Shown piece after piece: positions 1 through 64,000 of a DNA stretch of 64,000 nt. Both the position numbers and the translations under genes were made by a program. The stretch covers positions 124,001-188,000 of the IMG/VR virus record IMGVR_UViG_3300005537_000001. The stretch is one strand, 5' to 3'. The notes under the pieces are model-generated. The model made no database searches. It was given only the letters and a program-made list of their open reading frames with translations, and was not told the origin of the DNA. The number at the start of each line of letters is the position of its first letter. Within the stretch, counting starts at the first letter, position 1.

Positions 1-183
1 ACGCCGGATGAAGTTGGAAGCATCTTACGTGAACACTTTGGATTAGCTAACTCGCTCGGCGTTAAATCGGAAATCAACTTCATGCTTGAAGAGGGAGTAG
101 GCCGGTTTGTCGGAGTTGATATCAAACTGCCGGTCACGATAGTACGCGGCCAGGTAAAATCAGACGCAACGCTAGATAAATAG
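1..183 (+). CDS. 3' end of a hypothetical protein (partial, ends in TAG)
   Basis: Frame +1 is open from base 1 to TAG at 181-183 (TPDEVGSILREHFG...ATLDK*). Confidence 0.6.
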   Translation, partial: TPDEVGSILREHFGLANSLGVKSEINFMLEEGVGRFVGVDIKLPVTIVRGQVKSDATLDK

Positions 184-198
184 AACCTCATTTCTAAT

Positions 199-272
199 TC
201 GCCCGTAGCTGAGTGGTTTAGCGAGGAACTCTAAATTCCGGTACGTGGGTTCGATTCCCATCGGGCGATCCA
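199..272 (+). tRNA. Amber suppressor tRNA (anticodon CUA), probably Gln-type body
   Basis: Acceptor TCGCCCG/CGGGCGA, D arm GCT/AGC, anticodon loop CT-CTA-AA in GGAA/TTCC stem, GGTTCGATTCC T arm, T73 then CCA; U1-A72 and U73 as in this phage's tRNA-Gln(CTG). Confidence 0.9.
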
Positions 273-284
273 CAACATTGGGGA

Positions 285-557
285 GTGAACATGGCAGCAC
301 ATGTAAAGCGCCGCGATTACGAGGATAGGGTTGATTCGGAATACGGTCTACGAGCTCTCCGAGCCGACATAGATCATCATCTCGCTCACCGACCACTGAT
401 AAACAGCACCTATCACGATCGGCGACTTCCCGTTAATCTATGCGATGAGATCGTTTCAAAGTATTCGACGAGGGGATGGCTGGTTGACTACAACATCCTT
501 GACACCGCCACCGTTTTCTCATTCATGAAATCTTCTTTCCCACATTTGTCAGGTTGA
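285..557 (+). CDS. hypothetical protein
   Basis: ORF with GGGAG SD; no recognised motif. Confidence 0.6.
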   Translation: MNMAAHVKRRDYEDRVDSEYGLRALRADIDHHLAHRPLINSTYHDRRLPVNLCDEIVSKYSTRGWLVDYNILDTATVFSFMKSSFPHLSG

Positions 558-558
558 T

Positions 559-593
559 GTTTACTTTCTTGAAATAGCGTGATAGTATAAATA
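559..593 (+). promoter_or_regulatory. Overlapping T4-like early (GTTTAC...TAGTAT) and late (TATAAATA) promoters
   Basis: GTTTAC 559-564, TAGTAT 583-588, TATAAATA 586-593. Confidence 0.65.
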
Positions 594-697
594 CATTATG
601 AAGTAGATCGCACCTTGACTGGTGCAGCTGCACGGGGTTACAGAATAAGGTCATCAGCCAACCTTCCGTGAATTGGCTCAACGAACTGGAGATTATC

Positions 698-1036
698 ATG
701 AACGCCTAGGTTTCTTCCCACAAGACGTATCTGTACGCCGTTTCTCGTCGCGACATCCCTCTCGCGCAGCAGGCCGTACAAGCGGCACATGCTGGCATTG
801 AATATGCTTACGAGCATGGGCGCCCACTCGATCATCACCCCTCCTACATTCATCTAACCATCCGTGATAAGCCTCACCTCGAGGAGCTTAAATCACGCCT
901 CGCGTCTGAAGGTATTTCGACCACCGAGTTTCATGAACCATACCAGGAATGGGGAATGACCGCGCTTGCCTGTCTTCTTACCGAGGATCAGCGCCACCAT
1001 CTATCTGATTTACAACTATGGAGAGCACACGCGTGA
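698..1036 (+). CDS. Pth2-family peptidyl-tRNA hydrolase with in-frame amber codon at codon 4
   Basis: GGAG SD, ATG AAC GCC TAG, then open frame: KTYLYAVSRRDIPLAQQAVQAAHAGIE...EFHEPYQEWGMTALAC...LSDLQLW, matching the Pth2 pattern (YxxxRxD, Q-x-x-H-A, TALA, terminal LxL); absent from the ORF track. Confidence 0.8.
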
Positions 1037-1596
1037 AAATAAATTATACCCAAAACCCACTCGCGACAACTATTGAGCTTAACGAAGTCGAAAAGAAGGA
1101 ACTGTGGTACAAGGTAAAGGTAGAGGAGCTAAAGGAACGGCTTTTCATGGCGTATTTTCGATTGAGCGATGGTGATATTGACTCTGCTAAGTCGGAGCTG
1201 GATCCCAAATATTATTCTGAAGATGCAGGTGGAAAGACACCTATCGATGCGCGAGTTGACGAACTTTACGGTTGGTATCTTAGCGAGCTTTCCGAAGGTG
1301 TGCATGGCGGTGACTGCACGTGTTCTGCCTGCGCGTGTCCAAAGTGTCACGCTGAACAGTTAATCGGAATCGACACCATGCCCGGTCTTGGAAAGCACAG
1401 CGCGTCCAAAATTATTCACGCGTTCACCGATACCAGAACTACCGCTAAAGACGTTGTCGCGCATCTGAGAAATAACCCGATAAAGGTAACCGAAGATTGG
1501 CACCGTGCGCACATCAACCGCTGGACGACTGAGCAGGCAGCCGCGATAGATTGGCTCGAAAATTATCGTATCAACATTCTAGGAGAAACACCATGA
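1033..1596 (+). CDS. hypothetical protein with Cys cluster (HGGDCTCSACACPKC)
   Basis: ORF track 1018..1596; GTG start at 1033 overlaps the upstream TGA. Confidence 0.7.
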   Translation: MKINYTQNPLATTIELNEVEKKELWYKVKVEELKERLFMAYFRLSDGDIDSAKSELDPKYYSEDAGGKTPIDARVDELYGWYLSELSEGVHGGDCTCSACACPKCHAEQLIGIDTMPGLGKHSASKIIHAFTDTRTTAKDVVAHLRNNPIKVTEDWHRAHINRWTTEQAAAIDWLENYRINILGETP

Positions 1597-2249
1597 CGTA
1601 GAACCGGTCAATAACTCTCGATCACCTTCGCGAACAGATGCAAGCTTGTTTTCAGGCTCCGAATCTTAACATGTTGCAGCACGGAGAGATGGTTCATTCT
1701 CAATACGCACAGCTCATCGCAGCGCTCAACGCGAATGATACTCAGTACAAAGAACTTCGCGACGTTTATGCTCGGTATAGGGATAAGCTTCCCGCACCCG
1801 AAGTGCTAGAGCGCTATCATACATACCATGACTGCGGAAAACATCTCTGCGAGATTATCGATGGGTGCACCGGTAAGCGACAATTTCCCAACCACGCGGA
1901 AATTTCAGCCAAGCAGTATGCGACCATCTTTCCTGAAGATGGGTTTACGAAGCAGCTTATCGCCATGGACATGAACTTTCACATCCTGCGCGGTGATGAC
2001 CTGATTAGAACCTGTCGAAGCCCGTTCGCGCCAATTCTTTACTTCACGGCGTGGGCTGAGATAAACGCGAACGCGGAGATGTTTGGCGGAAGACAGTCGG
2101 AAAGTTACAAGATTAAAAGATCCAGATTAATTCAAGCTGGAAAGAAGCTACTAAACCATAAGGAGAACAACAATGTGGCCATTCTCAATGTTCAAGCGCA
2201 GCCCAGTGCAGGAGAAGAAAATTTATCGGTGCAAGGTGTGCAGCTATGA
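1593..2249 (+). CDS. HD-domain phosphohydrolase with in-frame amber codon at codon 3
   Basis: AGGAG SD, ATG ACG TAG (1599-1601) in frame with ORF 1638..2249; H...YHDCGK...FPNHAEIS motifs as in HD domains; ATGA overlap with the upstream stop. Confidence 0.75.
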
Positions 2250-2667
2250 AGCACCATCCTTAATGCAGATATCTTATCACTATTGCGAAGATGCTGATGT
2301 GAAATTTGCATTTACGACTCGGGATGAATACGCGACATATCGAGAAGATTGGAAGGCGCGCTACGCCGCTCAAATTCTCAATATTAGACAAGCTAAGGAG
2401 GCCTTTAAGCTAGCGCACCGTAAGTTCTCGATTGAATCCAAAGGTGAAAGATTCTGGCCGATTCTAGCATCTGATGAAGAGATGAGTCGATATAAGGCAC
2501 TGCGTCCGGTGCACGGTGAGATGGAGACTGCTCGATCATCTCTCAAGATGGCTAAGCAGGGAGCAACTGATCTTCTCGCTGAGAGAGGAGATTCAAAGGT
2601 TGAAGCTGGCCGACAGCGCGATCTTCGACTACAGCATAAACCTGTGTACGTTGTAGCAGCATCGTGA
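2173..2667 (+). CDS. hypothetical protein
   Basis: ORF with AGGAG SD. Confidence 0.65.
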   Translation: MWPFSMFKRSPVQEKKIYRCKVCSYEAPSLMQISYHYCEDADVKFAFTTRDEYATYREDWKARYAAQILNIRQAKEAFKLAHRKFSIESKGERFWPILASDEEMSRYKALRPVHGEMETARSSLKMAKQGATDLLAERGDSKVEAGRQRDLRLQHKPVYVVAAS

Positions 2668-2681
2668 TAAAATGATTGAGA

Positions 2682-2759
2682 GTCTCCGAGGCGAAGTCAG
2701 GTAAACGCAGCGACCTCTAAAATCGTTAAGAGTGGGTTCGAAGCCCACCGGAGACGCCA
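2682..2759 (+). tRNA. Second amber suppressor tRNA (anticodon CUA), amino-acid identity unclear
   Basis: Acceptor GTCTCCG/CGGAGAC, D arm GCG/CGC, loop CT-CTA-AA, T arm GTGGG-TTCGAAG-CCCAC, G73 then CCA. Confidence 0.85.
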
Positions 2760-2846
2760 TTCTGATTGTACTTCTCTGATTATACGATATAGAATTTCAT
2801 TCACTGAAAAAGTGATTTGAAATCTTTTGTAACTTAGGAGAACTCG

Positions 2847-3938
2847 ATGAAGACTACGTCAATTTTTGCTGCAGCAATCCTTGCGCTGATCAGCGCAACG
2901 GCGATTGCAAATGGTTACGTTTATCCGGATGGACACGGTGGTTACAAAGATGACCACGGTCAACCTTGTGACCAGTATGGAAATCCCAAGCCAAAACCCA
3001 CCCCAACTCCCCCACCTAAGCCGACCCCCACACCAACGTCAAGCAGCTCTTCATCGAGCTCTTCATCGAGCTCGTCCTCAAGCGCAGCTGGTGGAAATGC
3101 GTCAGCAACCGGTGGCTCTGCGAATCAACAGCAGTCTCAGCAGCTAAACAATAGCGGAAATTCTACCAACGTGAATAGCGTTACCGGTGGAAATTCTTCT
3201 GCTTCTATCGCGTCCGGCGCTGTGAAGGTCAACAACACCGCAAGCGGCGGAGCTGGTGGTTCAGCTACTGGCGGCAATGCAACCGGCGGTTCAGCCTCAA
3301 TCAGCGCTGGTGCAGTGCAGAACACAGTAGCTGGTGGTACAGCGTCGATCGCGGCCGGTGCCGTTCGAAACACCAACACGTTGTCGACTGGAGCATCTAC
3401 GTCGAGCGCAAACAACAATGGAAATCTTTCCAACGTTGGTAATGCTTCAGCTGTAACCGGTGCATCTACGTCTTCCGTTGGTAACATTACGGCGGGTGCT
3501 GGAGCTGGCGCGAACGCTGGTGACAACAATGGCAACGGTTCAAACAACACGGCGATCAACACTACGTACGCCGCGGCAAGAATTCCAGTGAGTACCGCCT
3601 ATTCAGCTGGCCTGACCAGTGGATTGGACACGTGTCTTGGTTCGGCTTCTGGTGGCTTGCAGCTACCATTGGTTGGCGCAACGTTTGGATCAACCAAGAC
3701 GGATGATAATTGCGTCAAGATCAAGCGGACGCACCTGGTAGCGGAATTCAGCATTCCGGCGGGATGCGCGTACATGCTGAAGAACATTCCGGGTGCCAAG
3801 GAAGCCTTTAACGAGGTCGGTGCCGTATGTCTTCCTCCGCCTGCTGTGACAACGGCGCCTCTGCCAACCGATGCGGTGACGCACGATGAGCTGCGTGAAG
3901 TCGAAACTCGCATCACAACCAAGATGGTTCAAAAGTAA
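2847..3938 (+). CDS. Exported low-complexity (Pro-Thr/Ser/Gly/Asn-rich) protein with Cys-rich C-terminal domain
   Basis: Signal peptide MKTTSIFAAAILALISATAIA; PT repeats; poly-Ser. Confidence 0.8.
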   Translation: MKTTSIFAAAILALISATAIANGYVYPDGHGGYKDDHGQPCDQYGNPKPKPTPTPPPKPTPTPTSSSSSSSSSSSSSSSAAGGNASATGGSANQQQSQQLNNSGNSTNVNSVTGGNSSASIASGAVKVNNTASGGAGGSATGGNATGGSASISAGAVQNTVAGGTASIAAGAVRNTNTLSTGASTSSANNNGNLSNVGNASAVTGASTSSVGNITAGAGAGANAGDNNGNGSNNTAINTTYAAARIPVSTAYSAGLTSGLDTCLGSASGGLQLPLVGATFGSTKTDDNCVKIKRTHLVAEFSIPAGCAYMLKNIPGAKEAFNEVGAVCLPPPAVTTAPLPTDAVTHDELREVETRITTKMVQK

Positions 3939-3983
3939 AGTGATCGGCTGGATGCCCTTGATCCAGCCAATCTCTTCAGGAGA

Positions 3984-4493
3984 GTGAACATGAAAACTTT
4001 AGCAATCATGATGCTGCTTATTTCATCCGCCGCCGTCGCCAAGGATCCAGCTATTGATGTGGATTGCAACAAGATGGCCACAAACGCTAAAAGCTTTGCC
4101 CAGCTGAAAGCGACCGGCGTAGCAAATACGCCAGAGCAATTTTCAAGTTTCATAGTTTCTCCAACCGTTCAAACGTACCCGATTCGGTCAATTCTCAGCT
4201 ACGTGTTTGAGTCAAGCGACAAGAGTCCAGAGCAGATATACGCGGCACTCTACGGGCGCTGCGTGCAGATGGGGTACAAGGATCTTCTTCAGTATTTTAC
4301 CGAACGCGAAGCTTACCTGGACATGAAGGTTACCAATGATGAACTGGTTAAAAAACTTGCGACATCTGAACACGATCGTGGAGTTCTACTGCAGCAAATT
4401 TCACAGCTGAAGCAGATTATCGCATCTCAGCCTGCAAAACACCGCGCAAATTATGTTGTTGATACGACACCGTTGGTAGTTAACGGTAAATAG
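3984..4493 (+). CDS. Exported hypothetical protein
   Basis: Signal peptide, C-terminal coiled coil. Confidence 0.7.
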   Translation: MNMKTLAIMMLLISSAAVAKDPAIDVDCNKMATNAKSFAQLKATGVANTPEQFSSFIVSPTVQTYPIRSILSYVFESSDKSPEQIYAALYGRCVQMGYKDLLQYFTEREAYLDMKVTNDELVKKLATSEHDRGVLLQQISQLKQIIASQPAKHRANYVVDTTPLVVNGK

Positions 4494-4590
4494 TATTCGT
4501 AACAACATTTTCAAGGCGGAGAATACCGTTAAAGAAAGTTACGACATTTGGGAGTCTAGGATGGACTCCCATTATTTTTGAGGAGAGAAA

Positions 4591-4875
4591 ATGAACATCA
4601 CTTTTGATTTTGACAAGATGATGAAGTTGTCTACAAATCCAGCTGCATTCGAAGCTGAGCGGACCAAGATCATCAATTCTTACATCGATTCTCTACCAGA
4701 GGAGAATAGACAGGCAGCGCACCGATTCCAAAATGATTTGGATTTAAAGCGAATTACGCTATCATCTTCCGATTTTATCGCTTACTGTTCAGCGCGCATC
4801 CAGCAGAATCTGGTAAAAGTTGATGCGCTATCCACATCAGCTAAATCAGCGCTGCTTAAGCTCTCCCAAGAATGA
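4591..4875 (+). CDS. DUF3135-like protein
   Basis: FDxMMxL...PAAFEAERxxII...LP...RFQxxLD pattern. Confidence 0.55.
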   Translation: MNITFDFDKMMKLSTNPAAFEAERTKIINSYIDSLPEENRQAAHRFQNDLDLKRITLSSSDFIAYCSARIQQNLVKVDALSTSAKSALLKLSQE

Positions 4876-4994
4876 TTTTCGATTCGCACGCATATACACG
4901 CGATAGCTGCCATGTTATAATTGCTTCACGATAGGATAGTTTGAACCGCCGGCAGGTAGATAAATAGTTCTGCGGAACCTACTAGGAGCAACAG

Positions 4995-5279
4995 ATGAAA
5001 GTTTTCGAAATTTTGAGAAATGATACACCTGCCGTAACTGAACAGCAAATCATAGATCGTTTGAAATCTTTCGATTGGAAGTATGAATTTTCCGAGGACG
5101 CGCGCCGCGTCGAAAAGGGTAACAGGGAGCTCGAGGTCCTTGAGAACATGGTTTACAGTCTTTGGAAAACTAGCCCTGAAAAAGCGGTCAAGATATGGAA
5201 TGAAAATGCTCCCGGGTTTAAAGGTCATACAACCGTAGTTCCATCATTTCTCTTTAGACTCCAGCAGCAGGAAAAGTAA
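4995..5279 (+). CDS. Probable virion internal protein (MKVFEIL N-terminus)
   Basis: Late-type ATAAATA upstream; capsid-targeting-like N-terminus. Confidence 0.6.
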   Translation: MKVFEILRNDTPAVTEQQIIDRLKSFDWKYEFSEDARRVEKGNRELEVLENMVYSLWKTSPEKAVKIWNENAPGFKGHTTVVPSFLFRLQQQEK

Positions 5280-5370
5280 TGTCGATATTACTACAGCCGG
5301 ATGTAATATTGCTGCTGGTTGTTGTGATGCTGGGCGCGGCAGCCATATCGCTAATGACCACGCGAAAGTA

Positions 5371-5964
5371 ATGTTCTTCTATCGCTACAAGCCGCGCAGC
5401 ACGCATCTTCACAAATTTGAAGCTGAGATGCACAAGCGCTATCTGTCAAAACGGTGTAAGCTGGTTAGATGCATCACGCCTACGCTACACGTTTTCAAAT
5501 TTTTCGATCGCAATGATCGAGATTGGATCTACTGTGCGATCAACCCAATCATCGCAAAAACATTCAAGCCAAAGCGTACCCTCAAGGCAAATCCAGCTAT
5601 CTACGGTTTTTGTTCACTTACAAAGATCCCAAGATGGGTAGCGCACGAAGTGTCAATGCTGTACGTAAATCCCGATGCACGCGGCAAAGGCATCAGTAGC
5701 TTTATCTACGACACGGTTCTCAAGGACAAGATCATTTTGGTTTCCGGAGAGCTGCAAAACATACGCGCCAGAGCCATCTGGATTAAGCTGGTTAAGAATG
5801 AAAGCTACACGGTGTGGGCACAGGATCTCATGGACCTCTCGCGCAAGGATATTGTCTACATCGAAAATGATGAACTGAGTTGTAGCTTGAAGCTCTACAA
5901 CGATCTCAAGATGAAGCGCCGCAAGAAGAAGGAAGACATTCGACTGATTGCGGTGATCAAGTGA
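5371..5964 (+). CDS. GNAT-fold acetyltransferase-like protein
   Basis: LYVNPDARGKGISS acetyl-CoA motif A. Confidence 0.7.
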   Translation: MFFYRYKPRSTHLHKFEAEMHKRYLSKRCKLVRCITPTLHVFKFFDRNDRDWIYCAINPIIAKTFKPKRTLKANPAIYGFCSLTKIPRWVAHEVSMLYVNPDARGKGISSFIYDTVLKDKIILVSGELQNIRARAIWIKLVKNESYTVWAQDLMDLSRKDIVYIENDELSCSLKLYNDLKMKRRKKKEDIRLIAVIK

Positions 5965-6254
5965 TCAGATGCCCACTGTGCCTTCGCGAGCTTGGAACGA
6001 TAAACGTTGACTCCCATCACCTTATCCCTAAAGCCTTTAAGGGAAAGGAACTGGTAGATCTTCACAAAATCTGTCACCGTAAGATTCACGCTACGTTTAG
6101 CGAAAGAGAGCTGCTTCACTACTATCACACGATAGATCGACTGCTTGAAAGCGAGCACATTCAGAAATTCGTTAAGTGGGTAGCAAAGAAGCATCCAAGC
6201 TTCTACGACAGCAGCGATGAAACTGCTTCCCGTAAGGGTAAGCGTCGCCGGTAG
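5961..6254 (+). CDS. Small HNH endonuclease
   Basis: CPLC...HHLIPK...LHKICHRKIH. Confidence 0.8.
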   Translation: MIRCPLCLRELGTINVDSHHLIPKAFKGKELVDLHKICHRKIHATFSERELLHYYHTIDRLLESEHIQKFVKWVAKKHPSFYDSSDETASRKGKRRR

Positions 6255-6266
6255 TATAAATACCAG

Positions 6267-7484
6267 GTGATCTCAAACCTGGGTAAAATAATGAAGATCG
6301 TTAAGGCGTACGCAGTTCTAGAACCAACACTTCACCAGTCAGTTACTGAAGCTGGATGGTTGGATTCTATCAAGCAGCGGGTTGGCTTGGGTCAGCCAGC
6401 TCCTAAGCAAGCTCAACCGGCGCAACCCGAACCACCGGATGTTGCAAGACCAACGGCTACGTCAGAAGCGGATGATCCACTCGGCCACGTGGTAGGATCT
6501 ATTCTAAAACCGGTTACATCTGGACAAACGCGCTTCGTTCTCAAGCTCGATCGCGGTGAGCTAACGTCTCTTTATCTCAAGAATGACGCGAACACCCACC
6601 TGCAGCTCGCTAAGCAGCTGCTCGGCGTTACCGAAAGCGCGAAATATTCCCTCATATCGCTGCTAGAAGATCCAGCTACCGGTGAACCAAATGATCCTAA
6701 TTCAGTTCAAGCTGCCCAGGCTGATCTAGCGAAGGCCGCTCCCGCAACAGCGGCAAAACCCGCTCAACCAAAGGCCGCTCCAAAAGCAAAACCTAAAGCT
6801 ACGGCAAAGCCAAAATCCACCGCTCCCGTTAAGGCGCTACCAGCTGGATACAAATTTTCTGACTTGATCAGCAACAACAATGGTAAGGACTACACGGTTC
6901 TGCTTGATGTACCTCAACAGCTGGCTAAAGCATACCAGGCAAATCCAACACCAGAAACTCTTGCGCAGATGATGAATCACAAGTACTATGCTGCTACCAT
7001 CAGCAATTCTCGCGCACAAAGAATAGCACAATATATGGACAAAGCAGCTGGGGATATTGATGCTGAAGCTGTTGCATTCAATCCAGATATCATCGTAAAT
7101 TACCCCGCTGCCCAAACCATCAAGCAAGCAAAGCTTGAGTGGAACAAAGCTCATGCTGATGTCCACAACAAGATGACTAATGGTGATTTCGATAAATCTG
7201 CAACTACTGTGGCGCCAACAGCTCAGCCAGCCGCAGATCAAAATCCAAGCGAGCCCGCCGCAACCAAGCAAGCCCCGACGACACCAGCGGAAACACCACC
7301 GACCGGTGAGACGGCTGGAGTAACCGCGGCTGCTGATTCGACACCTCCAAATACCGTTAACGCGGCTCACGATTCTCTTCTAGCTCTCTCTAGAAAATTC
7401 GCAAAAGATGATCCTAATCGAAAGATCTTGGACAAAGCTTTACAGGTTATCAAGCTGATGCAGAAGGCCACCACTATCAAGTAG
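6267..7484 (+). CDS. Ala/Pro/Lys-rich late protein, probable virion internal protein (likely start ATG 6291)
   Basis: TATAAATA at about 6255; VTE/LLE protease-like sites. Confidence 0.7.
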   Translation: MISNLGKIMKIVKAYAVLEPTLHQSVTEAGWLDSIKQRVGLGQPAPKQAQPAQPEPPDVARPTATSEADDPLGHVVGSILKPVTSGQTRFVLKLDRGELTSLYLKNDANTHLQLAKQLLGVTESAKYSLISLLEDPATGEPNDPNSVQAAQADLAKAAPATAAKPAQPKAAPKAKPKATAKPKSTAPVKALPAGYKFSDLISNNNGKDYTVLLDVPQQLAKAYQANPTPETLAQMMNHKYYAATISNSRAQRIAQYMDKAAGDIDAEAVAFNPDIIVNYPAAQTIKQAKLEWNKAHADVHNKMTNGDFDKSATTVAPTAQPAADQNPSEPAATKQAPTTPAETPPTGETAGVTAAADSTPPNTVNAAHDSLLALSRKFAKDDPNRKILDKALQVIKLMQKATTIK

Positions 7485-7709
7485 TGTATTCTTCACAGAC
7501 TTCATGATACAATACTTCATCAGTTCAAACAGGATGAATGTCATGACCGTCACCCAAGTCGCTACTGATCTTCGCAAGCTGATGGCTAAGCTTACCGATT
7601 CCGAGCTGGAGCTGTTCGCCGCCAAAATGGGTGTTGATACCGTCGGTCTTATCCGGACTGAAATTGAAGAAGAATGCGTCGCTGTCGAGCAGTATACGTT
7701 CACCCACTG

Positions 7710-8138
7710 ATGAGCGCCAACGATCCCCAGCTTAAAAACCTTTATCGATGGGAAGGGTCGAACGGTTGGGATGTGTCTAACGCAAGCTTCAAGAAAGCTA
7801 AAGATGCAATCATTTTCGCGTGCAGCTATTTTTCGGTGAGCGCGCCAGAAATCAAGCTGCACAAAAATAGAAATCTTCCGTTTTCGATTCCGGATAAAAT
7901 GGTCATTGGGCTGCAGCGCGACCGCTATTTAAACGTGCCTATCGCGCTGCATGAAGCTTCACATCACATAGCGTGGCACTTGTTTGGATCAAGAATACAA
8001 GATCACGGCCCTACGTTTTTAGGAATTTATCTCCACCTCCTTGAAACGGTGGAGGTTGACACCCGGGTTGCGCTGCGTACCAGCGCTCGAGCCCACAAGT
8101 TGAAATGGCGAACAATTATCCCAAGGAGTTTGATATGA
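7710..8138 (+). CDS. SprT-like zinc metalloprotease
   Basis: LHEASH...DHGPTF. Confidence 0.65.
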   Translation: MSANDPQLKNLYRWEGSNGWDVSNASFKKAKDAIIFACSYFSVSAPEIKLHKNRNLPFSIPDKMVIGLQRDRYLNVPIALHEASHHIAWHLFGSRIQDHGPTFLGIYLHLLETVEVDTRVALRTSARAHKLKWRTIIPRSLI

Positions 8139-8610
8139 GCAGTAGAGTACACACAACCCAAAATATGTCTGGTTGGGATTTGAGGGCTCTGCAAAATCGA
8201 GCAAGGGAGCTTAATGGCATCATTCAGGCCGAATCTTTGCGCCGCAGCGCCGCTCAAGAAGAGCTTCGTCAAATTGACATCCATATTCGTGAGCTGGATA
8301 GGGTCTCAAAGCAGACAGCTAAGGCGAGCATGCAAGAAAAGGTAGAAAAGATAAAAACCATCATCAAAGAGTGCCAAGCAATCGCGACTGAAGCGAACAT
8401 CGAGTTTTCACTGTCGGATATCGGCTACATGACCGAGGATGAAATGTTGGACAATGGCTGGCAATCAAGCAGCTGTTAAATCAGGTTGTACTTTTGATCT
8501 CCCATAGGGTATAAATATTGCGTACTCAGCAATTACCATGTTGAGGACAACATAAACTGACTTTAACCAAACCATTGGGTGCTAGTCAACACCGTTAAAT
8601 AGGAGATAAA

Positions 8611-9564
8611 ATGATGTACTCAGATAAGCTAGCCATAGCAGTCAAAGTAAATGGCAAGGTCCTTCGAGAATTCAAGGACACCGCATTCGTTCCATTCGGA
8701 TACGAATATTCCCTCTTAATTCGCAACCTCAACTCAGTACGCTGCCGCGTAAGCATTTCGATCGACGGCAAGGACATAGCTGATGGTGATTCATTCATCA
8801 TCAACGCAAATTCCTCGTTGGAGATTGAGCGCTTCCTCAAGAACGGTAATATGCGCGCCGGAAATCGCTTCAAATTTATCGAGCGTACCGCCGGCGTCGA
8901 AGCGCACCGTGGTGGAGCTCAAGTTGAAGACGGTATCATTCGCGTTGAGTTCGAATTCGAGAAGGAACTGGCGCCATACAAGCAGCACTATCCGGTTTGG
9001 GAACCGACACCATGGGTTAAGCCAGTTTGGCCAAAACCATACTGGTACGGTTCGCCAGGTGACATCACGTATGGATCAATCGGCGGTAGTTCAGCTGGTT
9101 TCACCAGCAACATGAACACGCTAAACGATGGGCACTCGGCATCTTGCAGCTTTACCGCTAATTCTGCTGGGGCAGCATCGATAAATTGCTCAGCTGCGGC
9201 AACATCCGATTCGATGTCATACGGAAAGGGCATTGATGGTGGAAGAAAACCGGATGCCTCGCTAACCAAGAGCACCGTTCGCGCCCGCGGGTTCGTGCCA
9301 TCAGCTGAAGAAAAGATAGTCAATGAAGCTGGAATCACAGCACCTGGATCTATCTCAAACCAGCAGTTCCACAACGTGTCAGACATCAACGGTGATGGCG
9401 TAAAGCACGCGATGGTTGTCCGCCTGGTAGGTGAAATTGGTCAGAACAAGATAACCCGTCCAGTGACGGTTTCTTCAAAACCAAAGTGCACCTCATGCGG
9501 GCGTACGAATAAATCAAGCAGCAAATTTTGTGTCGAGTGCGGCACAAGCTTGGTCATCGTCTAA
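8611..9564 (+). CDS. Phage protein with C-terminal zinc ribbon
   Basis: CTSCG...FCVECG; strong SD. Confidence 0.75.
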   Translation: MMYSDKLAIAVKVNGKVLREFKDTAFVPFGYEYSLLIRNLNSVRCRVSISIDGKDIADGDSFIINANSSLEIERFLKNGNMRAGNRFKFIERTAGVEAHRGGAQVEDGIIRVEFEFEKELAPYKQHYPVWEPTPWVKPVWPKPYWYGSPGDITYGSIGGSSAGFTSNMNTLNDGHSASCSFTANSAGAASINCSAAATSDSMSYGKGIDGGRKPDASLTKSTVRARGFVPSAEEKIVNEAGITAPGSISNQQFHNVSDINGDGVKHAMVVRLVGEIGQNKITRPVTVSSKPKCTSCGRTNKSSSKFCVECGTSLVIV

Positions 9565-9569
9565 AAACC

Positions 9570-9598
9570 AAGGCGGTAGGTAAAACTACCGCCTTTTT
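9570..9598 (+). terminator. Intrinsic terminator
   Basis: AAGGCGGTAG-gtaaaa-CTACCGCCTT then T run. Confidence 0.85.
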
Positions 9599-9631
9599 AG
9601 GCTCCGGAATTAGGTCGGTCCTAAATACCTG

Positions 9632-10072
9632 ATGGATGATGAAATCGAAAGCGCTATAATCCCTGATAAGGGTATCTGGAACAAAACTCGTGAGATAGTA
9701 TCGAGTCCGGTTTCCGCTATCTCGAAGATGACCAAGGAGAGTCCGGCTATGGTTCTCATCGCGATTCTACTGGTAGTGCAGCCGGTAGTTCAAACCGGCA
9801 TCGATCTCGTAAGAAGCTTCATCGAGTTTAAGCAAGATCTGGATCCAAACACCAGACCGGTAACAAAAGCGGAACTCGACGTCATCAACTCAAAGATCGA
9901 TTTTCTTGAAAAGCTAGTTTTGGCCGACACCGCAGATGATCGCAAGCTGCTTAACAGTCAGCTGAAGAGATCTACGGCTAAGTCGGTAGATTACGATTCT
10001 CTGAAAAAGAAACTCGATGATGTCGAGAAGAAGGCTGACGAAGATTACAAGGAACACAAGCCTAAGAAGTAA
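9632..10072 (+). CDS. Membrane-anchored hypothetical protein
   Basis: One hydrophobic segment, coiled-coil tail. Confidence 0.65.
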   Translation: MDDEIESAIIPDKGIWNKTREIVSSPVSAISKMTKESPAMVLIAILLVVQPVVQTGIDLVRSFIEFKQDLDPNTRPVTKAELDVINSKIDFLEKLVLADTADDRKLLNSQLKRSTAKSVDYDSLKKKLDDVEKKADEDYKEHKPKK

Positions 10073-10127
10073 AATTTACTTCTGAAATCAAGCATGATAT
10101 AATACCTTACAACCTGAGGTATTCCCA

Positions 10128-10424
10128 ATGCTTGCCGAATACACATCAATCGAGCGTAGATCACACATCCGCCACCGCGCCCGAACAGACGTTCGCATTC
10201 GAAAATTAAGCGGTCAATCCAAGATGTGCCGAGCTGTTAACCTATCAGCTCAGGGCGTTGGCATCCAAACAGATGACATGGGGCTTCTCAAGGGTGAGAT
10301 AGTCCAGCTTGTTTTCGCTATCAACCTCGGCTCCGTTAGCAAGCTTCACCGTCGAACTGCTCGAGTTGTTCACGTCCGCTCCGGTGTTACCGGATTTTTC
10401 ATGGACGCCTTCGCGGGTAAATGA
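10128..10424 (+). CDS. PilZ-domain (c-di-GMP-binding) protein
   Basis: ERRSHIR (RxxxR) and NLSAQG ([D/N]xSxxG) motifs; early promoter upstream. Confidence 0.8.
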   Translation: MLAEYTSIERRSHIRHRARTDVRIRKLSGQSKMCRAVNLSAQGVGIQTDDMGLLKGEIVQLVFAINLGSVSKLHRRTARVVHVRSGVTGFFMDAFAGK

Positions 10425-11449
10425 TGAAACCAAAGCTTCTAACCAGGGGAGAATTTCGCGACAGCGTCTTTCGCCGCGATGGATCCAAGTGCATCTTCTG
10501 CGAACAGCCCGCGGCAGATGCTCACCACATTCTTGAACGTCGCCTATGGCCAGACGGTGGATACTATCTGGAGAACGGTGCCAGCGTTTGCCCTCAACAC
10601 CACCTCGAGTGCGAGCGAACAACCATCAGCGTTGAAGAGGTTAGGCACGCGGCCAAAATCACTAAGATCTGGGTTCCTCCGCATCTGTACGATGATCACA
10701 TCTACGATAAGTGGGGTAACCCCATCTTGGAAGATGGTCGCCGAGGTCGGGGTGAGCTATTTTTTGACGAGTCGGTGCAAAAGGCTTTGAAAGAAGGAGG
10801 TGTTCTTGATCTCTTTACCCCCTATGTCAAGTATCCGCGCACACTCCATCTCCCTTGGTCTCCTGGATTTACTGATGACGACAAGGTTATGGAAGAACTT
10901 GATGCATTCAAGGACATGATAGTTGTCGTCACCGAGAAGATGGATGGTGAGAATACCACCATGTACCGCGATCACATCCACGCGCGCAGCATCGACAGCA
11001 GAGGTGGAGAAGATAGGGCATGGGTGAAGCAGTTTCACGCCCGCATCGCCCATGAGATACCAGAAGGTTGGCGCATCTGTGGTGAGAACCTTTGGGCAGA
11101 GCATTCCATCCACTATGACAATCTTAGATCGTATTTCTACGGCTTCAGCATCTGGAATGAAAAGAACGTTTGCCTTTCGTGGCATGATACGGTAGAATGG
11201 TTTTACCTTCTTGGTATCGAGCCCATGCCGGTGCTTTACAACGATTTTTGGGATACCGCAAACATCCGCAACCTTGAAAGATATCTGAAGTGGGAGAACA
11301 ACGAAGGTTACATCGTTCGAGTCGCTCACAGCTTTCCATATTCTCAATTCCGCAGAAGCGTTGCAAAGTTTGTCCGCAAGGGTCACGTCCAGACAACGAA
11401 GCACTGGCGAGCTGGGCGATCATTTATTCAAAATGGACTTGCACGATGA
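10421..11449 (+). CDS. HNH domain fused to ATP-dependent RNA ligase
   Basis: CIFC..DAHHI...NGASVCPQHH; KYPRT, EKMDGEN (motif I), EGYIVR, KFVR. Confidence 0.85.
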   Translation: MMKPKLLTRGEFRDSVFRRDGSKCIFCEQPAADAHHILERRLWPDGGYYLENGASVCPQHHLECERTTISVEEVRHAAKITKIWVPPHLYDDHIYDKWGNPILEDGRRGRGELFFDESVQKALKEGGVLDLFTPYVKYPRTLHLPWSPGFTDDDKVMEELDAFKDMIVVVTEKMDGENTTMYRDHIHARSIDSRGGEDRAWVKQFHARIAHEIPEGWRICGENLWAEHSIHYDNLRSYFYGFSIWNEKNVCLSWHDTVEWFYLLGIEPMPVLYNDFWDTANIRNLERYLKWENNEGYIVRVAHSFPYSQFRRSVAKFVRKGHVQTTKHWRAGRSFIQNGLAR

Positions 11450-12453
11450 ACTTTTGGTTTCTCATAACAATTCAGGGCGCCCTGACCATCCTCTGGATGT
11501 TCTATCCGATGTTGTTCGAAAAGTGGGAGCATCAGGGCCGCATGTATTATCCGCATGGAGAGTACATCGACGTAATATTGGATTATTCTGGCCCGCGACT
11601 TGGTGATCGCGAGGCGCAGCAGCTTGCCCTTACCCACTTCAAGGTGGTGATGAAGTGGAAAAAGATCTTAGGCGCTGGAATCATCGCGCTGTACTTTGTG
11701 TCTCAAATCATGGGTCACTATGGAGTTTTACGATGACTAACTGTGATGCGTGCGCGGCTGGCACCTGCGCTCAAAAGCTGTCGCTGTTTGACACCATCGT
11801 AGAGATGGCTCAAACGCCGCTGATACCAGATGGTGAGGAAAATACCTATGAAGCTGGATATCATGATGGTCACGTTACGTTTGCCCGTGAACTCTGCGAA
11901 ATGCTGGGTGTAGAAGTAATCGAGCGCGAAGTAGAACCAGAGGAAGAATCAGATGAGTGAAGTTGAGCACGACCAATTCTGGACACAAGTCGAAGATGAA
12001 TTTGGCGGCTGGAAATGGTATCCAATCGATCATTTCTTCTACGCCACGTACCACTGGAAAGATGGTGTCGGAATCATTAGGACGGATCCTATCGCGTGGT
12101 TAGAGTCATCAGGTAATTATCACCACGTCATAAGCGGTAAAGATCTCAACGGTATCTCCAAGCGAGAAAAATTCGATTCAATCGCTAAGGCGCTTCGACG
12201 CATGGCGGATATCATCGAAGATCATGAGCGCAAGCAGGTGGGAGATAGTAATGCTTAGCTGGAGAGTAATTTACCCATCCGGAAATCGTCGTAAGCTTTC
12301 CATAGCGCAGGTACGCGACTATGAAGCTGACGATTGGGATCTTGCCTCGCGTCGAGAATTTGACGATGAGGAAGAATGCCGGCAGTACATGATCGAGCTG
12401 GCAGAAGATCACGGCCTTGAGTATGAAGGTCAACACAAGTTCTTGGATTAAAC

Positions 12454-13221
12454 ATGCATTGGGTAATTCAAGAGGATCTCTTTCAGGAAAACGGACGTGA
12501 AGTTCTTCTTGACATCTTGGAAAAGATGGGCATCCCATTTCAGGTGGTCAAGATTGTTCCATTCTCGCACGAACTGATTCCAGAAGTTACCGCGACTAAT
12601 CCGATTATCACCAACGGTTCCGTTATGCTCTCCAAGATAGCGCGAGAGCGTGGTTGGGAACCTGGAGGATATCTCAATGACAACTTTGACTATCGCGTTT
12701 GGTTCCCACACCTCAAGCCGTACCTCCTAAACAGCGACGCTGTTTTCTGCACCGCAGCTCACGCCTTCCCAGATCCAAGATGGTCCGATGTATTCATTCG
12801 ACCACAGCTGGACAATAAGTCCTTCAATGGACAGGTGATGACGATGGAAGAATTTATCATCTGGAAGGCTGGTATTTTGGTTGGTGACAACGAGCAAGTT
12901 AAGCCAGATACAGAGATCATCTACACCACGCCCAAGAAGGTGGGCCAGGAACATCGACACTTTATCGTAGATGGAAAGGTGGTGACAAGCAGCCGCTACA
13001 AGCTGAATGGACGATCAAATCAGCAGGCGGGAGCTGATGACTACATCGTCGACTTCGCAAATCGAATGGCGGGCATCTTTTCGCCGGCAAGAGCGTTCGT
13101 GCTTGATACCTACGTTACTGGAGATGAGCTTGGAATTGTAGAGCTTGGATGCGCCGCCAACGCCGGTTTCTACAAGTGCGATGTTCAGAAATTGGTGATG
13201 GCATTGGAGGACGCTGTATGA
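12454..13221 (+). CDS. ATP-grasp (R2K/DUF4343-like) protein
   Basis: FIRP..DNKSFNGQV, EHRHFIVDGKVVTSSRY, FVLD..IVE...AGFY. Confidence 0.75.
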   Translation: MHWVIQEDLFQENGREVLLDILEKMGIPFQVVKIVPFSHELIPEVTATNPIITNGSVMLSKIARERGWEPGGYLNDNFDYRVWFPHLKPYLLNSDAVFCTAAHAFPDPRWSDVFIRPQLDNKSFNGQVMTMEEFIIWKAGILVGDNEQVKPDTEIIYTTPKKVGQEHRHFIVDGKVVTSSRYKLNGRSNQQAGADDYIVDFANRMAGIFSPARAFVLDTYVTGDELGIVELGCAANAGFYKCDVQKLVMALEDAV

Positions 13222-13646
13222 TAATCGACGCGATCAAGCGAGCGTATAAGACCGCCAGGGAGCGCGGATGGGATTCAGTGTATTGGGCGATCGATCTTCA
13301 CGGTGTCTGCTTTCCAAGCAACTATGCCCGCGGCAGCTACGAGTTCATCCATGACGGCGTCATCCATGGTTTGCGCGCCATCAGCCTTCGACCGGAATCA
13401 AAGATAATTCTTTGGTCATCCGCTCATCCCAACGAGCACGCCGACATCATTGACTTCTTCCAGCTTGAACATGGAATTAGAATCTGCTATTTCAACGAGA
13501 ATCCCGAGATTAAAAGCACGGCCACCGGCAACTTCGAGAAGAAATTCTATTTTAGCGTTCTTCTCGATGATAAGGCGGGATTTGATCCGCATACCGACTG
13601 GCAGCTGATTACGGATTATTTGAGAAATAATCCGGAACGCTTATGA
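13218..13646 (+). CDS. HAD-like hydrolase
   Basis: AIDLHGV, ILWSS, LLDDKAGF. Confidence 0.7.
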   Translation: MIIDAIKRAYKTARERGWDSVYWAIDLHGVCFPSNYARGSYEFIHDGVIHGLRAISLRPESKIILWSSAHPNEHADIIDFFQLEHGIRICYFNENPEIKSTATGNFEKKFYFSVLLDDKAGFDPHTDWQLITDYLRNNPERL

Positions 13647-13960
13647 CGTACGAAACAAACATCCTGCTTCAAACTATCCGGCTCGCTCGTAAGGAGCGAA
13701 AACCACTTGCTAACATCAGCTTGAAGCTTGTTGAAGAGGTCGGTGAGCTGGCCGAGGCCGTTAACCACCTTGAGGGATACCTCCCGCACAAAACGATGAA
13801 GGAAGAACTTATCGGCGAGGTTGCGGATGTAATCCAGTGCGCGATAACCATACTGGTAAAGACAAAACCAGAGATTTTTGATGAAGAGATCGTGCTTCAG
13901 CTGGCGCGAAGCTTGGATCACAAGAATTCGAAGTGGGAGAGATTATTAGCTGACCGATGA
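13643..13960 (+). CDS. MazG-like nucleotide pyrophosphohydrolase
   Basis: KLVEEVGELAEA...EVADV. Confidence 0.85.
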   Translation: MTYETNILLQTIRLARKERKPLANISLKLVEEVGELAEAVNHLEGYLPHKTMKEELIGEVADVIQCAITILVKTKPEIFDEEIVLQLARSLDHKNSKWERLLADR

Positions 13961-14243
13961 TAAATACTCGTTTACGAGGAAGACGAGATGATCAACTGTA
14001 AGCCGTACAACAAGACGATCACCGATGATTTGAACACGGCTTACCGTGCCCAGGATATTCACTGGTTTCACCGTGAGATCCGCCGTCTCTGTAAGATAGT
14101 TGCTAGCCGTCCAAACAACTTTGACAATACTGTCGACTACGATCACGTTACGAGCCGCCTTCAGGTATGCCTTGCCTTCGCCGATTCCTTCGTTAGGCAT
14201 GGTGAAACAACCCAACTAATTTGCGACATGGTGAACTTCTAAA

Positions 14244-15344
14244 ATGAAACTACACGAGATACATAAGGCTAAAACAGAGGTTTCAGCTGAGCAGCGCAAG
14301 CTGTACAATGCTATCGTCAAAGCGATAGCCAAGACGGTTAAGATGGCAAATTCAAACGCTCTCGGTCAAGCTGGTCCAACCGACATAAATCCAGAATACC
14401 TAACCCGAATTGGCAATGGTCTAAAGGCGGCAGCTCTCGGTGGTAAGGATGATTTCGAGAAGGATTGGTCGAAGCTTGCTAGTAGGCACACAGATTTATT
14501 TGCTCATCTCGCTGATGAAATTTTCTCAGAATTAGGTGTAGACACATACGATGAGATGATGACTAAGCTTAAGCAGCTTAAAGAGGCAGATGAGACCGAC
14601 GTTGACGCACCAGAAGCTAAGGATGATGAGCTTGAGGCTGATAAGAACGCAGCCGAAGCAACCCCCTCCCCACAGGAGGACGTCGGTTCTGTCTCTCAAG
14701 CCGAAGGTTTCAAGAAATCCAAGAAGGAGATGTTTGCTTTTGGAGCAACTCGACCAGTAACACTTCTTACCAAAGACGAGAAAATCGGCGGCATGGACAT
14801 TACGCTTCAATACGTTATCAACCCAAAGACCGGAGCGTGGAGCTTGCGAGCCGCGCTGCAGGGACAGAGCGCCGAAGATATGGTTGAGTTTGAAACTGGA
14901 GAGGATCCAACCTCACTCATCAAGAATCTTAAGAAAAAGAAAAAGATTACTCCTCACCAGCTTGTAGACAACCTTAATCCACCTGCCGATAAAATCGGTG
15001 CCAAGAAGCCACCAGCTCCAGTTCCAACATCAACTCCAGAAAAACCAGAAGATGACGAGGAAGAATCAATTGATGAGGCTGTCAAGTCCAAGTTGTCCAA
15101 GGATATGATTTCGAAGGAGCTTCGTCGTGGTATCATGATGGCATGGAACGCTATTGGTCATGATCTCCTCGACGCGCTTGGTGAAGATGCAGACAATGAA
15201 TTGATTATGGATTCGGTTGCGACCACTGACATGATGCATTCCTATGGATCACCAGAAGCGTCAAAGGAACTTCGTAAACTATTTGACGATTACGGAGTGG
15301 CGGCCGTTCATAAGCTTCTTTCTAAAGAAATTCACCTCAACTAA
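14244..15344 (+). CDS. Probable virion internal (poly)protein
   Basis: MKLHEI N-terminus; internal LKE/IDE sites; acidic linkers. Confidence 0.7.
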   Translation: MKLHEIHKAKTEVSAEQRKLYNAIVKAIAKTVKMANSNALGQAGPTDINPEYLTRIGNGLKAAALGGKDDFEKDWSKLASRHTDLFAHLADEIFSELGVDTYDEMMTKLKQLKEADETDVDAPEAKDDELEADKNAAEATPSPQEDVGSVSQAEGFKKSKKEMFAFGATRPVTLLTKDEKIGGMDITLQYVINPKTGAWSLRAALQGQSAEDMVEFETGEDPTSLIKNLKKKKKITPHQLVDNLNPPADKIGAKKPPAPVPTSTPEKPEDDEEESIDEAVKSKLSKDMISKELRRGIMMAWNAIGHDLLDALGEDADNELIMDSVATTDMMHSYGSPEASKELRKLFDDYGVAAVHKLLSKEIHLN

Positions 15345-15360
15345 CCTGTGAAAAATAACT

Positions 15361-15450
15361 GTTTACTTTTGATTTGCTTTGTGGTATTATTTTCTTTCTC
15401 GATTAGAACTGTTAGTTCTGATTCCAAAGTTTTTTGTTTCCGTATAAATA
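15361..15450 (+). promoter_or_regulatory. Early (GTTTAC...TATTAT) and late (TATAAATA) promoters of the tRNA operon
   Basis: GTTTAC at 15361, TGG-TATTAT ending 15390; TATAAATA 15443-15450. Confidence 0.7.
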
Positions 15451-15497
15451 GTTTCGCGCTGAGCAGTCAGCGATAACCTAACTGAGGATTATTTTTA

Positions 15498-15629
15498 ATG
15501 TTCACCTCTTCATTCAAACACATTATGGTCAAGACCTGGCAAAATTGCCAGCGTACCATCGTGCGCTTTGAAAGAAAGCAACATGATAATACGCAAATTG
15601 CCCTCAGTGACGAGTACGAAGGTTTGTAA
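15498..15629 (+). CDS. Leader peptide (43 aa) of a putative attenuator upstream of the tRNA array
   Basis: GAGG SD; MFTSSFKHIMVKTWQNCQRTIVRFERKQHDNTQIALSDEYEGL*; 3' end overlaps the antiterminator. Confidence 0.75.
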   Translation: MFTSSFKHIMVKTWQNCQRTIVRFERKQHDNTQIALSDEYEGL

Positions 15630-15688
15630 AAGTACAAACAAAAGTTTCGAAAACTGAGGGAGCCAAAAAGCTCCCTCAGTTCGTTTTT
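15601..15688 (+). terminator. Terminator (15652-15688) with competing antiterminator (15601-15660)
   Basis: AACTGAGGGAGC-caaaaa-GCTCCCTCAGTT-CGTTTTT; alternative CCCTCAGT(15601)/ACTGAGGG(15653) enclosing CGAAG/TTTCG and GTTTGTA/TACAAAC. Confidence 0.8.
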
Positions 15689-15897
15689 GGAGACGGCTCC
15701 AACCCAGCTTCAAGGCTTGCTGGGTGATCAACCAAGTCGGACCGCGATGATACTGGCGAGTAGTCTTTAGCCAGCGGAGTGCGATAAAGGCAAGAATTTG
15801 GTAAAAGAGATTCCCATCGGGAATCTCAAAACTGAACGCGGCGCAACCCTTTCTGGGCTCTACGCCGCCGTTCTTCTGATTATGAGAATCCATAGGA

Positions 15898-15968
15898 GTG
15901 GCTGTAGCATAAAGGTAATGCCTCACGCTGTGACCGTGACCAAGCCGGGTCAGTACCGGTCAGTCACC
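15898..15968 (+). tRNA. tRNA-His(GTG), atypical T loop, no encoded CCA
   Basis: TCACG-CT GTG AC-CGTGA. Confidence 0.7.
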
Positions 15969-15984
15969 CCTCTGGATTTTCTAT

Positions 15985-16061
15985 GGTGTTTATGGTGTAG
16001 TGGTCTTGCATCCAAGGTTGTGATCCTTGTGGTGAGGGTTCGATCCCCTCTAAACACCCCA
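15985..16061 (+). tRNA. tRNA-His(GTG) with G-1
   Basis: CAAGG-TT GTG AT-CCTTG; CCA. Confidence 0.9.
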
Positions 16062-16067
16062 ATTTTA

Positions 16068-16141
16068 GCCCGCTTAGGATAGTGGTAGTCTGACTGTTTC
16101 GTAAGCAGTAGGCCGGTGTTCGATTCACCGCGTGGGCACCA
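16068..16141 (+). tRNA. tRNA-Thr(CGT)
   Basis: ACTGT-TT CGT AA-GCAGT; CCA. Confidence 0.85.
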
Positions 16142-16144
16142 AGT

Positions 16145-16240
16145 TTGAGTGTAATGGCGACTTATCTTGGTTCGATTCCAAGTTTAGAATGGTTCTGTGA
16201 CGACGGTCAAGTCGAAGGGTTCGATTCCCTCTCCACTCAA
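16145..16240 (+). ncRNA. tRNA-like RNA with two T-loop hairpins
   Basis: TTGAGTG/CACTCAA closing stem; CTTGG-TTCGATT-CCAAG and AGGG-TTCGATT-CCCT; CGACTT/AAGTCG. Confidence 0.5.
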
Positions 16241-16249
16241 TTCACGTTT

Positions 16250-16324
16250 GAACCGTTCGATTTCTGGTGAGATCACCAGCCTTTCAAGCTGGCCAGATGG
16301 GATCGTTCCCCATACGGTTCGCCA
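16250..16324 (+). tRNA. tRNA-Glu(TTC)
   Basis: CCAGC-CT TTC AA-GCTGG; CCA. Confidence 0.9.
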
Positions 16325-16328
16325 ATTT

Positions 16329-16416
16329 CAGGAATTAGCTCATTGGAGATACGAGAGAGCACTCGGTTGCCGAAAGCACCGAGAGGTTGTTGGTTCGATT
16401 CCAACATTCCTGACCA
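16329..16416 (+). ncRNA. tRNA-Pro-like body with anticodon loop replaced by an extended CGAAA-capped hairpin
   Basis: CAGGAAT/ATTCCTG-A-CCA; CTCGG-T-TGC-CGAAA-GCA-CCGAG. Confidence 0.65.
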
Positions 16417-16422
16417 AATTAC

Positions 16423-16497
16423 GGGTTGTTAGCTCAGAGGCAGAGCATCCGGTTCTTACCCGGACGGTCGAGATTTCAAAATTCTCACAACCCACCA
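16423..16497 (+). tRNA. tRNA-Lys(CTT)
   Basis: TCCGG-TT CTT AC-CCGGA; CCA. Confidence 0.9.
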
Positions 16498-16501
16498 ATA
16501 T

Positions 16502-16572
16502 TCCCTTGTAGCTTAAACAAAGCCCGGCATTTACGGCCGGAGATGGAGGTGAAAGACCTTCCCAGGGAGCCA
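16502..16572 (+). ncRNA. tRNA-like RNA with loop ATTTACG (nominal UUA anticodon, non-canonical)
   Basis: TCCCTTG/CCAGGGA-G-CCA; CCGGC-ATTTACG-GCCGG; T arm GGAGG-TGAAAGA-CCTTC. Confidence 0.6.
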
Positions 16573-16577
16573 AATAT

Positions 16578-16648
16578 TCCCTGGTAGTTTAACTACTAGA
16601 ATAGCGCGTATACGCGTGGTGGAGGTGAAAGACCTTCCCAGGGAGCCA
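16578..16648 (+). ncRNA. tRNA-like RNA with 4-nt anticodon loop; 3' half identical to 16502-16572
   Basis: TCCCTGG/CCAGGGA-G-CCA; GCGCG-TATA-CGCGT. Confidence 0.6.
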
Positions 16649-16654
16649 AATTTT

Positions 16655-16730
16655 GGGATCGTAGCTCAGAGGCGAGAGCAGGGCCCTTTTAAGGCCAAGG
16701 TCGAGATTTCGAAATTCTCCGGTCCTACCA
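16655..16730 (+). tRNA. tRNA-Lys(TTT)
   Basis: GGCC-CT TTT AA-GGCC; CCA. Confidence 0.9.
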
Positions 16731-16737
16731 AACAAAT

Positions 16738-16863
16738 GGTGATGTAGTGTAATGGCAGCACGCGAAAACATCGATCGCAAATTTTGTTGTGACCCAACCG
16801 TCAGTGATTGGTTATCCACTCATAAAGGCGAAGATTACGTTCGAATCGTAACAATCACCACCA
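16738..16863 (+). ncRNA. tRNA/Y-RNA hybrid (circularly permuted YrlA-like) ending in CCA
   Basis: GGTGAT/ATCACC-A-CCA, D arm, TTACG-TTCGAAT-CGTAA T arm; anticodon arm replaced by ATCGATCGC-AAAT-TTTGTTG...CAACCGTCA-GTGATTGGT-TATC. Confidence 0.65.
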
Positions 16864-16870
16864 AACAAAT

Positions 16871-16946
16871 GCCGCTTAAGCTAATCTAGTGAAAGCGTGG
16901 GCCTGAAGAGCCCGATAGCTCGGAGCGTAACCGAGAGGCGGCACCA
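16871..16946 (+). tRNA. tRNA-Phe(GAA)
   Basis: TGGGC-CT GAA GA-GCCCG; CCA. Confidence 0.85.
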
Positions 16947-16954
16947 AATTTTAT

Positions 16955-17030
16955 TCCGGGTTAGCTCAGCGGTAGTAGCCCCTCGCTGTTAACGAGGTTG
17001 TCGGGAGTTCGATCCTCTCACCCGGAGCCA
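16955..17030 (+). tRNA. tRNA-Asn(GTT)
   Basis: CCTCG-CT GTT AA-CGAGG; CCA. Confidence 0.9.
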
Positions 17031-17037
17031 ATTCAAC

Positions 17038-17111
17038 GGTCCCTTGGTATATGGGTATTACACTGCGCTGTCTACGCGGTAAAGCGAGTCCGAGTCTCGC
17101 AGGGATCGCCA
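17038..17111 (+). tRNA. tRNA-Asp(GTC)
   Basis: CTGCG-CT GTC TA-CGCGG; CCA. Confidence 0.9.
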
Positions 17112-17269
17112 CTATTAACGGATCTTACGTTGACCGCCAAACAGCGCGCATAACCAGCAATACGCTCGTCCAACCGCAAGCTGCTTCTTGCAGCCGGGGT
17201 TTTGACAATTAACACGTGGCTTCGGTTTATCCAACCCAAGGGCGCGACGGTTTGCTGCCCAATAAGCCA

Positions 17270-17935
17270 TTACGAAACAACAGTCGCGTAAAATGCAAGC
17301 GCCGCTTCTAGCGTAGCAAATACCATCGTTGAATCTACTTGAGCGGCAGTTCTTGCTGGATTCAAGTAAGAAATCAAATATGATACGGTGGTTACGGTTG
17401 GAGACGCTTGAGCCATTGACACCGACGTTACGACTCCCTTACCGACGCCAAACGTGGCAGCTTGTACAACGAATACGTTGGCGGTAGGAAGGAACGTGTA
17501 GAGAACGGTATTGGATTCTGTGAATACGATTGGATCAGTTCCAATGATAATGGCTCCACCGCTACCAGTTCCAGCCATCGTCACTAGCCAGCTTGAGTTA
17601 CCATTAACGGTGCCGTTGACTACGAAGATAAAGATGCCAAGCTTAACTTGAGCTGCAACATGGTTGTCAAAGTCAACCGCGCGGGTAAGAACCCAGCTAG
17701 CTGAAACTGAACCAGGATTGGTGACAACGTAGACACCATTTTGAGTAGGATCAAGCTGGTTGGTTAGGAGAATGCGATCATTCGCGCTTGCCGCGAATCC
17801 ATCAACAACCAGCGCCGTTTGCGTGGATGAGGTTAGGGTAGCTCCAACACCAAGAGTGCCGTTAGCGTATGTACCTGCAAGGTTGACTGGTGATGCCGCG
17901 TGAGCAGAATCTAGAGTGCCGGTTACTGTCAACAT
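17270..17935 (-). CDS. Tail-fibre-associated structural protein, antisense within the tRNA array
   Basis: RILLTNQLDPTQNGVY..WVLTRA domain shared with 43610-48169; AGGAG SD and ATAAATA late promoter on minus strand. Confidence 0.8.
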   Translation of the reverse strand: MLTVTGTLDSAHAASPVNLAGTYANGTLGVGATLTSSTQTALVVDGFAASANDRILLTNQLDPTQNGVYVVTNPGSVSASWVLTRAVDFDNHVAAQVKLGIFIFVVNGTVNGNSSWLVTMAGTGSGGAIIIGTDPIVFTESNTVLYTFLPTANVFVVQAATFGVGKGVVTSVSMAQASPTVTTVSYLISYLNPARTAAQVDSTMVFATLEAALAFYATVVS

Positions 17936-17975
17936 TTTATTCTCCTAAATTCGTTTAAAGACAATTCTTATTTAT

Positions 17976-18050
17976 GCTCCATTAGACTTCTGGTGAGGTT
18001 ACCGCTCTCTCAAAGCGGATAGGTGGGATCGTAACCCACATGGAGCGCCA
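17976..18050 (+). tRNA. tRNA-Glu(CTC)
   Basis: CCGCT-CT CTC AA-AGCGG; CCA. Confidence 0.9.
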
Positions 18051-18056
18051 CCAAAT

Positions 18057-18137
18057 TTGACAACCGACTCGCGACCGAGGGTTATCCATCCAAGATAAAC
18101 ATCCTCAACCGCAATGCCGCAAGGCCTTTGTTGTCAA
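18057..18137 (+). ncRNA. Y-RNA-like small RNA
   Basis: TTGACAAC-C-GA / TT-GTTGTCAA bulged-C terminal helix; GGTTATCC motif. Confidence 0.55.
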
Positions 18138-18146
18138 TTAGATTAT

Positions 18147-18220
18147 ACCACCATAGTTCAATGGTAGAACGTCTGGCCGATTACCGGAATACGCGGGTCC
18201 GATTCCTGCTGGTGGTACCA
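18147..18220 (+). tRNA. tRNA-Ile(GAT), C33
   Basis: TCTGG-CC GAT TA-CCGGA; CCA. Confidence 0.8.
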
Positions 18221-18225
18221 AATTT

Positions 18226-18310
18226 TAGGATATTGCGTGAGACTGCCACGGTATGCTGCAACCTCGTAAGAGGCATCGCTCGCTAGGTTCGACTCCTAGG
18301 TATCCTATCA
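18226..18310 (+). ncRNA. tRNA-Cys-like RNA with a hairpin inserted in the anticodon arm
   Basis: TAGGATA/TATCCTA; CT GCA AC followed by CCTC-GTAA-GAGG; CTAGG-TTCGACT-CCTAG. Confidence 0.5.
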
Positions 18311-18314
18311 AATT

Positions 18315-18386
18315 CGTGGCGTGGCAGAACGGTCATGCACCGGTTTCATAAGCCGTCCCAAGCAGGTTCAACTCCTGCCGCCACGA
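18315..18386 (+). tRNA. tRNA with CAT anticodon (Met or Ile2)
   Basis: CGTGGCG/CGCCACG; TT CAT AA loop. Confidence 0.8.
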
Positions 18387-18426
18387 CACAAAGTGGATTT
18401 TCTATAAGTAGAGATAAGGAGGACAA

Positions 18427-19218
18427 ATGTTCTATTATCTCTACAAAATCACGAATAACGTGAATGGAAAAATCTACGTCGGGTATCATAAAACCTCTAA
18501 CATAGATGATGGTTACATGGGATCCGGGAAGATTATCAAGCACGCAATTAAAAAGCACGGCTTAGATAACTTTACAAAAGTCATACTTGAGTATTTTGAG
18601 AATGCAGAAGCTATGTATGCGCGAGAGAAAGAAATTGTAGATGATGATTTTCTAGCTCGACCCGATGTCTATAACCTAAGACGCGGAGGAAACGGTGGGT
18701 TTGATCATATCAATAAAAATCGAACCGCCGAGGAATGGTCTCGATTAGGAAAATTGAGACGAGCAAAATCTAAAGGAAACACAGGTAAAATATTTAGTGT
18801 TGAATGGAAAGCTAATATTAGCAAATCGTTAAAAGGTAGTGATAATTCAGCAGCAGTTGAAGCGGCCAGATCCAAAAAATCTAACCATAAACGAAAACTT
18901 ACGATGAGAAAACGTAAGCATCAACAAGGTGAAAATAATTCCAATTTTGGAAAAATTTGGATAACTGATGGAATAAAAGCTGTCAAAATTAGAAAAGATC
19001 AGATACATGAATATCTTGAACGTGGATATATGTTGGGTAGAACAATTAAAATTCCAAAAATAAAACACATTACTAAAGCTGAACTCTACAATGATATTCA
19101 ACCTAAATGCAGAAATCCAAAATGTAATAACAGCTTGTCGCTTATGCAATTTGTCAAAAATATCAAATCGTGTTGTAAAGCATGCGCTAATTCAACACGT
19201 TATTCGGGGATCGTCTAA
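18427..19218 (+). mobile_element. GIY-YIG homing endonuclease (Seg-like) inserted in the tRNA array
   Basis: YLYKITNNVNGKIYVG..GYMGSG..YNL; AT-rich; stop overlaps tRNA-Gln. Confidence 0.9.
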
Positions 19219-19278
19219 CTGGCAGGACATTGAGCTTTGAACTCAGAAATCTTGGATCGTACCCAAGTCCCCGAACCA
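19204..19278 (+). tRNA. tRNA-Gln(TTG)
   Basis: TTGAG-CT TTG AA-CTCAG; CCA. Confidence 0.9.
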
Positions 19279-19285
19279 AATTATC

Positions 19286-19379
19286 GCCGAGGTAGCTCAG
19301 AGCTGGTCAAAACCCAGCGCCGGTAGAGCGGGTGCCCAACAGCACCGCGTCGTTGGTTCGAATCCAACCCGAGGCGCCA
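19286..19379 (+). ncRNA. tRNA-like RNA: D-loop hairpin insert, 6-nt anticodon loop, GA/GA mismatches in acceptor stem
   Basis: GCCGAGG/CCGAGGC-G-CCA; GCTGG..CCAGC insert; GGTGC-CCAACA-GCACC. Confidence 0.65.
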
Positions 19380-19386
19380 AGTTTAT

Positions 19387-19462
19387 TCACCGATAGTTTA
19401 ACTGGCAAAACCTTCGTCTCTGAAACGAAAGAGTCCTGGTTCGATCCCAGGTCGGTGATCCA
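19387..19462 (+). tRNA. tRNA-Gln(CTG)
   Basis: TTCGT-CT CTG AA-ACGAA; CCA. Confidence 0.9.
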
Positions 19463-19468
19463 AATTAT

Positions 19469-19544
19469 GCCCTCGTAGCCTAAAGGATAGGTGCTACGCT
19501 TCGAACGTAGAAAGATGCGGGTTCGAGTCCTGCCGAGGGTACCA
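19469..19544 (+). tRNA. tRNA-Arg(TCG)
   Basis: CTACG-CT TCG AA-CGTAG; CCA. Confidence 0.9.
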
Positions 19545-19551
19545 CCAAAAT

Positions 19552-19651
19552 GCCGAAGTAGCTTAGAGTGGTGCGCAAAATAAATCCACGTCGGTAGAGC
19601 GTCCACCCGGAAACGTGGAAGACGATGGTTCGAATCCATTCTGAGGCACCA
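19552..19651 (+). ncRNA. tRNA-like RNA paralogous to 19286-19379 (D-loop insert, 8-nt anticodon loop)
   Basis: GCCGAAG/CTGAGGC-A-CCA; GTGG..CCAC insert; TCCAC-CCGGAAAC-GTGGA. Confidence 0.65.
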
Positions 19652-19655
19652 ATTT

Positions 19656-19731
19656 CTCCCTATAGTGAAGCTGGATATCACGAGGTCGTGCGAAGGCCTA
19701 AGCAGAGGTTCGACTCCTCTTAGGGAGGCCA
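19656..19731 (+). tRNA. tRNA-Arg(GCG)
   Basis: AGGTC-GT GCG AA-GGCCT; CCA. Confidence 0.85.
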
Positions 19732-19750
19732 CATTCAAGTAAATAGCTGC

Positions 19751-20263
19751 ATGAAAGCATACGAACTATTCGAGGATACAAGAATATACTGGCACGCCAG
19801 CCAAAGCGATCTGCCCCTTGGTAAGGTGATAGCGTGGAAGGCTAAGCAGAAGCACCACTTTGGTGATTATGAGAAACTTCTGGAATACTTCCGTCCAGCT
19901 GGAGCTTTAAGCAGATTGACATCTTTCTTTCTTGCAAATACGCGCCAAGGTGCTGAGCAATTTGGTAGAGGGAATACCTATAAGGTTCAAGCCGTTGGTA
20001 AAACAAGCTCCCACTACATTGGCTGGATAGGTCTTCTTACTGGATTGCCCATGATGGTTGGGTATAAATCCGGGCACGGATACACGGTGAAAGTTTCTAG
20101 GGAGCTTTCAAATCCAGATGTCAAATACATCTGTGAGCAATATTGGTCTGGCAAGAAGCCATCGACAAAAGATTTCAAGCGATTTGATGAAGAGCCAGAT
20201 GGTGAGAGCTTCATTCAAGAAACTCTTGCGCCAAAGATAATCTGTCTCAAACATTTTGAATAA
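19751..20263 (+). CDS. Probable virion protein with ADP-ribosyltransferase-like (Arr/DUF2441-like) fold
   Basis: MKAYELFE start; YWHAS..L..G, LEYFRP...SRLTSFF, YW, distal E. Confidence 0.5.
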   Translation: MKAYELFEDTRIYWHASQSDLPLGKVIAWKAKQKHHFGDYEKLLEYFRPAGALSRLTSFFLANTRQGAEQFGRGNTYKVQAVGKTSSHYIGWIGLLTGLPMMVGYKSGHGYTVKVSRELSNPDVKYICEQYWSGKKPSTKDFKRFDEEPDGESFIQETLAPKIICLKHFE

Positions 20264-20264
20264 C

Positions 20265-20338
20265 GTCCCGTTCGTCCAATGATAAGACGACAAGTTGCAA
20301 CCTTGTAGACGCTGGTTTGATTCCGGCACGGGACTCCA
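20265..20338 (+). tRNA. tRNA-Cys(GCA)
   Basis: ACAAG-TT GCA AC-CTTGT; T73-CCA. Confidence 0.9.
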
Positions 20339-20344
20339 AATTAT

Positions 20345-20422
20345 TGGCACTTAGCGTTCAGGGTGAGTGCGCCGCACTGTTAATGCGGAACGAGACTGGT
20401 TCGATCCCAGTAGTGCCAGCCA
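20345..20422 (+). tRNA. tRNA-Asn(GTT), second copy
   Basis: CCGCA-CT GTT AA-TGCGG; CCA. Confidence 0.9.
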
Positions 20423-20429
20423 AATTAAT

Positions 20430-20506
20430 ATGGGTGTGTCAGGTAATTGGCTAACCGGCTGCGCTCCAAACGCTTCGATGGGGTTCGAATCCCTCCACCC
20501 ATGCCA
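20430..20506 (+). tRNA. tRNA-Trp(CCA) with only 3 canonical anticodon-stem pairs
   Basis: ATGGGTG/CACCCAT-G-CCA; CTGCG-CT CCA AA-CGCTT. Confidence 0.75.
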
Positions 20507-20542
20507 AATATCTCTAAATAACTCATCGACCTGGAGTACGCT

Positions 20543-21205
20543 ATGAAGATTTACGAGTTACTAGAAGCAAGTGATCCTAATTCACCGTCTAATCAGCTGC
20601 GCAAGTTGAAAGGTAACAAGGATGAACTCATCAAGCACATTCTTACTAAAGTTAAGGATGGTCGCTACGATTATGCTAAAAAGGTTGTAGCGCTCGCTAG
20701 AGACAAAGGAATAGATTATCCCGAATTTGATTCTGTTGAGAAGAGCATAGGTAGAGGCGTAGCAGGAAATGCAACCCATGAACCAAGCTACAATGAAAAG
20801 AGCAGATCACTTCAGGGTAGAGTAAAAGATTGGCACAAGCTTATGGGCGTCAGCGATAAAGATGTCGCCACCGCGCACCGTGAAATCAGCAGTTCGAAGC
20901 AGTATTTGGATCTCATACACGCGGGAATGACGGATATATCCACCCCACAGCAAAAGAAGAATGGCACCTTCAACTTTAGCGTTAAAGACGAACCGGGTTC
21001 ATATCAAGTGTATGGCAACGGTCAGCTCCGTCACATGAAGCCGTTAATGGGGTATGGTGGATATGGTCGACTAAAACATCAGCTGGTAGCTTCGCTTAGA
21101 CCAACTATTATCGCGGGTGATCCGGTAAAATCGCTGCTCAAAACATACGAGGCGGCGATGGAAAAGATGCTCGCCTACTTCAAGCGCGCAAGATCGCCAA
21201 AATAA
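20543..21205 (+). CDS. Probable virion internal protein (paralog of 28564-29238)
   Basis: MKIYELLEA; shared GDPVKS..KTY and GxDxPEF..I/VxKS motifs. Confidence 0.75.
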   Translation: MKIYELLEASDPNSPSNQLRKLKGNKDELIKHILTKVKDGRYDYAKKVVALARDKGIDYPEFDSVEKSIGRGVAGNATHEPSYNEKSRSLQGRVKDWHKLMGVSDKDVATAHREISSSKQYLDLIHAGMTDISTPQQKKNGTFNFSVKDEPGSYQVYGNGQLRHMKPLMGYGGYGRLKHQLVASLRPTIIAGDPVKSLLKTYEAAMEKMLAYFKRARSPK

Positions 21206-21209
21206 TTTT

Positions 21210-21282
21210 GCCCTCGCCGGTGGATACGGCCACAGGTCTTCTAAACCAGTAGGTGGAGGTTCGATTCCTCTCGAGGGCGCCA
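21210..21282 (+). tRNA. tRNA-Arg(TCT), reduced D arm
   Basis: GCCCTCG/CGAGGGC; CT TCT AA; CCA. Confidence 0.8.
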
Positions 21283-21287
21283 TTTAA

Positions 21288-21362
21288 GCCGTTGTCGTAT
21301 ATTGGTAATACAGATCCTTGGTAAGGATCAAAACGAGTGTTCGATTCACTCCTGCGGCACCA
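21288..21362 (+). tRNA. tRNA-Thr(GGT)
   Basis: GATCC-TT GGT AA-GGATC; CCA. Confidence 0.9.
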
Positions 21363-21381
21363 ACAAGTAAATAAAAGTACT

Positions 21382-21804
21382 ATGAAAATACTTCTACATC
21401 CAGATCCAACTCTTAGCAAGATAAGCCATCCAATCGAAGAGATTAATGACGGCACTATCGAGCTAATCAACAACATGTTCATTACCATGAACGAAGCTGG
21501 TGGTATCGGTCTGTCGGCAATTCAGGTAGGTGTTGACAAGCAGCTGTTCATCATGAGCATCAACGGTGCCAGCTACATCTTCATCAATCCGGTTATCACG
21601 TGGAGATCTCCAGAAACTCAAACGATCAACGAAGGCTGTCTCAGTCTTCCAGGTACGTTCGTCGACATGACCCGCAGCGCTAAGATTATAGTGAACGCGT
21701 TTGGGGTTGACGGTAAGATATTTGAGGTTGAAGCAACCGGTCTCCACGCCGCGTGCATTCAGCATGAAATGGATCATCTAAGCGGAAAGACGCTGCTCTC
21801 CTAA
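21382..21804 (+). CDS. def: Peptide deformylase
   Basis: GIGLSAIQVG, EGCLS, QHEMDH. Confidence 0.95.
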   Translation: MKILLHPDPTLSKISHPIEEINDGTIELINNMFITMNEAGGIGLSAIQVGVDKQLFIMSINGASYIFINPVITWRSPETQTINEGCLSLPGTFVDMTRSAKIIVNAFGVDGKIFEVEATGLHAACIQHEMDHLSGKTLLS

Positions 21805-21869
21805 TTCAGTGGTAGAATGCCTGCATGACACGCAGGATGTGGTAGGTCCGATTCCTACGGAGAGCACCA
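21795..21869 (+). tRNA. tRNA-Val(GAC), overlapping the def stop codon
   Basis: CCTGC-AT GAC AC-GCAGG; CCA. Confidence 0.85.
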
Positions 21870-21926
21870 ACATCGTGGTCTAGCGATAAATACTATCCTA
21901 GACCATTTTCATTGCGTGGGATTTGA

Positions 21927-22118
21927 ATGAAAGTAGCAGAATTACTTGAACGCGATTATGTTTCGGATGTGTGGAGCGCCAAACCACTTAAGCTCCTTAA
22001 CAGGTACAGCAAGAAGGATTTGAGCAAGGCGCTCAGTAGAAAGCCGTCAGCGCAGACGGTAGTGATAAGAAACACCGCCACCGGTGACATCGTTGGCAAG
22101 CGAACTATCATACAATGA
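21927..22118 (+). CDS. Small probable virion internal protein
   Basis: MKVAELLE; late-type ATAAATA upstream. Confidence 0.6.
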   Translation: MKVAELLERDYVSDVWSAKPLKLLNRYSKKDLSKALSRKPSAQTVVIRNTATGDIVGKRTIIQ

Positions 22119-22456
22119 AACTTCAAGATTTATTCGAGTCAAAATACGCATCGGTTCCTCTATCACAGATACAACCGACAGAAGATTGGCAGGTACCTAT
22201 TGATGATAGGCTTTTAGCATATGTCGATGGTGAAAAGAATACCGTGCCGCGAATTTATGATGACATCAAAAATGGTATTGGAATAAAGCATGCTCTGGAA
22301 GTTTCTAGGATAGCAGATACTTCTAAGAGCTGGAAAAAGACATTTCCACCGAAGCCTGGAAAGGTATATTATTTGCATAATGGCCACCACAGATATGCGG
22401 CGGCTGTTTTAGCAAAATTGAAAAATGTTAGGGTTAGAATAGGAAAAGGAGCATAA
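22115..22456 (+). CDS. ParB/Srx-like domain protein with capsid-targeting-like N-terminus
   Basis: MKLQDLFE; YLHNGHHRYAAA. Confidence 0.7.
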   Translation: MKLQDLFESKYASVPLSQIQPTEDWQVPIDDRLLAYVDGEKNTVPRIYDDIKNGIGIKHALEVSRIADTSKSWKKTFPPKPGKVYYLHNGHHRYAAAVLAKLKNVRVRIGKGA

Positions 22457-22457
22457 G

Positions 22458-23120
22458 ATGAAGCGCATTATAGAAATTAAATCTGCCGAAGGCGGCACAG
22501 ATAGCAAGCTCTTCGCGCAAGATCTTGCCAACGCATACGTAAAGTATCTCACCCGAGTCGGCTGACTCCACCGCCGCATCGATTCGCTGACAATCGAGGT
22601 TGATGGACAGGATCTCTCAGCGCTTCACCAAGAAGCTGGTGGTCATCGAATCCAGCGGGTTCCACCAACCGAACGTTCTGGTCGCACCCACACCTCTACC
22701 GTTACCGTCGCCATCATCAACCCGCAAGAAGCTAAGCTGATTGAGTTCAACGAACGTGACTTCAGGATAGAGTGGTACTCTGGTACCGGTTCTGGTGGAC
22801 AACACCGTAACAAGCACCAAAATTCTTGCCGAATATTTCATACCCCAACTGGGACGGTTGCCACCGCACAATGTAGGAGCCGAGAAAATTCCTTGAAGGA
22901 AGCGAAGGTAAATATCCTTGAACGTCTAAACGCTCAGCTCTCCGGAGCAGCCCATCAAGCACTATCAATGGATAGGAAAACTCAGATGGGTTCCGGAGAG
23001 CGGGGTGACAAGATCCGCACCTACCGCTTCCAAGACAATATCGTCAAGGATCACAACACCGGAAAGCAGGCGCAAACCGACAAGGTGATGGCTGGAAACT
23101 TTCAACTGCTTTGGAGATAA
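22458..23120 (+). CDS. RF1-type peptide chain release factor (lacking domain 1) with in-frame TGA at codon 36
   Basis: MKRIIEIKSAEGGTDSKLFAQDL..Y..RVG*LH...EAGGHRIQRVPPTE.SGRTHTS...GSGGQHRNK...GSGERGDKIRTY; PxT and GGQ motifs; TGA 22563-22565. Confidence 0.9.
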
Positions 23121-23550
23121 CATGCAATACGAACCATTTTGGATATCTGGAGTCACAAACCTGCTGCGGTGGAATGGTGTCGAGATAGTTGAGATACCAA
23201 ACACCGAAGGGCTATCGCCGTCCAAATTCCTTGATCAATTCATGGATGCATTTTGACCAGATTGAAATGATCGAGGATAAGCTGCTGGAGATTGGAGACA
23301 GCTTAAGCCAAGCGCTGCGGGAAGCTGCAGAGCTAAGGAAGAACAAGCTGGAACCGTCTCCAGGACTGAAGGAGCAGATAGCGCACCTCCGCAAAAGACA
23401 GGAAACCTTTCTAGAAAGCCTGGAAACGTGGAAGACCGTTCTTCGAGAATATCCAAACTACGATCGTTAACCTGAAATTGTACTGGTAACCCTATGCATG
23501 TTAGAATATGGAATAAATAGGGTACAGGTCCATCCACTAAAGGTATCTCC

Positions 23551-25092
23551 ATGAACATTTTGAAAACCGTTGTCGCCCTCAACGAGGATGCTCCACCATC
23601 CGGTCCTAAAGAAGTTATCGATCGCTTGAGCAAAGCGCTGGTCGGTAAAAAGATTACCGCTTTTGGACCTAACGGCAGAGGACTTTGGGGTGATCACCAT
23701 GAGGTTCAATCCTACCGCATCAAGCGCGTTGTTGGCCACCTTGGTCCAATGGATGATGGTGAACCGGAATGGGGTAACATTGACATTCACCTAGATGGTT
23801 ACCACGCCGGCGGTGTCAAGGGTAAGGATGAGAAAGGAAATCCAACCATCCTCGGCGGAATGATCTACACCGATAGAACATTCGAGAAGCACCTGAAGGC
23901 GCTGCTTCACTCAGTTCCAGCTATGAAGTATGTTAAGAGCATTGGTTATTCAGAGCAAGGAATGCAGGGTAAGAATTTTGTAAACCTCGACATCGTATTC
24001 AACAAGAAAGAACTTAACAACGCGATGGCTGACAGCCTTATCCGCAAGGGTGGGAAGCTTAAGGAAGATGCCGCCGAACAAATGCCCGCCGCTCCGAAGA
24101 AGCATGAGCCACTCCCAAAAATAGGTCAAAACATAGTCGAGCACCTGCAAGCTCTGCAGGCGACCTTGGACATGCTCTGCATCAAGACCCGCGGCTTTTC
24201 ATTCAACGTTGTTGAAGAAAGCTTCTACGAATTTCACTCATTCTTGAATCTCACCATCGACTATCTCCACAAGGAATCATACGAGGTTGCCGAGCGGGTT
24301 CGGTCGATCGACGCGATGGCCAACTACGCGCTAGCCGACGTTTCTAGCAAGTCAAGAATTAAGGACGCTGAGAAGCTGGTAACATCGTTCCCAGAAATGG
24401 TGAAGGAGCTTCTAGCTGACTATGAGATAGTTAGTGATTTGGCGCGCCGCATATTTCACATGGCCACCGAAGTGGTTGATGCTGGAACCATCGCGCTCGC
24501 TACCAGCCTAGCGCTGAAGATTGAGCATTTCATGTGGGAAATCCGGGTGATGGTTGGTAAGGATCCAGCTGACAAGGTTAAAGAATCTGTTTCAGAAGCC
24601 AAGAAGAATGATGGTGACTACGACATCCACGTCAAGAAGGTACCAAGCGGTACATACTACGGTAAGAATCTTACCCACACCATCATCGACACCAAGCACC
24701 CCGTCCTAAAGAAGCGCTACGGTGAAACTGGCGATGGATTATCCGCCGCCGCCCTAGCAACGATCAAGAAGGCGTACAAGGTTAAGGAAGCTGAAGAGAG
24801 CTTATGCTGTGAGTTCAATCTCGTTGAAGCTAAGAAAGCTGAAAAGAAAGATCCTTCAAGCGTAATCCTGGACATTGCGGTTCAGGGTGGTGGGCACAAG
24901 ATGGGAACCGATGAGGACACCATCAAGTGGGCCAAAAAATTTAACTGCACGGCTAAGAAGCTTAACACCGGCGGCCGCGGAGGCTGGCCAGAGTGGAAGT
25001 TTACCGGAGATCCAAAGGACATCCGCCGCCTAGTTACAAACTACACCGGTAAAGGCAACGACGTGGAATATCTTTTGGGACACGAGGATTAA
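23551..25092 (+). CDS. Multidomain probable virion polyprotein containing a Dps/ferritin-like domain
   Basis: Late-type promoter; LNE/LKE/VKE/VSE/LVE linkers; KTRGFSFNV..FYEFH...EVAERVR aligns with Dps. Confidence 0.75.
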   Translation: MNILKTVVALNEDAPPSGPKEVIDRLSKALVGKKITAFGPNGRGLWGDHHEVQSYRIKRVVGHLGPMDDGEPEWGNIDIHLDGYHAGGVKGKDEKGNPTILGGMIYTDRTFEKHLKALLHSVPAMKYVKSIGYSEQGMQGKNFVNLDIVFNKKELNNAMADSLIRKGGKLKEDAAEQMPAAPKKHEPLPKIGQNIVEHLQALQATLDMLCIKTRGFSFNVVEESFYEFHSFLNLTIDYLHKESYEVAERVRSIDAMANYALADVSSKSRIKDAEKLVTSFPEMVKELLADYEIVSDLARRIFHMATEVVDAGTIALATSLALKIEHFMWEIRVMVGKDPADKVKESVSEAKKNDGDYDIHVKKVPSGTYYGKNLTHTIIDTKHPVLKKRYGETGDGLSAAALATIKKAYKVKEAEESLCCEFNLVEAKKAEKKDPSSVILDIAVQGGGHKMGTDEDTIKWAKKFNCTAKKLNTGGRGGWPEWKFTGDPKDIRRLVTNYTGKGNDVEYLLGHED

Positions 25093-25100
25093 TATCGCAT

Positions 25101-25203
25101 AGAGATGTCGTATAATGGTATTACCCCGGTCTCCTAAGCACTTTCCTAAAGAGAGTTTTTAGGAAAACCGATGACGGGAGTTCGATTCTCTCCATCTCTG
25201 CCA
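25101..25203 (+). tRNA. tRNA-Trp-like gene with a 29-nt insertion in the anticodon loop
   Basis: AGAGATG/CATCTCT-G-CCA; removing 25135-25163 gives CCGGT-CT CCA AA-ACCGA. Confidence 0.7.
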
Positions 25204-25219
25204 CGTATAGGAAATAAAC

Positions 25220-25540
25220 ATGATAGAAAAACCTATAAGCATTGTGCCACTTGACAACATTGACGAGATAGTTGCTGACATCACAACAAAGCTATCTGCA
25301 GAAGATAAGGTTTACATTGCCAATGGTACATTGCGTGAAGCAAGATCTCTCCACCACTCTCTTGGTCAATGGATCCGAAATACGTATTCTCTCTGGCACC
25401 TCAGCCCGCTAACACTCCGTTGGCGCTCACAACCAGAAACGCACGACATTCGCGATGGTGTAGATTACAGTCAAGATCACCCAGATCAAGTTTCCGATAA
25501 AATCATCGAAGCGCTGTGGTACAAGCTTCAGGACTGCTGA
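25220..25540 (+). CDS. hypothetical protein
   Basis: LHHSLGQWIRNTYSLW..HPDQVS. Confidence 0.65.
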   Translation: MIEKPISIVPLDNIDEIVADITTKLSAEDKVYIANGTLREARSLHHSLGQWIRNTYSLWHLSPLTLRWRSQPETHDIRDGVDYSQDHPDQVSDKIIEALWYKLQDC

Positions 25541-26109
25541 TGAAACTTTCTGATCTCTATGAGATGCCATTACGCGCTGGCAACCTTGAAAAATCAGCCC
25601 AAGATTTTGCAGATAAAAACCGAGAGCAATGGCTAAAAGCTGAACACGTAGGCGATATCGGTCAGTTAATAGTTAGAAAGGATAAGCTTGTTTACTCTGT
25701 TTGGGATGGTGACAAGCTGGTTGCATGTGCGTCGTTGGAAGATGGAAAATATGGATCTATTGTCGACAACGTATGGGTGAATAAGGATTATCGCCGGCAA
25801 AAAATATTCTCCAAGCTTCTTTGGTTCTTTAAATCTCGGGAAGGTCGCGATAAGCTGCTGCTTGGAAAGGTTCATTCGGACGATACCTATCAGCTGATAA
25901 ATGGCGTTGGGCTATCAAGATTTCAAAAATACTGGATTAAGGATGGAAAAACCGAGCCATTCTCACCCGCCACAGTAGATAAATTTTATGGTAGTGAATA
26001 TGGATGGCAGCTTGTTTTGGAAAATGGTGATGATTTTTTTAACGATTTTCCTAGATTTTCCGGCTGTCATAACTGGATACAAGAAGATTATGAGTGGCAA
26101 ATAGCATGA
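25540..26109 (+). CDS. GNAT-like protein with capsid-targeting-like N-terminus
   Basis: MKLSDLYEM; VWVNKDYRRQKIFS. Confidence 0.65.
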   Translation: MKLSDLYEMPLRAGNLEKSAQDFADKNREQWLKAEHVGDIGQLIVRKDKLVYSVWDGDKLVACASLEDGKYGSIVDNVWVNKDYRRQKIFSKLLWFFKSREGRDKLLLGKVHSDDTYQLINGVGLSRFQKYWIKDGKTEPFSPATVDKFYGSEYGWQLVLENGDDFFNDFPRFSGCHNWIQEDYEWQIA

Positions 26110-26423
26110 AGATTACAGAAGCAGCAGCTAAGAAAATAAACGAGCACGTTAGCGCGAACCCCGACATAGCTGATGGATTTAGAATCGCGGTAGTTGGTGG
26201 TGGATGCTCTGGTTTCCAATATGATTTTACTCTCTCGCTTGAAGAAGAGGATGATGTGGTAATCGTAAAGGACGGCACGCGGATCTACATAGATCCAATC
26301 TCCATGACGTATCTCGATAACGCTGAATTCGATTACATCGAAGAAAATTTCAGCTCACGATTTGTTTTCAGAAACCCAGCCGCAAAATCAACGTGCGGAT
26401 GTGGTTCATCTTTTTCGGCCTGA
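26106..26423 (+). CDS. IscA/ErpA/HesB-family Fe-S carrier
   Basis: GGGCSGFQY, NP.AKSTCGCGSSF. Confidence 0.95.
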   Translation: MKITEAAAKKINEHVSANPDIADGFRIAVVGGGCSGFQYDFTLSLEEEDDVVIVKDGTRIYIDPISMTYLDNAEFDYIEENFSSRFVFRNPAAKSTCGCGSSFSA

Positions 26424-26424
26424 T

Positions 26425-26871
26425 ATGAAGCTATTGGAAATCGCAATGCCACTAGAAAAAGCCGGATTTATCCCCTACATATACGAAGATGATAAGCCGC
26501 TTTTCTATTTCATGGTTCCATCAGATTCTAAATTTGGTGGTCCACAGCCAGCCATCGCTAAGGGTCACGTTGATCCCGGTGAGAGCGTAAAGGCGGCAGC
26601 GATTAGGGAAGCATCAGAAGAATTGGGATTGAAATCTTCAAACATAATTCCAGGTACAGTCAAGCTGGCGTGGAAAGGTAAGATTGAAGGCAATAAGTCG
26701 GCCTATGTCATGACGGTCTACATCGGTGAAATTCGCAAGAAGAAAGATTTTTCAGAACCGTGTAGTGAAACCGGTTCTACGCATTGGATGACCGCGCGGC
26801 AGTTTGAAGCTGAAGGACGAAAATCACAGGTTAAAATCGTTCAGGCGGCGCGTCGTTTACTTTCGCATTGA
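26425..26871 (+). CDS. NUDIX hydrolase
   Basis: KGHVDPGESVKAAAIREASEELG. Confidence 0.9.
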   Translation: MKLLEIAMPLEKAGFIPYIYEDDKPLFYFMVPSDSKFGGPQPAIAKGHVDPGESVKAAAIREASEELGLKSSNIIPGTVKLAWKGKIEGNKSAYVMTVYIGEIRKKKDFSEPCSETGSTHWMTARQFEAEGRKSQVKIVQAARRLLSH

Positions 26872-27220
26872 AGCAGGATATAATACTCAATCACATAGAG
26901 GAAAACTAAGATGGGAGAAGCTAAGCGTAGGGGAACTTTCGAACACCGCCGGCAAGAAGCCGTAGTTCGGGATGAGCGCGTTAGGGCGGAAGCTGATCGC
27001 CTTTTCAAGCAGTGGAAGGCCAAGCAGGAACCGAAGTCAGTTACCCCGCAGGGTGAAACCCTAGTTGTCGGATAATGAATCCAGTTCAGAAGAAAAAGCG
27101 AGATGGACTTCTCGCAACTCAAGTAATCTCTTCATCTAAAGCGAAGAAACACGCAGCGCGCCCCACCCAGCAGACCAAGCGCGTTAACATCAGCCATCTA
27201 CTTATACCGCGGACTAAGCA

Positions 27221-27766
27221 ATGAGAAGAACGTTCGATCCAGCTGTAAACACGATCTACGTAGATTTGGACGGCGTGCTCGCAGATTTCGATAAGTTTGT
27301 TCTCGAAAACGTTGGTAGAACATTCCAACACCAGGTTAAAAACCTCGCGCAGGAAGATGCTGAAATGTGGAATTTCCTCAAGGGAGTGCCACAGCTGTAC
27401 CTCAACCTAGAACCCACCGCGTACGCCCACCAGCTTTGGAATCACATAATGTCATTCGGCGCCAACGTAGAAATCCTCACTGCGATTCCGCGCCGCACGT
27501 TTATCACCGAGGCTGAACAGAATAAGCGAGATTGGGTTGCCCGTCACATTGATCCGAGAGTGAAGGTCAACATCGGTCCATTCTCCGCCGACAAGTGGAA
27601 GTTTGCAAAGCCAGCTGACATTCTGATTGATGATCGATCTGACAACATTCAGCAGTGGATAAATGATGGGTTTGGCATCGGTCTACTTCACTACTACACC
27701 AATCATGAAAATACGATCACTAAGCTCACCGACATAGTGACCGAGCGAAACCGACTTCACGGTTAA
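27221..27766 (+). CDS. 5'(3')-deoxyribonucleotidase (HAD)
   Basis: YVDLDGVLADF, ILTA, LIDDR. Confidence 0.85.
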   Translation: MRRTFDPAVNTIYVDLDGVLADFDKFVLENVGRTFQHQVKNLAQEDAEMWNFLKGVPQLYLNLEPTAYAHQLWNHIMSFGANVEILTAIPRRTFITEAEQNKRDWVARHIDPRVKVNIGPFSADKWKFAKPADILIDDRSDNIQQWINDGFGIGLLHYYTNHENTITKLTDIVTERNRLHG

Positions 27767-27834
27767 ACTCAACCTCCATCGGCGATCTGATAAATAGATC
27801 AATCAGTCGTACTCTCAAGTTTGGAGATTATCAA

Positions 27835-28560
27835 ATGAAGCTTAACGAACTTATGGACCTGGATTCCATGAAGGGACAAGTAGACCCAGCTGAAATGCGC
27901 CGCCGCATCGTCAAGGGTGGAAATGATCCATTTGGTAAGATAGCTAAGTCATCCAAGAAGGATGACAAGAACAAGAAAGCTGACATCAAAAATGAGAGCT
28001 ATGAGGACGACCTCGTAGAAGGTAAATCAGATCCTCAAGCAAGGGCATATGCCGCTCTTGAACGAAAGGTTCGCCCTTTCGTAACTGCGATGCTCAAGAA
28101 AAATGAACGCATGAGCGATGCCGCGCTTAACCGCAAGATTAAGGCGTGGTTGACCGAAAAGGGAATTGATAAAAAGGATCACAGTGAAGCCCACGGCATC
28201 ATCATCGACATGCTTGGTGACGCCCGCGAGATGGGCCAAACTACGATTAAGGAAGGTAGTCAGATAAATGGCAAGGTGCGGGGCAACGTTGCGGTGCTTT
28301 GGAATATATCTGCTGGCGAGTATCCACACAGTCAAATAGGTATGGAAGAGGAAGAAGTTTCGAAGTACAAGAAGGATCTTCCAGCCGACGTTTGGAAAAA
28401 ATATGAGCATGCTTGTTCAGGTAGCACGTGTGAACCTCTTACCGTGTATCATCGCCACGGCACCGACAAGCAAGAAATCGTTGATCATCTAGTGCAGCTT
28501 GCTAAAAAGTTTAAGGGTGGAGAAAATGATCGGCCACCGCACGATGTAACTTTTGGATAG
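27835..28560 (+). CDS. Probable virion internal protein (ends TAG, in frame with next gene)
   Basis: MKLNEL; LVE/IKE sites; late-type promoter. Confidence 0.7.
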   Translation: MKLNELMDLDSMKGQVDPAEMRRRIVKGGNDPFGKIAKSSKKDDKNKKADIKNESYEDDLVEGKSDPQARAYAALERKVRPFVTAMLKKNERMSDAALNRKIKAWLTEKGIDKKDHSEAHGIIIDMLGDAREMGQTTIKEGSQINGKVRGNVAVLWNISAGEYPHSQIGMEEEEVSKYKKDLPADVWKKYEHACSGSTCEPLTVYHRHGTDKQEIVDHLVQLAKKFKGGENDRPPHDVTFG

Positions 28561-28563
28561 CCC

Positions 28564-29238
28564 ATGAAGGTTAACGAGCTTCTCGAAGCAAAGATCGATA
28601 AGCCATTCGGTAACGCAAACAGCAAGCCGATTTATCATCCAGAGACAGGCCATCTCCGCGGGTCAACGCGTGATTGGTTGACGCTCGGTGATGCAACTCT
28701 TGCCGACGTTCAAAAGGCGATACCAATCATCAAGCAATCTGATATTTTCAAGCAAGCTGAAAACATCGGGTTGAAATACGAGGGTAAGCCAACGCGCGAG
28801 CGCAATGGCTCACTGTACTTTGCTCGGCAGATGCCGCTCAAAAAGCTAAACATTAGCAAGGATAAGGACTCAATCATAAAGGCAGCTTTGAAGGCCTTGA
28901 AGGCTGGAGATCAATCTAAAGCTAGACAGATAGTAGATGCTGCCAGAATCGATGGTTTAGATTTCCCAGAATTTAAATCCATCGACAAAAGCCTCGGCGA
29001 CACCCCAGCTTCAAATTCATACTACATAGTTTATCCAAATGGTCAGGTTCGAGTATCATCAGATGGAGCGCATTATTACGCGCTTATCAAATCGCCAAAA
29101 CCAAGAATGGTTGTTGGTGATCCGGTAAAATCAATAGTGAAAACTTACGCGCAGGCGATCGAAAGAATGATCGACGTGTGGAAGAAATCAAGAGAGCGAA
29201 AAGAACCATACTATATGCGCGGTGCGCCTCGACCCTAA
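28564..29238 (+). CDS. Probable virion internal protein (paralog of 20543-21205)
   Basis: MKVNELLEA. Confidence 0.75.
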   Translation: MKVNELLEAKIDKPFGNANSKPIYHPETGHLRGSTRDWLTLGDATLADVQKAIPIIKQSDIFKQAENIGLKYEGKPTRERNGSLYFARQMPLKKLNISKDKDSIIKAALKALKAGDQSKARQIVDAARIDGLDFPEFKSIDKSLGDTPASNSYYIVYPNGQVRVSSDGAHYYALIKSPKPRMVVGDPVKSIVKTYAQAIERMIDVWKKSRERKEPYYMRGAPRP

Positions 29239-29279
29239 TCACGGGTTCAATAAATAAGTAATTCTTCAAGGAGATTAAC

Positions 29280-29576
29280 ATGTTCAACTTCGTTACACCA
29301 GTTCTTTCATTTATGTTTGACAGCCTATTCAACGCACACACCTACGCCGGTATATTTCTCGGCGCCGTCTTTTCCCCACTCTGGGTAAAGATTTGGGCAT
29401 TCGTCTCAGCAAAAGTTGTTAAGATGTTCCCAAAGGCAGCTCCAGTTATAGCTGAAGTAGACAACGTAGCGTCAGATGTCGTTAAGGTAATTACTCCAGT
29501 AGCCAATCAAGTTGACGCTGTAGTAACACCGGCCAAGGTAATTCCAGCTGGTCCAGTTACAAAGGCATCTAAGTAA
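29280..29576 (+). CDS. Small membrane protein
   Basis: Hydrophobic N-half; AGGAG SD. Confidence 0.65.
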   Translation: MFNFVTPVLSFMFDSLFNAHTYAGIFLGAVFSPLWVKIWAFVSAKVVKMFPKAAPVIAEVDNVASDVVKVITPVANQVDAVVTPAKVIPAGPVTKASK

Positions 29577-29598
29577 GGAGTCCCTTACAAATCAAATC

Positions 29599-29628
29599 AA
29601 GGGACTCCAACGTTGGAGTCCCTTTTTA
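29599..29628 (+). terminator. Intrinsic terminator with an upstream competing strand
   Basis: AAGGGACTCCAA-CG-TTGGAGTCCCTT-TTT. Confidence 0.8.
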
Positions 29629-29902
29629 GTTTCTTGAAGATGAACGACGCAATCGTAAATAGCTAGTGACCTGATTGGTTTACTTATGCAGGTCCGCATG
29701 ATATAATCACACCAGATCCAGGATCTGGCGAGGAGACGAAAATGTCGGTCACACTGGATCTGATTAATGGAATAAGCGTGGGTTTGGAATATCTTTCCGC
29801 TAATGAAGAACACGAGAATACCATCATCGTGGATCTCTTGGTAATAAGACTACTGATACAGTGGTAAGATGATTAGAATGGTATGACATAAGGAATAATG
29901 GC

Positions 29903-30475
29903 ATGGCACTAATATTGCAGCTTGACAACACCGGTCAACCTAACAAGTGGATAACGTGGCAAACGGCCGTAACCTATCACGCGAAGAATCTGGTAGCTTG
30001 GGAACTCGGTGAGGTAGAAACGGTGGTGCGCGGTGGAACCAGCGCGCAAACTGGCGAACGCACCGTAGTCGTTACATCCTCAATCATGGCCGTCAAGGGC
30101 AGCGTTGGCAAGCGAAAGCACCGTCCGCCAGCTCTAAACAACCGTGAGCTATTCCGGCGCGATCGCCATCTCTGCGGATACTGTGGCAACCAGTTCAGCG
30201 ACTCCAAGCTGACGCGCGACCACATCATTCCGAAGGCCCAAGATGGTAAGGACACGTGGATGAATGTTGTGTCGTGCTGCGCGCGCTGTAACCAGCGCAA
30301 GGACAACAAAACTCCGCAAGAAGCCGGCATGCAACTGCTCTTCACGCCGTACGTTCCATCACGCGCGGAGCATTTGATTCTCGCGAATCGAAACATCCTC
30401 GCTGATCAAATGGAATTTTTGCTATCCTTCGTTGATGAAAAGTCACGTCTTCGAGCGCAGCTAACCAAGCAATGA
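29903..30475 (+). CDS. HNH endonuclease (McrA-like)
   Basis: RDRHLCGYCG..TRDHIIP..WMNVVSCCARCNQRK. Confidence 0.9.
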   Translation: MALILQLDNTGQPNKWITWQTAVTYHAKNLVAWELGEVETVVRGGTSAQTGERTVVVTSSIMAVKGSVGKRKHRPPALNNRELFRRDRHLCGYCGNQFSDSKLTRDHIIPKAQDGKDTWMNVVSCCARCNQRKDNKTPQEAGMQLLFTPYVPSRAEHLILANRNILADQMEFLLSFVDEKSRLRAQLTKQ

Positions 30476-30622
30476 TCTGTCCGGATTGTAAGGTGGAGAT
30501 GCGGTTGAGTCAATCTTACCGTGAGCCAGCTCCAGTAACCTTTTATTGGGTCTGCGAGAATGGTAATTGCTCAAATGAAATCCTCTACCACCTAGACGGC
30601 AGTCCATCAACATCCGCTCTTT

Positions 30623-31186
30623 TTGGAGAAAATTGTGAGCGATAAAAAACTAGAACCTAAGCTTGAACGAATGTTGATGTTTCAAACGGTCGGTAAGCTA
30701 GTAATAGGTGCTGTCGCATCAGCTTCATCGGTCTATCTATGCGGTAGCACGCTCGGGTGGACCATTATGTCAATGGTTGCAGCTGGAATTTTAACTTGGT
30801 TTCTGATGAAGCTCGGAATTATCATGGTCACCATATTTTTCCAGCTTGTATTTTACCGCGGCGACTACGCTGCCCTTCTTGCCGACGCGAACAAGGCGCA
30901 AGAAATTCTCAACAGGCGCTCTGACGTAATCATCAAGCGCGTTGGTGGGTCAATACCGACCGCGGAAATTATCAAAACCGATGAAAAATCGATTGGCTCA
31001 TTCGATGGAACAGCATTTTACGAGTGGGTTGAGCTACTCGGTAAGGATGGTAAAAACTATCGCTTCAACTACTATGGCACCGACGCTTCTCGCGCGCCCA
31101 AGAGGAGACCAATCCCAGAAGATTGCATCTACATCGCGCCTGGAATACTTTATCAGGTTGCTCCTGAGATAAATACCTCCGCATAA
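30623..31186 (+). CDS. Membrane protein
   Basis: Two hydrophobic segments. Confidence 0.65.
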   Translation: MEKIVSDKKLEPKLERMLMFQTVGKLVIGAVASASSVYLCGSTLGWTIMSMVAAGILTWFLMKLGIIMVTIFFQLVFYRGDYAALLADANKAQEILNRRSDVIIKRVGGSIPTAEIIKTDEKSIGSFDGTAFYEWVELLGKDGKNYRFNYYGTDASRAPKRRPIPEDCIYIAPGILYQVAPEINTSA

Positions 31187-31241
31187 TTTCGGAAAATAAA
31201 TTGTACTTTTGCCCTACGGCATGTTACAATTTCCGAGTTAA

Positions 31242-31321
31242 AGAGTTCAACGGAACCGGAGTTAATTGGTTATCTTGCATTACCCGATTAACAATCATTT
31301 GTTTCACTCCATTTGAATTCT
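31242..31321 (+). ncRNA. Mini Y-RNA-like RNA upstream of Ro60
   Basis: GAGTTCAA/TTGAATTC; GGAAC-C-GG/TT-GTTTC bulged helix; GTTAATTGG/CCGATTAAC; early promoter 31201-31230. Confidence 0.65.
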
Positions 31322-31328
31322 CGCAGTT

Positions 31329-31718
31329 AAAATTTCTTTGCTCAACGTGATCACCAAAGTTCCTCCACCGGAGCAGCTTGGTTAACAATCATGTACGTTA
31401 GTGGATGGGTGTTGTTACCCCTGCAGGGTTCAGCACGCGCAAACGGTGTCAAGGCTGTTCCACCAAATTCTTGAATGGTTGCTGGTTAGAGAAAATCAGA
31501 TAGTGCTGACTGACCGTCAGATAGTTGCTGGTTAGAATGACCAGATAGATTACCGCATAGTCGAATCAAGCGGTGTAGGTAGGCACAATGGGAATAGTCC
31601 CATCGTGTAATTTGTTCGAAACCTTCGGGTTAGACTCATGATTTTCGGATCATGTAAACTATCGAAGTTCCCAACTGCAACATTTGTTGGGGAATTTTGT
31701 TGATCACGTTGAAATTTT
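31329..31718 (+). ncRNA. Giant (~390 nt) Y-RNA-like structured RNA immediately upstream of Ro60
   Basis: TCAACGTGATCA.CAAAGTTCCTC / GGGGAATTTTG.TGATCACGTTGA long-range stem; CAC-C-GGA/TTTGTT helix; GCAG(C)TTGG/CCAACTGC; internal UUCG hairpins. Confidence 0.65.
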
Positions 31719-31758
31719 GCCGTCGCTAGCAACGATAGCCGCTATAGGAGATCATATC

Positions 31759-33393
31759 ATGGCTAAGAAGAACTCAATCTACATCAACACGATGTCTACT
31801 AATCCACGTACGACCGTTACACCACAGACTCAGGCATTGCCTGGTCGTGAAGCCGAAATGGTTGCAAACTCCGCGGGTGGAGTTACGTTCCAACTTGACG
31901 TTTGGGGACAGCTCGATCGCTTCCTAATCCTCGGATCAGATACACCAACGTATTACGCTTCAGCGAAGACGCTCACGAAGCAAAACGGTGCGAACGTTCT
32001 CAAGGCTATCAAGCTTGATGGTACAAAGACCGTTAACCGCATCACCGAAATCTCTCTTGGCGGTCGCGCTCCGAAGAATGATCCTGCCGTGTTCGCCTTG
32101 GCGCTCTGCGCCATTCATGGTGATGAAAACACCGTTAAGGCCGCCTACGCGGCTCTACCGAAGGTTTGCCGAATCGGCACTCACCTGTTTCAGTTCGTCG
32201 CGGCGCTCGATGAAATTGGCAAGTGGAACGCAGCCGCAAAGCGCGGTGTTGCAGCGTGGTACACCGGCCGAGGTGTCGACAAGCTGGCAGTTCAGCTCTT
32301 GAAGTACCAGTCTCGCGATGGCTGGGCGCACCGCGACGTCCTACGGCTCGCGCACGTCAAGCCGGCTAATGATGTTCAGTCTGCCCTGTTCCGCTACGCG
32401 GTTAAGGGCGCCGAGGGACTTGAACCGAACACTGAGGTTCCTCAGCTGCTCGTTGACTTCGAGAAGCTCAAGACCGCCGACGCGAAAACAACGATCAAGT
32501 TGATCGAGTCTAACGACGACATCACTTGGGAAATGATCTCGACCGAGCATCTCAAGGATCCAAAGGTCATGGCCGCGATGATCCCAAACATGGGGCTGAC
32601 CGCTCTTATTCGCAAGCTTGGTCAGCTGACCAGCATCGGCGTCATCAAGCCGTTGTCTTCGGACATGTCGGTCGTTCTCAATAAGCTTACCGACACTGAG
32701 GCCCTAAAGGGTGGTCGCGTTCACCCACTTCAGCTCCTAATCGCGCTGAAGCAATATTCTGTTGGACATGGCTTGAAGGGTAGCTTGGTGTGGAAGCCGG
32801 TGGCGCAGGTTGTTGACGCGTTGAATGATTCGTTCTACGAGGCGTTCAACTTCATCCCAACGACCAATGAGGGTTACCTGTTTGGTCTTGACATCTCCGG
32901 TTCAATGTTCGGTGGTGAGGTATCCGGCGCGCCGGGTATGTATCCAGCCGAAGTATCAGCGGTTATGGCTCTTGCCGTCGCGAAGCGTGAGAACAACTAT
33001 GAGATGTTCGGATTCGACAAGACTCCGAAGCCTTTGAAGATTTCTCCGTCGATGCGCCTGGATACTGTTATTGAGGCGATGAAGAATCTCCGCTGGTCAG
33101 GTGGTGGTACTGACTGCTCGCTGCCGATGCTGTACGCGCTTGATCGTGGATACAGTGGCATATCTGCCTTCGTTACTTTCACCGATAATGAAACATGGGC
33201 CGGCAAAATGCAGCCAGTAGAAGCATTGGCTCGTTACCGTAACAAATACAACCCAGCTGCAAAAATGATTGTCTGCGGTATGACTGGAACCCCATTCACT
33301 ATCGCTGATCCAAAAGATCCGGGGTCACTTGATCTTGTTGGATTTGACAGCTCTTGCCCTCAGTTGATACAGAGCTTTGCCAGCGGGAAATAA
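31759..33393 (+). CDS. rsr: Ro60/TROVE-domain RNA-binding protein (Rsr)
   Basis: NSAGG..F, LDRFLILG, KYQSRDGWAHRDVLRLAH, vWA DISGSM, GGTDC, TDNETW, LDLVGFD. Confidence 0.95.
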   Translation: MAKKNSIYINTMSTNPRTTVTPQTQALPGREAEMVANSAGGVTFQLDVWGQLDRFLILGSDTPTYYASAKTLTKQNGANVLKAIKLDGTKTVNRITEISLGGRAPKNDPAVFALALCAIHGDENTVKAAYAALPKVCRIGTHLFQFVAALDEIGKWNAAAKRGVAAWYTGRGVDKLAVQLLKYQSRDGWAHRDVLRLAHVKPANDVQSALFRYAVKGAEGLEPNTEVPQLLVDFEKLKTADAKTTIKLIESNDDITWEMISTEHLKDPKVMAAMIPNMGLTALIRKLGQLTSIGVIKPLSSDMSVVLNKLTDTEALKGGRVHPLQLLIALKQYSVGHGLKGSLVWKPVAQVVDALNDSFYEAFNFIPTTNEGYLFGLDISGSMFGGEVSGAPGMYPAEVSAVMALAVAKRENNYEMFGFDKTPKPLKISPSMRLDTVIEAMKNLRWSGGGTDCSLPMLYALDRGYSGISAFVTFTDNETWAGKMQPVEALARYRNKYNPAAKMIVCGMTGTPFTIADPKDPGSLDLVGFDSSCPQLIQSFASGK

Positions 33394-33456
33394 GTTCCTC
33401 TAACGTAATGCTGCAGCTCGAGCCTTTAGAATTATTGGCTCGAGCTGGCAGCATCT

Positions 33457-34122
33457 TTAGATTGCATATATATGCCCGACTATGTAAGGTGGGACACTAT
33501 TTAGGAATCCGTAAACTACGGAATATTGATGATCGATCTGATAAGGATCATTTGAATATCCGTATCCTCCTCTCTTTTCAAAATTTTCTAGTAGGTGTAG
33601 TGGTTGTCGATTAGTAACTTTGTCTACTTGATATTGATATTTTTGAAAATCGCTCTTGCCCTCTAAACCAGCGTAAACCCCAAAACGCGTAATGGCAGTG
33701 TTGATAGCGGCGCGAACGAATAGATCATTGCCATTTTCATCAATCGTGTTTCTCTTTGTTTCAACTGTTTTTGCTATCCCTTTGTAAGAGCCATCTGGTA
33801 ATCGTCGTGATGAAGCAACGGCCAACATATTCTTCTGAAACCCGGTTAACCCATTTTCATCTTTAACACTCATAGTGGCTCTTCGTTTATCCATAAGCAG
33901 TTGTCTTCGTGTTTTACCATCAACAGCTTCATTCATGGTTATATTCGCCTTTGCTGCGCCTAGTTTTCCAGTACCGCGTAATATTTTTGTTTTTCCAGCT
34001 TTACGAGCTGCGATAATAGACTTTCTTAATCCTGTAACTGGATCTATTTCTTGCGCTCTTCTGAGCGCAGCCAATGAATAATTTCTTCGTTTGATTTCTG
34101 GATCAACGGGAATGTATGCCAT
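33457..34122 (-). pseudogene. HNH homing endonuclease frameshifted at an (AT)n run
   Basis: YQIDH...GHI; deleting one AT at about 33466-33473 restores CNLKMLPARANNSKG..CSITLEEL. Confidence 0.65.
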
Positions 34123-34486
34123 TTGGTCATTTTCTCCTGTGCGATATCCTGTTATTTATTGGAAAATCATGGTTATGACAGATATTGAGTTAGCTTATAA
34201 ATAGATAATCTCAAAATGGGAGGTTTCATGTTTAAGATGCTATCTAACCTAGCAAAGGCGGCAGTGTCTGTAGCTGTAACGCCAGTGATGCTAGTTGCGG
34301 ATGTAGTGACTATTCCGGATTCTGCCATGAACAACACGGCACCATTCAAGCGCACGGCAGACATGCTCCAAAATGCAGGTGAGTGCATCGATAGAGCCGT
34401 AACACCGGAATAATCTGATTCGATTGTACTTCTAGGTGGGGGTGAGTTAAGATAACTCATCCCTCTTGCCTTGATAAGAAAATAAC

Positions 34487-35236
34487 ATGATCAATCACCC
34501 GTATTATCCCAATGGAAATGTTTACCTCTCCGGGGGTATGCAATTTGCCGCAGATCTTGGAGCTGGTTGGAGAGAAGTTTGCTCAAAGCGACTTCGAATT
34601 CTCGGGTTTAATCCAATCGACATCGCCGCCCTTGACATCGCGTATTCTGACGCTCATGGGCACCTCTACCGAAATCTGGTGTCTAGCGAGGAACTTCTAC
34701 TTCGCAAGTCAAACATTCGAAAGCACTTCATCGACGCGGACATCAAGCTTGTTCGAAATGATTCCGACGCGGTAATCATTCTGTACGACGAAAGCGTTCG
34801 TAAGGGAGCTGGAACAACCAGTGAAGTGCATGAAGCGTTTATGCAGGACATTCCTGTCTATCTCATCAACACGTACAAGGACATCGCCGAAGTCCCTGGC
34901 TGGATGCAAGCTGAAACTACGATCATCTTCAATGAATTTGAAGAGCTATATTCATATCTTGGTGGTTTGCCAAAGGGCATCCTCAAGCGCGATGAGTATG
35001 GAAACCGCCGCTCCGGCAACTATTACCTTTGTTCGCTCTGCGGTAATGTAGAGGAAAAGAAGAAGACTCACTACGTGTCCTTGGTTCGCCCATCGTACTG
35101 CAAGAAGTGCGTGGAAACGGTAAAGTATACCCACGAAGCTAACTTTGATCGCTATATGTTCTTCAAAGCTTCTCTCGAACGCGCTGAGCCACATCACGCG
35201 GTCGATTACATGATCCCACAAAACCAGAGCAAATAA
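34487..35236 (+). CDS. Nucleoside 2-deoxyribosyltransferase-like protein with Zn finger
   Basis: VYLSGGM..WRE, D..V..SD.VI, GAGTTSE; CxxC..CxxC. Confidence 0.7.
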   Translation: MINHPYYPNGNVYLSGGMQFAADLGAGWREVCSKRLRILGFNPIDIAALDIAYSDAHGHLYRNLVSSEELLLRKSNIRKHFIDADIKLVRNDSDAVIILYDESVRKGAGTTSEVHEAFMQDIPVYLINTYKDIAEVPGWMQAETTIIFNEFEELYSYLGGLPKGILKRDEYGNRRSGNYYLCSLCGNVEEKKKTHYVSLVRPSYCKKCVETVKYTHEANFDRYMFFKASLERAEPHHAVDYMIPQNQSK

Positions 35237-35548
35237 ATGCCATACATAACCCAAGAACAGCGCAGGGAGTTAGACGCTGAAATTCTCTCCCTAGCTGAGA
35301 AGATTAAGAACAATCACAACCATACTCATGCTCGCAATGGTGAGATGAATTACACCATCTCCCGCTTGATTCGTGAAGTTTACGGCCCAAAGCGTATTCC
35401 AGATCCAGGTGCTCAAGGTACGTGGCGCTATGCCGACATCAACGACGTTGTTGGTATGCTGGCGTGCGCCAACATGGAATTCTACCGCAAGGTTGCTGCA
35501 CCATACGAGGACATCAAGGAAGAGCAGAATGGTATCGTCTATGACTGA
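35237..35548 (+). CDS. Conserved phage protein often found near nucleotide-metabolism genes
   Basis: MPYI...GEMNY...EFYRK..APYED.K..NG. Confidence 0.65.
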   Translation: MPYITQEQRRELDAEILSLAEKIKNNHNHTHARNGEMNYTISRLIREVYGPKRIPDPGAQGTWRYADINDVVGMLACANMEFYRKVAAPYEDIKEEQNGIVYD

Positions 35549-36086
35549 AACTCACGATCACGTATGGGTTGAAATGAGTTGGCAGGAAGCTTATCCAGCT
35601 ATACACGGTATCAAGTGTTCAGTTCCGGGTTGCAACGTTGAGCGCTTAGGTTGGTTTGCCAGGGCTGATCGCACCGTAAGTTCAGACGCTTCCGAATTCG
35701 CAGGAGATACCGGCTGATGGATGAATTCACCTATACGGATGATAACGCGTATTTTCTACCAACTGGTGATATAGTTCCAAAGGTGTGCCCGTATTGCAAG
35801 TGTGAAGTAGCAAAGCCAAAATCTGCTGAAGATTTTCTAGACACCCACAGTGATTGTTTTCCATGCTAGACGAATTTGTAAAGCGGGTTAGAATTTGTGA
35901 CGCGTTAGAGCGGGCACGTAGGAATATTACCATCACGCATTTTGCCGATACATCTTTTGATGGTGAGTATGGTGATTCCTTTATTCCAATTTGCACCGGG
36001 CGGCCGCTGAAGTTTCAGAACGCCAGTTACATTAGAAGCAAGGTAAATTGCAAGCGCTGTCTCGCAAAAATAAGATGTGGATTTTG

Positions 36087-36614
36087 ATGACCGACATCTA
36101 CATAGTTGCAGCCGTAGCCCTTAACGGCGTCATCGGCAGCTCGAGCACCAACAAGATGCCATGGCATCTTCCGCAAGATCTAGAAAACTTCAAGGCCGTT
36201 ACCATGGGTAAAACCGTAGTGATGGGCCGGAAAACATTTGAGAGCATCGGTGGAGCTCTTCCTGGTCGGCGCAATGTGGTCATTACCAGCAGCCAGCGCT
36301 TTCGTTGGGCAAACAAGGTAACAACCTACGAGAGCGTATCAGAAGCTTTCAAGAAAGAAAAGCACGATTTATACGTTATCGGTGGCCAGAAAATTTTTGA
36401 AGAAGCTATGACGCTTATCCCCAAGAAATTTTTCATAACAGTTGTACTTGCTAAGCCAGAAGGTGATATAATTTTTCCTAGCGACGGTTATAGCTTTCTC
36501 AGCCGCTTCTACATGCCGAAAAACAGCTTCATTCTCTATCACCAGCTTAACGAACCCAAGTGGATAGAAGAAAATGGATTCAAATACCAAATCAACGAAT
36601 ATGAACGAAATTAG
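36087..36614 (+). CDS. folA: Dihydrofolate reductase
   Basis: NGVIG..MPWHLPQDLENFK, MGRKTFESIG..LPGRRNVV, VIGG. Confidence 0.92.
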   Translation: MTDIYIVAAVALNGVIGSSSTNKMPWHLPQDLENFKAVTMGKTVVMGRKTFESIGGALPGRRNVVITSSQRFRWANKVTTYESVSEAFKKEKHDLYVIGGQKIFEEAMTLIPKKFFITVVLAKPEGDIIFPSDGYSFLSRFYMPKNSFILYHQLNEPKWIEENGFKYQINEYERN

Positions 36615-36727
36615 GCTCTTGTTACTCTAACCCCTTTATAAAATGAATCAAACTTGCAAATTGCACGATTGTAAAGTGTTGAGTACTTATAACCATTTTT
36701 CTCATGATTAATTCTGATAACATTACA

Positions 36728-37282
36728 ATGCGAATATTTATAGATTCTGAGTTTTCCGATTTTATCAACACTGATCCGATTTCAATCGGACTTGTAGCTT
36801 CCAACGGTGCCGAGTTCTACGCTGAAAATCTTGACGCGGATAAGAGCTTAGCATCAGATTTCGTGCGGGCTAATATCTGGCCATTGCTCACCCCGAACAC
36901 GCACGGTATGAAGGAAACCGAGCTCTCTGCTCGACTTTGGTGCTGGTTAGATGAGCTACCGTGCAAGCACTTCATAGTGATGGTCGACTATCATACCGAC
37001 TGGCAGATCATGCACTACTTCTTGGATGGTCAAGCCCATCCCAAATTTCACTCCATTCAAAACGTGTTTCACGAGATGCTAGCTTGGTCAAACAAGCAAA
37101 TTATGAACGGCTCACCGCATGATTGGCAGCAGATGTATAACCGGCTGCAGAATAACTTCGCGTATGGTGTTCAAGAGTACTTCGCGCGCACGAAAGAAAT
37201 TCCACATCACGCGCTTTCGGATGCTAAGGCGAATAAAGAAGGATATGACCGGCTAGTCCGAGAATTTGGGATGCCGCCGTAA
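36728..37282 (+). CDS. DEDDh 3'-5' exonuclease
   Basis: FIDSEF..ISIGLV, HHALSDA. Confidence 0.8.
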   Translation: MRIFIDSEFSDFINTDPISIGLVASNGAEFYAENLDADKSLASDFVRANIWPLLTPNTHGMKETELSARLWCWLDELPCKHFIVMVDYHTDWQIMHYFLDGQAHPKFHSIQNVFHEMLAWSNKQIMNGSPHDWQQMYNRLQNNFAYGVQEYFARTKEIPHHALSDAKANKEGYDRLVREFGMPP

Positions 37283-37420
37283 GTTCACTTTCAAATTTTA
37301 ATTTATACTTCTGCCGCAAAATTGTGCTCTGCTAGTCCTTCCTTTTGATCTGATCGTACCGCGTTACGGTACATGAGCATAAATACAGCTGATACCGTTC
37401 AACAGATAGGAGAGATCTGA

Positions 37421-39379
37421 ATGAAATTGAGTTCAACCTTCACTTCATCTTTCGCAAGAAAGTTTGCATCCAACGCCGAGATGCCCATTCTGGATTATCT
37501 CGATCTCTGTAAAACCGATAAGATGGTGTATGCCAACGCGGCAGAACGAATTTTAGCTTCCATCGGTGAACCAACGGTAGTCGACACTTCAAGCGACCCT
37601 CGCCTATCACGCATTTTCAGCAACAAGAAAATACGTACCTACGAGGCGTTCAAGGAGTTTTACGGAGCTGAAGAAGCCATTGAGCGCATCGTCGCCTACT
37701 TTACGGCCTTCGCTCAGGGGCTAGAAGAATCAAAGCAGATCCTTTATCTCAAGGGACCGGTTGGTGGTGGTAAAAGTTCTTTGGTCGAGCGGCTTAAAGA
37801 ACTAATGCAGACATATCCGATTTATGTTTTGAAGGATCCTTCAGAGAAAAATGCGGAACTGCAGCTCTCTCCTCTGTTCGAAAGTCCGCTCGGCCTTTTT
37901 AACAAGCTTGAGCATGGTGAAGAGCTGGAAAAAGAGTATGGCATTTCTCCACGCTATCTCAACACGGTTTCTTCAGGCTGGGCGCAGCAGAAGCTCCAGG
38001 AATTCGGTGGTGATTGGACTAAATTCAGCGTTGTCAAGATTTATCCAAACAAGGATTCCCAGATTGGCATCATGAAGGTTGAGCCAGGCGACGAGAATAA
38101 TCAAGACGTTTCAGTTCTTATCGGCAAGACCGATATTCGCAAGCTGAAAACTTATCAGCAAAATCACTCATACAGCTACAGCTACTCCGGTGGTTTAAAC
38201 CGCACGACCCAGGGTTTCATGGATTTTGCCGAAATGTTCAAGGCGAACATTAAGACGCTAAATCCGCTCTTGATGGCGACGCAAGAACACAACTACAACG
38301 GTACCGAAAATATCCCAGCGATGCCGTACATCGGCATCATCTGCGCCCACTCAAACGAGGCAGAATGGTTCAAGTTCCGAAACGATAAGTCAAATGAGGC
38401 CTTCCTAGACCGCGTTTACATCGTCAACGTTCCATACTGTCTACGAGTTAGCGAGGAGCAGAAAATTTACGAGAAGATGCTCCGAGGTTCAAGCTTGAAG
38501 AATGAGGCGTGCGCCCCTGAAACCCTGAAGGCGCTGGCCGAGTTCATGGTCCTCACGCGCCTGCGTGAACCAGAAAACAGCACTATCTACGCCAAGATGA
38601 AGGTGTATGACGGTCAGAACGTGAAGGATACCATGCCGATGGCTAAGCCTTACGAGGAGTACCGCGAGGCTGGTGGTATCGATGAAGGTATGACCGGCTT
38701 GTCTACCCGCTTTGGCTTCAAGATTCTTTCAGCGACTTACAACCTACGTCCGGAAGAAATTCAGGCCAACCCAATCGACCTCATGTACGTTCTGGAACAA
38801 GCGCTAAAGCGCGAGCACCTGCCAAGCGAAGCTCAGGAACAGTACCTTGACTTCATCAAGTCGTGGGTGCAGCCGCGCTACTTCGAGTTTATCGACAAGG
38901 AACTTCGCATGGCGTACCTCGAGTCCTACAGCGAGTTTGGTCAGACGATGTTCGAGCGCTACTGCTTGTTTGCCGAATCATGGTGCGATGACGTTACCTG
39001 CCGCGACCCAGAAACTCACACGCTTTTGAACCGCGAGCACCTCAACACTAAGCTTGAAGAAGTAGAAAAGGCAGCTGGCATTCCAAACGCGAAGGATTTT
39101 CGCAACGACATCGTGCACTACGTTCTTCGCTACCGCTCGCGCAATGAAGGCAAGATGCCAAAATGGAATGAGTACGAAAAGATCAAGGTCGTCATCGAGA
39201 AGAAGATGTTCTCAGCTACTACCGAAATCATGCCAATCGTTTCATTCACACCAAAAGGTTCAGCTGAAGAGCAGAAGAAGCATAACGACTTTGTCGCTCG
39301 CATGAGAAGCAAAGGATATACTGACAGACAGATTCGCACGCTAGTAGATTGGTGGTGTAACAACCGGAAAGCCTCGTAG
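37421..39379 (+). CDS. yeaG: PrkA/YeaG AAA+ serine kinase family protein
   Basis: QILYLKGPVGGGKSS, EPGDENNQD, EMFKA, HSNE.EW, NEAFLDR. Confidence 0.95.
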   Translation: MKLSSTFTSSFARKFASNAEMPILDYLDLCKTDKMVYANAAERILASIGEPTVVDTSSDPRLSRIFSNKKIRTYEAFKEFYGAEEAIERIVAYFTAFAQGLEESKQILYLKGPVGGGKSSLVERLKELMQTYPIYVLKDPSEKNAELQLSPLFESPLGLFNKLEHGEELEKEYGISPRYLNTVSSGWAQQKLQEFGGDWTKFSVVKIYPNKDSQIGIMKVEPGDENNQDVSVLIGKTDIRKLKTYQQNHSYSYSYSGGLNRTTQGFMDFAEMFKANIKTLNPLLMATQEHNYNGTENIPAMPYIGIICAHSNEAEWFKFRNDKSNEAFLDRVYIVNVPYCLRVSEEQKIYEKMLRGSSLKNEACAPETLKALAEFMVLTRLREPENSTIYAKMKVYDGQNVKDTMPMAKPYEEYREAGGIDEGMTGLSTRFGFKILSATYNLRPEEIQANPIDLMYVLEQALKREHLPSEAQEQYLDFIKSWVQPRYFEFIDKELRMAYLESYSEFGQTMFERYCLFAESWCDDVTCRDPETHTLLNREHLNTKLEEVEKAAGIPNAKDFRNDIVHYVLRYRSRNEGKMPKWNEYEKIKVVIEKKMFSATTEIMPIVSFTPKGSAEEQKKHNDFVARMRSKGYTDRQIRTLVDWWCNNRKAS

Positions 39380-39392
39380 CCCAGGTTGACAG

Positions 39393-39947
39393 ATGTTAGG
39401 GCAATATTACTGCTACATATTTCGTGATCCCAAAACCGAGATTCCTAGATACGTTGGCAAGGGAGTGAATGATAGAGTTTGGACTCACATAGATTATCCA
39501 TCTAACACTCGCACTGATAGGATGCTAGTGAAGAGACATAGGGAAGGATACTCTTGTGTACCCGAAATTATCTACTGCAAGAATGAGGAACAGGCTTTCA
39601 GTTTAGAGATGTGGTTCATTTGGAAATATGGGCGTGAAGATCAAGGTCGAGGTACACTTTTCAATCTCACAGATGGTGGAGAAGGTTTGACAGGTATCTC
39701 AGAAGAAACTCGCCAGAAGATGTCAATAGCTAAAACTAGATATCTCACTGGTAGAAAACACGATGAAGCAAGACGCAAGAGACAAGGGCAGAGGATGAAG
39801 GGTATTCCGAATGTCGCAGCGAGCAAGAAGCTTCAAAAGCGTTGCACTGTAGATGGTGAGAATATCTATCCATCTGTTAGAGATTTAGTGGCAGCACTAG
39901 GTCATGGTAAAAATGGAGCACGATCTCCAAGTTTGAGGTTCATATGA
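39393..39947 (+). mobile_element. GIY-YIG homing endonuclease with NUMOD3-like motif
   Basis: YCYIFRDP..RYVGKG..R..H; NLTDGGEG..SEETRQKMS. Confidence 0.85.
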
Positions 39948-40104
39948 ATAATGAAGTAACTAAAACAGCGATTGCGGGTCTGGCCGCATCCATCAACCGC
40001 GTAGCGGAACAACTAGCCGTACAAAATAATCAGCAGGTTTTGCAGAACAATCTTCTAAGACGAATCGCTGACGCTCTTGATCAACAGAATTCAACGGTGC
40101 GCTG

Positions 40105-40428
40105 ATGGGCTACTCACATGAAGAATTAAGTGAAATTTGGTGGGCCTCTACAAAGCCCGCGCTGGCGCCATATGCGGATCATTACAAATTTGGAATCGAT
40201 GCGTGCGGGGCTTTGATAGAATGGGCAGCATATGGTAAGGCTGATTCAGATAATCCCGGCAACACAGCATGGGAAGTAGCGCACAAGATCGCCATTGCAG
40301 AGGGTGGAACAGACAATAAAAACAATCTTATAGCCCTTCAGTGGACGAATAATCGCAGACAGGGCACTCGCCCACTTCGAGTTTTCCTTGAAGCCGTGAG
40401 CGAGCATATGACTTGGAAACGCAAGTAG
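40105..40428 (+). CDS. HNH-like endonuclease
   Basis: WEVAH...GGTDNKNNLIALQWTNNR. Confidence 0.7.
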   Translation: MGYSHEELSEIWWASTKPALAPYADHYKFGIDACGALIEWAAYGKADSDNPGNTAWEVAHKIAIAEGGTDNKNNLIALQWTNNRRQGTRPLRVFLEAVSEHMTWKRK

Positions 40429-40686
40429 TGCGAATCAATATAAACCAACTTAACACAAACCCACAGGAAATTGAACCAAACGATTTGACAATTTCCGAAA
40501 CAGGGCCGTGGAGCGTGAGCGTTGGAAAGTCTGAGGCAGGTACCTTGAAGGTATGCCTTCAGTCGGATGATTTTCACCACGACGTCGCTTTGTACATCAC
40601 TGGAGATTTCTGCGATAATGACCAGCGAATCGAATATGCTCGACTTCTTGCCGATCGAATGAATCGTATGCCGAAGGAGTAAAGAC

Positions 40687-42105
40687 ATGTCTTTCATCCT
40701 CATCGATAGAAGAAAGGCGGGTAGGGGAAAATCATCTTCAAACCGTCAAAAGCTCATTAAGCGAATAAAGGGCTTCATCAAGGCATCTTCCCCGCAAAAT
40801 ATTGGCAAATTCGGGGTTTCTGGTCAGAACAACCCAGCCCCTGGGGCTGGTGGATCCAGCCCTGTTAAGGTTGCCGGCGCGGCTCTTGAGGAACCGCACT
40901 TTCACTATTCTAGGGATGGCAATCATACAGCAATTATCATTGGCAATCAAGAGTATGATCGCGGTGATGAAATAGAAATACCATCCGATGAAGGTAGCTC
41001 AAGTCGGGGTGGTCCCGGAGATGCCGGTGAAGACGATTTCATAGTCTCTGTCGCGCGCGACGAATTTTTGGATCTTTTCTTTGAGGATTGCGAGCTACCG
41101 AATCTAGTCAATGAGAAGTGGACTGAGAGGCTTGATAATAAAACCCAACAAGCTGGGTTTTCTACTATTGGTTCTCCGGCTCAGCTAAGCGTAATCCGCA
41201 CCTACAAGCAAGCTCTCGGACGCTCAAGCGCGATGGCAGCTTTGGTGGAGGATGAAAAGGAAGAGCTGCTAGAAGAGCTTGCGGCAATATTTGAAAATTT
41301 AACCGGCGCTAAGCATGGCACTCCTGAAGAACTACTCCGGGTGCTCAACATCCACATGACGATTAACCTAATGCAGGATGAAGTCGGTAAACGAATAGCT
41401 TCGATCCTATCCCGTCTCAAGGAGCTAGATGACGAGATTGATTTCCTGGATGGGTTCGATTCTTCCGATCTTCGCTACCGCAAGAAGGAAGCTAAACCTC
41501 TCAAGACGGTAGACGCCGTTCTCTTCATGCTCATGGACATTTCCGGCTCCATGGATGAAACAAAGAAGACGATAGCCCGTCGTTGGTTCGCGCTGTTCTA
41601 CGCGTTCATTCGCCGGCGCTATCCAAACACCGAGCTTGTGTTCATCGCTCACACCGATGAAGCGTTTGAAATGTCCGAAAATGATTTCTTCTCCACGCGG
41701 GTCAACGGTGGAACTACCGTATCTCCAGCGCTGAAGATGATTAATACCATAATCAAAGAGCGCTACGATCCGAATGAAGTCAACATCTACATATCCCACG
41801 CGTCAGATGGTGATAATTGGGATGAGGACAACAGCGTCGTCATCGATGAAATGATCGGTGAGGGCAACCTCATGAAGAAGATCCAACTGTTCAGCTACGT
41901 TGAAGTTGGTAAACCGATGGGAACCGGCTGGTTTAACGTTGGAGCTGGAATATCAGGAACTACTACGAGAGAAGATACCGGGTTGTGGGTAGCCTACGAT
42001 AAGGTTCGCGATGGGGTAGTTGATAAGAAGATGACCCTGTCGATAATCGAATCGGCGGATGAATGCTACCCAGTGTTTCAGAAAATTTTCAAGAAGAAAA
42101 AATAA
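40687..42105 (+). CDS. yeaH: YeaH/YhbH (vWA) protein
   Basis: LIDRR..KSSSNRQK, DLRYR, LMDISGSM, GGT.VS, HASDGDNW. Confidence 0.92.
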   Translation: MSFILIDRRKAGRGKSSSNRQKLIKRIKGFIKASSPQNIGKFGVSGQNNPAPGAGGSSPVKVAGAALEEPHFHYSRDGNHTAIIIGNQEYDRGDEIEIPSDEGSSSRGGPGDAGEDDFIVSVARDEFLDLFFEDCELPNLVNEKWTERLDNKTQQAGFSTIGSPAQLSVIRTYKQALGRSSAMAALVEDEKEELLEELAAIFENLTGAKHGTPEELLRVLNIHMTINLMQDEVGKRIASILSRLKELDDEIDFLDGFDSSDLRYRKKEAKPLKTVDAVLFMLMDISGSMDETKKTIARRWFALFYAFIRRRYPNTELVFIAHTDEAFEMSENDFFSTRVNGGTTVSPALKMINTIIKERYDPNEVNIYISHASDGDNWDEDNSVVIDEMIGEGNLMKKIQLFSYVEVGKPMGTGWFNVGAGISGTTTREDTGLWVAYDKVRDGVVDKKMTLSIIESADECYPVFQKIFKKKK

Positions 42106-43613
42106 TGACGCAACCACTTATTACCTCGCGCACCGATTGGAACGAAGGACTAATCAATAACATCACCAAGATTATTGAGGAAGTAGCTCATGAGGAGCTT
42201 GACATCGATCCAAGCAAGGATATATACCCCAACCAGATCGAAATAATTCCAGCTGAAATGATGATCGACGCGTACGCGTCTGTTGGTATGCCGGTAAACT
42301 ACAGTCACTGGTCATTCGGCAAAGAGTTTCTCAAGAATTGGACAAAGTACCAGAAGGGTCGAATGGGACTCGCGTATGAAATCGTCATCAATTCTAACCC
42401 GTGCATCTCATATCTCATGGAGGAAAACCCAGCCATAACGCAGGCGCTGGTTATAGCGCACGCCGCGATTGGCCACAATTTCGTCTTCAAGAATAACTTC
42501 ATGTTCAGGGAATGGACAACTCCAAGCTCCATCATTGATTACATGATCTTCGCCAAGAACTACATCAAGGAGTGCGAGGAAAAATATGGTGAGGACGAGG
42601 TTGAGCAGCTGCTCGATGCCGCTCACGCCTTATCGACGCACGCTGTTGATAAGCAAAAGCGAAAGCACAAGAAGAAAAAGACAGAAGAGGACAAGCTGAA
42701 GGAAGAAGCCAAGAAGGCCGATGATAAGCACAAGGACATGGACATCATCATCCAAACCACGTCGGTTGTAGCCCCTGAAAAGGAAAAGACCGATCAAGAC
42801 TTGGACCGGGTTAACGACGAGGAAAATATTCTCTACTTCATCTACAAGCACGCCCCAAACATGCCCCAGTGGAAGAAGGAAATCCTGCGCATCGTGTACA
42901 AGATTCAGCAGTACTTCTACCCGCAGGGACAAGACAAGACGCTAAATGAAGGCATGGCGACCTTCACCCACTTCCACATCATGGACACTCTGGAGCAGCG
43001 CGGAATAATTTCACCGGATGCTCAGCTTGCTTGGCTGCACCTTCACTCCAACGTAGTGTATCAACCAAATATGCGCTCGAAGCACTATGACGGTAGCTTC
43101 AACCCGTACGCCTTAGGCTTGGATATACTTCGAGAGATAAAGAGAATTTGTGAGTATCCAACTAAGGAGGATCAAGAATGGTTTCCTCACCTAGCTGGAG
43201 AGGATTGGAGAAAGCAAATCAAGCTCGCGGTTACTGACTATCGAGATGAAAGCTTCATCGAACAATTCTTGACGCCTAATCTTATGCGAAAGTACAACAT
43301 GATGAGCGTCAATTATACGGGATCCAAGGGAATCGTTACCGAAATTTCTGACGATATCGGCTATCGCAACATGCGCCGCTCCCTTGCCGCGCAGTACAAT
43401 CCGATCAATTTTATTCCAGACATCGTGGTTAGCGGTGCGCGGATGAGAGCGGATAGAATGCTGACTCTCGAATATAGACCGTATCTTGGCAGATCACTGC
43501 ATGAAGCTACTGCTAAGAAAACGCTGGCACACGTTAAGGCGCTATGGGGATATGACGTTGAAATAGTAGAAAATGCCGGTGACGACGTCTACAGAGTTCT
43601 CTACAGAACTTAA
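42105..43613 (+). CDS. ycgB: SpoVR/YcgB family protein
   Basis: YPNQIE, GMP..Y.HWSFGK, GLAYEIVINS.PC, YFYPQ...NEG.ATF, NPYALG. Confidence 0.93.
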   Translation: MTQPLITSRTDWNEGLINNITKIIEEVAHEELDIDPSKDIYPNQIEIIPAEMMIDAYASVGMPVNYSHWSFGKEFLKNWTKYQKGRMGLAYEIVINSNPCISYLMEENPAITQALVIAHAAIGHNFVFKNNFMFREWTTPSSIIDYMIFAKNYIKECEEKYGEDEVEQLLDAAHALSTHAVDKQKRKHKKKKTEEDKLKEEAKKADDKHKDMDIIIQTTSVVAPEKEKTDQDLDRVNDEENILYFIYKHAPNMPQWKKEILRIVYKIQQYFYPQGQDKTLNEGMATFTHFHIMDTLEQRGIISPDAQLAWLHLHSNVVYQPNMRSKHYDGSFNPYALGLDILREIKRICEYPTKEDQEWFPHLAGEDWRKQIKLAVTDYRDESFIEQFLTPNLMRKYNMMSVNYTGSKGIVTEISDDIGYRNMRRSLAAQYNPINFIPDIVVSGARMRADRMLTLEYRPYLGRSLHEATAKKTLAHVKALWGYDVEIVENAGDDVYRVLYRT

Positions 43614-46600
43614 ACTACCTCTGTAATCTTCAGATAGCTGCCAATCAGCACCAAAAATCCATTTGTGTTTGATGAATTTTCAGCGAACGAAAGGGCAAAT
43701 GTCCCGCCCGTCGTTACGCGCGCGATACCGGTAGCGCGAATGACGTTGTCAGCACCTTGTCCGGTGGTTGAAATAGTTGTATATGTTACCGACGCACCAG
43801 TTACCGACGTTTGAAGGGCTGCTAACTGCTGCGTTTGAACGGTTCCATTTACTATTCCATCTACCAGCGCCGAGCCGTAGATAAATGCACCACCGCCGGT
43901 AAGGCTTGCATTAAACTTTAAGCCACCTGCCGCTCCGCCCGCGTCAGCGGCCTGTACAAAAAGCAATATTTCGTATTGAAATGATCCAACTCCAATCGAT
44001 GCCGTGAGGTGAGTGCTGGAAGTTAGAGTTGTTGAATTATACGTTTCATTTGCAGACACGCCCTTAATTATCGGGAGGCCCGCAACAGTAACGGTAGTCC
44101 ACTGTGGAGGTGCACCGGATCCCTGTGAGGTTAGAACTTGACCGGATGTTCCAAGCGGCGTAGTAGAAGCTGGTAAGCTCCAATCTCCAGCTGGTCCGAT
44201 TGTCAAGCGCGTTGTTGAGGCGGTAGTTCCCGTTTGGAGTATCAGCGATCCAGCTGTTCCAGTTGGAGACGTACCTGTTTGAATAGTTACGCTACCTCCC
44301 GCACCAGATGTTACGCCGTTGCCGCCCATCACCGTGACGGCGCCGCCGGCATTTCCTGAACCGACGGCATTGTTTCCAGCTACCGTTGCCGTACCACCAG
44401 CACCGTTGGTTGGAAAGCCACCGATCAATCGCGCGTTACCGCCGGGTCCCGACGTCGTGCCACCAGACCCACCAAGCACCGTAGTTTGGCCACCAGTTGC
44501 AGTTGATCCACCTGTACCACCCTGAACAACTACAGAACCTCCAGTATTCGCGCCCGTTCCGCTGCTACCGATAAATGATGTAGTAACACCGGTAGTTGTT
44601 CCAGTTACTGCCTGAAGCGTAAGTCCGGTTGCAGCTGTGCCAACGTTGAGAGTTGTACCAATACTTGTTGTTCCAGAAACGGTAAGAGATGCTAACGTTC
44701 CTACCGAGGTAAGCGATGATGTAACAACGTTAGCCGCAAGCGTTGTTCCAGTGAGCGTACCGGCAGCGGCGGCGGGTGCGCCGGCCCATGTTGGAGGACC
44801 ACCAGCAGTTACGGTGGTCAACACCTGTCCAGCTGTTGCTGCTACCGCTCCAGCTCCCATGAGCCACTGTCCTGAACCATCTATCTGAAGGCGTTGAACA
44901 AGCGCGGAACCAATAGGGGCAGTCTTGAAGATGAGAGTACCGGGGGTACCTGATGGTGATGGTGAGGTGCCACCTTGAATAGTTACGCTACCTCCCGTAC
45001 CAGCGGTGGAACCATTTCCATTACCGGCAGAAATTGATATGTTTCCCGCCGTAAGTCCGCTACCAGCAGTTAAGCTTACTGAACCACCACTACCTATGTT
45101 GTTGCCACCGTTATTGCCTCCGGATCCAGCCGTTAGCGTTATACTACCACCGTCACTTTCTGTAGTTCCACCAACCGTATTACCACTACCGGCATTAACT
45201 ATGAAGCTAGAACCAACACCACCGGATCCACCAGCACCTTTGCCACCGTTAAACGTAAAATTAGCATTTGAAGTGGGTGTTGTAATTTGATTTGAAGCAT
45301 TAGGAATGGTAAATGTTATTGATCCTGCTGCCGCGTTAGCTGCGGTGTTTCCAGTATTGGGCGTACCTGATGTAAATTGCAGAGCGCCGCCGCCAACCTG
45401 CGTGCTGTTAGCTCCCAAAATGGTTATAGTTGGTGGTGTCGTGGTTACGGATGATGGCGCGGTAATGGTTGGAGAGACTGCTGTCGTTCCAAACGTCAGC
45501 GTTGCTGTACCAGCCGTCCAAACCAATCCGGTATCTGACGTAAACGCGCCGCCCGTGTTGTACTGAATTGCTCCAGTACCACCAGTCGTGCTAGCTGAGG
45601 TGCCGTTGGTCCAAGTTGGAGGATTGCCCGAGCCCTGAGATGTTAAAACTTGATTTGTTGACCCAGCTGACCCAGCAAGCAACCATGACCCATTTCGATC
45701 GATCGTTAGGCGTGAAACTGATGATGTTGTTCCTGTTTGGAGATCTATGATTCCTTGATTGGCACTTCCGGTACCAGTTGGAACCAAACCACCCTTTAGG
45801 ACTATATTTCCAGGTAGCCCGGTTGCTGGAGCTGCGCCACCGGTAAGAATTACGTTTCCGGCCGCGCTCGCAGTCGCGGTTGTGCTACCACCAGTTAGAG
45901 TTACCGCTCCACCAGCCGCACCGGTACCTGTTGAAACACCGCCGGTAATAGATACTTGACCGGCTATCGCTGAATTGGTAGCAGCACCGCCGGCTATCGT
46001 GACTGCTCCAGACGTGCCGGCACCGGTAGCGGTACCCGCGGTTATGCTTATCGCGCCACCAGCTCCAGATGTCGCGTTGCTACCAACTATTGCAAGCGTT
46101 GTTCCACTGGTTGTACCGGCATTCGCTGAAATAGTTGGTCCAAGAGTTCCGGTACCCATCGCGTGAGTTTGGGTTGTATCATTCCACGTGAAGTCGCTGG
46201 TACCAGTCAACACGCCGCCAGCGCTTCCATATCCAATCTGCGTAGCAGTTAGAGGCGTAGTTGTTACGGTATTTGCGATAGTTACCGTACCATTGTTGGA
46301 CTGGGTTATGGAGATACCAGTTCCAGCTACAAGAACCGGATCAACGGTGTAGTACTGATTGGTTGCAATAATGTCTACGGTTATCCATGAATTTGCCGGC
46401 ACGCTGGTAGGCGCACCGGTTGCTGAGCCATCGATCGCGCCACCATTTGCCGGATAAACGTTTATCGCAGTTCCAGTTCTGTTGATGACGGTTATCTCAC
46501 GCCCAATGTTTGCGACTGACGTAGTTGGAAGAGAGACTCCTCCGCTGCCGGTAGTAACAACGTTTGTATCCGCGGTAAGAACGGTTGCCGTTGCTAAAGT

Positions 46601-48169
46601 TGTTCCGGCGGCCGCTACCGTAGGTAGCGTGTTAAAGCTTAAACCACCTCCCATCGTTAGCGACGTTAGGGTACTTACCGACGTTAGCGAGGATGCGGTT
46701 ACTCCTGAGTTAAGGGTGCTACCAGTTAAGTTGGCGGCGGGTACCGATCCAGCTGAACCTCCAATGCTCAGCGCGGCGGCGGTGCCGCTAAAATTAGTAC
46801 CGGTTAGCGTTGGAGTTGTTGTCCAAGTTGGCGTACCAGCTATTTCTTGCAGCACACCGGTGCCCTGCGCTAGAAACGTTGTAGTTCCAGCTCCACTTTG
46901 AAATGGAATGCTGTTAGCAGCCCCACCAGCGATGTTGGTAGCGGTTGTAGCGGTAGAAGCCGACGCAACAGTTCCGGTGACGCTTACCGTTACGGCACCA
47001 GCCGCACCAGACACGGAGATGTTGGTACCAGCGGTTATCGACGTAACGCCGGTATTGTTTATCGTATTTCCGGTTATGGAGATACCCGTTCCGGCTACGA
47101 ACGTACCCGACCCGCTAAACTGGACGTAGGTAATGCTGGTTGTACCAACCGTGATGGTCGTGGTATTGTTGTTTACCCAACCGGTTGTTGACTGCGTTGT
47201 TCCACCGTTGACGTATACAGCTTCACCTTCTATCTGCGTCCCCGTTGTAGAATCAGTAGATCTCGTCCACGCGCCGGAAGACGATATGTAGATGCCATTC
47301 TGCGTTTGATTGGTTTGGTTCTTAACTAGAACGCGCGACGATGATGTTGTAACTCCATCGATAGTCTGCTCACCTGATAGCGTGATGTTGACGATGGTCG
47401 CGCAGACGACTTCCTGCTTCCAGGAAAATCCAGCTATCACCGCGTCAACGTAATTCTTGGTGGCGGCACCCAAGCCAGTCGTTGGATCTGCCGCGAGAAT
47501 AAGTGGGCCGGTAAGAGTTCCACCGGTGAGAGGTAGGTTTCCAGATGCTGTTCCGGTAAGCGCTCCAACAAACGTCGTGGACGTAACCGAGGTAAGTCCA
47601 GCTATGGTGGTTGCTGTAGTTCCAAGTGAGATGGTGGTCGAACCTACCGTAACGCTGCTGTTTGACAGCGCGCCGTTGGGAATGCTCGTAAAGTTAGTGC
47701 CGGCAAACGTTGGTGCTGCACCAGAATTTATGTCTTGCGGTAGCGATAGAGTTACGGCACCGGTTGAAGCTGACGCGATGATTTGATTTGCGGTACCGGT
47801 TATGCTGGTTACCGAGCCACCAGCACCAGCCGCTGCCCATGCAGGCAGTCCGCCAACCATAGTTAGCACAAAACCGTTAGTTCCAGCCGCTATAAATCCG
47901 GTAGTGCTTACGCCAGTTTGAAATGGAATGCTTCCCGCCGCTCCACCAGCGATTGACGTTGAAATTATTGATGGATCGCTATCTTGAACTGATCTATTCC
48001 AGGTGCTCGTCGATGTTGCAAAAACGTACAATCCCGACTGAAATGAACCGCCAGGAATTATGTAGAAAAGTTGACCATCGTCCGGTGATTGTGGGAAGGT
48101 AAGCCCGGTGTCAACGACACAATTTCTAATGTTAGAACCTTCAAATAATGAAATACCATCAATGTGCAT
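43610..48169 (-). CDS. Long Gly/Thr-rich tail fibre-like protein (1519 aa)
   Basis: AATKNYVD, RVLVKNQT..QNGIY, repeated GQVLTSQGSG.PP.W and GG.V.I.GG repeats. Confidence 0.85.
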   Translation of the reverse strand: MHIDGISLFEGSNIRNCVVDTGLTFPQSPDDGQLFYIIPGGSFQSGLYVFATSTSTWNRSVQDSDPSIISTSIAGGAAGSIPFQTGVSTTGFIAAGTNGFVLTMVGGLPAWAAAGAGGSVTSITGTANQIIASASTGAVTLSLPQDINSGAAPTFAGTNFTSIPNGALSNSSVTVGSTTISLGTTATTIAGLTSVTSTTFVGALTGTASGNLPLTGGTLTGPLILAADPTTGLGAATKNYVDAVIAGFSWKQEVVCATIVNITLSGEQTIDGVTTSSSRVLVKNQTNQTQNGIYISSSGAWTRSTDSTTGTQIEGEAVYVNGGTTQSTTGWVNNNTTTITVGTTSITYVQFSGSGTFVAGTGISITGNTINNTGVTSITAGTNISVSGAAGAVTVSVTGTVASASTATTATNIAGGAANSIPFQSGAGTTTFLAQGTGVLQEIAGTPTWTTTPTLTGTNFSGTAAALSIGGSAGSVPAANLTGSTLNSGVTASSLTSVSTLTSLTMGGGLSFNTLPTVAAAGTTLATATVLTADTNVVTTGSGGVSLPTTSVANIGREITVINRTGTAINVYPANGGAIDGSATGAPTSVPANSWITVDIIATNQYYTVDPVLVAGTGISITQSNNGTVTIANTVTTTPLTATQIGYGSAGGVLTGTSDFTWNDTTQTHAMGTGTLGPTISANAGTTSGTTLAIVGSNATSGAGGAISITAGTATGAGTSGAVTIAGGAATNSAIAGQVSITGGVSTGTGAAGGAVTLTGGSTTATASAAGNVILTGGAAPATGLPGNIVLKGGLVPTGTGSANQGIIDLQTGTTSSVSRLTIDRNGSWLLAGSAGSTNQVLTSQGSGNPPTWTNGTSASTTGGTGAIQYNTGGAFTSDTGLVWTAGTATLTFGTTAVSPTITAPSSVTTTPPTITILGANSTQVGGGALQFTSGTPNTGNTAANAAAGSITFTIPNASNQITTPTSNANFTFNGGKGAGGSGGVGSSFIVNAGSGNTVGGTTESDGGSITLTAGSGGNNGGNNIGSGGSVSLTAGSGLTAGNISISAGNGNGSTAGTGGSVTIQGGTSPSPSGTPGTLIFKTAPIGSALVQRLQIDGSGQWLMGAGAVAATAGQVLTTVTAGGPPTWAGAPAAAAGTLTGTTLAANVVTSSLTSVGTLASLTVSGTTSIGTTLNVGTAATGLTLQAVTGTTTGVTTSFIGSSGTGANTGGSVVVQGGTGGSTATGGQTTVLGGSGGTTSGPGGNARLIGGFPTNGAGGTATVAGNNAVGSGNAGGAVTVMGGNGVTSGAGGSVTIQTGTSPTGTAGSLILQTGTTASTTRLTIGPAGDWSLPASTTPLGTSGQVLTSQGSGAPPQWTTVTVAGLPIIKGVSANETYNSTTLTSSTHLTASIGVGSFQYEILLFVQAADAGGAAGGLKFNASLTGGGAFIYGSALVDGIVNGTVQTQQLAALQTSVTGASVTYTTISTTGQGADNVIRATGIARVTTGGTFALSFAENSSNTNGFLVLIGSYLKITEVV

Positions 48170-48196
48170 TAGAAATCTCCGACATGTTTAGCATAT

Positions 48197-48574
48197 TTAG
48201 CGTAATGTGGGCTTTGGATTGTCGTAATCGTCTATCTTGTAGAACAGGCTTGTTTCTACCTCGGTGCTTGCAACCATGTCTTCCCATCTGTCAGGAAGAC
48301 CGTTGATAAACATGTTGATGATTTTGGTGTTATCTTCCAAGGCGCAAATTTCATGCTCCTTGGTAGAATCAAAATCATCAAACAGCTCTCCTGCCCGCGC
48401 TATTTTTTGCCAGTCGCGGCCATAGACGCATACCGAACCCTTGAGCACGACAATGTTGTGAAAGTGCTGCTCAATCTTGTGGGCATGCATTCTAATTCCA
48501 GAACCCTTTTGCATGAAGGTGTAGATGGGTCCACAGATGATACCCGATTTGTAGAAATCTATCTTGATGCGCAT
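48197..48574 (-). CDS. Cupin-fold protein in the tail-fibre operon
   Basis: MHAH...H..VVLKGSV...HEICALEDNT. Confidence 0.7.
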   Translation of the reverse strand: MRIKIDFYKSGIICGPIYTFMQKGSGIRMHAHKIEQHFHNIVVLKGSVCVYGRDWQKIARAGELFDDFDSTKEHEICALEDNTKIINMFINGLPDRWEDMVASTEVETSLFYKIDDYDNPKPTLR

Positions 48575-49983
48575 TATGTGTATCTGATAACGATGTGTCC
48601 AACCGTACCATCAGCTGGGTCGGTAGACAGAGATCTGCCATCTCCACCTGGATTGCCGGTACCATTGGTTCCTACGATAGCTGCTCCACCAGCTCCAGGA
48701 ATGCAGATAGATCCGGCGGTGCCTGAATTACCAACTAAGTTTGCGAGGGTGCCACCAGTTCCAACCGCGCCCGCCGCGCCCGCCGTTCCACCATGACCAG
48801 CTCCTGGTGAATTACCGCCAGCACCGCCAGGAGGTCCAGTCATCGTTGTAAATCCTGTAAAAGTTCCAGCTGTAACGCTTGACTGCAATCCAGCTCCACC
48901 CACCGTGCACGATAGCGTGTGGCCGTTCTGCGCTGAAACAGAGTAGGATGATCGCGAGTACCCACCAGAACCTCCACCTCCACCAGCATCAGAGGTGCAT
49001 ATGTTGGTAGAACTGCCGCTACCGCCGGTAGCGCCACCTCCCCACACCTCGATGACCATAGTTGTCGCACCGCTTGGGATAGTTTGGGTTGTGGTTCCAG
49101 CCGCGCTAAGGGTAACGGTTGATGGCGTGAACGGTACGGTTGTGTTTGTTACGCTCCACGTAACCGTGTTTGACGTCGCGCTGGTGTGACCATCAGATAC
49201 AACGCAGTGCATCGTGCCGGAAGTAACGCCACCGTTATCTGCTGCCGTCGCTGTTACGGCTGTAGCTGCTGAGCTTGGCGCGGTTAGGGTACCAGAACCA
49301 GATAAAATTGACCATGAGAATGAATAGGTTCCAGTTCCATTAGCTCCAGCTACCGTAGTTGAAGATGTTGTTCCAGAACCAGATGGCGCGCCTAGCGCGC
49401 CAGAAACCGACACGTTACCAGGCTGGGTACCAATAGTTGTCGCAATGTACGTGTTTGTAATCGTCCAGCTTGCTGAATTTGTGTTGGTCGTACTATTTCC
49501 ATCCGACACGGCACACGTGATGGTTCCGCTCAATGATGAGTTTGCACCAGGTGCCGCCGAAACGCTGGCGACGGTAGACGTTGTGGATCCATTCGTCGTG
49601 TTGGTATTCAGCGTTCCACCAGCCCCGGTTATTGACCAGGTGTAGGTGTAGCCGCTTTGCTTACCCTTTGATCCGACGGTGCTGGTGGTATTAGTTGTTT
49701 GCGACGCGCTTGCTGGCTGTGAGCTTGAAACCGAAATGTTTGAAATACCGGCGGCAACAACGTTAGTCGAACCTATAGTTGCAAATCTTGAGGCAATGTC
49801 GGAGCCACCCTGATCAAATCCAATTCCGCCTGCAGCTGAACCAGAACCGGCCGCGGCGAAGATTGCATTTAGATCGCTGTTTCCAGCCGTAAATCCAGTT
49901 GCGGCGGCTTGAGGCCACCCGGCGATGAGCGGCGCTAGAAGCGAAGCTAAATCTGTACCTGCATGGCGAAAATTGCTTGTCAT
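48574..49983 (-). CDS. Gly-rich tail/receptor-binding accessory protein
   Basis: Ig-like YTWS repeats; IEVWGGGA..GGGGGSGGY glycine-rich domain. Confidence 0.75.
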   Translation of the reverse strand: MTSNFRHAGTDLASLLAPLIAGWPQAAATGFTAGNSDLNAIFAAAGSGSAAGGIGFDQGGSDIASRFATIGSTNVVAAGISNISVSSSQPASASQTTNTTSTVGSKGKQSGYTYTWSITGAGGTLNTNTTNGSTTSTVASVSAAPGANSSLSGTITCAVSDGNSTTNTNSASWTITNTYIATTIGTQPGNVSVSGALGAPSGSGTTSSTTVAGANGTGTYSFSWSILSGSGTLTAPSSAATAVTATAADNGGVTSGTMHCVVSDGHTSATSNTVTWSVTNTTVPFTPSTVTLSAAGTTTQTIPSGATTMVIEVWGGGATGGSGSSTNICTSDAGGGGGSGGYSRSSYSVSAQNGHTLSCTVGGAGLQSSVTAGTFTGFTTMTGPPGGAGGNSPGAGHGGTAGAAGAVGTGGTLANLVGNSGTAGSICIPGAGGAAIVGTNGTGNPGGDGRSLSTDPADGTVGHIVIRYT

Positions 49984-50059
49984 CAGCTGTTACCCATATA
50001 AAGATGAAATATTTATCACAGATTGAATGATTTGGACGCTTAGCTGCATAAATAGGTTC

Positions 50060-50935
50060 ATGATATCATTCAAGCAATTTTTGACAGAAGGTGCGCCTAA
50101 AGCGCACAGGTACAGCAGCCGACGCGCTACGGCGGAAGATATCATCAGAGCCCTCGAATTTGTGTCCAAAGCTGTTAGCGTTCCGGTAACCACCCTTAAA
50201 GGCGATCTGATCGGATCCGCACGACTAGCTCTGGTCGGCAAGAAACAAGATGCTGGTGATATTGACATCGCCTTTAAACCAGCTGATTCGGCTGATGCTG
50301 AGATGGTCAACGGCAAGATGCTTAAGGCCGTTAAAGGAAGAGGCGCGTTTAACGCTGGTACGAAGGTAGGATCCTATTCGGTACCAATCAAGGGCGGATT
50401 CATTCAAGTTGACTTGATGTTCGTCAGCAACAAAAAGTGGGCGAAGTGGATGTACCACTCATCCCACGAATCCAAATATCCTGGAGCCGTTCGCAACATC
50501 ATTCTATTCACGGCGCTGGCGCACTCACAGGAAAAAGATAAGGATTTCGTCATTCGAGACAATGGTAAGCCAATCATCCGAGCGTCGAAGTCAGTTAAGA
50601 TGGATTCTGGCATGGAACGTCTCTTCAAGATGGCAAAGTTCAACAAGAAAGCTGGAACGTATAACAAGAGCCTTGAGAAGGTTGATCCTAAGGCGATTGA
50701 AGCGCATCTTCGCGACATCGGTCAGGAAATTAAATTCTCCCACGAATCAGATTTAACCGACAACCCCGATCACGTTGCCGCCCACATCTTCGGTCACGGA
50801 GTTACGGCAAAAGATCTGATGACGGCAGAAGATGTCATCAACCGAATACATCAGCTACCAAACGCTAAAGAGATCATTCAGGCCTCAAGATCAGAACTTA
50901 AACGACTTAAGCTACCAATACCTGCTGAGCTTTAA
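50060..50935 (+). CDS. Pol-beta-like nucleotidyltransferase with capsid-targeting sequence
   Basis: MISFKQFLTEG; IGSA...GDIDIA, IQVDLMF. Confidence 0.7.
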   Translation: MISFKQFLTEGAPKAHRYSSRRATAEDIIRALEFVSKAVSVPVTTLKGDLIGSARLALVGKKQDAGDIDIAFKPADSADAEMVNGKMLKAVKGRGAFNAGTKVGSYSVPIKGGFIQVDLMFVSNKKWAKWMYHSSHESKYPGAVRNIILFTALAHSQEKDKDFVIRDNGKPIIRASKSVKMDSGMERLFKMAKFNKKAGTYNKSLEKVDPKAIEAHLRDIGQEIKFSHESDLTDNPDHVAAHIFGHGVTAKDLMTAEDVINRIHQLPNAKEIIQASRSELKRLKLPIPAEL

Positions 50936-51076
50936 CTGTTTACTTTTCCAGATCAGCGTGATAAGATTTAATCTCTTACATGGTAGTCTCCTTTGCACAC
51001 CATGATTCAGGGCTCCATTGGAGCCCTGCTTTTTGATTCTCACCCGCCTAAATACAAAAACAATCCAGGGGTGCTC

Positions 51077-51865
51077 ATGCAATATCTACGTACGACCGAC
51101 ATTCGTCAACAATTCAAAGATCTACTCGCCACCAGAAAATTCACGGCCGTCAACCGTGAAGGATCGATGACGAACTTAGTTGGTAAAACGACAATTGAGA
51201 TAGTTGGAGCTTCATTTATCGCCGACGAAGAGTCAATCTTTGGAAGCGTCAATTGGGATTACGTGAAGCGAGAAGAGGAATGGTACAATTCAATGTCGCT
51301 CAACGTGAACGACATCCCTGGTGGACCGCCCAAAATTTGGAGTTCCGTTGCTGATAAAGACGGATTTATTTGTAGCAACTATGGCTGGTGCATATATTCC
51401 CCAGACAATGGATTTCAACCAATGGACTTGGAACGTAGAGCAACAGGTGCCGCCCCGCAAAAAGTATGGAACATGTATGGTCGCGGCAACAGCATACCAT
51501 GCAATCAATATACCTCGGTAATCGAAGAGCTTAAGAAGAATCCAGAATCGCGCCGCGCCATGATGATCTACACTCGACCATCAATGTGGTTGGATTACAA
51601 CAAAAATGGGCGCTCTGATTTTATGTGCACCAACACTGTGCAGTATCTCATTCGCGATGGTGCCCTTCACGCCGTTGTCCAAATGCGAAGCAATGACGCA
51701 ATCTTCGGCTACAAGAATGACCGCGCGTGGCAGCAGCACGTCCTCGAGAAGGTATCTAAGGATGTTGGCGTTCCAGCTGGAAACCTATACTGGCAGGTTG
51801 GCAGTCTCCACGTTTACGCTCGCCACTATGGCCTGGTTGATCCAACCTGGATACCAATTGAGTGA
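51077..51865 (+). CDS. dCMP hydroxymethylase (T4 gp42-like)
   Basis: SNYGW, DFMCTNTVQYLIRD, MRSNDAIFGYKND, SLHVY; Asp in ND as in gp42 rather than the Asn of thymidylate synthase. Confidence 0.9.
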   Translation: MQYLRTTDIRQQFKDLLATRKFTAVNREGSMTNLVGKTTIEIVGASFIADEESIFGSVNWDYVKREEEWYNSMSLNVNDIPGGPPKIWSSVADKDGFICSNYGWCIYSPDNGFQPMDLERRATGAAPQKVWNMYGRGNSIPCNQYTSVIEELKKNPESRRAMMIYTRPSMWLDYNKNGRSDFMCTNTVQYLIRDGALHAVVQMRSNDAIFGYKNDRAWQQHVLEKVSKDVGVPAGNLYWQVGSLHVYARHYGLVDPTWIPIE

Positions 51866-52245
51866 AGCAGCTATTTCTAGCCGCCTTGATGATGCCAGCT
51901 ATTTCAGCCGCCGGGATCCCGGACATCATTGGAACGGCGGCAGCGAACGGTAGAATAGTTTTTGATGTTGCCATTCATGATACGTCAATCGCTGCGATGG
52001 CGAGCGGTGGTGAAGTGTACCGCAAGATGGGTGAGCGCTCTGAAATTTTCGTCGCCTTCAAGCACAGCAGCAATTCTACCGATTCGACCGAAAACATCAC
52101 GATATTAACCGAAGACCGCTACGCCGCCGGATTTCTCTATCGATTCTCTCCACGAAATTCAGCAAAGATCGGATACATCAGCTTAAGAATCAACGGCTAC
52201 AACTATTCAGCATCTGGCATCGAGCTGATTCACTGCTTTCGCTGA
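51862..52245 (+). CDS. Exported hypothetical protein
   Basis: Signal peptide. Confidence 0.6.
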   Translation: MKQLFLAALMMPAISAAGIPDIIGTAAANGRIVFDVAIHDTSIAAMASGGEVYRKMGERSEIFVAFKHSSNSTDSTENITILTEDRYAAGFLYRFSPRNSAKIGYISLRINGYNYSASGIELIHCFR

Positions 52246-52381
52246 CCAGATTTTTCAACATCCTGAAGAGGATAAATACTACGTCTGATTCAAATGTACA
52301 ACCACCATCACGCGTGGTATAATGGTCATTCATCTTGAATAAGAATCAGATTTTCCCTTTCATAACTTGGAGTATTTTTAA

Positions 52382-53008
52382 ATGAAGAAGATTCTTCTAG
52401 CCCTCGCTTTGACTCTCGGAATGGGTGTTGCAGCTGCGGCGGATCTATCATCTGTCGGATCTACCGGCGTTGAAGCAACCGTTGATTATAGCTACGCTCG
52501 TTCAATTGGCACACCATCATATCTCGCAGAACACCAAGCTCTTGCTGGCGTTCAGGTAAATGCTGGAGCTCTCGGTTCTTTTGGACTTGAGGCTGGTGAC
52601 ACGCAGCTAGTTACCAACTATCGCCTGAACTTCACAACCTTCGCCCTTGGCTACGCTAACGGCTTCAAGGTTGGTTCGCTCAGCGTTGTTGGAAACGTCA
52701 ACTACCTGGTTGCAACGCAGGATAAGTGGTTTTTCAGCGGTCGTAACGGTTCTGCCTCGATCGACGAGGTAATTGGAACCGTAGAAGTGAACGCGCCCAT
52801 TACGTCGAGCGTAAAGTTGTTCGCCGATTACAGCCACGCGTACGCATGGGTTCCTGCCTTAAGCGCTGGTGGTCTTACAAGCAACGGTGCTTCCCTTGGC
52901 GCGTACGTCAACCTTTCCAAGAGCGTGGTAGCTAAAGCTGGCTATACCCGCGATTGGACAGCTGGTAACGCGCAGGGCCTCCTTGCATCTCTGTCGTACA
53001 AGTTTTAA
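52382..53008 (+). CDS. Outer-membrane beta-barrel protein
   Basis: Signal peptide, alternating strands, C-terminal LSYKF beta-signal. Confidence 0.8.
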   Translation: MKKILLALALTLGMGVAAAADLSSVGSTGVEATVDYSYARSIGTPSYLAEHQALAGVQVNAGALGSFGLEAGDTQLVTNYRLNFTTFALGYANGFKVGSLSVVGNVNYLVATQDKWFFSGRNGSASIDEVIGTVEVNAPITSSVKLFADYSHAYAWVPALSAGGLTSNGASLGAYVNLSKSVVAKAGYTRDWTAGNAQGLLASLSYKF

Positions 53009-53021
53009 GCTGACTTGAGTT

Positions 53022-53050
53022 AAAAGCCGAGATTGAATCTCGGCTTTTTT
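53022..53050 (+). terminator. Intrinsic (bidirectional) terminator
   Basis: AAAAGCCGAGA-TTGAA-TCTCGGCTTTTTT. Confidence 0.85.
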
Positions 53051-53099
53051 CTGATCCGGATCCGTGTATATCTGATTGTAATCGTGTTAAAATAAGCGC

Positions 53100-53594
53100 A
53101 TGTATCTAGACGCGGTAATCGAATCAAGAAAAGCCGGAAAACCTACCAGCGAGCTTATTGAGCTATGGCAAAAGGACATTCGTCACACGCTAAACCTAAC
53201 TCGCTTCAAAGGTATCGATCATGAACTCTACAGGGATTTAGCTTCATTCGCGATGCTAACCGTTCTCCGTCATTGGAAATCATTTGACCCGACTAAATCA
53301 GATAATCCACTCGCATGGTTTAGACAGTGCATTCTTGGAGCTATAATTCAAGAGCTGGCACACGAGAAGCGCAACAAGTCAATTACGCGAGATAATAGCC
53401 TAAGAGGTCAACTTGGAATCAATTCTTTGGATAAAGGGGCTATCATCAAGTCAATTCTCAAGCGCATGCGGGATGGATATGATTCGAAGACTCTCCTAGA
53501 CACGATCAATTATGTTCAAAAAGCTGGGTTAAATTTTACCGAATTCGAAGTTATCAAAAAGAGCCTAAAGAATGAAATACGAACAACAAATTGA
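53100..53594 (+). CDS. gp55-like sigma factor domain plus C-terminal shared module
   Basis: SFDPTKSDNPLAWFRQC..AIIQ...EKR resembles T4-like gp55. Confidence 0.65.
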   Translation: MYLDAVIESRKAGKPTSELIELWQKDIRHTLNLTRFKGIDHELYRDLASFAMLTVLRHWKSFDPTKSDNPLAWFRQCILGAIIQELAHEKRNKSITRDNSLRGQLGINSLDKGAIIKSILKRMRDGYDSKTLLDTINYVQKAGLNFTEFEVIKKSLKNEIRTTN

Positions 53595-55302
53595 CGCGGC
53601 ATTCGTTAGACTAGGCTTCTCTCCTCGTGATGGTCAGAGGGAAGCGGTAGATAAGATTCTAACAGCATTCATCGACGAGAAGGCAAAGAACGTCATTCTC
53701 AACGCGTCAACCGGCACCGGCAAGTCAATCATCGCCGCGGCGACAGCTGAAGCTCTGACGGCGGCAAAGGGTGGTAAGGATAATCAGGTGCGTTCGTCCA
53801 TCTCACTCACCGCTACCAACGTTCTTTCGAAACAATACGATGCCACCTTTCACGGGTTGGGAGATGCTGGCAAGTACATCATGATCAAAGGCGCGAACAA
53901 CTACGGTTGTTCAGCTCTATCGACCGCCGGTGAACAAGCAAACGCCGAGCAGTGCGCTTGGTTCACGATGCTGCAAAACCGGGATGAGTTCAGCGGCGTT
54001 ATGCGGGATCACTGCGACAAGTGTGAATATCTCTTGATCAAGAAGCAGAAAAACCTTGTCCGACACCTCACCACAAACTATTCATACTACTTTGTGGATC
54101 GCATGTACACTGGCAAATTTGAGAATAGAGATCTTTTGATTTGGGATGAGGCGCACCTCGTCAACGATCTGTTTAGCGAGCACAACGCTATCTACTTTTC
54201 ACAGAAGCGCATGCATGGCTTCCAAGAGGAAATCGCAGAGACCGTCGGTCTAACCAACGTGCAGATCGCAAAAACTATCTCATCAATCGCGAAGGATCTT
54301 GGTATCAAGGGCAAGATTTGCGAAAGCAACTACATGACGTATCTTACCGCGCTGCAGACAGTCTACAGCTACGCTCGAGATCAAGGTGCCGAGAAAGCCG
54401 AATACGCCCTGCACGGCAATCGAATGAAGGAGTATTCAAAGTACAATCGCTTCATGAACAAATACCGCGGACTGTGCTGCAAGATCAGCGATCTGTTTGA
54501 GCATAACTTTGATCATATCTTTGAGTATAAGGAAGAAGATAAATCGGTTTCGATAAAGCCAATTTTCGTTGGCACCATGATTGATTCGCTGCAAAGCGCT
54601 GAGCACAATCTATTCATGTCGGCCACCATTTCAGAGGAATTTGCGGTCAAAACGCTTAACTTGGATCCAACCGTTACCCGCTTCATCAAGCTTCCTCCAA
54701 GCTTTCCAAAGGAGAATAAGGAAGTCGTGTTCTTCGATACGCTCTCGCTGAGCTACACGTCGCTGCAGGATGCTAAGGTGGTAAAGCAGCTTAGAAGAAA
54801 CGTAGCCAAGATCGTAAAGAAGCACGTTGAAGAGGGAGATCGAGGAATCATTCTCACTCCAAGCTTCAAGCTGCAGGGTGAAATCGTAGACGAGATTAGC
54901 TCCATCAAAGGCTACAAGCTGTTCGAACAGAGACAAGGTGAGAAGCTTGAAAACGTGCTAGTAGCGTTCAAGAGCTACAAAGGTGGACCGGCAGTTTTGA
55001 TTTCTCCATCGCTTTTTGAGGGTGTTGACTTACCCGGTGATCTATCGCGATTTCAGATAATTGTTAAGGCACCATATCCGTCTCTTGGTGACAAGCGCAT
55101 GAAATTTATCCTTGATAAACACCCGTCACTTTACAACATCATCACGATCATGAAGCTGACGCAGGGAGCAGGTCGCTCTGTGCGATCAAAGGATGATTTC
55201 GCGGTCACCTACATGTTGGATAAAAATGCTGAACGACTGTTTACTTCCAGTGCCAACATCTGGCGAGACGAATTTCAACTTCGCTTTACAAAGTTCCTCT
55301 AG
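53572..55302 (+). CDS. DinG/XPD-family helicase
   Basis: PRDGQ, ASTGTGKS, DEAH, EGVDLPGD, QGAGRSVRS; Cys cluster. Confidence 0.9.
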   Translation: MKYEQQIDAAFVRLGFSPRDGQREAVDKILTAFIDEKAKNVILNASTGTGKSIIAAATAEALTAAKGGKDNQVRSSISLTATNVLSKQYDATFHGLGDAGKYIMIKGANNYGCSALSTAGEQANAEQCAWFTMLQNRDEFSGVMRDHCDKCEYLLIKKQKNLVRHLTTNYSYYFVDRMYTGKFENRDLLIWDEAHLVNDLFSEHNAIYFSQKRMHGFQEEIAETVGLTNVQIAKTISSIAKDLGIKGKICESNYMTYLTALQTVYSYARDQGAEKAEYALHGNRMKEYSKYNRFMNKYRGLCCKISDLFEHNFDHIFEYKEEDKSVSIKPIFVGTMIDSLQSAEHNLFMSATISEEFAVKTLNLDPTVTRFIKLPPSFPKENKEVVFFDTLSLSYTSLQDAKVVKQLRRNVAKIVKKHVEEGDRGIILTPSFKLQGEIVDEISSIKGYKLFEQRQGEKLENVLVAFKSYKGGPAVLISPSLFEGVDLPGDLSRFQIIVKAPYPSLGDKRMKFILDKHPSLYNIITIMKLTQGAGRSVRSKDDFAVTYMLDKNAERLFTSSANIWRDEFQLRFTKFL

Positions 55303-55335
55303 TGTGATATAATTGGTCATCCACCGGAGAATTAA

Positions 55336-55920
55336 ATGACACCAAAACAAGTGTATGCTGTAGAGGGCTTGGACCGCCTGGGCAAGTCGACCCTCATTCA
55401 GGGCATCCTCGACAAGCTTGGATATTATCAAGTTATTCACTTTGCAAAACCTCAGCGCCTAAAAATATACGAGGATGCTGCAAAGGTAGATGGCGTCCCG
55501 CATGGTGGTCAAGCAGCTTGGCACTATCAAGCTGAGAGCTTCCGAAATTCCATGCTGATAGCAAGTTCAGGCGCTCGGATTATCTTTGATCGTTGGCACA
55601 TTGGCGAGGCCGTTTATTCCCCACTTTACAGAAACTATTCTGGAGATTACGTGTTTAACCAAGAGCGACACTCCAATCTTGACCAGCATCCAAGCCTTCG
55701 ATTGATCCTTCTGACTGAGAATTTCAAATTCTCTCAACATTTTGTAGATGATGGTAAGTCCCTTGGATCAGGATCGTTGCGTGATCGATGGGATGAGCAG
55801 GGCCGTTTCACCGGCGCGTTTGACAGATCAAGCATCAAGGATAAGCGCGTCGTGTGCGTTACGGCACCAGACGGCAATTTTCGTCCAAAGGAAGATATTT
55901 TAGAGGAGGCCCTATCATGA
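55336..55920 (+). CDS. dNMP (thymidylate-like) kinase
   Basis: EGLDRLGKST, IIFDRWH.GE.VY. Confidence 0.8.
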   Translation: MTPKQVYAVEGLDRLGKSTLIQGILDKLGYYQVIHFAKPQRLKIYEDAAKVDGVPHGGQAAWHYQAESFRNSMLIASSGARIIFDRWHIGEAVYSPLYRNYSGDYVFNQERHSNLDQHPSLRLILLTENFKFSQHFVDDGKSLGSGSLRDRWDEQGRFTGAFDRSSIKDKRVVCVTAPDGNFRPKEDILEEALS

Positions 55921-56412
55921 GCTCACTTCCGTACGTTTTAGTTTACATTCTTCTAAGCAGCACAACCGGAGAGCGAGTTGGTAATCCGGTGTTAGTGAGC
56001 GGCCCGTATGAAAGCGGAGCTGCATGCGTAAAGCATCAGGCTAAACTGCCAACCCAGCGTCCAGACAAAAACGGCAACATCAAGTTTTTCGAGTGCAATC
56101 CAACTAATCAATACATAGCTCCGGCGGAATCATCAACATGAGCATCACGGCAGGGGATGGACCCATTCATTTGGCAGAGTTTAGTATCTGCAAAAAGCAA
56201 CCACACTCCGAATCTAGCGTTACGGTTCCTGTGTGGATAACTCAATCAAGCTTGGATGGACTTCAGGCGCTCATTCGCTTTACCTATGGTTTGAGAGCCT
56301 CGGGTAAAGGATCGATTCCGGGTGAGTTTGAGTTGATAATGTTCTACCGCCAGCTTGCGTCAGCTATTCGAAGTGCCGACAACAAGGCTAATGGAATTGG
56401 AGAAGAATCGGC

Positions 56413-57600
56413 ATGAGAAGCAATCCTAACGCACACATGAAGGTCGGCGTAATCAAGTTGGGCGCGCGGATAGCCTTCAACGCTAACGATACGTCTGGCG
56501 CGAATGGTGAGGCGCGTAGCATCATCAACATGCTTGACTTAGGAGGAGCGGATGTTCATATCTTCACGAAGATACTTGCTAAAGATACTCTTAACAAGAT
56601 GTTTGTATGGCATGATCTTGGAAAAGAGGACTACGACACAAAAGGTCTAGATGTACTCCTAGTCATCAACGGTAACGTGAACTTTTTTGGTGGCGCTGAG
56701 GATGTTTCCCAGCTCCTAAACTACAAGATAATCAACGAATTCGACGGTCCAGTTTTCTACGCGTACTGTGATCCAGAGCTGACTCTCAAGCAGGTATGGC
56801 CGTCGGTGGCGAAGAAGCCATGGGCAAAGAATTGGGAGCGTGAGGAGCTTGAAATCGTTCGAAACGATATCATCTATCTCAGCCAGCCATACGACGTGTT
56901 AGCGGTGGCAAAGAACTTCAGCAAGAGCGAAGTCAAGCCAATGAGCGTGAAGCACTTTCCATTCGAACAGTTTCCATGCTTGACCGCGTGCTCTTACCTT
57001 GCTGAATTTGCAGATGACAATGGACCGCTGAAATTCAATCCAAATCCAGAGGTTGATCTCTCCTACGGTGGCACGATGCGCGGTGGTAAGCGCATCGAGA
57101 AAATGCTCAAATTCTACTTTGGTCATCCCGATATTTCAGTTGAAATGTTCGGGAAGATTGACGCATCAGATTTTGTTCCATGTAAGCTCGGAACAGTTCC
57201 TATACCGTACCCCCACTTTTCTGGTCCGGTCAAATATGACCAGATGATTCCCAAGATGAACAAGGCCTTGGCGCACTGCGTTATCGGTGATCCATACTAC
57301 GAAGAGATCAACGACATGCCGCAGCGCACCTACGAGAGCATCATGGCTAACGTGGTGACGTTTATCGATCATGACATGGATAAGCTCCGACGCGTGTATG
57401 GCCGCGACAAAGTTCTAGCTGATTTTCTATACGTTAAGGATCGACAGGAGCTTAGCGAGAAGATCCTGCTCCTGAAGACAGACACCAACCTTCGACGTCA
57501 AATCTTGGACGATCAAGCTAAAGCTGTCAACTTCAACGCTTACGAGTACAGCGCAAACTTCGTAAAGGAATTGAATTCAGCGTGGTGGCGTGCAAAATGA
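56413..57600 (+). CDS. DNA beta-glucosyltransferase homolog (T4 BGT-like)
   Basis: VINGNVNFFGG, QVWPSVAKKPWA, YGGTMRGGKRIEKM, IGD..Y, RTYES mirror T4 BGT. Confidence 0.88.
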   Translation: MRSNPNAHMKVGVIKLGARIAFNANDTSGANGEARSIINMLDLGGADVHIFTKILAKDTLNKMFVWHDLGKEDYDTKGLDVLLVINGNVNFFGGAEDVSQLLNYKIINEFDGPVFYAYCDPELTLKQVWPSVAKKPWAKNWEREELEIVRNDIIYLSQPYDVLAVAKNFSKSEVKPMSVKHFPFEQFPCLTACSYLAEFADDNGPLKFNPNPEVDLSYGGTMRGGKRIEKMLKFYFGHPDISVEMFGKIDASDFVPCKLGTVPIPYPHFSGPVKYDQMIPKMNKALAHCVIGDPYYEEINDMPQRTYESIMANVVTFIDHDMDKLRRVYGRDKVLADFLYVKDRQELSEKILLLKTDTNLRRQILDDQAKAVNFNAYEYSANFVKELNSAWWRAK

Positions 57601-57817
57601 AGCTTAACATCACAACACCAGTCAAACCAATACCCCACCGCCTCACCAGCTGCTTTGAAGTTGTTTCAATTCAGTCAGAGCGGGAATCTACGATGGAAAT
57701 TCGTGGAGGATTTGATGATGTGCGCCCAATAATTGATCTGTTAATGTCAAAAGGAAAGAAATTGTCCATCTTTTGGTATGATATCTTCGGCGACAAGTAC
57801 AACGTAGAGGTTCAAGA

Positions 57818-58561
57818 ATGAATACTGGTAGTCATCACGGTGATCCATCACTTACGCTATACGAACTGGAAACATGCGTAGAGCTTGTTAAGTGGATAAA
57901 GAATGGTCTGCCCCGCTGGCTTCCAAGCGCTGACGCCATCAAAGAGTGGAGCAAGAATCAAAATGCATCTACGATGGCGGTCCGTGGACTAATTTCAGAC
58001 AGACAAATTAAAACGTGCAACGACATGGTTCGGTGGATCCGAATTGCCCGAGCTGAACGCTATGATAAGCTCGGGGATTCACCGAACTGGTTGCCACAGA
58101 TTTCAGACTTGTTGAAATCAAGGTTGTTCTGGCGCTTGCGCGACGGAAAGGATCCTCTACCGCATCCACCTCCCACAGCATATTCATGCCCTTGGTATGA
58201 ACTGATTGAAGATGGTCGAGCTCATTGGGCATACGATTGCTTCGTGCACAAGCCGGGTGAAGCTGGATTATGGGGTCGATATGAAGTGCCAATTGCAAAC
58301 ATAGGTCAATGCCCATACGAAGTGCTGACGTGGTCTGACAAAGAAGAAACCATTCCATTTTCTGTAAGCTATGGTCCATACCTCTTTAGGACGTTCTACG
58401 GTCCGTTTGAAACGCATCAGTTTGACAGTGAAACCAAAACAGTTTCGCGCATTACCATCAATGGTTGGTGGATCAAGTACGTTTCGGACCCTACGGCGGA
58501 GGGTGCGTTCGATATGAAGGATGAAGAACTGCCGTATAAAATCGGTCAAAGCAGGGACTGA
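57818..58561 (+). CDS. hypothetical protein
   Basis: ORF in operon. Confidence 0.65.
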   Translation: MNTGSHHGDPSLTLYELETCVELVKWIKNGLPRWLPSADAIKEWSKNQNASTMAVRGLISDRQIKTCNDMVRWIRIARAERYDKLGDSPNWLPQISDLLKSRLFWRLRDGKDPLPHPPPTAYSCPWYELIEDGRAHWAYDCFVHKPGEAGLWGRYEVPIANIGQCPYEVLTWSDKEETIPFSVSYGPYLFRTFYGPFETHQFDSETKTVSRITINGWWIKYVSDPTAEGAFDMKDEELPYKIGQSRD

Positions 58562-59058
58562 TGCGCTTCACGAAGCAATATACGTTAAGTGATTGCGGTC
58601 CAGTAGCTGTCCTCAATATTCTCAAGTGGGCAGGGATGAAGGTAAGCTACAAGGATCACATCAAGCACCTCAAGAAAGAATGCAAGTTCGTTAATGACGC
58701 GTCCTTTATCGGTGTTAGATGGTGGAATATTCGAGCTGCCCTGAAAAAGATTGGTAGTGGAGCGTTGAGTGTTAGGACGTATCATGTCAGAGATATCGAA
58801 GTGCTACAGCGACATGTATCACGAGGCGGTGCTTTTATACTACGGTATCGATCAGCCCCAAGAACAGAGGAGAACCCTCCGGGGCATTTTCATTACAGCG
58901 CTGTCGTACCTCATGCTGACGGCGAAAGCTTTTTATGGCTGAATCACAACCCGGAACGTATGAAGATGGTTGTGACGGCTAGAATTTTGGAATCACATGT
59001 GCTGAGTCAATCACAATTCGGGGATGTACCCGTCGCGCTGCTGATCAGAAAAATCTGA
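58561..59058 (+). CDS. C39-like cysteine peptidase
   Basis: Q...DCGP, HYSAV. Confidence 0.65.
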   Translation: MRFTKQYTLSDCGPVAVLNILKWAGMKVSYKDHIKHLKKECKFVNDASFIGVRWWNIRAALKKIGSGALSVRTYHVRDIEVLQRHVSRGGAFILRYRSAPRTEENPPGHFHYSAVVPHADGESFLWLNHNPERMKMVVTARILESHVLSQSQFGDVPVALLIRKI

Positions 59059-59115
59059 TCGGACTTTCCCGTAAATAAAGCCGAGCCCGGACTTCGGGTC
59101 AAGCGGAGAAATAAA

Positions 59116-61005
59116 ATGAACATCGTAATTTTGGCTGGTGGAACCGGTTCTATCGCCCTTCAAACTGGCCTCTATGAGCTGCTAGATAAGCAGATCGGCG
59201 ATATTGACACCAAGATAATCGTCAACTGCTACGATAATGGTTTAAGTACGGGAAGTGTCCGCAAGGTAATGGATGGAAAAATCCTTGGGCCTTCTGATCT
59301 TCGAAAGAATCAAACTACGCGTCTCCAGCTTGAAAATCCAAAATCTCCGTGGCTAAATTTTCTAAACATTCGCTTTACCGTAGAGTCATCAAAGGCTAGA
59401 AGCTTCTGTCACGATAAGATTACTCAGCTTGCGGTAACCGGTGGTATTTCCGATAGTCTGACTGATCTTCGTCTCGCTGTAGATGCATACTTCAGCATAG
59501 CGGTAGCTGAGAAGATAGATTATAACGACTTCTCACTAGCCAACATCATCTACGCTGGTTTGGCCAAGCTGAATGGGTACTCGCTGCGAAAGGCAGCAAC
59601 GATAATGGCCGGATTGATGGGCATCAAGGATAACGTCCTTCTCAATGATGATCGCTCTTTGTTTCTTGGAGCCATCACCAAATCCGGTAAGAGAATCGCC
59701 GATGAGGGTGACATCGTTTCGTGGGGCGACAAGGAAGATCCATTCGTGGACATCTTCTTTACGGATGCAGATGGATATGACACAGATGAAGTTGGCACCA
59801 TGCCGCATCTTTGTGAAGAAGCTGAGCAGGCAATTCTCAGCGCCGACCTTGTAATTCTTTCATCTGGAACGCTTTGGTCATCCTTGATACCGACCTACGC
59901 GTCGATCGGATTTGATCGAGCGATCAACAACACTAAAGCCAAAATTTTGATGATCTTGAACCGTCAGCCGGATAAGGATTCACCCGGTCAGACTGCATCC
60001 GAAATCATTGACATTTTAATTCCTAAGTATTTTCCAACCAAGCTTATTCACGTTGTTGGTGATTCGAGCGGAAGTGAGCAGATGAATACGCTTGATGATA
60101 ATTCTCTCGATAAGATCGCATCATTCGCCACGTTTAACATGGGCCCGCCGGTGGATGTTGCAAAGGACACGCGCCACCAGCACATGCAGCTTGGCCGCGC
60201 CGTCGCGCAAACATATTTCAAAGACTATCTAAACAGCGATTACTACATGTTTGACTATGACGACACTTTGGTTGGACGTGGAAATAGGTGGCCGCTCGCC
60301 TCACGCGAAAATACAGCTGGCATCTCCAGGCTCAACAGCATGGAATTCAATCGCGCCGGTAAGCACGCGATCCAGATAGGTATCTGCACCGGAAATACCG
60401 TAAAATCGGTCAACTTGCGTGGAGCGCCGGGATCAATGTTTACGACGCTCGAAGTTTTCGCTGATGGTGGTGCCAATAAGTATTCTTACGACACATCACC
60501 ATCAGGAAATGACGATGACGGCGTCGCCTCCAAGCTGATGATCTGCGTTAACCAAAATCTGATCATTCCACCGGAAACCATCAACACCATCGTAACAAAT
60601 CTGAGAGATGCCGGAATACCTCTGTCTAAGATTGACAATCGTGGCAACGTTCTCATCGCCATCAAGCCAATCGACCCCGAATATCGACAGCTTGTTTTGC
60701 AAGTAGCAAAATCGATCGTTGAACGATTCGGGCTTAACGTTCGAATCGCCGGCAGAACTACGGTCGAAATCTGCAAACCAAATCTGTCAAAGATAGATGC
60801 CATCAAATATGTCTTCAAGGCAAAAAACGCAAAGTCAATTACCTACATCGGAGATGAGCTCGACTCAGGAAACGACGCGGTCGTTGAAAAGCTATCACAT
60901 GAACTTCCAACCCTCAAGTGCCTACACGTTAAGAACCCGGTTCAGACGGCGTTCTTCATCAAGACGCTCATCCACCACATTGAAAGGAAAATGTGTGTCA
61001 GCTGA
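59116..61005 (+). CDS. CofD/YvcK-like domain fused to HAD phosphatase/phosphomutase
   Basis: LAGGTG, DNGLSTG..R, GPSDLR, ADLVILSSGTLWSSLIP; FDYDDTL, K..AI, YIGD...GND. Confidence 0.8.
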   Translation: MNIVILAGGTGSIALQTGLYELLDKQIGDIDTKIIVNCYDNGLSTGSVRKVMDGKILGPSDLRKNQTTRLQLENPKSPWLNFLNIRFTVESSKARSFCHDKITQLAVTGGISDSLTDLRLAVDAYFSIAVAEKIDYNDFSLANIIYAGLAKLNGYSLRKAATIMAGLMGIKDNVLLNDDRSLFLGAITKSGKRIADEGDIVSWGDKEDPFVDIFFTDADGYDTDEVGTMPHLCEEAEQAILSADLVILSSGTLWSSLIPTYASIGFDRAINNTKAKILMILNRQPDKDSPGQTASEIIDILIPKYFPTKLIHVVGDSSGSEQMNTLDDNSLDKIASFATFNMGPPVDVAKDTRHQHMQLGRAVAQTYFKDYLNSDYYMFDYDDTLVGRGNRWPLASRENTAGISRLNSMEFNRAGKHAIQIGICTGNTVKSVNLRGAPGSMFTTLEVFADGGANKYSYDTSPSGNDDDGVASKLMICVNQNLIIPPETINTIVTNLRDAGIPLSKIDNRGNVLIAIKPIDPEYRQLVLQVAKSIVERFGLNVRIAGRTTVEICKPNLSKIDAIKYVFKAKNAKSITYIGDELDSGNDAVVEKLSHELPTLKCLHVKNPVQTAFFIKTLIHHIERKMCVS

Positions 61006-61810
61006 TCTATACATAATCGCGGCTGGGAAGGGTTCACGGATGGCCGTGAACATACCAAAGGCGCTGGTGCCCATCGTAGAGGAACCCTGTCTGACCACCA
61101 CGCTGCAGCAGATCGGGCACAAGTTCAACAACGTCTTCGTAGTAACCAATGAGGATGTTCAGGATCAATGGGAAGCGTATTTCAACAAGCTGGATAACGC
61201 ATATCCAGAGCTTGCGAAAAATGTCGTCAACATTCCCATCAGATCGGGACTGGGTGATGGTCACGCCGTGCTGTGGGGGTTGAAGGGCGCGATGGATCTC
61301 CAACCAAAGAATGTTGGATCGCGGTGGGAAGCTGCCGATGATATCGTTATCGCGTGGGGCGACGTATTTTTTCCTCAAGCTGAAATCATTGATGAGCTGC
61401 TGTCCAAGCGGCGGCTGAATGGTGTCATTCCAGCCGTTCGCGAGAATACACCATACGTTTCTCTGCTGACCGATGAGCGCATGCTGTGCAAGTCAGCCGA
61501 CTTTTCAAAGTATGGCGAAAATCACCCAACCGGATTTCACGATCAATCCGTGTTTAAATTTGTTAGACCACAGTTGAATCAAGCTTTAACAACCCTGCAT
61601 TCTGCATTCTGGAAGAATGGTCGCTACATAACTCCAGGTGGTGAGCTGTCGCTGCTTCACGTCTTTCACTACATGTACAACATCCAACAGGCGTGTAGCG
61701 TGTACGAAACTGATTATCCCACCCTATCATTCAACACGCTTGATGAAGTTGCCGGCATTCAGCGAGAAATCGATTTAAAGTGGAAAGAAAAATTTAGGAA
61801 AAATTCATGA
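60995..61810 (+). CDS. Sugar-phosphate nucleotidyltransferase (GT-A/GlmU-N-like)
   Basis: IIAAGKGSRM...PKALVPI, GDGHAV, WGD, FNT..E. Confidence 0.85.
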   Translation: MSADLYIIAAGKGSRMAVNIPKALVPIVEEPCLTTTLQQIGHKFNNVFVVTNEDVQDQWEAYFNKLDNAYPELAKNVVNIPIRSGLGDGHAVLWGLKGAMDLQPKNVGSRWEAADDIVIAWGDVFFPQAEIIDELLSKRRLNGVIPAVRENTPYVSLLTDERMLCKSADFSKYGENHPTGFHDQSVFKFVRPQLNQALTTLHSAFWKNGRYITPGGELSLLHVFHYMYNIQQACSVYETDYPTLSFNTLDEVAGIQREIDLKWKEKFRKNS

Positions 61811-62466
61811 CCCGCCCCCTCCTCGTAACGCTAACAGCTCCAACGTGCTCTGGCAAAAGCTACCTTCTCACATACATCAGGGACACCGCAAAGCGTCCAT
61901 GCCTAACCTCAACAACTACTCGTCCTCCTCGAGAAGGAGAAGTTGAAGGACTGGATTATCACTTTATCTCCGTCGAAGAATCAAAAAGCATCGAAGCTGC
62001 TGGTGGTTTCGCTGAGCTAGCGATCTTTCGCGGGCACCGCTACGGTGTTACAAAGCAGGAGTTTAAAAAGAAGCTGGAGATGGGTCCAGCGTTTCTGATC
62101 GTTGAGCCAAGCGGTATCGATCACTACGTGCAGCCAGCTCTCGATATGGGTGCTGTCTGGTTGAAGTATTTCGTTTACACCAAACCAGCTGAACTCGTTG
62201 AACGTTTCAAGAAGCGGTTTGAAGCTGACGTTGCTAAGGTGCTCACCCCCATTGTGAGTCGCGAGGGCTATATTTCGCTTACACCAAATTCCAAAGTGAT
62301 TGACACTGTCAAATCCTACACTGATCGTCTTATCCATCTGCTCGGACCTGAAGCGACGTGGTTTGAAGCCAAGCAGTGGGACGGCATCCTGTATGGTGAC
62401 AAGCACCCAACCGAAAACTTGAAGATCATCGACGCCGATATCAGATATAAGCTGGATAACAACTGA
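61807..62466 (+). CDS. gmk: Guanylate kinase-like protein
   Basis: APTCSGKS, TTTRPPREGEVEGLDYHF, YG. Confidence 0.85.
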   Translation: MTRPLLVTLTAPTCSGKSYLLTYIRDTAKRPCLTSTTTRPPREGEVEGLDYHFISVEESKSIEAAGGFAELAIFRGHRYGVTKQEFKKKLEMGPAFLIVEPSGIDHYVQPALDMGAVWLKYFVYTKPAELVERFKKRFEADVAKVLTPIVSREGYISLTPNSKVIDTVKSYTDRLIHLLGPEATWFEAKQWDGILYGDKHPTENLKIIDADIRYKLDNN

Positions 62467-62500
62467 ACGAAGCAAGATTCTAACGAGAGTAAATAACAAC

Positions 62501-63097
62501 ATGAAATTCACTGACGAAGAAGCCCTTCAACTTATGCGCGAGGGTGCCAAACTACCTAAGCCAGGGTTTGGAGCTTTGTCTCCAAGAGCGAACATGGTAT
62601 CAGATCCAAAGAACGCTATAACTCCTGCTGAAGCGTTGAACAAAATTGAAAAATGGCGTGAAGGTCTACCAACTGACTGGGTTCAAGATATTGCCGATAT
62701 GCATACGAAATTTGGTTTCAATGAAAAAACCAAAAAAATGGATACTAATACATTGAAGGCTCTTCTTAACTTTAGAATTGCATTTCTCAATGAAGAGTTA
62801 ACTGAATTGCAAGAAGCAAAAAGCGCCGACGATGTTGTAGACGCATGTATCGATTTAATCGTTATCGCGATAGGAACTCTCAATCTATTTGAGGTAGATG
62901 CTAATCTAGCATGGAATCGCGTTCACGGTGCCAACATGTCAAAACAAGCCGGAATTAAACCTGGTCGTAAATTTGCATCTGTTGGTCTTGATCTCATGAA
63001 GCCTGATGGTTGGACAGCTCCGACTCACGTAGACAACGTAGGACTGCTGCAATACTGCTTCGGTGTTCAACCATCACAACCATGGTCGGGAAAATAA
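62501..63097 (+). CDS. MazG/PRA-PH-like dNTP pyrophosphatase
   Basis: EELTEL...VDACID, VHGANMSK, KPDGW..P. Confidence 0.8.
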   Translation: MKFTDEEALQLMREGAKLPKPGFGALSPRANMVSDPKNAITPAEALNKIEKWREGLPTDWVQDIADMHTKFGFNEKTKKMDTNTLKALLNFRIAFLNEELTELQEAKSADDVVDACIDLIVIAIGTLNLFEVDANLAWNRVHGANMSKQAGIKPGRKFASVGLDLMKPDGWTAPTHVDNVGLLQYCFGVQPSQPWSGK

Positions 63098-64000
63098 TCA
63101 TGCGAAAAATTGAACTAAAACCTAGGGATGATGGGTCATCTGATATTCTCATAGATGGTGAAAACCATCAGATCGCATGGACTAAAGAACTCACCTATGA
63201 CTTTAAGCATAACCATTATGAAAATCTTGAAGATGAAGTGCTCAACGCGCTTATGGGACATAATTTAACACTCGAAGAAGCTCAAGAAGTTATCAGGCTA
63301 GGGAAAACTAAATGACCAAACAAATCAAATCGGTTGACTATATTCTCAACGACAGGGGTGACACTAGCCACGCTATCGTTATCTATCTTGATGGTACTCG
63401 TGAAACTATCTCCTCGAAGGAGCGCATTCTCGAAGTCACCAACCAAATCAAGTTTCAATCTAAGCAAATTTTGATGGAAGGTACATGAAAACTACCGTAG
63501 ATCAATTAATGCTGCTCCTGATGGACGAAGCACAGGATCTTCTCGATAAGCAAGATCCAGGCTATGAGATAGCGGTTGCTTATTCTGGAACGTCGGTTAT
63601 TCTCGACCCAACCGGAAAAGTTGTACTAATCATTAAACCGCCGAAGTGTATATTTGACGAGGTAGCATGAGCATTTGGGCGCACGAACACGACCCGTCTC
63701 ACGCGATCAAAATCGTCTACCCGAATGAGATTGGGCTCAATAACATAGTCGAGCTGCACTATAGCATCGATCCAGTTACCCAGCTTGCTAAGTTTATTGT
63801 GTCGCTAGAGGCTTTACAAGACCTAGTGGCTTTAGCGAAGACCAAAGGTGTGAATATTGATCTCATAATGCTTGATCGCTAACGAATTGAAGCGTTGTGC
63901 TTCAAACCGAGTTGAGTACTCAACTCGAATTTTTTGATGTATAAGAAATATTTAGGAGTCTCCAAATGTCAGTATCTAAGTCAGTAGCTTCAGCTCAAAA

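What the first reader, a model, noticed from the sequence alone, without database searches (positions are those of the whole stretch)
31201..33393. Ro60 operon led by a mini Y RNA and a giant ~390-nt Y RNA with a novel internal domain
After an early promoter come two RNAs with the same architecture: outer stem, bulged-C helix (AC-C-GG/TTTGTT), AA(T)CA internal loop, inner stem. In 31242-31321 the inner stem closes a short loop. In 31329-31718 it encloses ~290 nt of hairpins, including two UUCG loops and a duplicated GTTGCTGGTTAGA..CAGATAG unit. Established: Y RNAs are modular, with a Ro-binding stem plus an effector-recruiting domain (e.g. PNPase in Deinococcus), and are typically ~100-150 nt. 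Inference: one phage Ro60 is reprogrammed by at least four different Y RNAs, one far larger than those I know of, making a new RNP system probably tied to tRNA quality control or anti-defence.
Basis: partly seen in the sequence, partly recalled or inferred. Interest (0 to 1): 0.87.

Follow-up and report, generated by a model that had tools for sequence, protein, structure and literature searches.

The report
Giant Y RNA family in jumbo phages
Upstream of a jumbo phage's Ro60 gene lie an ordinary small Y RNA and a ~370-nt RNA that has the same Ro60-binding stem but carries a conserved ~290-nt domain with no match among known RNA families. About 35 related uncultured phages have the same large RNA, which makes it a new, very large variant of a known class of RNA.

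Summary
Window 31201-33393 is one + strand unit: a promoter-like site, a small Y RNA (31236-31323), a giant Y-like RNA (core 31343-31711), a short hairpin just before the ribosome-binding site, and a canonical Ro60 gene (31759-33393).

Both RNAs share the same module: terminal stem, C-G pair, bulged C, G·U, asymmetric loop, upper stem, GGUUAUC. This is the module of metazoan Y RNAs and nematode sbRNAs.

The giant RNA is not chance. The whole Ro60 clade with at least 50% identity to the window (39 tips, all uncultured phage contigs, many 250-370 kb) has it wherever upstream DNA is available. Each copy has a 15-27-bp closing stem of different sequence but kept complementarity. An internal block is conserved and covaries (92.6% paired against 65.9% when shuffled).

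The internal domain is not tRNA-like and matches no Rfam family. No paper in the searched library describes it.

Arrays of several Y-type motifs upstream of one Ro60 gene are common, so that part of the finding is ordinary. Ro60 binding and any function are inferred, not shown.

A by-product: a hairpin that mimics the Y-RNA stem sits just before the Ro60 ribosome-binding site in 49 loci. It may be an autoregulatory operator.

Verdict: new variant of a known kind; interest 0.62.

The parts
31201..31230 (+). Sigma-70-like promoter: -35 TTGTAC (31201-06), 18-nt spacer, -10 TACAAT (31225-30). Predicted start around 31236, which is the 5' end of the small Y RNA.
   Evidence: Sequence. T[TG]TAC-N17/18-TAnAAT lies at the same place in the closest relatives, and 13 of 27 loci match a strict pattern. 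Not listed on the + strand by the consensus scan.
31236..31323 (+). Small Y RNA, about 80-88 nt. Outer stem, pyrimidine-rich asymmetric loop, GGAAC/GUUUC helix with C31256-G31301 and bulged C31257, upper stem, GGUUAUC (31267-73).
   Evidence: RNAalifold on 13 orthologues gives 14 pairs, 10 with compensatory changes. CM R1 scores 73.9 bits, by construction. Weak hit to the nematode sbRNA family. The L093 orthologue scores 37 bits against a gathering score of 38.
31343..31711 (+). Giant Y-like RNA, covariation-supported core of 369 nt. A window-only predicted extension reaches 31329-31719.
   Evidence: Fold z = -4.4. Closing stem conserved by covariation in 27 loci. Family-specific internal block found once per locus.
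31343..31369 (+). 5' strand of the closing stem P1, ending in paired C31368 and bulged C31369.
   Evidence: The C-G anchor is present in 27 of 27 loci. Positions 1-18 are paired in about 70-96% of loci with 4-6 pair types each.
31686..31711 (+). 3' strand of P1, preceded by the invariant UUUG (31683-86).
31373..31386 (+). Upper stem P2 5' strand GCAG[C]UUGG, overlapping the Y-RNA signature GGUUAAC (31380-86). Partner CCAACUGC at 31671-78.
   Evidence: RNAalifold pairs at columns 51-55 with 562-566 of A2. Covarying outer part read in the relatives' sequences.
31382..31670 (+). Internal domain of 289 nt: a variable 5' sub-domain, tandem hairpins, the conserved block and a terminal sub-domain.
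   Evidence: No Rfam family. No tRNA or tmRNA call. No conserved ORF.
31478..31548 (+). Three tandem hairpins of the form UUG-stem-purine-rich loop-stem-AUAG.
   Evidence: Sequence. Similar units occur 1-4 times in many relatives.
31519..31582 (+). Family-defining conserved block: hairpin CUGGU/ACCAG (31528-44, loop UAGAAUG), hairpin ACCGC/GCGGU (31552-74), and the GUAGG motif (31575-79).
   Evidence: CM R2 scores 58.9 bits and this is its only hit in the 64-kb window. Covariation 0.627 against 0.195 for shuffles, 0 of 500 shuffles as high.
31578..31663 (+). Terminal sub-domain closed by GGUAG (31578-82) pairing with CUAUC (31659-63). It holds three hairpins, two with UUCG loops (31620-31 and 31637-54).
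   Evidence: Closing pairs at columns 427-429 with 535-537 of A2 show compensatory changes. Constrained fold.
31716..31741 (+). 'Ro-box' hairpin in the rsr leader: UUUG, stem, loop, stem, C, CG. It is the Y-RNA stem motif closed by a loop. The window's copy is degenerate (6 bp with one mismatch).
   Evidence: The descriptor is found within 110 nt upstream of Ro60 in 49 of 216 loci, against about 1 expected. RNAalifold on 30 loci. The window's copy was not recovered by CM R3 or by the MFE fold.
31746..31750 (+). Ribosome-binding site AGGAG, 8 nt before the ATG.
   Evidence: Sequence.
31759..33393 (+). Ro60 (rsr) gene, 544 aa, with TROVE and Ro60 vWA domains.
   Evidence: Pfam PF25045 at 4.8e-50 and PF05731 at 5.7e-32. 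PDB matches: 2NVO at 3.5e-105, 1YVP at 1e-102.
33408..33454 (.). 17-bp inverted repeat between the convergent genes. Likely a bidirectional terminator that ends the operon.
   Evidence: Sequence. The next gene is on the - strand at 33457-34122. There is no U-run on the + strand, and the terminator scan did not list it.

Best explanation
The locus is a non-coding-RNA plus rsr operon of a ~368-kb uncultured jumbo phage. A host-type promoter starts transcription at the 5' end of a small Y RNA. The giant Y RNA follows, then a short leader hairpin, then Ro60.

Both RNAs present the same Ro60-binding module: terminal stem, C-G pair, bulged C, G·U, asymmetric loop, upper stem, GGUUAUC. The phage Ro60 ring is therefore expected to bind both (inferred, not shown).

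In the giant RNA the usual short apical loop is replaced by a conserved ~290-nt multi-hairpin domain. That domain most likely acts as the effector or specificity module. It could recruit a partner such as a host 3'-5' exoribonuclease (PNPase is the partner for known Y RNAs) or a phage factor, or it could gate the Ro60 cavity. This step is also inferred.

The 16-27-bp near-perfect closing stem is a plausible RNase III site that would release the RNA from the primary transcript (inferred).

The hairpin before the ribosome-binding site copies the Y-RNA stem motif. It probably lets Ro60 that is not bound to a Y RNA repress its own translation (inferred).
For: Shown:
1. The Ro60 gene is canonical.
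2. The small Y RNA is supported by covariation. It resembles the Rfam nematode sbRNA family, which are Y-RNA homologues: weakly in the window and at 37 bits against a gathering score of 38 in orthologue L093.
3. The giant RNA has the same invariant elements. The C-G anchor is present in 27 of 27 loci, followed by the bulged C, then N7-9, then UUGGUUAUC on the 5' side, with CCRAY-N-UUUG on the 3' side.
4. The closing stem covaries. A mean of 13.7 of 16 gapless positions pair, against 7.3 when strands from different loci are combined and 5.6-7.1 when the partner is slid. The 5' strands are only 32% identical. Duplex energies are -20 to -52 kcal/mol.
5. The internal block is conserved. R2 hits once per locus, on the + strand and upstream of rsr, in 28 sources including non-seed ones. 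The 100 more distant Ro60 loci gave only 2 weak hits at E 0.03-0.22, none at E<0.01.
6. In that block, 92.6% of cells pair against 65.9% when shuffled, and 67 cells have changes on both sides against 19.
7. All 39 tips under the common ancestor of giant-bearing Ro60 genes have the RNA wherever upstream DNA is held.
8. In 5 loci small ORFs lie between the giant RNA and rsr. The RNA is therefore separable from the rsr leader.
9. No conserved ORF lies inside the RNA.

Precedent: the Ro60 of Thermus phage phiLo binds two upstream Y-like RNAs and host PNPase (PMC12135203). YrlA RNAs lie within 4 kb of rsr on the same strand (PMC4201824).
Against: - No binding, expression or processing data exist. 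All members are metagenomic, and no cultured phage has this RNA.
- The Rfam Y-RNA and sbRNA models and my own small-Y model R1 do not detect the giant RNA.
- There is no terminator between the RNAs and rsr. The region could act only as an unprocessed leader.
- The unconstrained MFE fold pairs the innermost part of the stem differently. The comparative fold costs 4 kcal/mol more.
- The internal domain lacks the tRNA-like module through which known bacterial Y RNAs work. The effector is therefore unknown.
- The window's own leader hairpin is degenerate.
Confidence: 0.7

Rival explanations
1. The ~500-nt region is a cis-acting 5' leader of the rsr mRNA. It would be a sensor or autoregulatory platform that controls Ro60 synthesis and is never released as a separate RNA.
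For: Same strand and same promoter, with no terminator-like site between the RNAs and rsr. A Ro-motif hairpin sits at the ribosome-binding site, so Ro60 binding to its own transcript is plausible.
Against: In L011, L015, L102, L103 and L038, ORFs of 70-150 codons separate the giant RNA from rsr, while the leader hairpin stays with the ribosome-binding site. L115 keeps the hairpin but has no Y RNAs. The RNA is closed by its own long terminal stem, as free Y RNAs are. Bacterial Y RNAs are normally co-transcribed with rsr (PMC4201824).
Confidence: 0.13
2. It is a large structured RNA with a function of its own, such as a ribozyme, a decoy for a host RNA-binding defence or nuclease, or a precursor of several small RNAs. 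It would merely be encoded next to rsr, and its stem would resemble a Y RNA only superficially.
For: The internal domain has conserved single-stranded motifs (GGUGUAGG, CUGAAAUNUCC) and tandem hairpins with GAA-rich loops that are unlike any Y-RNA module. Rfam gives no family.
Against: The invariant elements at the base of the domain are exactly those of the neighbouring small Y RNA and of sbRNAs. The RNA was found only in the one Ro60 clade, always upstream and on the same strand. The search started from Ro60 genes, however, so linkage was not tested without bias.
Confidence: 0.1
3. Chance hairpins in an AT-rich intergenic region, or an assembly artefact.
For: None beyond the absence of database matches.
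Against: Identical sequence in two independent contigs. Covariation in about 35 divergent loci. Fold z = -4.4.
Confidence: 0.01

Closest known systems
Metazoan Y RNAs and nematode stem-bulge RNAs (Rfam RF00019 and RF01656)
   Same: A terminal stem made from the 5' and 3' ends. A C-G pair followed by a bulged C and G·U on the 5' strand, with UUG on the 3' strand. An asymmetric A/C-rich internal loop, an upper stem, and GGUUAUC directly after the upper stem. The Rfam sbRNA consensus printed reads ..GGUCCGGAGU..UGGGUUAUC....CACCAACUUGACC. The partner protein is a canonical Ro60, as close to Xenopus Ro60 as to Deinococcus Rsr.
   Different: Those RNAs are about 70-130 nt with a small loop. Here the loop is a conserved 245-340-nt domain. 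The RNA is phage-encoded, driven by a bacterial-type promoter and co-transcribed with rsr. The giant RNA scores nothing against the Rfam models.
Bacterial and mycobacteriophage YrlA / Yrn1 Y RNAs (Chen et al. 2014, PMC4201824)
   Same: Encoded next to rsr on the same strand, often in arrays. Modular: a Ro-binding stem plus an effector module.
   Different: YrlA is defined by a GNCGAAN0-1G motif and a tRNA-like domain (T arm, D arm, acceptor-like stem) and is about 100-140 nt. The giant RNA has ACCGGAG in place of that motif at the stem. It has no tRNA-like domain by ARAGORN or the Rfam tRNA model, whereas YrlA-type RNAs in L048 are picked up by the tRNA model. CGAA- and AGAA-containing hairpin loops do occur inside the domain.
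Thermus phage phiLo Ro60 with Yrl1 and Yrl2 (PMC12135203)
   Same: A phage Ro60 with two Y-like RNAs directly upstream. Binding and a ternary complex with host PNPase were shown there.
   Different: The phiLo protein is a distant TROVE protein (E = 1e-9 to the window's Ro60). As described in that paper, its RNAs are small CGAA-type Y-like RNAs, and no large domain is reported.
Autoregulation by molecular mimicry (ribosomal-protein operators, the ThrRS operator)
   Same: The leader hairpin copies the protein's main RNA target and lies 6-14 nt from the Shine-Dalgarno sequence. That is the arrangement of such operators (established knowledge; the analogy is inferred).
   Different: I found no Ro60 operator described in the searched library. 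Binding and repression are untested. The motif is circularly permuted relative to a Y RNA.
Large phage-associated structured RNAs (GOLLD, ROOL and similar)
   Same: Several hundred nucleotides, multi-hairpin, phage-borne, sometimes near tRNA genes.
   Different: No Rfam match. Those RNAs are not linked to Ro60 and lack the Y-RNA stem.

Membership tests
Y RNA (Ro60-associated non-coding RNA, in the broad sense) | Long stem formed by the 5' and 3' ends | tested here: met
   15-27 bp in 27 loci. 13.7 of 16 positions pair, against 7.3 across loci and 5.6-7.1 when slid.
Y RNA (Ro60-associated non-coding RNA, in the broad sense) | Conserved bulged helix: C-G pair, bulged C and G·U on the 5' strand, UUG on the 3' strand | tested here: met
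   C-G anchor in 27 of 27 loci. CCG and TT[TC]G were used as anchors and found in every giant RNA. The small Y RNAs have the same motif.
Y RNA (Ro60-associated non-coding RNA, in the broad sense) | Encoded next to the Ro60 gene on the same strand (the bacterial criterion of PMC4201824: within 4 kb) | tested here: met
   Every R2 hit lies 100-800 nt upstream of rsr on the + strand.
Y RNA (Ro60-associated non-coding RNA, in the broad sense) | Bound by Ro60 in vivo or in vitro | not testable with these tools
   Needs EMSA or RIP. No cultured member.
Y RNA (Ro60-associated non-coding RNA, in the broad sense) | Small size (about 70-150 nt) | tested here: not met
   The window's core is 369 nt. In the 27 aligned relatives the stretch from the C-G anchor to UUUG is 245-339 nt, plus the stem.
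Rfam Y_RNA (RF00019) and sbRNA (RF01656) | Score at or above the family's gathering threshold | tested here: not met
   Giant RNA: no hit at E up to 10. Small Y RNA: 17.4 bits in the window and 37 bits in L093, against a gathering score of 38.
YrlA (tRNA-like bacterial Y RNA) | tRNA-like domain (T arm, D arm, acceptor-like stem) | tested here: not met
   ARAGORN finds nothing in 27 loci. The Rfam tRNA model gives no hit in the region. As a positive control, YrlA-type RNAs in L048 are hit by the tRNA model.
YrlA (tRNA-like bacterial Y RNA) | GNCGAAN0-1G motif near the 5' end | tested here: not met
   The 5' strand reads CCACCGGAG in the window. CGAA occurs only in internal hairpin loops of some relatives.
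Ro60 / TROVE protein | TROVE HEAT-repeat ring plus a C-terminal vWA domain | tested here: met
   PF05731 and PF25045. Full-length matches to 2NVO, 9NEN and 1YVP.
Known large bacterial or phage RNAs in Rfam (GOLLD, ROOL, HEARO, tmRNA, RNase P, group I/II introns) | A covariance-model match | tested here: not met
   No match at gathering score in the window or in 16 relatives. No match at E up to 10 inside the giant RNA.

The most novel reading that the evidence does not exclude
The conserved ~290-nt domain turns a Y RNA into a scaffold. On it, the phage Ro60 would assemble with one or more further partners (a host exoribonuclease, a phage factor, or extra Ro60 rings on the GAA-loop hairpins). 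The result would be a jumbo-phage-specific RNP machine for RNA surveillance or counter-defence. Ro60 supply would be set by competition between the Y RNAs and a Y-stem mimic at its own ribosome-binding site.
Probability: 0.3. Interest if true: 0.8.

Novelty: new variant of a known kind. Interest (0 to 1): 0.62.

Why it matters
Y RNAs are thought of as ~100-nt adaptors whose loop decides what Ro60 does. How that loop works is known for only a few cases: PNPase tethering in Deinococcus and tRNA mimicry in YrlA.

A phage lineage that keeps the ancient Ro60-binding stem but has expanded the loop into a conserved 290-nt domain offers a natural gain-of-module case. It can be expressed and bound in vitro, pulled down and imaged.

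These phage RNAs carry the metazoan/sbRNA-type bulged-C helix and GGUUAUC rather than the bacterial CGAA-type motif. The Ro60 is also as close to the Xenopus protein as to Deinococcus Rsr. Both points bear on how old the Ro60-Y RNA recognition code is.

The Y-stem mimic before the ribosome-binding site, if it is an operator, would be the first proposed feedback control of Ro60.

Practical limits: there is no cultured phage or known host, so work would start from synthetic genes in laboratory strains.

Tried and rejected
- Rfam at gathering score and at E up to 10, on the window and on relatives: nothing in the giant RNA. Rfam also has no model that recognises YrlA-type bacterial Y RNAs as such, so a missing hit is weak evidence of novelty on its own.
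- DNA search of 50,697 phage records: no match. The best cultured relatives are 38-42% identical at the protein level. Sinorhizobium phage Phosso has no giant RNA.
- CM R1, built from small Y RNAs, was too specific. It found only the window's small Y RNA, not the giant RNA or the Y-like RNAs in the tRNA array.
- A full-length covariance model of the giant RNA could not be built. The alignment exceeds 400 columns and calibration would exceed the time limit.
- mafft-qinsi and mafft-xinsi are not usable in the sandbox.
- Plain MAFFT plus RNAalifold on full-length RNAs recovered only 12 pairs, because the variable-length stems misalign. I therefore used anchor-based counting.
- CM R3 for the leader hairpin carries too little information. 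Its alignment mixes chance hits and it misses the window's copy. I relied on the descriptor scan with controls.
- tRNA-likeness of the domain: rejected.
- Coding potential: rejected.
- A possible long-range CUAC/GUAG pairing between the 5' junction and the GUAGG motif could not be tested, because both sides are invariant. I do not claim it.
- Neighbouring genes gave no RNA-related partner next to rsr.
- An unbiased collection-wide scan for the RNA was not run. The conserved motifs are too short or too degenerate for the exact-pattern search without hundreds of chance hits.
Full report
1. WHAT IS IN THE WINDOW

Position 31187-31758 is a 572-nt gap between an unannotated gene that ends at 31186 and a 544-aa ORF at 31759-33393.

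The ORF is a canonical Ro60. It has the TROVE domain and the Ro60 vWA domain. It gives full-length matches to Deinococcus Rsr (2NVO, 3.5e-105), to an RO60 entry (9NEN) and to Xenopus Ro60 (1YVP, 1e-102). It is only distantly related to the Thermus phage phiLo protein (1e-9).

The window is part of a 368-kb viral contig, and an identical copy lies on a second contig. The window also carries 22-24 tRNA genes and an RNA ligase. No cultured phage matches at the DNA level. Among 360 phage records that encode a Ro-like protein, none exceeds 60% identity.

- Both have a terminal stem.
- Both have a C-G pair followed by a bulged C and G·U pairs opposite UUUG.
- Both have a short A/C-rich 3' loop, AAUCA in the small RNA and AACA in the large one.
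- Both have an upper stem that runs into GGUUAUC (GGUUAAC in the large RNA).

In the large RNA the upper stem (31373-81 with 31671-78) encloses 289 nt. These include two UUCG hairpins and the duplicated unit at 31478-31503 and 31523-31548.

The large RNA folds far better than shuffles: -132.3 against -107.2 ± 5.7 kcal/mol, z = -4.4.

3. RELATIVES SHOW A FAMILY

I searched IMG/VR, JGI metagenomes and GTDB genomes with the Ro60 protein and obtained more than 200 distinct loci.

In every locus whose Ro60 is at least about 50% identical to the window's, and for which upstream DNA is held, the same large RNA is present.

I counted pairs without gaps, outward from the invariant C-G pair, in 27 loci.
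- Positions 1-18 are paired in roughly 70-96% of loci, and each position uses 4-6 different pair types.
- Over 16 positions, a mean of 13.7 pair. The figure is 7.3 when the 5' strand of one locus is combined with the 3' strand of another, and 5.6-7.1 when the partner is slid by 1-3 nt.
- The 5' strands are only 32% identical to each other.
- Duplex energies between the two flanks, which lie 245-339 nt apart, are -20 to -52 kcal/mol.

This is the signature of a selected helix.

4. THE INTERNAL DOMAIN IS ALSO CONSERVED

The alignment shows fixed landmarks:
- UUGGUUAUC at the entry to the domain.
- A variable first sub-domain. In one subgroup it carries the motif ACGCAAGUUGAAAGACAAGCC.
- One to four tandem hairpins of the form UUG-stem-GAA-rich loop-stem-AUAG.
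- A ~62-nt block made of one such hairpin, a second hairpin of the form ACC..stem..GGU, and GUAGG.
- A terminal sub-domain closed by GGN pairing with N'CY.
- CUGAAAUNUCC leading into the 3' strand of the upper stem.

A covariance model of the 62-nt block (R2) behaves as a family marker.
- It hits exactly once per locus, on the + strand and upstream of rsr, in 28 sources. These include ones not used to build the model. In the 64-kb window the only hit is 31519-31582.
- It hits one more relative found in the genome collection.
- In 100 more distant Ro60 loci it gives only 2 weak hits (E 0.03 and 0.22), none at E<0.01.

On the model-derived alignment, 92.6% of cells pair against 65.9% after shuffling. 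There are 67 cells with changes on both sides against 19, and the covariation score is 0.627 against 0.195 (0 of 500 shuffles as high). Slid controls score 0.11 or less. RNAalifold on the plain alignment independently predicts the upper stem, the first hairpin of the block and the closing helix of the terminal sub-domain, all with compensatory changes.

Open reading stretches inside the RNA differ in strand, frame and place between loci. The region does not code for protein.

5. DISTRIBUTION

On a Ro60 tree of 154 sequences, the common ancestor of the giant-bearing genes covers 39 tips, with FastTree support of 69.

Six of those tips had not been labelled as giant-bearing.
- L019/L020/L025, L117 and L118 turn out to have a large RNA with its own closing stem. 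L019 and L020 also give weak R2 hits at that spot; L117 and L118 gave no R2 hit.
- L017 has no upstream DNA.

So the RNA appears to be a single gain that characterises one clade. The contigs are viral or metagenomic, and many are 250-370 kb. The only 'genome' hit is a 2.3-kb contig binned into a cyanobacterial MAG. Bacterial Ro60 loci lack the RNA.

6. WHAT KIND OF RNA IS IT?

The small RNA is a Y RNA by every sequence test available here.
- RNAalifold gives 14 pairs, 10 of them with compensatory changes.
- It resembles the Rfam nematode sbRNA family, whose members are Y-RNA homologues: 17 bits in the window and 37 bits in orthologue L093, against a gathering score of 38, E = 6e-4.
- The sbRNA consensus printed shows the same CCGGAGU...UGGGUUAUC and ...ACUUGACC elements.
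- From memory, and not tested here, human Y1 and Y4 also carry GGGUUAUC right after the upper-stem strand.

The giant RNA carries the same invariant elements at its base. It differs only in what the upper stem encloses.

It is not a YrlA. The GNCGAA motif is not at the stem. ARAGORN and the tRNA model find nothing, although the tRNA model does pick up YrlA-type RNAs in another locus.

Size is graded in phage Y RNAs. There are small ones of about 80 nt, ones of 125-160 nt in the L003 group, one of about 165 nt in the clade at 45% identity, and ones of 245-390 nt here. The giant RNA is the extreme of a modular design rather than a new class.

7. WHAT IS ORDINARY

The Y-type 5' motif (CCG, 5-13 nt, GGUUAUC) occurs 2-7 times upstream of many other Ro60 genes. 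YrlA arrays next to rsr have been described in 254 bacteria and 22 phages (PMC4201824). Two Y-like RNAs upstream of a phage Ro60, with shown binding to the protein and to host PNPase, are published (PMC12135203). TROVE proteins in jumbo phages have also been noted (PMC7824862).

I found no paper that describes a Y RNA of this size or this domain. The library does not hold most subscription journals.

8. THE LEADER HAIRPIN, A BY-PRODUCT

Just upstream of the rsr Shine-Dalgarno sequence, the relatives carry a hairpin of the form YUUG-stem(5-7 bp)-loop-stem-C-CG. This is the Y-RNA stem motif with the free ends joined by a loop.

A strict descriptor for it was scanned over 216 distinct loci (2.58 Mb counting both strands).
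- It hits 49 loci within 110 nt upstream of the Ro60 match.
- It hits 95 times everywhere else. About 1 hit would be expected in the upstream windows.
- An earlier, narrower scan gave 25 hits against about 0.07 expected. Shuffled sequences gave 6-19 hits in total.

Further observations:
- The stems covary: GCUGC/GCAGC, GUUGAC/GUCAAC, GCUCGUG/CACGAGC, GUCCAG/CUGGAC.
- The hairpin stays with the ribosome-binding site when ORFs separate the giant RNA from rsr.
- It is present in L115, which has no upstream Y RNA.
- It extends to clades at 42-47% identity.
- The window's own copy (31716-31741) is imperfect. Neither R3 nor the MFE fold recovers it.

My reading is that it is an operator through which free Ro60 represses its own translation, and which the Y RNAs relieve by competing for Ro60. 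This is an inference. An RNase processing site or a 5' stabiliser are alternatives.

9. MECHANISM: WHAT IS SHOWN AND WHAT IS INFERRED

Shown: gene order, the conserved motifs, covariation, clade restriction, and the absence of tRNA-likeness.

Inferred:
- Transcription starts at a promoter whose start coincides with the 5' end of the first RNA.
- RNase III releases the giant RNA at its long stem.
- Ro60 binds the bulged helix.
- The 290-nt domain acts as the effector or gating module.
- The leader hairpin provides feedback control.

A phage Ro60-like protein that counters a defence system has been reported (Bas63 gp130 against Ppl, bioRxiv 10.1101/2024.10.10.617714). That keeps an anti-defence role open. 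The RNA ligase and tRNA array in the window fit RNA repair. Neither is evidence for this RNA's function.

10. VERDICT

This is a real, conserved and structured RNA family. It is best read as a giant Y RNA specific to one lineage of uncultured jumbo phages.
- New variant of a known kind.
- Confidence that it is a selected structured RNA: about 0.95.
- Confidence that it is a Ro60-bound Y RNA working roughly as described: about 0.7.
- Interest: 0.62.

Noticed in passing
window 31716-31741; L008 2461-2482, L009 2460-2480, L124 about 2412-2437 and 46 other loci: A hairpin of the form YUUG-stem-loop-stem-C-CG lies 6-14 nt before the Ro60 Shine-Dalgarno sequence. It is a circularly permuted copy of the Y-RNA Ro-binding helix. 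It is present in 49 of 216 loci against about 1 expected, has covarying stems, and is kept even where no Y RNA is adjacent (L115). It may be a Ro60 autoregulatory operator. The window's copy is degenerate.
   Followed up: yes
window 18057-18137: A third Y-like RNA lies between tRNA-Glu and tRNA-Ile. UUGACAAC[C]G...GGGUUAUC...CCUUUGUUGUCAA has the standard Y architecture, and the fold gives z = -2.9. Conservation in relatives was not checked, because their tRNA regions were not fetched.
   Followed up: partly
window 16780-16870: A possible fourth Y-like element lies in the tRNA array. It has a Ro-motif hairpin (UUUUGUUG-loop-CAAC[C]G; weak R3 hit at 16782-16802), followed by UGAUUGGUUAUC and a perfect T-arm-like hairpin (UUACG-UUCGAAU-CGUAA). 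The fold is not better than shuffles (z = -0.5), so it is doubtful.
   Followed up: partly
window 199-272 and 2682-2759: ARAGORN calls two tRNAs with a CUA anticodon, that is, amber-suppressor type (it labels them 'Pyl'). This could point to TAG recoding in this phage.
   Followed up: no
window 19286-19376, 19552-19648 and 25101-25200: Three matches to the tRNA model span 91-100 nt for a 71-position model, and ARAGORN does not call them. They could be tRNAs with an intron or a long insertion, or tRNA-like RNAs.
   Followed up: no
window 31288-31298 and 31382-31392: An exact 11-nt repeat, TTAACAATCAT, is shared by the small Y RNA (upper-stem 3' strand plus loop) and the giant RNA (GGUUAAC plus junction). 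It may be a trace of duplication or recombination between the two RNAs, or it may be chance.
   Followed up: no
L011 2200-2430; L015 2000-2450; L102, L103, L038: One or two small ORFs (about 70-150 codons) are inserted between the giant RNA and rsr in five relatives. In the clade at 45% identity, a conserved ~95-codon ORF lies between a ~165-nt Y RNA and rsr. Their function is unknown.
   Followed up: no
L124 2370-2440; L133, L024, L130, L023: In the clade at 45% identity, a second Y-like element (GAUCGAACUGC[C]GGUCCU..AGGGACCAACC) ends in the UUG that also starts the leader hairpin. Two C[C]G strands could therefore compete for one UUG, giving alternative structures at the ribosome-binding site.
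   Followed up: no
window 37421-43613: The phage carries a PrkA-type AAA kinase, a DUF444/vWA protein and a SpoVR-like protein in a row. From memory, this resembles the bacterial yeaG-yeaH-ycgB stress module, which would be unusual cargo for a phage.
   Followed up: no
window 10421-11449 and 12454-13221: An RNA ligase (PF09414) and an R2K-clade ATP-grasp protein lie near the tRNA array. This fits an RNA-repair toolkit in the same genome as Ro60.
   Followed up: no
window 30623-31186: The gene just upstream of the promoter has no Pfam or PHROG match. Read by eye from the upstream DNA, its C-terminus translates to about ...PPGIIYQV and the same ending recurs upstream in many relatives (L008, L090, L091, L093, L094, L096, L098). 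This could be ordinary synteny or a functional link.
   Followed up: no

What the first reader, a model, noticed from the sequence alone, without database searches (positions are those of the whole stretch)
51077..63097. hm5C glycosylation pathway with an unusual sugar-donor cassette
gp42-like hydroxymethylase, dNMP kinases, dNTP pyrophosphatase and a BGT homolog imply glycosylated hydroxymethyl-cytosine (established for T4, which uses host UDP-glucose). The adjacent CofD/YvcK-HAD fusion and sugar nucleotidyltransferase suggest the phage makes its own NDP-sugar, so the DNA modification may be a sugar other than glucose (inference).
Basis: partly seen in the sequence, partly recalled or inferred. 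Interest (0 to 1): 0.68.

Follow-up and report, generated by a model that had tools for sequence, protein, structure and literature searches.

The report
Phage hmC glycosylation with own sugar-donor genes
A 368-kb jumbo phage carries the T4-type genes for hydroxymethyl-cytosine DNA together with a conserved, undescribed three-gene unit (DNA glycosyltransferase, YvcK/CofD-like protein fused to a phosphomannomutase-like domain, sugar-1-phosphate nucleotidyltransferase) that most likely makes the activated sugar put on its DNA; which sugar cannot be told from sequence.

Summary
The thymidylate-synthase homolog is a true T4 gp42-type dCMP hydroxymethylase. It has the 5hmdCMP signature, not the one of 5-hydroxycytosine synthases. 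The T4 beta-glucosyltransferase (BGT) homolog keeps the catalytic Asp and the UDP-binding Arg/Glu residues.

The "CofD-HAD" protein is really two domains. The N-terminal domain is YvcK/GlmR-like. The C-terminal domain is a HAD-IIB domain whose nearest solved relatives are phosphomannomutases and an alpha-phosphoglucomutase. The next gene folds like GlmU/RmlA sugar-1-phosphate nucleotidyltransferases.

The order BGT, then fusion, then nucleotidyltransferase (NTase) is conserved. Of 36 IMG/VR contigs carrying the fusion, 34 also carry each partner within 10 kb. It is also in the cultured Ralstonia phage RsoM2USA.

The fusion/NTase pair also lies in bacterial polysaccharide loci, beside or fused to unrelated glycosyltransferases (GT1, GT2, GT8). 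Two bacterial copies nest inside the phage clade.

The best reading is a portable NDP-hexose supply module feeding the DNA glycosyltransferase. The phage has no epimerase, so the sugar probably comes straight from a hexose-6-phosphate (glucose, mannose or GlcN(Ac)). Its identity, and the role of the YvcK/CofD-like domain, stay open.

This is a new variant of a known kind: phage-made donors for DNA glycosylation are already known.

The parts
51077..51865 (+). dCMP hydroxymethylase (T4 gp42 ortholog). It carries a 29-residue insertion relative to T4 gp42.
   Evidence: E 2e-69 to 1b49. In E. coli ThyA numbering it has C146, N177D, L143D and D169 kept. The terminator-like hairpin at 51008-51028 favours the start at 51077.
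55336..55920 (+). P-loop nucleoside-monophosphate kinase-like protein; candidate dNMP kinase.
   Evidence: phrog_761 'thymidylate kinase' 5.5e-10. Pfam and NCBIfam matches are weak. No PDB sequence match. Conserved at this position in 21 of 36 related viral loci. A promoter-like site lies at 55285-55313.
56413..57600 (+). DNA glycosyltransferase, a homolog of T4 beta-glucosyltransferase (GT-B fold).
   Evidence: PF09198 3.8e-20; phrog_7922 1.5e-47; E 1e-30 to 1bgt. The equivalents of T4 D100, R191, R195, R269 and E272 are kept. Identity is 46-47% to the homologs in the only two INPHARED phages that also hold the fusion and the nucleotidyltransferase, and at most about 31% to all other records.
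57582..59058 (+). Three small ORFs of unknown function (79, 247 and 165 aa) between the glycosyltransferase and the fusion gene. Most relatives lack them here.
   Evidence: No family match, apart from a weak Peptidase_C39_2 hit (0.0022) for the 165-aa ORF. The Atlas search gave no usable hit. The 247-aa ORF has homologs at this position in relatives L005/L006 and L039.
59116..60210 (+). YvcK/GlmR-like (CofD-family) domain, residues about 1-365 of the fusion protein.
   Evidence: PF01933 9.3e-21. TIGR01826 (YvcK) 2e-17, below its cut-off. Foldseek top hits are UPF0052/YvcK structures 2ppv, 2o2z, 2hzb and 2q7x (TM by target 0.73-0.81), ahead of CofD 3c3e and FbiA 6uvx (about 0.65). The GGTG, D40, S44/G46/R49 and GPSD61 motifs are invariant in 38 homologs.
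60238..61005 (+). HAD-IIB phosphomannomutase/alpha-phosphoglucomutase-like domain, residues about 375-629 of the fusion protein.
   Evidence: D380-x-D382-x-T384 is invariant across the 38 homologs; the window's motif IV reads G579-D580 ... G585-N586-D587, of which G579 and G585 are invariant there and D580/N586/D587 only among the closer phage-type homologs. Profile search against PDB: 4bnd alpha-PGM 9.4e-11, PMM2 3e-8, phosphatases weaker. Foldseek: 4bnd, PMM1/2 and protozoan or fungal PMMs rank ahead of trehalose-6-P phosphatase. Invariant R509 and R524 align with the cap arginines of PMM (plus my own knowledge of PMM2 R123/R141).
60995..61810 (+). Sugar-1-phosphate nucleotidyltransferase (271 aa, GTG start overlapping the end of the fusion gene).
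   Evidence: PF12804 3e-10. AF2 model pLDDT 90. Foldseek best hits are GlmU uridyltransferase domains (TM by query 0.73-0.79), RmlA, UGPase, HddC, MurU and LicC; CofC, IspD and MobA are not among the listed top matches. It is the only such gene in the genome.
61807..62466 (+). Guanylate-kinase-like NMP kinase; candidate hmdCMP/dNMP kinase.
   Evidence: PF00625 6.4e-13; TIGR03263 3.2e-18, below its cut-off; phrog_1815 6e-27. Syntenic in 18 of 36 viral loci.
62501..63097 (+). MazG/PRA-PH-like nucleoside-triphosphate pyrophosphohydrolase; candidate dCTPase.
   Evidence: PF01503 2.1e-8; phrog_671 1.1e-19; weak match to the MazG-like dUTPase DR2231.

Best explanation
The phage replaces cytosine with 5-hydroxymethylcytosine by the T4 route: dCMP hydroxymethylase, NMP kinases, and probably a MazG-type dCTPase. 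It then glycosylates the hydroxymethyl group on DNA with a BGT-type GT-B enzyme. The activated sugar comes, at least in part, from a phage-borne supply module.

Proposed steps of that module:
1. The PMM/alpha-PGM-like HAD-IIB domain converts a host hexose-6-phosphate to hexose-1-phosphate.
2. The GlmU/RmlA-like nucleotidyltransferase condenses it with an NTP to give an NDP-hexose.
3. The BGT homolog uses this NDP-hexose as donor.
4. The fused YvcK/GlmR-like domain is part of the same unit. It probably binds the nucleotide-sugar (as a sensor or accessory nucleotidyl/phospho-transferase), but its reaction is not known.

Shown: the gene identities, catalytic motifs, folds, synteny, fusions and phylogenetic mobility. 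Inferred: the substrates, the order of steps and the link to the DNA modification.
For: 1. Hydroxymethylase: E 2e-69 to T4 gp42, with the 5hmdCMP residue signature (the signature is taken from PMC13326640).

2. BGT homolog: it aligns with most of T4 BGT and keeps the equivalents of D100, R191, R195, R269 and E272.

3. Synteny in phages. Among 36 IMG/VR loci with the fusion, 34 have a BGT homolog and 34 the NTase within 10 kb, mostly in the order BGT, fusion, NTase. This holds even where the fusion is only 27-34% identical. The same is seen in a 331-kb contig and in RsoM2USA across its record ends. In INPHARED the fusion and the NTase each hit exactly the same 2 of 50,697 records, and these two also hold the two best BGT hits.

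4. Fusions. CofD-HAD-NTase (L003), NTase-CofD-GT2 (L029), CofD-GT2 (L031) and GT2-CofD (L025).

5. Portability. The pair is adjacent in most of the 30 bacterial loci. Two loci examined (L010, L025) are polysaccharide clusters with GT8 or GT2/GT4 enzymes, and L003/L004 carry a GT1 beside the pair. In one phage locus it sits near a TET-associated glycosyltransferase instead of BGT.

6. Phylogeny. Two bacterial copies, flanked by IS elements and next to a GT1, nest inside the phage clade (97-100 SH-aLRT). So the pair works with a non-DNA glycosyltransferase, which argues for a diffusible donor.

7. Folds. The HAD domain is nearest to PMM/alpha-PGM by profile and by fold. The NTase is nearest to GlmU/RmlA-type sugar-1-P nucleotidyltransferases.

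8. Genome content. There is no other NTase, no SDR epimerase, no SIS isomerase and no GT2 in the complete 368-kb genome.
Against: - No biochemical datum exists for any member of either family.
- A catalytic role for the YvcK/CofD-like domain is not explained by a simple mutase-plus-pyrophosphorylase route.
- The deeply conserved NTase/CofD-like pairing recalls CofC/CofD, where the CofD partner transfers a phospho-group from the NDP intermediate. That would mean extra or different chemistry.
- HAD-IIB mutases and phosphatases cannot be told apart with certainty from sequence.
- T4 and most BGT-bearing phages need no such genes, so the pair might only boost UDP-glucose.
- Complex prediction of the fusion with the NTase gave no verdict.
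Confidence: 0.62

Rival explanations
1. Supply booster only. The module makes ordinary UDP-glucose (alpha-PGM-like mutase plus a UGPase-like enzyme). The DNA then carries plain glucosyl-hmC as in T4, and the genes merely free a 368-kb phage from the host's pgm/galU capacity.
For: The best profile hit of the HAD domain is the L. lactis alpha-phosphoglucomutase 4bnd. The best, though weak, PDB sequence hit of the NTase is a UTP-glucose-1-phosphate uridylyltransferase. The genome has no epimerase, dehydratase or isomerase. The BGT homolog keeps T4's UDP-binding residues.
Against: BGT homologs linked to the pair form their own sequence group: 38-66% identity to the window's copy, against about 26-31% for T4-type ones. 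That would fit a changed donor, but also plain phylogeny. In bacteria the pair sits inside strain-specific polysaccharide loci, where special donors are usual.
Confidence: 0.3
2. CofC/CofD-like phosphodiester chemistry. The NTase makes an NDP-activated compound. The CofD-like domain transfers its phospho-moiety (for example hexose-1-phosphate) to a hydroxyl, either hmC itself or the sugar placed by BGT. The base would then carry a phosphodiester-linked group.
For: The NTase/CofD-like adjacency is the most conserved feature of all loci, with or without the HAD domain, and includes NTase-CofD-GT2 fusions. It mirrors the CofC-CofD pairing of F420 synthesis (my knowledge). The N-terminal glycine motif and acidic residues of the CofD family are invariant.
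Against: The domain is nearer to YvcK/GlmR than to CofD/FbiA. The NTase is GlmU/RmlA-like, not CofC-like. Near-identical modules work beside a GT1 in bacteria, so a DNA-specific acceptor is unlikely. The fused PMM-like domain fits donor synthesis better.
Confidence: 0.1
3. The fusion and the NTase are unrelated to DNA. They could serve a virion or host-surface glycan, or general carbohydrate metabolism, and lie next to BGT only by synteny inherited within one phage lineage.
For: In bacteria the pair serves polysaccharide loci. The genome holds a GT-D-like gene and a weak GT1-like ORF elsewhere.
Against: Adjacency to BGT persists over very deep divergence, with the fusion down to 27-29% identity. 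Where BGT is missing, another cytosine-modification gene stands close by: TAGT in L059 and a C5-methylase in L065. The genes overlap with nucleotide-metabolism genes in one co-directional block.
Confidence: 0.06

Closest known systems
T4 hmC glucosylation pathway (gp42, gp1, gp56, alpha/beta-glucosyltransferases)
   Same: It has a gp42 ortholog with the same active-site signature, a BGT homolog with conserved catalytic and UDP-binding residues, NMP kinase-like genes and a MazG-like pyrophosphatase.
   Different: T4 relies on host UDP-glucose. Here a mutase-like fusion and a nucleotidyltransferase are built into the operon. The phage is a 368-kb jumbo phage related to RsoM2USA, not a Straboviridae member. 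BGT identity to T4 is only about 26%.
Phage NDP-arabinose pathway for arabinosyl-5-hydroxycytosine (RB69, DLP3, HY126: arabinose-5-P isomerase, AfhE NTase-kinase, AfhF HAD phosphatase)
   Same: A phage encodes its own sugar-nucleotide synthesis next to a thymidylate-synthase homolog and DNA glycosyltransferases. It includes a HAD-superfamily enzyme and a nucleotidyltransferase (PMC13326640).
   Different: The base is hmC, not 5hoC: Asp169 is kept rather than D169N. There is no SIS isomerase. The fusion protein and the NTase show no kinase domain. The HAD domain is class IIB and PMM-like rather than GmhB-like. A YvcK/CofD-like domain is present, and that paper mentions none.
Phage MT/TET/glycosyltransferase clusters with partner epimerases (Burke et al., bioRxiv 10.1101/2023.12.21.572611)
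   Same: The concept is the same: phage clusters adjust the sugar-nucleotide pool for 5hmC glycosylation. One relative (L059) pairs the module with a TET-associated glycosyltransferase.
   Different: Donor tailoring there is by epimerases acting on existing NDP-sugars. Here the synthesis starts from a sugar phosphate. That paper mentions no CofD, mutase or nucleotidyltransferase.
YvcK/GlmR (UDP-sugar-binding protein; GlmS activator in B. subtilis, accessory uridyltransferase in Listeria)
   Same: It is the best structural and sequence match of the N-terminal domain, and it also has a link to nucleotide-sugar metabolism (PMC10128056, PMC6171935 listed).
   Different: The score is far below the family cut-off (63.6 against 196 bits). 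The domain is fused to a PMM-like domain and paired with an NTase and glycosyltransferases. The yvcJ-glmR-yvcL context is absent.
CofC/CofD (FbiD/FbiA) of coenzyme F420 biosynthesis
   Same: It has the Pfam CofD domain, and a nucleotidyltransferase gene always lies beside it.
   Different: Structural similarity to CofD/FbiA is lower than to YvcK. The NTase folds like GlmU/RmlA. No F420 context was seen, and the partners are glycosyltransferases.
Eukaryote-type phosphomannomutase / L. lactis alpha-phosphoglucomutase (HAD-IIB)
   Same: It has the DxDxT motif, the long GD-x4-GND motif IV, two cap arginines, and the best profile and fold matches.
   Different: Identity is only about 17%. The domain is fused to a CofD-family domain. 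Its activity and sugar preference are untested.

Membership tests
T4-type dCMP hydroxymethylase (5hmdCMP synthase) | Thymidylate-synthase fold with catalytic Cys (ThyA C146), Asp at ThyA N177 (cytosine specificity) and an acidic residue at L143. Asp169 must be kept, because D169N marks 5hodCMP synthases. | tested here: met
   E 2e-69 to 1b49. The residues are D, C, D, D at positions 143/146/169/177 in the window. The same holds in all TS-family homologs found in trio-bearing loci and records (the 29 alignment rows). The criterion comes from PMC13326640.
T4 beta-glucosyltransferase family (GT63) | Similarity over most of BGT's length, with the catalytic Asp100 and the UDP-binding Arg191, Arg195, Arg269 and Glu272. 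| tested here: met
   PF09198 72.7 bits (cut-off 27). phmmer E 1e-30 over residues 71-373 against 51-332 of 1bgt, with all five positions conserved in the printed alignment. The residue roles are from my own knowledge of the T4 BGT structures.
T4 beta-glucosyltransferase family (GT63) | Uses UDP-glucose and transfers glucose to hmC in DNA. | not testable with these tools
   Neither donor nor acceptor can be read from sequence. The pair-linked homologs form a separate identity group.
T4 hmC pathway accessory enzymes | A dCTPase that removes dCTP, and a dNMP kinase that accepts hmdCMP. | tested here: inconclusive
   A MazG/PRA-PH-like protein and two P-loop kinase-like proteins are present and syntenic. 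None is a sequence ortholog of T4 gp56 or gp1 by the searches run.
CofD / FbiA (LPPG:Fo 2-phospho-L-lactate transferase) | Closest relatives are CofD/FbiA, with a CofC-type partner and an F420 gene context. | tested here: not met
   The Pfam domain is present. But the PDB sequence hits are only UPF0052/YvcK proteins. YvcK structures reach TM 0.73-0.81 against about 0.65 for CofD/FbiA. The partner NTase is GlmU/RmlA-like, and the neighbours are glycosyltransferases.
YvcK/GlmR (TIGR01826) | Score above the family cut-off, and the yvcJ-glmR-yvcL context. | tested here: not met
   63.6 bits against a cut-off of 196. The context differs. It resembles YvcK but is not a member of the equivalog group.
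HAD-IIB phosphomannomutase / alpha-phosphoglucomutase | DxDxT nucleophile motif, a PMM-type extended motif IV, cap arginines for the distal phosphate, and PMMs as nearest relatives. | tested here: met
   D380/D382/T384, R509 and R524 are invariant across the 38 homologs; G579/G585 are invariant there, and D580/N586/D587 among the closer homologs. Profile hits: 4bnd 9.4e-11 and PMM2 3e-8, against trehalose-P phosphatase 1e-3. The fold ranking is the same. Mutase activity itself is not testable here.
Sugar-1-phosphate nucleotidyltransferase (GlmU N-domain / RmlA type) | N-terminal G-x-G-[ST]-R ... K motif, a GT-A-like fold with a sugar-binding subdomain, and nearest structures being sugar-1-P NTases. 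| tested here: met
   The AAGKGSR...PK motif is present. The model has pLDDT 90. GlmU, RmlA, UGPase, HddC and MurU are the best matches, with TM by query up to 0.79. Pfam assigns PF12804, not PF00483.
Phage NDP-arabinose (Afh) pathway | Arabinose-5-P isomerase (SIS), a bifunctional NTase-kinase, a GmhB-like HAD phosphatase and a D169N thymidylate-synthase homolog. | tested here: not met
   The genome has no SIS domain. Neither the fusion nor the NTase shows a kinase domain. Asp169 is kept.

The most novel reading that the evidence does not exclude
The YvcK/CofD-like domain is a true phosphotransferase working on the NDP-sugar made next door, as CofD works on CofC's product. The phage base would then not be a simple glycosyl-hmC. 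It would carry a phosphodiester-linked hexose-1-phosphate (or another phospho-group), or the glycosyltransferase would use a donor of a new chemical type. The same reaction would then explain the unknown function of this branch of the CofD/YvcK family in bacterial polysaccharide loci.
Probability: 0.12. Interest if true: 0.85.

Novelty: new variant of a known kind. Interest (0 to 1): 0.62.

Why it matters
Glycosylated cytosines decide whether phage DNA survives restriction, CRISPR and type IV systems, and each new sugar changes that outcome.

This unit is widespread. It is in at least 36 IMG/VR contigs and in hundreds of metagenomic homologs. It is also in one cultured phage of a plant pathogen, RsoM2USA. 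Yet it is absent from PHROGs and from the searchable open literature.

It offers three things:
- a testable new route by which large phages secure or diversify their DNA-sugar donor;
- a natural experiment on the unresolved biochemical role of the YvcK/GlmR/CofD family, given its repeated fusion to a mutase, a nucleotidyltransferase and glycosyltransferases;
- possibly new enzymes for making nucleotide-sugars or for labelling 5hmC.

Tried and rejected
- Membership in F420 CofC/CofD was considered and rejected.
- The Afh arabinose pathway and 5-hydroxycytosine were rejected.
- The bacterial GT1 next to the module shows no sequence similarity to the BGT homolog. The trio was therefore not inherited as one block with its glycosyltransferase.
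- Complex prediction of the fusion with the NTase gave no verdict (score 0.01). It is evidence neither for nor against binding.
- The Atlas search for the 247-aa ORF gave no usable hit. PHROGs has no family for the fusion.
- The Tet_JBP family was not found in five related phage records, but the control search found nothing anywhere either, so this says little.
- Paper searches for CofD together with phage DNA modification, and for 'CofD-like', found nothing relevant.
- Promoter and terminator scans were at chance level overall.
- The big representative-protein search, the reads tools and alternative genetic codes were not used.
- One call failed on a wrong reading frame and was repeated without that item.
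- The treekit careful search did not finish, so the tree cited is the quick IQ-TREE run with SH-aLRT support only.

Full report
**Source and observation.**
The window is bases 124001-188000 of a 368,054-bp IMG/VR virus record with direct terminal repeats, estimated complete, so this is a jumbo phage. From 50 kb to the end of the window almost all long ORFs are on the + strand and tightly packed. The nucleotidyltransferase starts at the GTG at 60995, which overlaps the stop of the preceding gene and gives the N-terminal AAGKGSR motif. A 9-bp GC-rich hairpin with a T-run at 51008-51028 lies inside the alternative long form of the hydroxymethylase ORF. This supports the start at 51077.

**The base.**
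The thymidylate-synthase homolog matches T4 dCMP hydroxymethylase at E 2e-69, against about 1e-9 for true thymidylate synthases. A 2026 paper showed that some phage thymidylate-synthase homologs with the cytosine-specific Asp make 5-hydroxycytosine rather than hmC. That paper offers Asp169-to-Asn (E. coli ThyA numbering) as their diagnostic (PMC13326640). I therefore checked the four key positions. The window enzyme has Asp at 143, Cys at 146, Asp at 169 and Asp at 177, as T4 gp42 does. The same holds for every thymidylate-synthase homolog I could find in phages that share the cassette. The precursor is therefore 5hmdCMP. Two P-loop kinase-like genes and a MazG/PRA-PH-like pyrophosphatase are syntenic with it. 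They plausibly play the parts of T4 gp1 and gp56, but they are not orthologs of those proteins, so this step is inferred.

**The glycosyltransferase.**
The 395-aa protein aligns with most of T4 BGT's length (tblastn residues 8-373). It keeps the equivalents of the catalytic Asp100 and of Arg191, Arg195, Arg269 and Glu272 (the residue roles are from my knowledge of the T4 BGT structures). It is the only BGT homolog in the genome.

**The 'CofD-HAD' protein.**
An AlphaFold2 model built on 38 homologs is confident, with pLDDT 92 and pTM 0.92.
- The N-terminal domain is nearest to the UPF0052/YvcK structures (TM by target 0.73-0.81). It is clearly further from CofD and FbiA (about 0.65). Sequence searches agree, but the score is far below the YvcK family cut-off.
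- The C-terminal domain is a HAD-IIB domain. Its best matches by fold and by profile are phosphomutases: L. lactis alpha-phosphoglucomutase 4bnd (9.4e-11), then Plasmodium, human, fungal and trypanosomatid phosphomannomutases. Phosphatases of the same class score much lower.
- The nucleophile motif D380-x-D382-x-T384 is invariant across the 38 homologs. The PMM-style long motif IV (G579-D580 ... G585-N586-D587 in the window) has G579 and G585 invariant there, and D580, N586 and D587 invariant among the closer homologs. Two invariant arginines, R509 and R524, align with the cap arginines that hold the distal phosphate in PMM (the PMM2 R123/R141 roles are from my knowledge).

**The nucleotidyltransferase.**
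Its model (pLDDT 90) matches the uridyltransferase domain of GlmU best (TM by query up to 0.79). RmlA, UDP-glucose pyrophosphorylase, HddC, MurU and LicC follow. CofC, IspD and MobA do not appear among the listed top matches. It is the only such gene in the genome.

**Comparative evidence in phages.**
- In INPHARED (50,697 records) the fusion and the nucleotidyltransferase each hit exactly two records, and they are the same two: Ralstonia phage RsoM2USA and the 462-kb uncultured phage LR756500. These two also carry the two best BGT hits (46-47% identity, against at most about 31% for the other 119 records).
- In RsoM2USA the three genes are contiguous across the record ends.
- The word search found more than 480 homologs of the fusion and 274 of the nucleotidyltransferase, on contigs up to 368 kb.
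- A scan of IMG/VR gave 36 loci with the fusion. Of these, 34 have a BGT homolog and 34 the nucleotidyltransferase within 10 kb, usually directly in the order BGT, fusion, NTase. This holds even when the fusion is only 27-34% identical to the window's.
- The two loci without BGT are telling. One has a TET-associated DNA glycosyltransferase 1.8 kb upstream, and the other a C5-cytosine methyltransferase 2.3 kb upstream.

**Comparative evidence in bacteria.**
- In GTDB genomes a CofD-like gene and an NTase homolog are adjacent in most of the 30 loci found.
- Two examined loci are surface-polysaccharide clusters with priming transferase, epimerases and GT8 or GT2/GT4 enzymes.
- Fusions occur in several combinations: CofD-HAD-NTase, NTase-CofD-GT2, CofD-GT2 and GT2-CofD.
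- Two bacterial copies sit next to a GT1 (EryCIII-like) glycosyltransferase that shows no similarity to BGT. They are flanked by IS elements and share 47-54% (fusion) and 58-63% (NTase) identity with the window's proteins.
- In a quick maximum-likelihood tree these two nest inside the phage clade with 97-100 SH-aLRT support. One viral copy nests inside the Bacillota clade.

**Interpretation.**
The pair travels between phages and bacteria and works beside at least five unrelated glycosyltransferase families: BGT, TAGT, GT1, GT2 and GT8. The simplest common denominator is a soluble activated donor, not an enzyme that touches DNA. Together with the mutase-like and pyrophosphorylase-like folds, this gives the proposed route:
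1. hexose-6-phosphate is converted to hexose-1-phosphate;
2. hexose-1-phosphate plus NTP gives NDP-hexose;
3. the NDP-hexose is used to glycosylate hmC.

The genome has no SDR epimerase or dehydratase, no SIS isomerase and no GT2. The sugar should therefore be one that exists as a 6-phosphate in the host: glucose, mannose, or glucosamine/N-acetylglucosamine. The nucleotide carrier is also unknown. I cannot decide between plain UDP-glucose (a supply booster for a genome with roughly 1.7e5 cytosines; my estimate from the GC content) and a different donor.

The separate sequence group formed by pair-linked BGT homologs hints at a changed donor, but shared ancestry would explain it equally well.

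**The open part.**
The YvcK/CofD-like domain is the most conserved partner of the nucleotidyltransferase. It is present even where the HAD domain is absent, and its family motifs are invariant. Known members of the superfamily do one of two things:
- they transfer a phospho-group from an NDP-activated compound (CofD/FbiA), or
- they bind UDP-sugars, with a reported accessory uridyltransferase activity (GlmR; papers listed).

A sensor or accessory role fits the donor-supply model. A CofD-like phosphotransfer would mean a phosphodiester-containing product, and I keep that as the novel case. Complex prediction gave no verdict.

**Novelty.**
Phage-encoded donor synthesis for DNA glycosylation is known. 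Examples are the NDP-arabinose pathway, a UDP-galactose mutase and partner epimerases. This module, however, appears in no paper I could search and has no PHROG family. I rate it a new variant of a known kind. It has a cultured representative, RsoM2USA, on which the decisive nucleoside analysis can be done.

Noticed in passing
window 199-272 and 2682-2759 (+); tRNA array 15898-21869 (+): The window holds 22 (ARAGORN) to 24 (Rfam) tRNA genes. Two have anticodon CUA, so they are amber-suppressor type (ARAGORN labels them 'Pyl'). This may point to TAG read-through or recoding somewhere in this jumbo phage. The genes assigned in this finding are open under table 11.
   Followed up: no
window 37421-39379, 40687-42105, 42063-43613 (+): A complete PrkA / DUF444 (YeaH-like) / SpoVR (YcgB-like) trio sits on the phage, with very strong Pfam scores (2e-153, 5.5e-104, 8.5e-134). 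It corresponds to the bacterial yeaG-yeaH-ycgB stress module.
   Followed up: no
window 31684-33393 (+): A Ro60/TROVE protein with a vWA domain (Rsr-like) lies downstream of the tRNA array. A partner Y-RNA-like RNA was not looked for beyond the Rfam gathering scan, which found only tRNAs.
   Followed up: partly
window 53100-53594 and 53572-55302 (+): A sigma-70 region-2-like protein (PHROG 'late sigma transcription factor') and a ResIII/Helicase_C_2 DNA helicase sit between the hydroxymethylase and the kinase. The helicase is syntenic in 17 of 36 related loci.
   Followed up: partly
window 51503-51589 (+) (residues 143-171 counted from the TTG at 50993): The hydroxymethylase carries a 29-residue insertion with no counterpart in T4 gp42, between the two aligned blocks.
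   Followed up: no
L059:7247-8218 and L065:5768-6979: In the two related viral loci without BGT, the fusion/NTase pair lies near other cytosine-modification genes: a TET-associated glycosyltransferase (PF20691, 8.9e-26) in L059 and a C5-cytosine methyltransferase (PF00145, 7e-76) in L065. No Tet_JBP domain was detected in those records, but that search found nothing in the controls either.
   Followed up: partly
L003:2494-5181; L004:10001-14182: These bacterial copies of the module comprise a CofD-HAD-NTase triple fusion and a Steroidobacteraceae trio with a GT1. They lie beside IS66 or DDE transposase genes and nest inside the phage clade, which suggests transfer from phage to bacterium.
   Followed up: partly
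L025:7044-9236; L029:7179-9977; L031:4889-6955: CofD-like domains are fused to GT2 glycosyltransferases, and in L029 also to the NTase. They occur in SAR86, Pseudobdellovibrionaceae and Bryobacterales genomes. The SAR86 locus (L025) is a polysaccharide cluster; the surroundings of L029 and L031 were not examined. This looks like an uncharacterised branch of the CofD/YvcK family.
   Followed up: partly
G000:C1 about 99.4-101.1 kb (L081:946-2729), outside the window: A 359-aa ORF gives a weak, below-cut-off GT1 signal in the genome search but no Pfam hit on rescoring. It is followed by a GT-D fold-like protein (PF22882, 1.4e-13). These may be further glycosylation genes of unknown target.
   Followed up: partly
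window 43610-48169 (-) and 48574-49983 (-): A 1519-aa protein without any Pfam match and a 469-aa protein with a glycine-rich domain lie on the opposite strand, just upstream of the cassette. GC content is locally raised there (0.51-0.53, against about 0.47).
   Followed up: no
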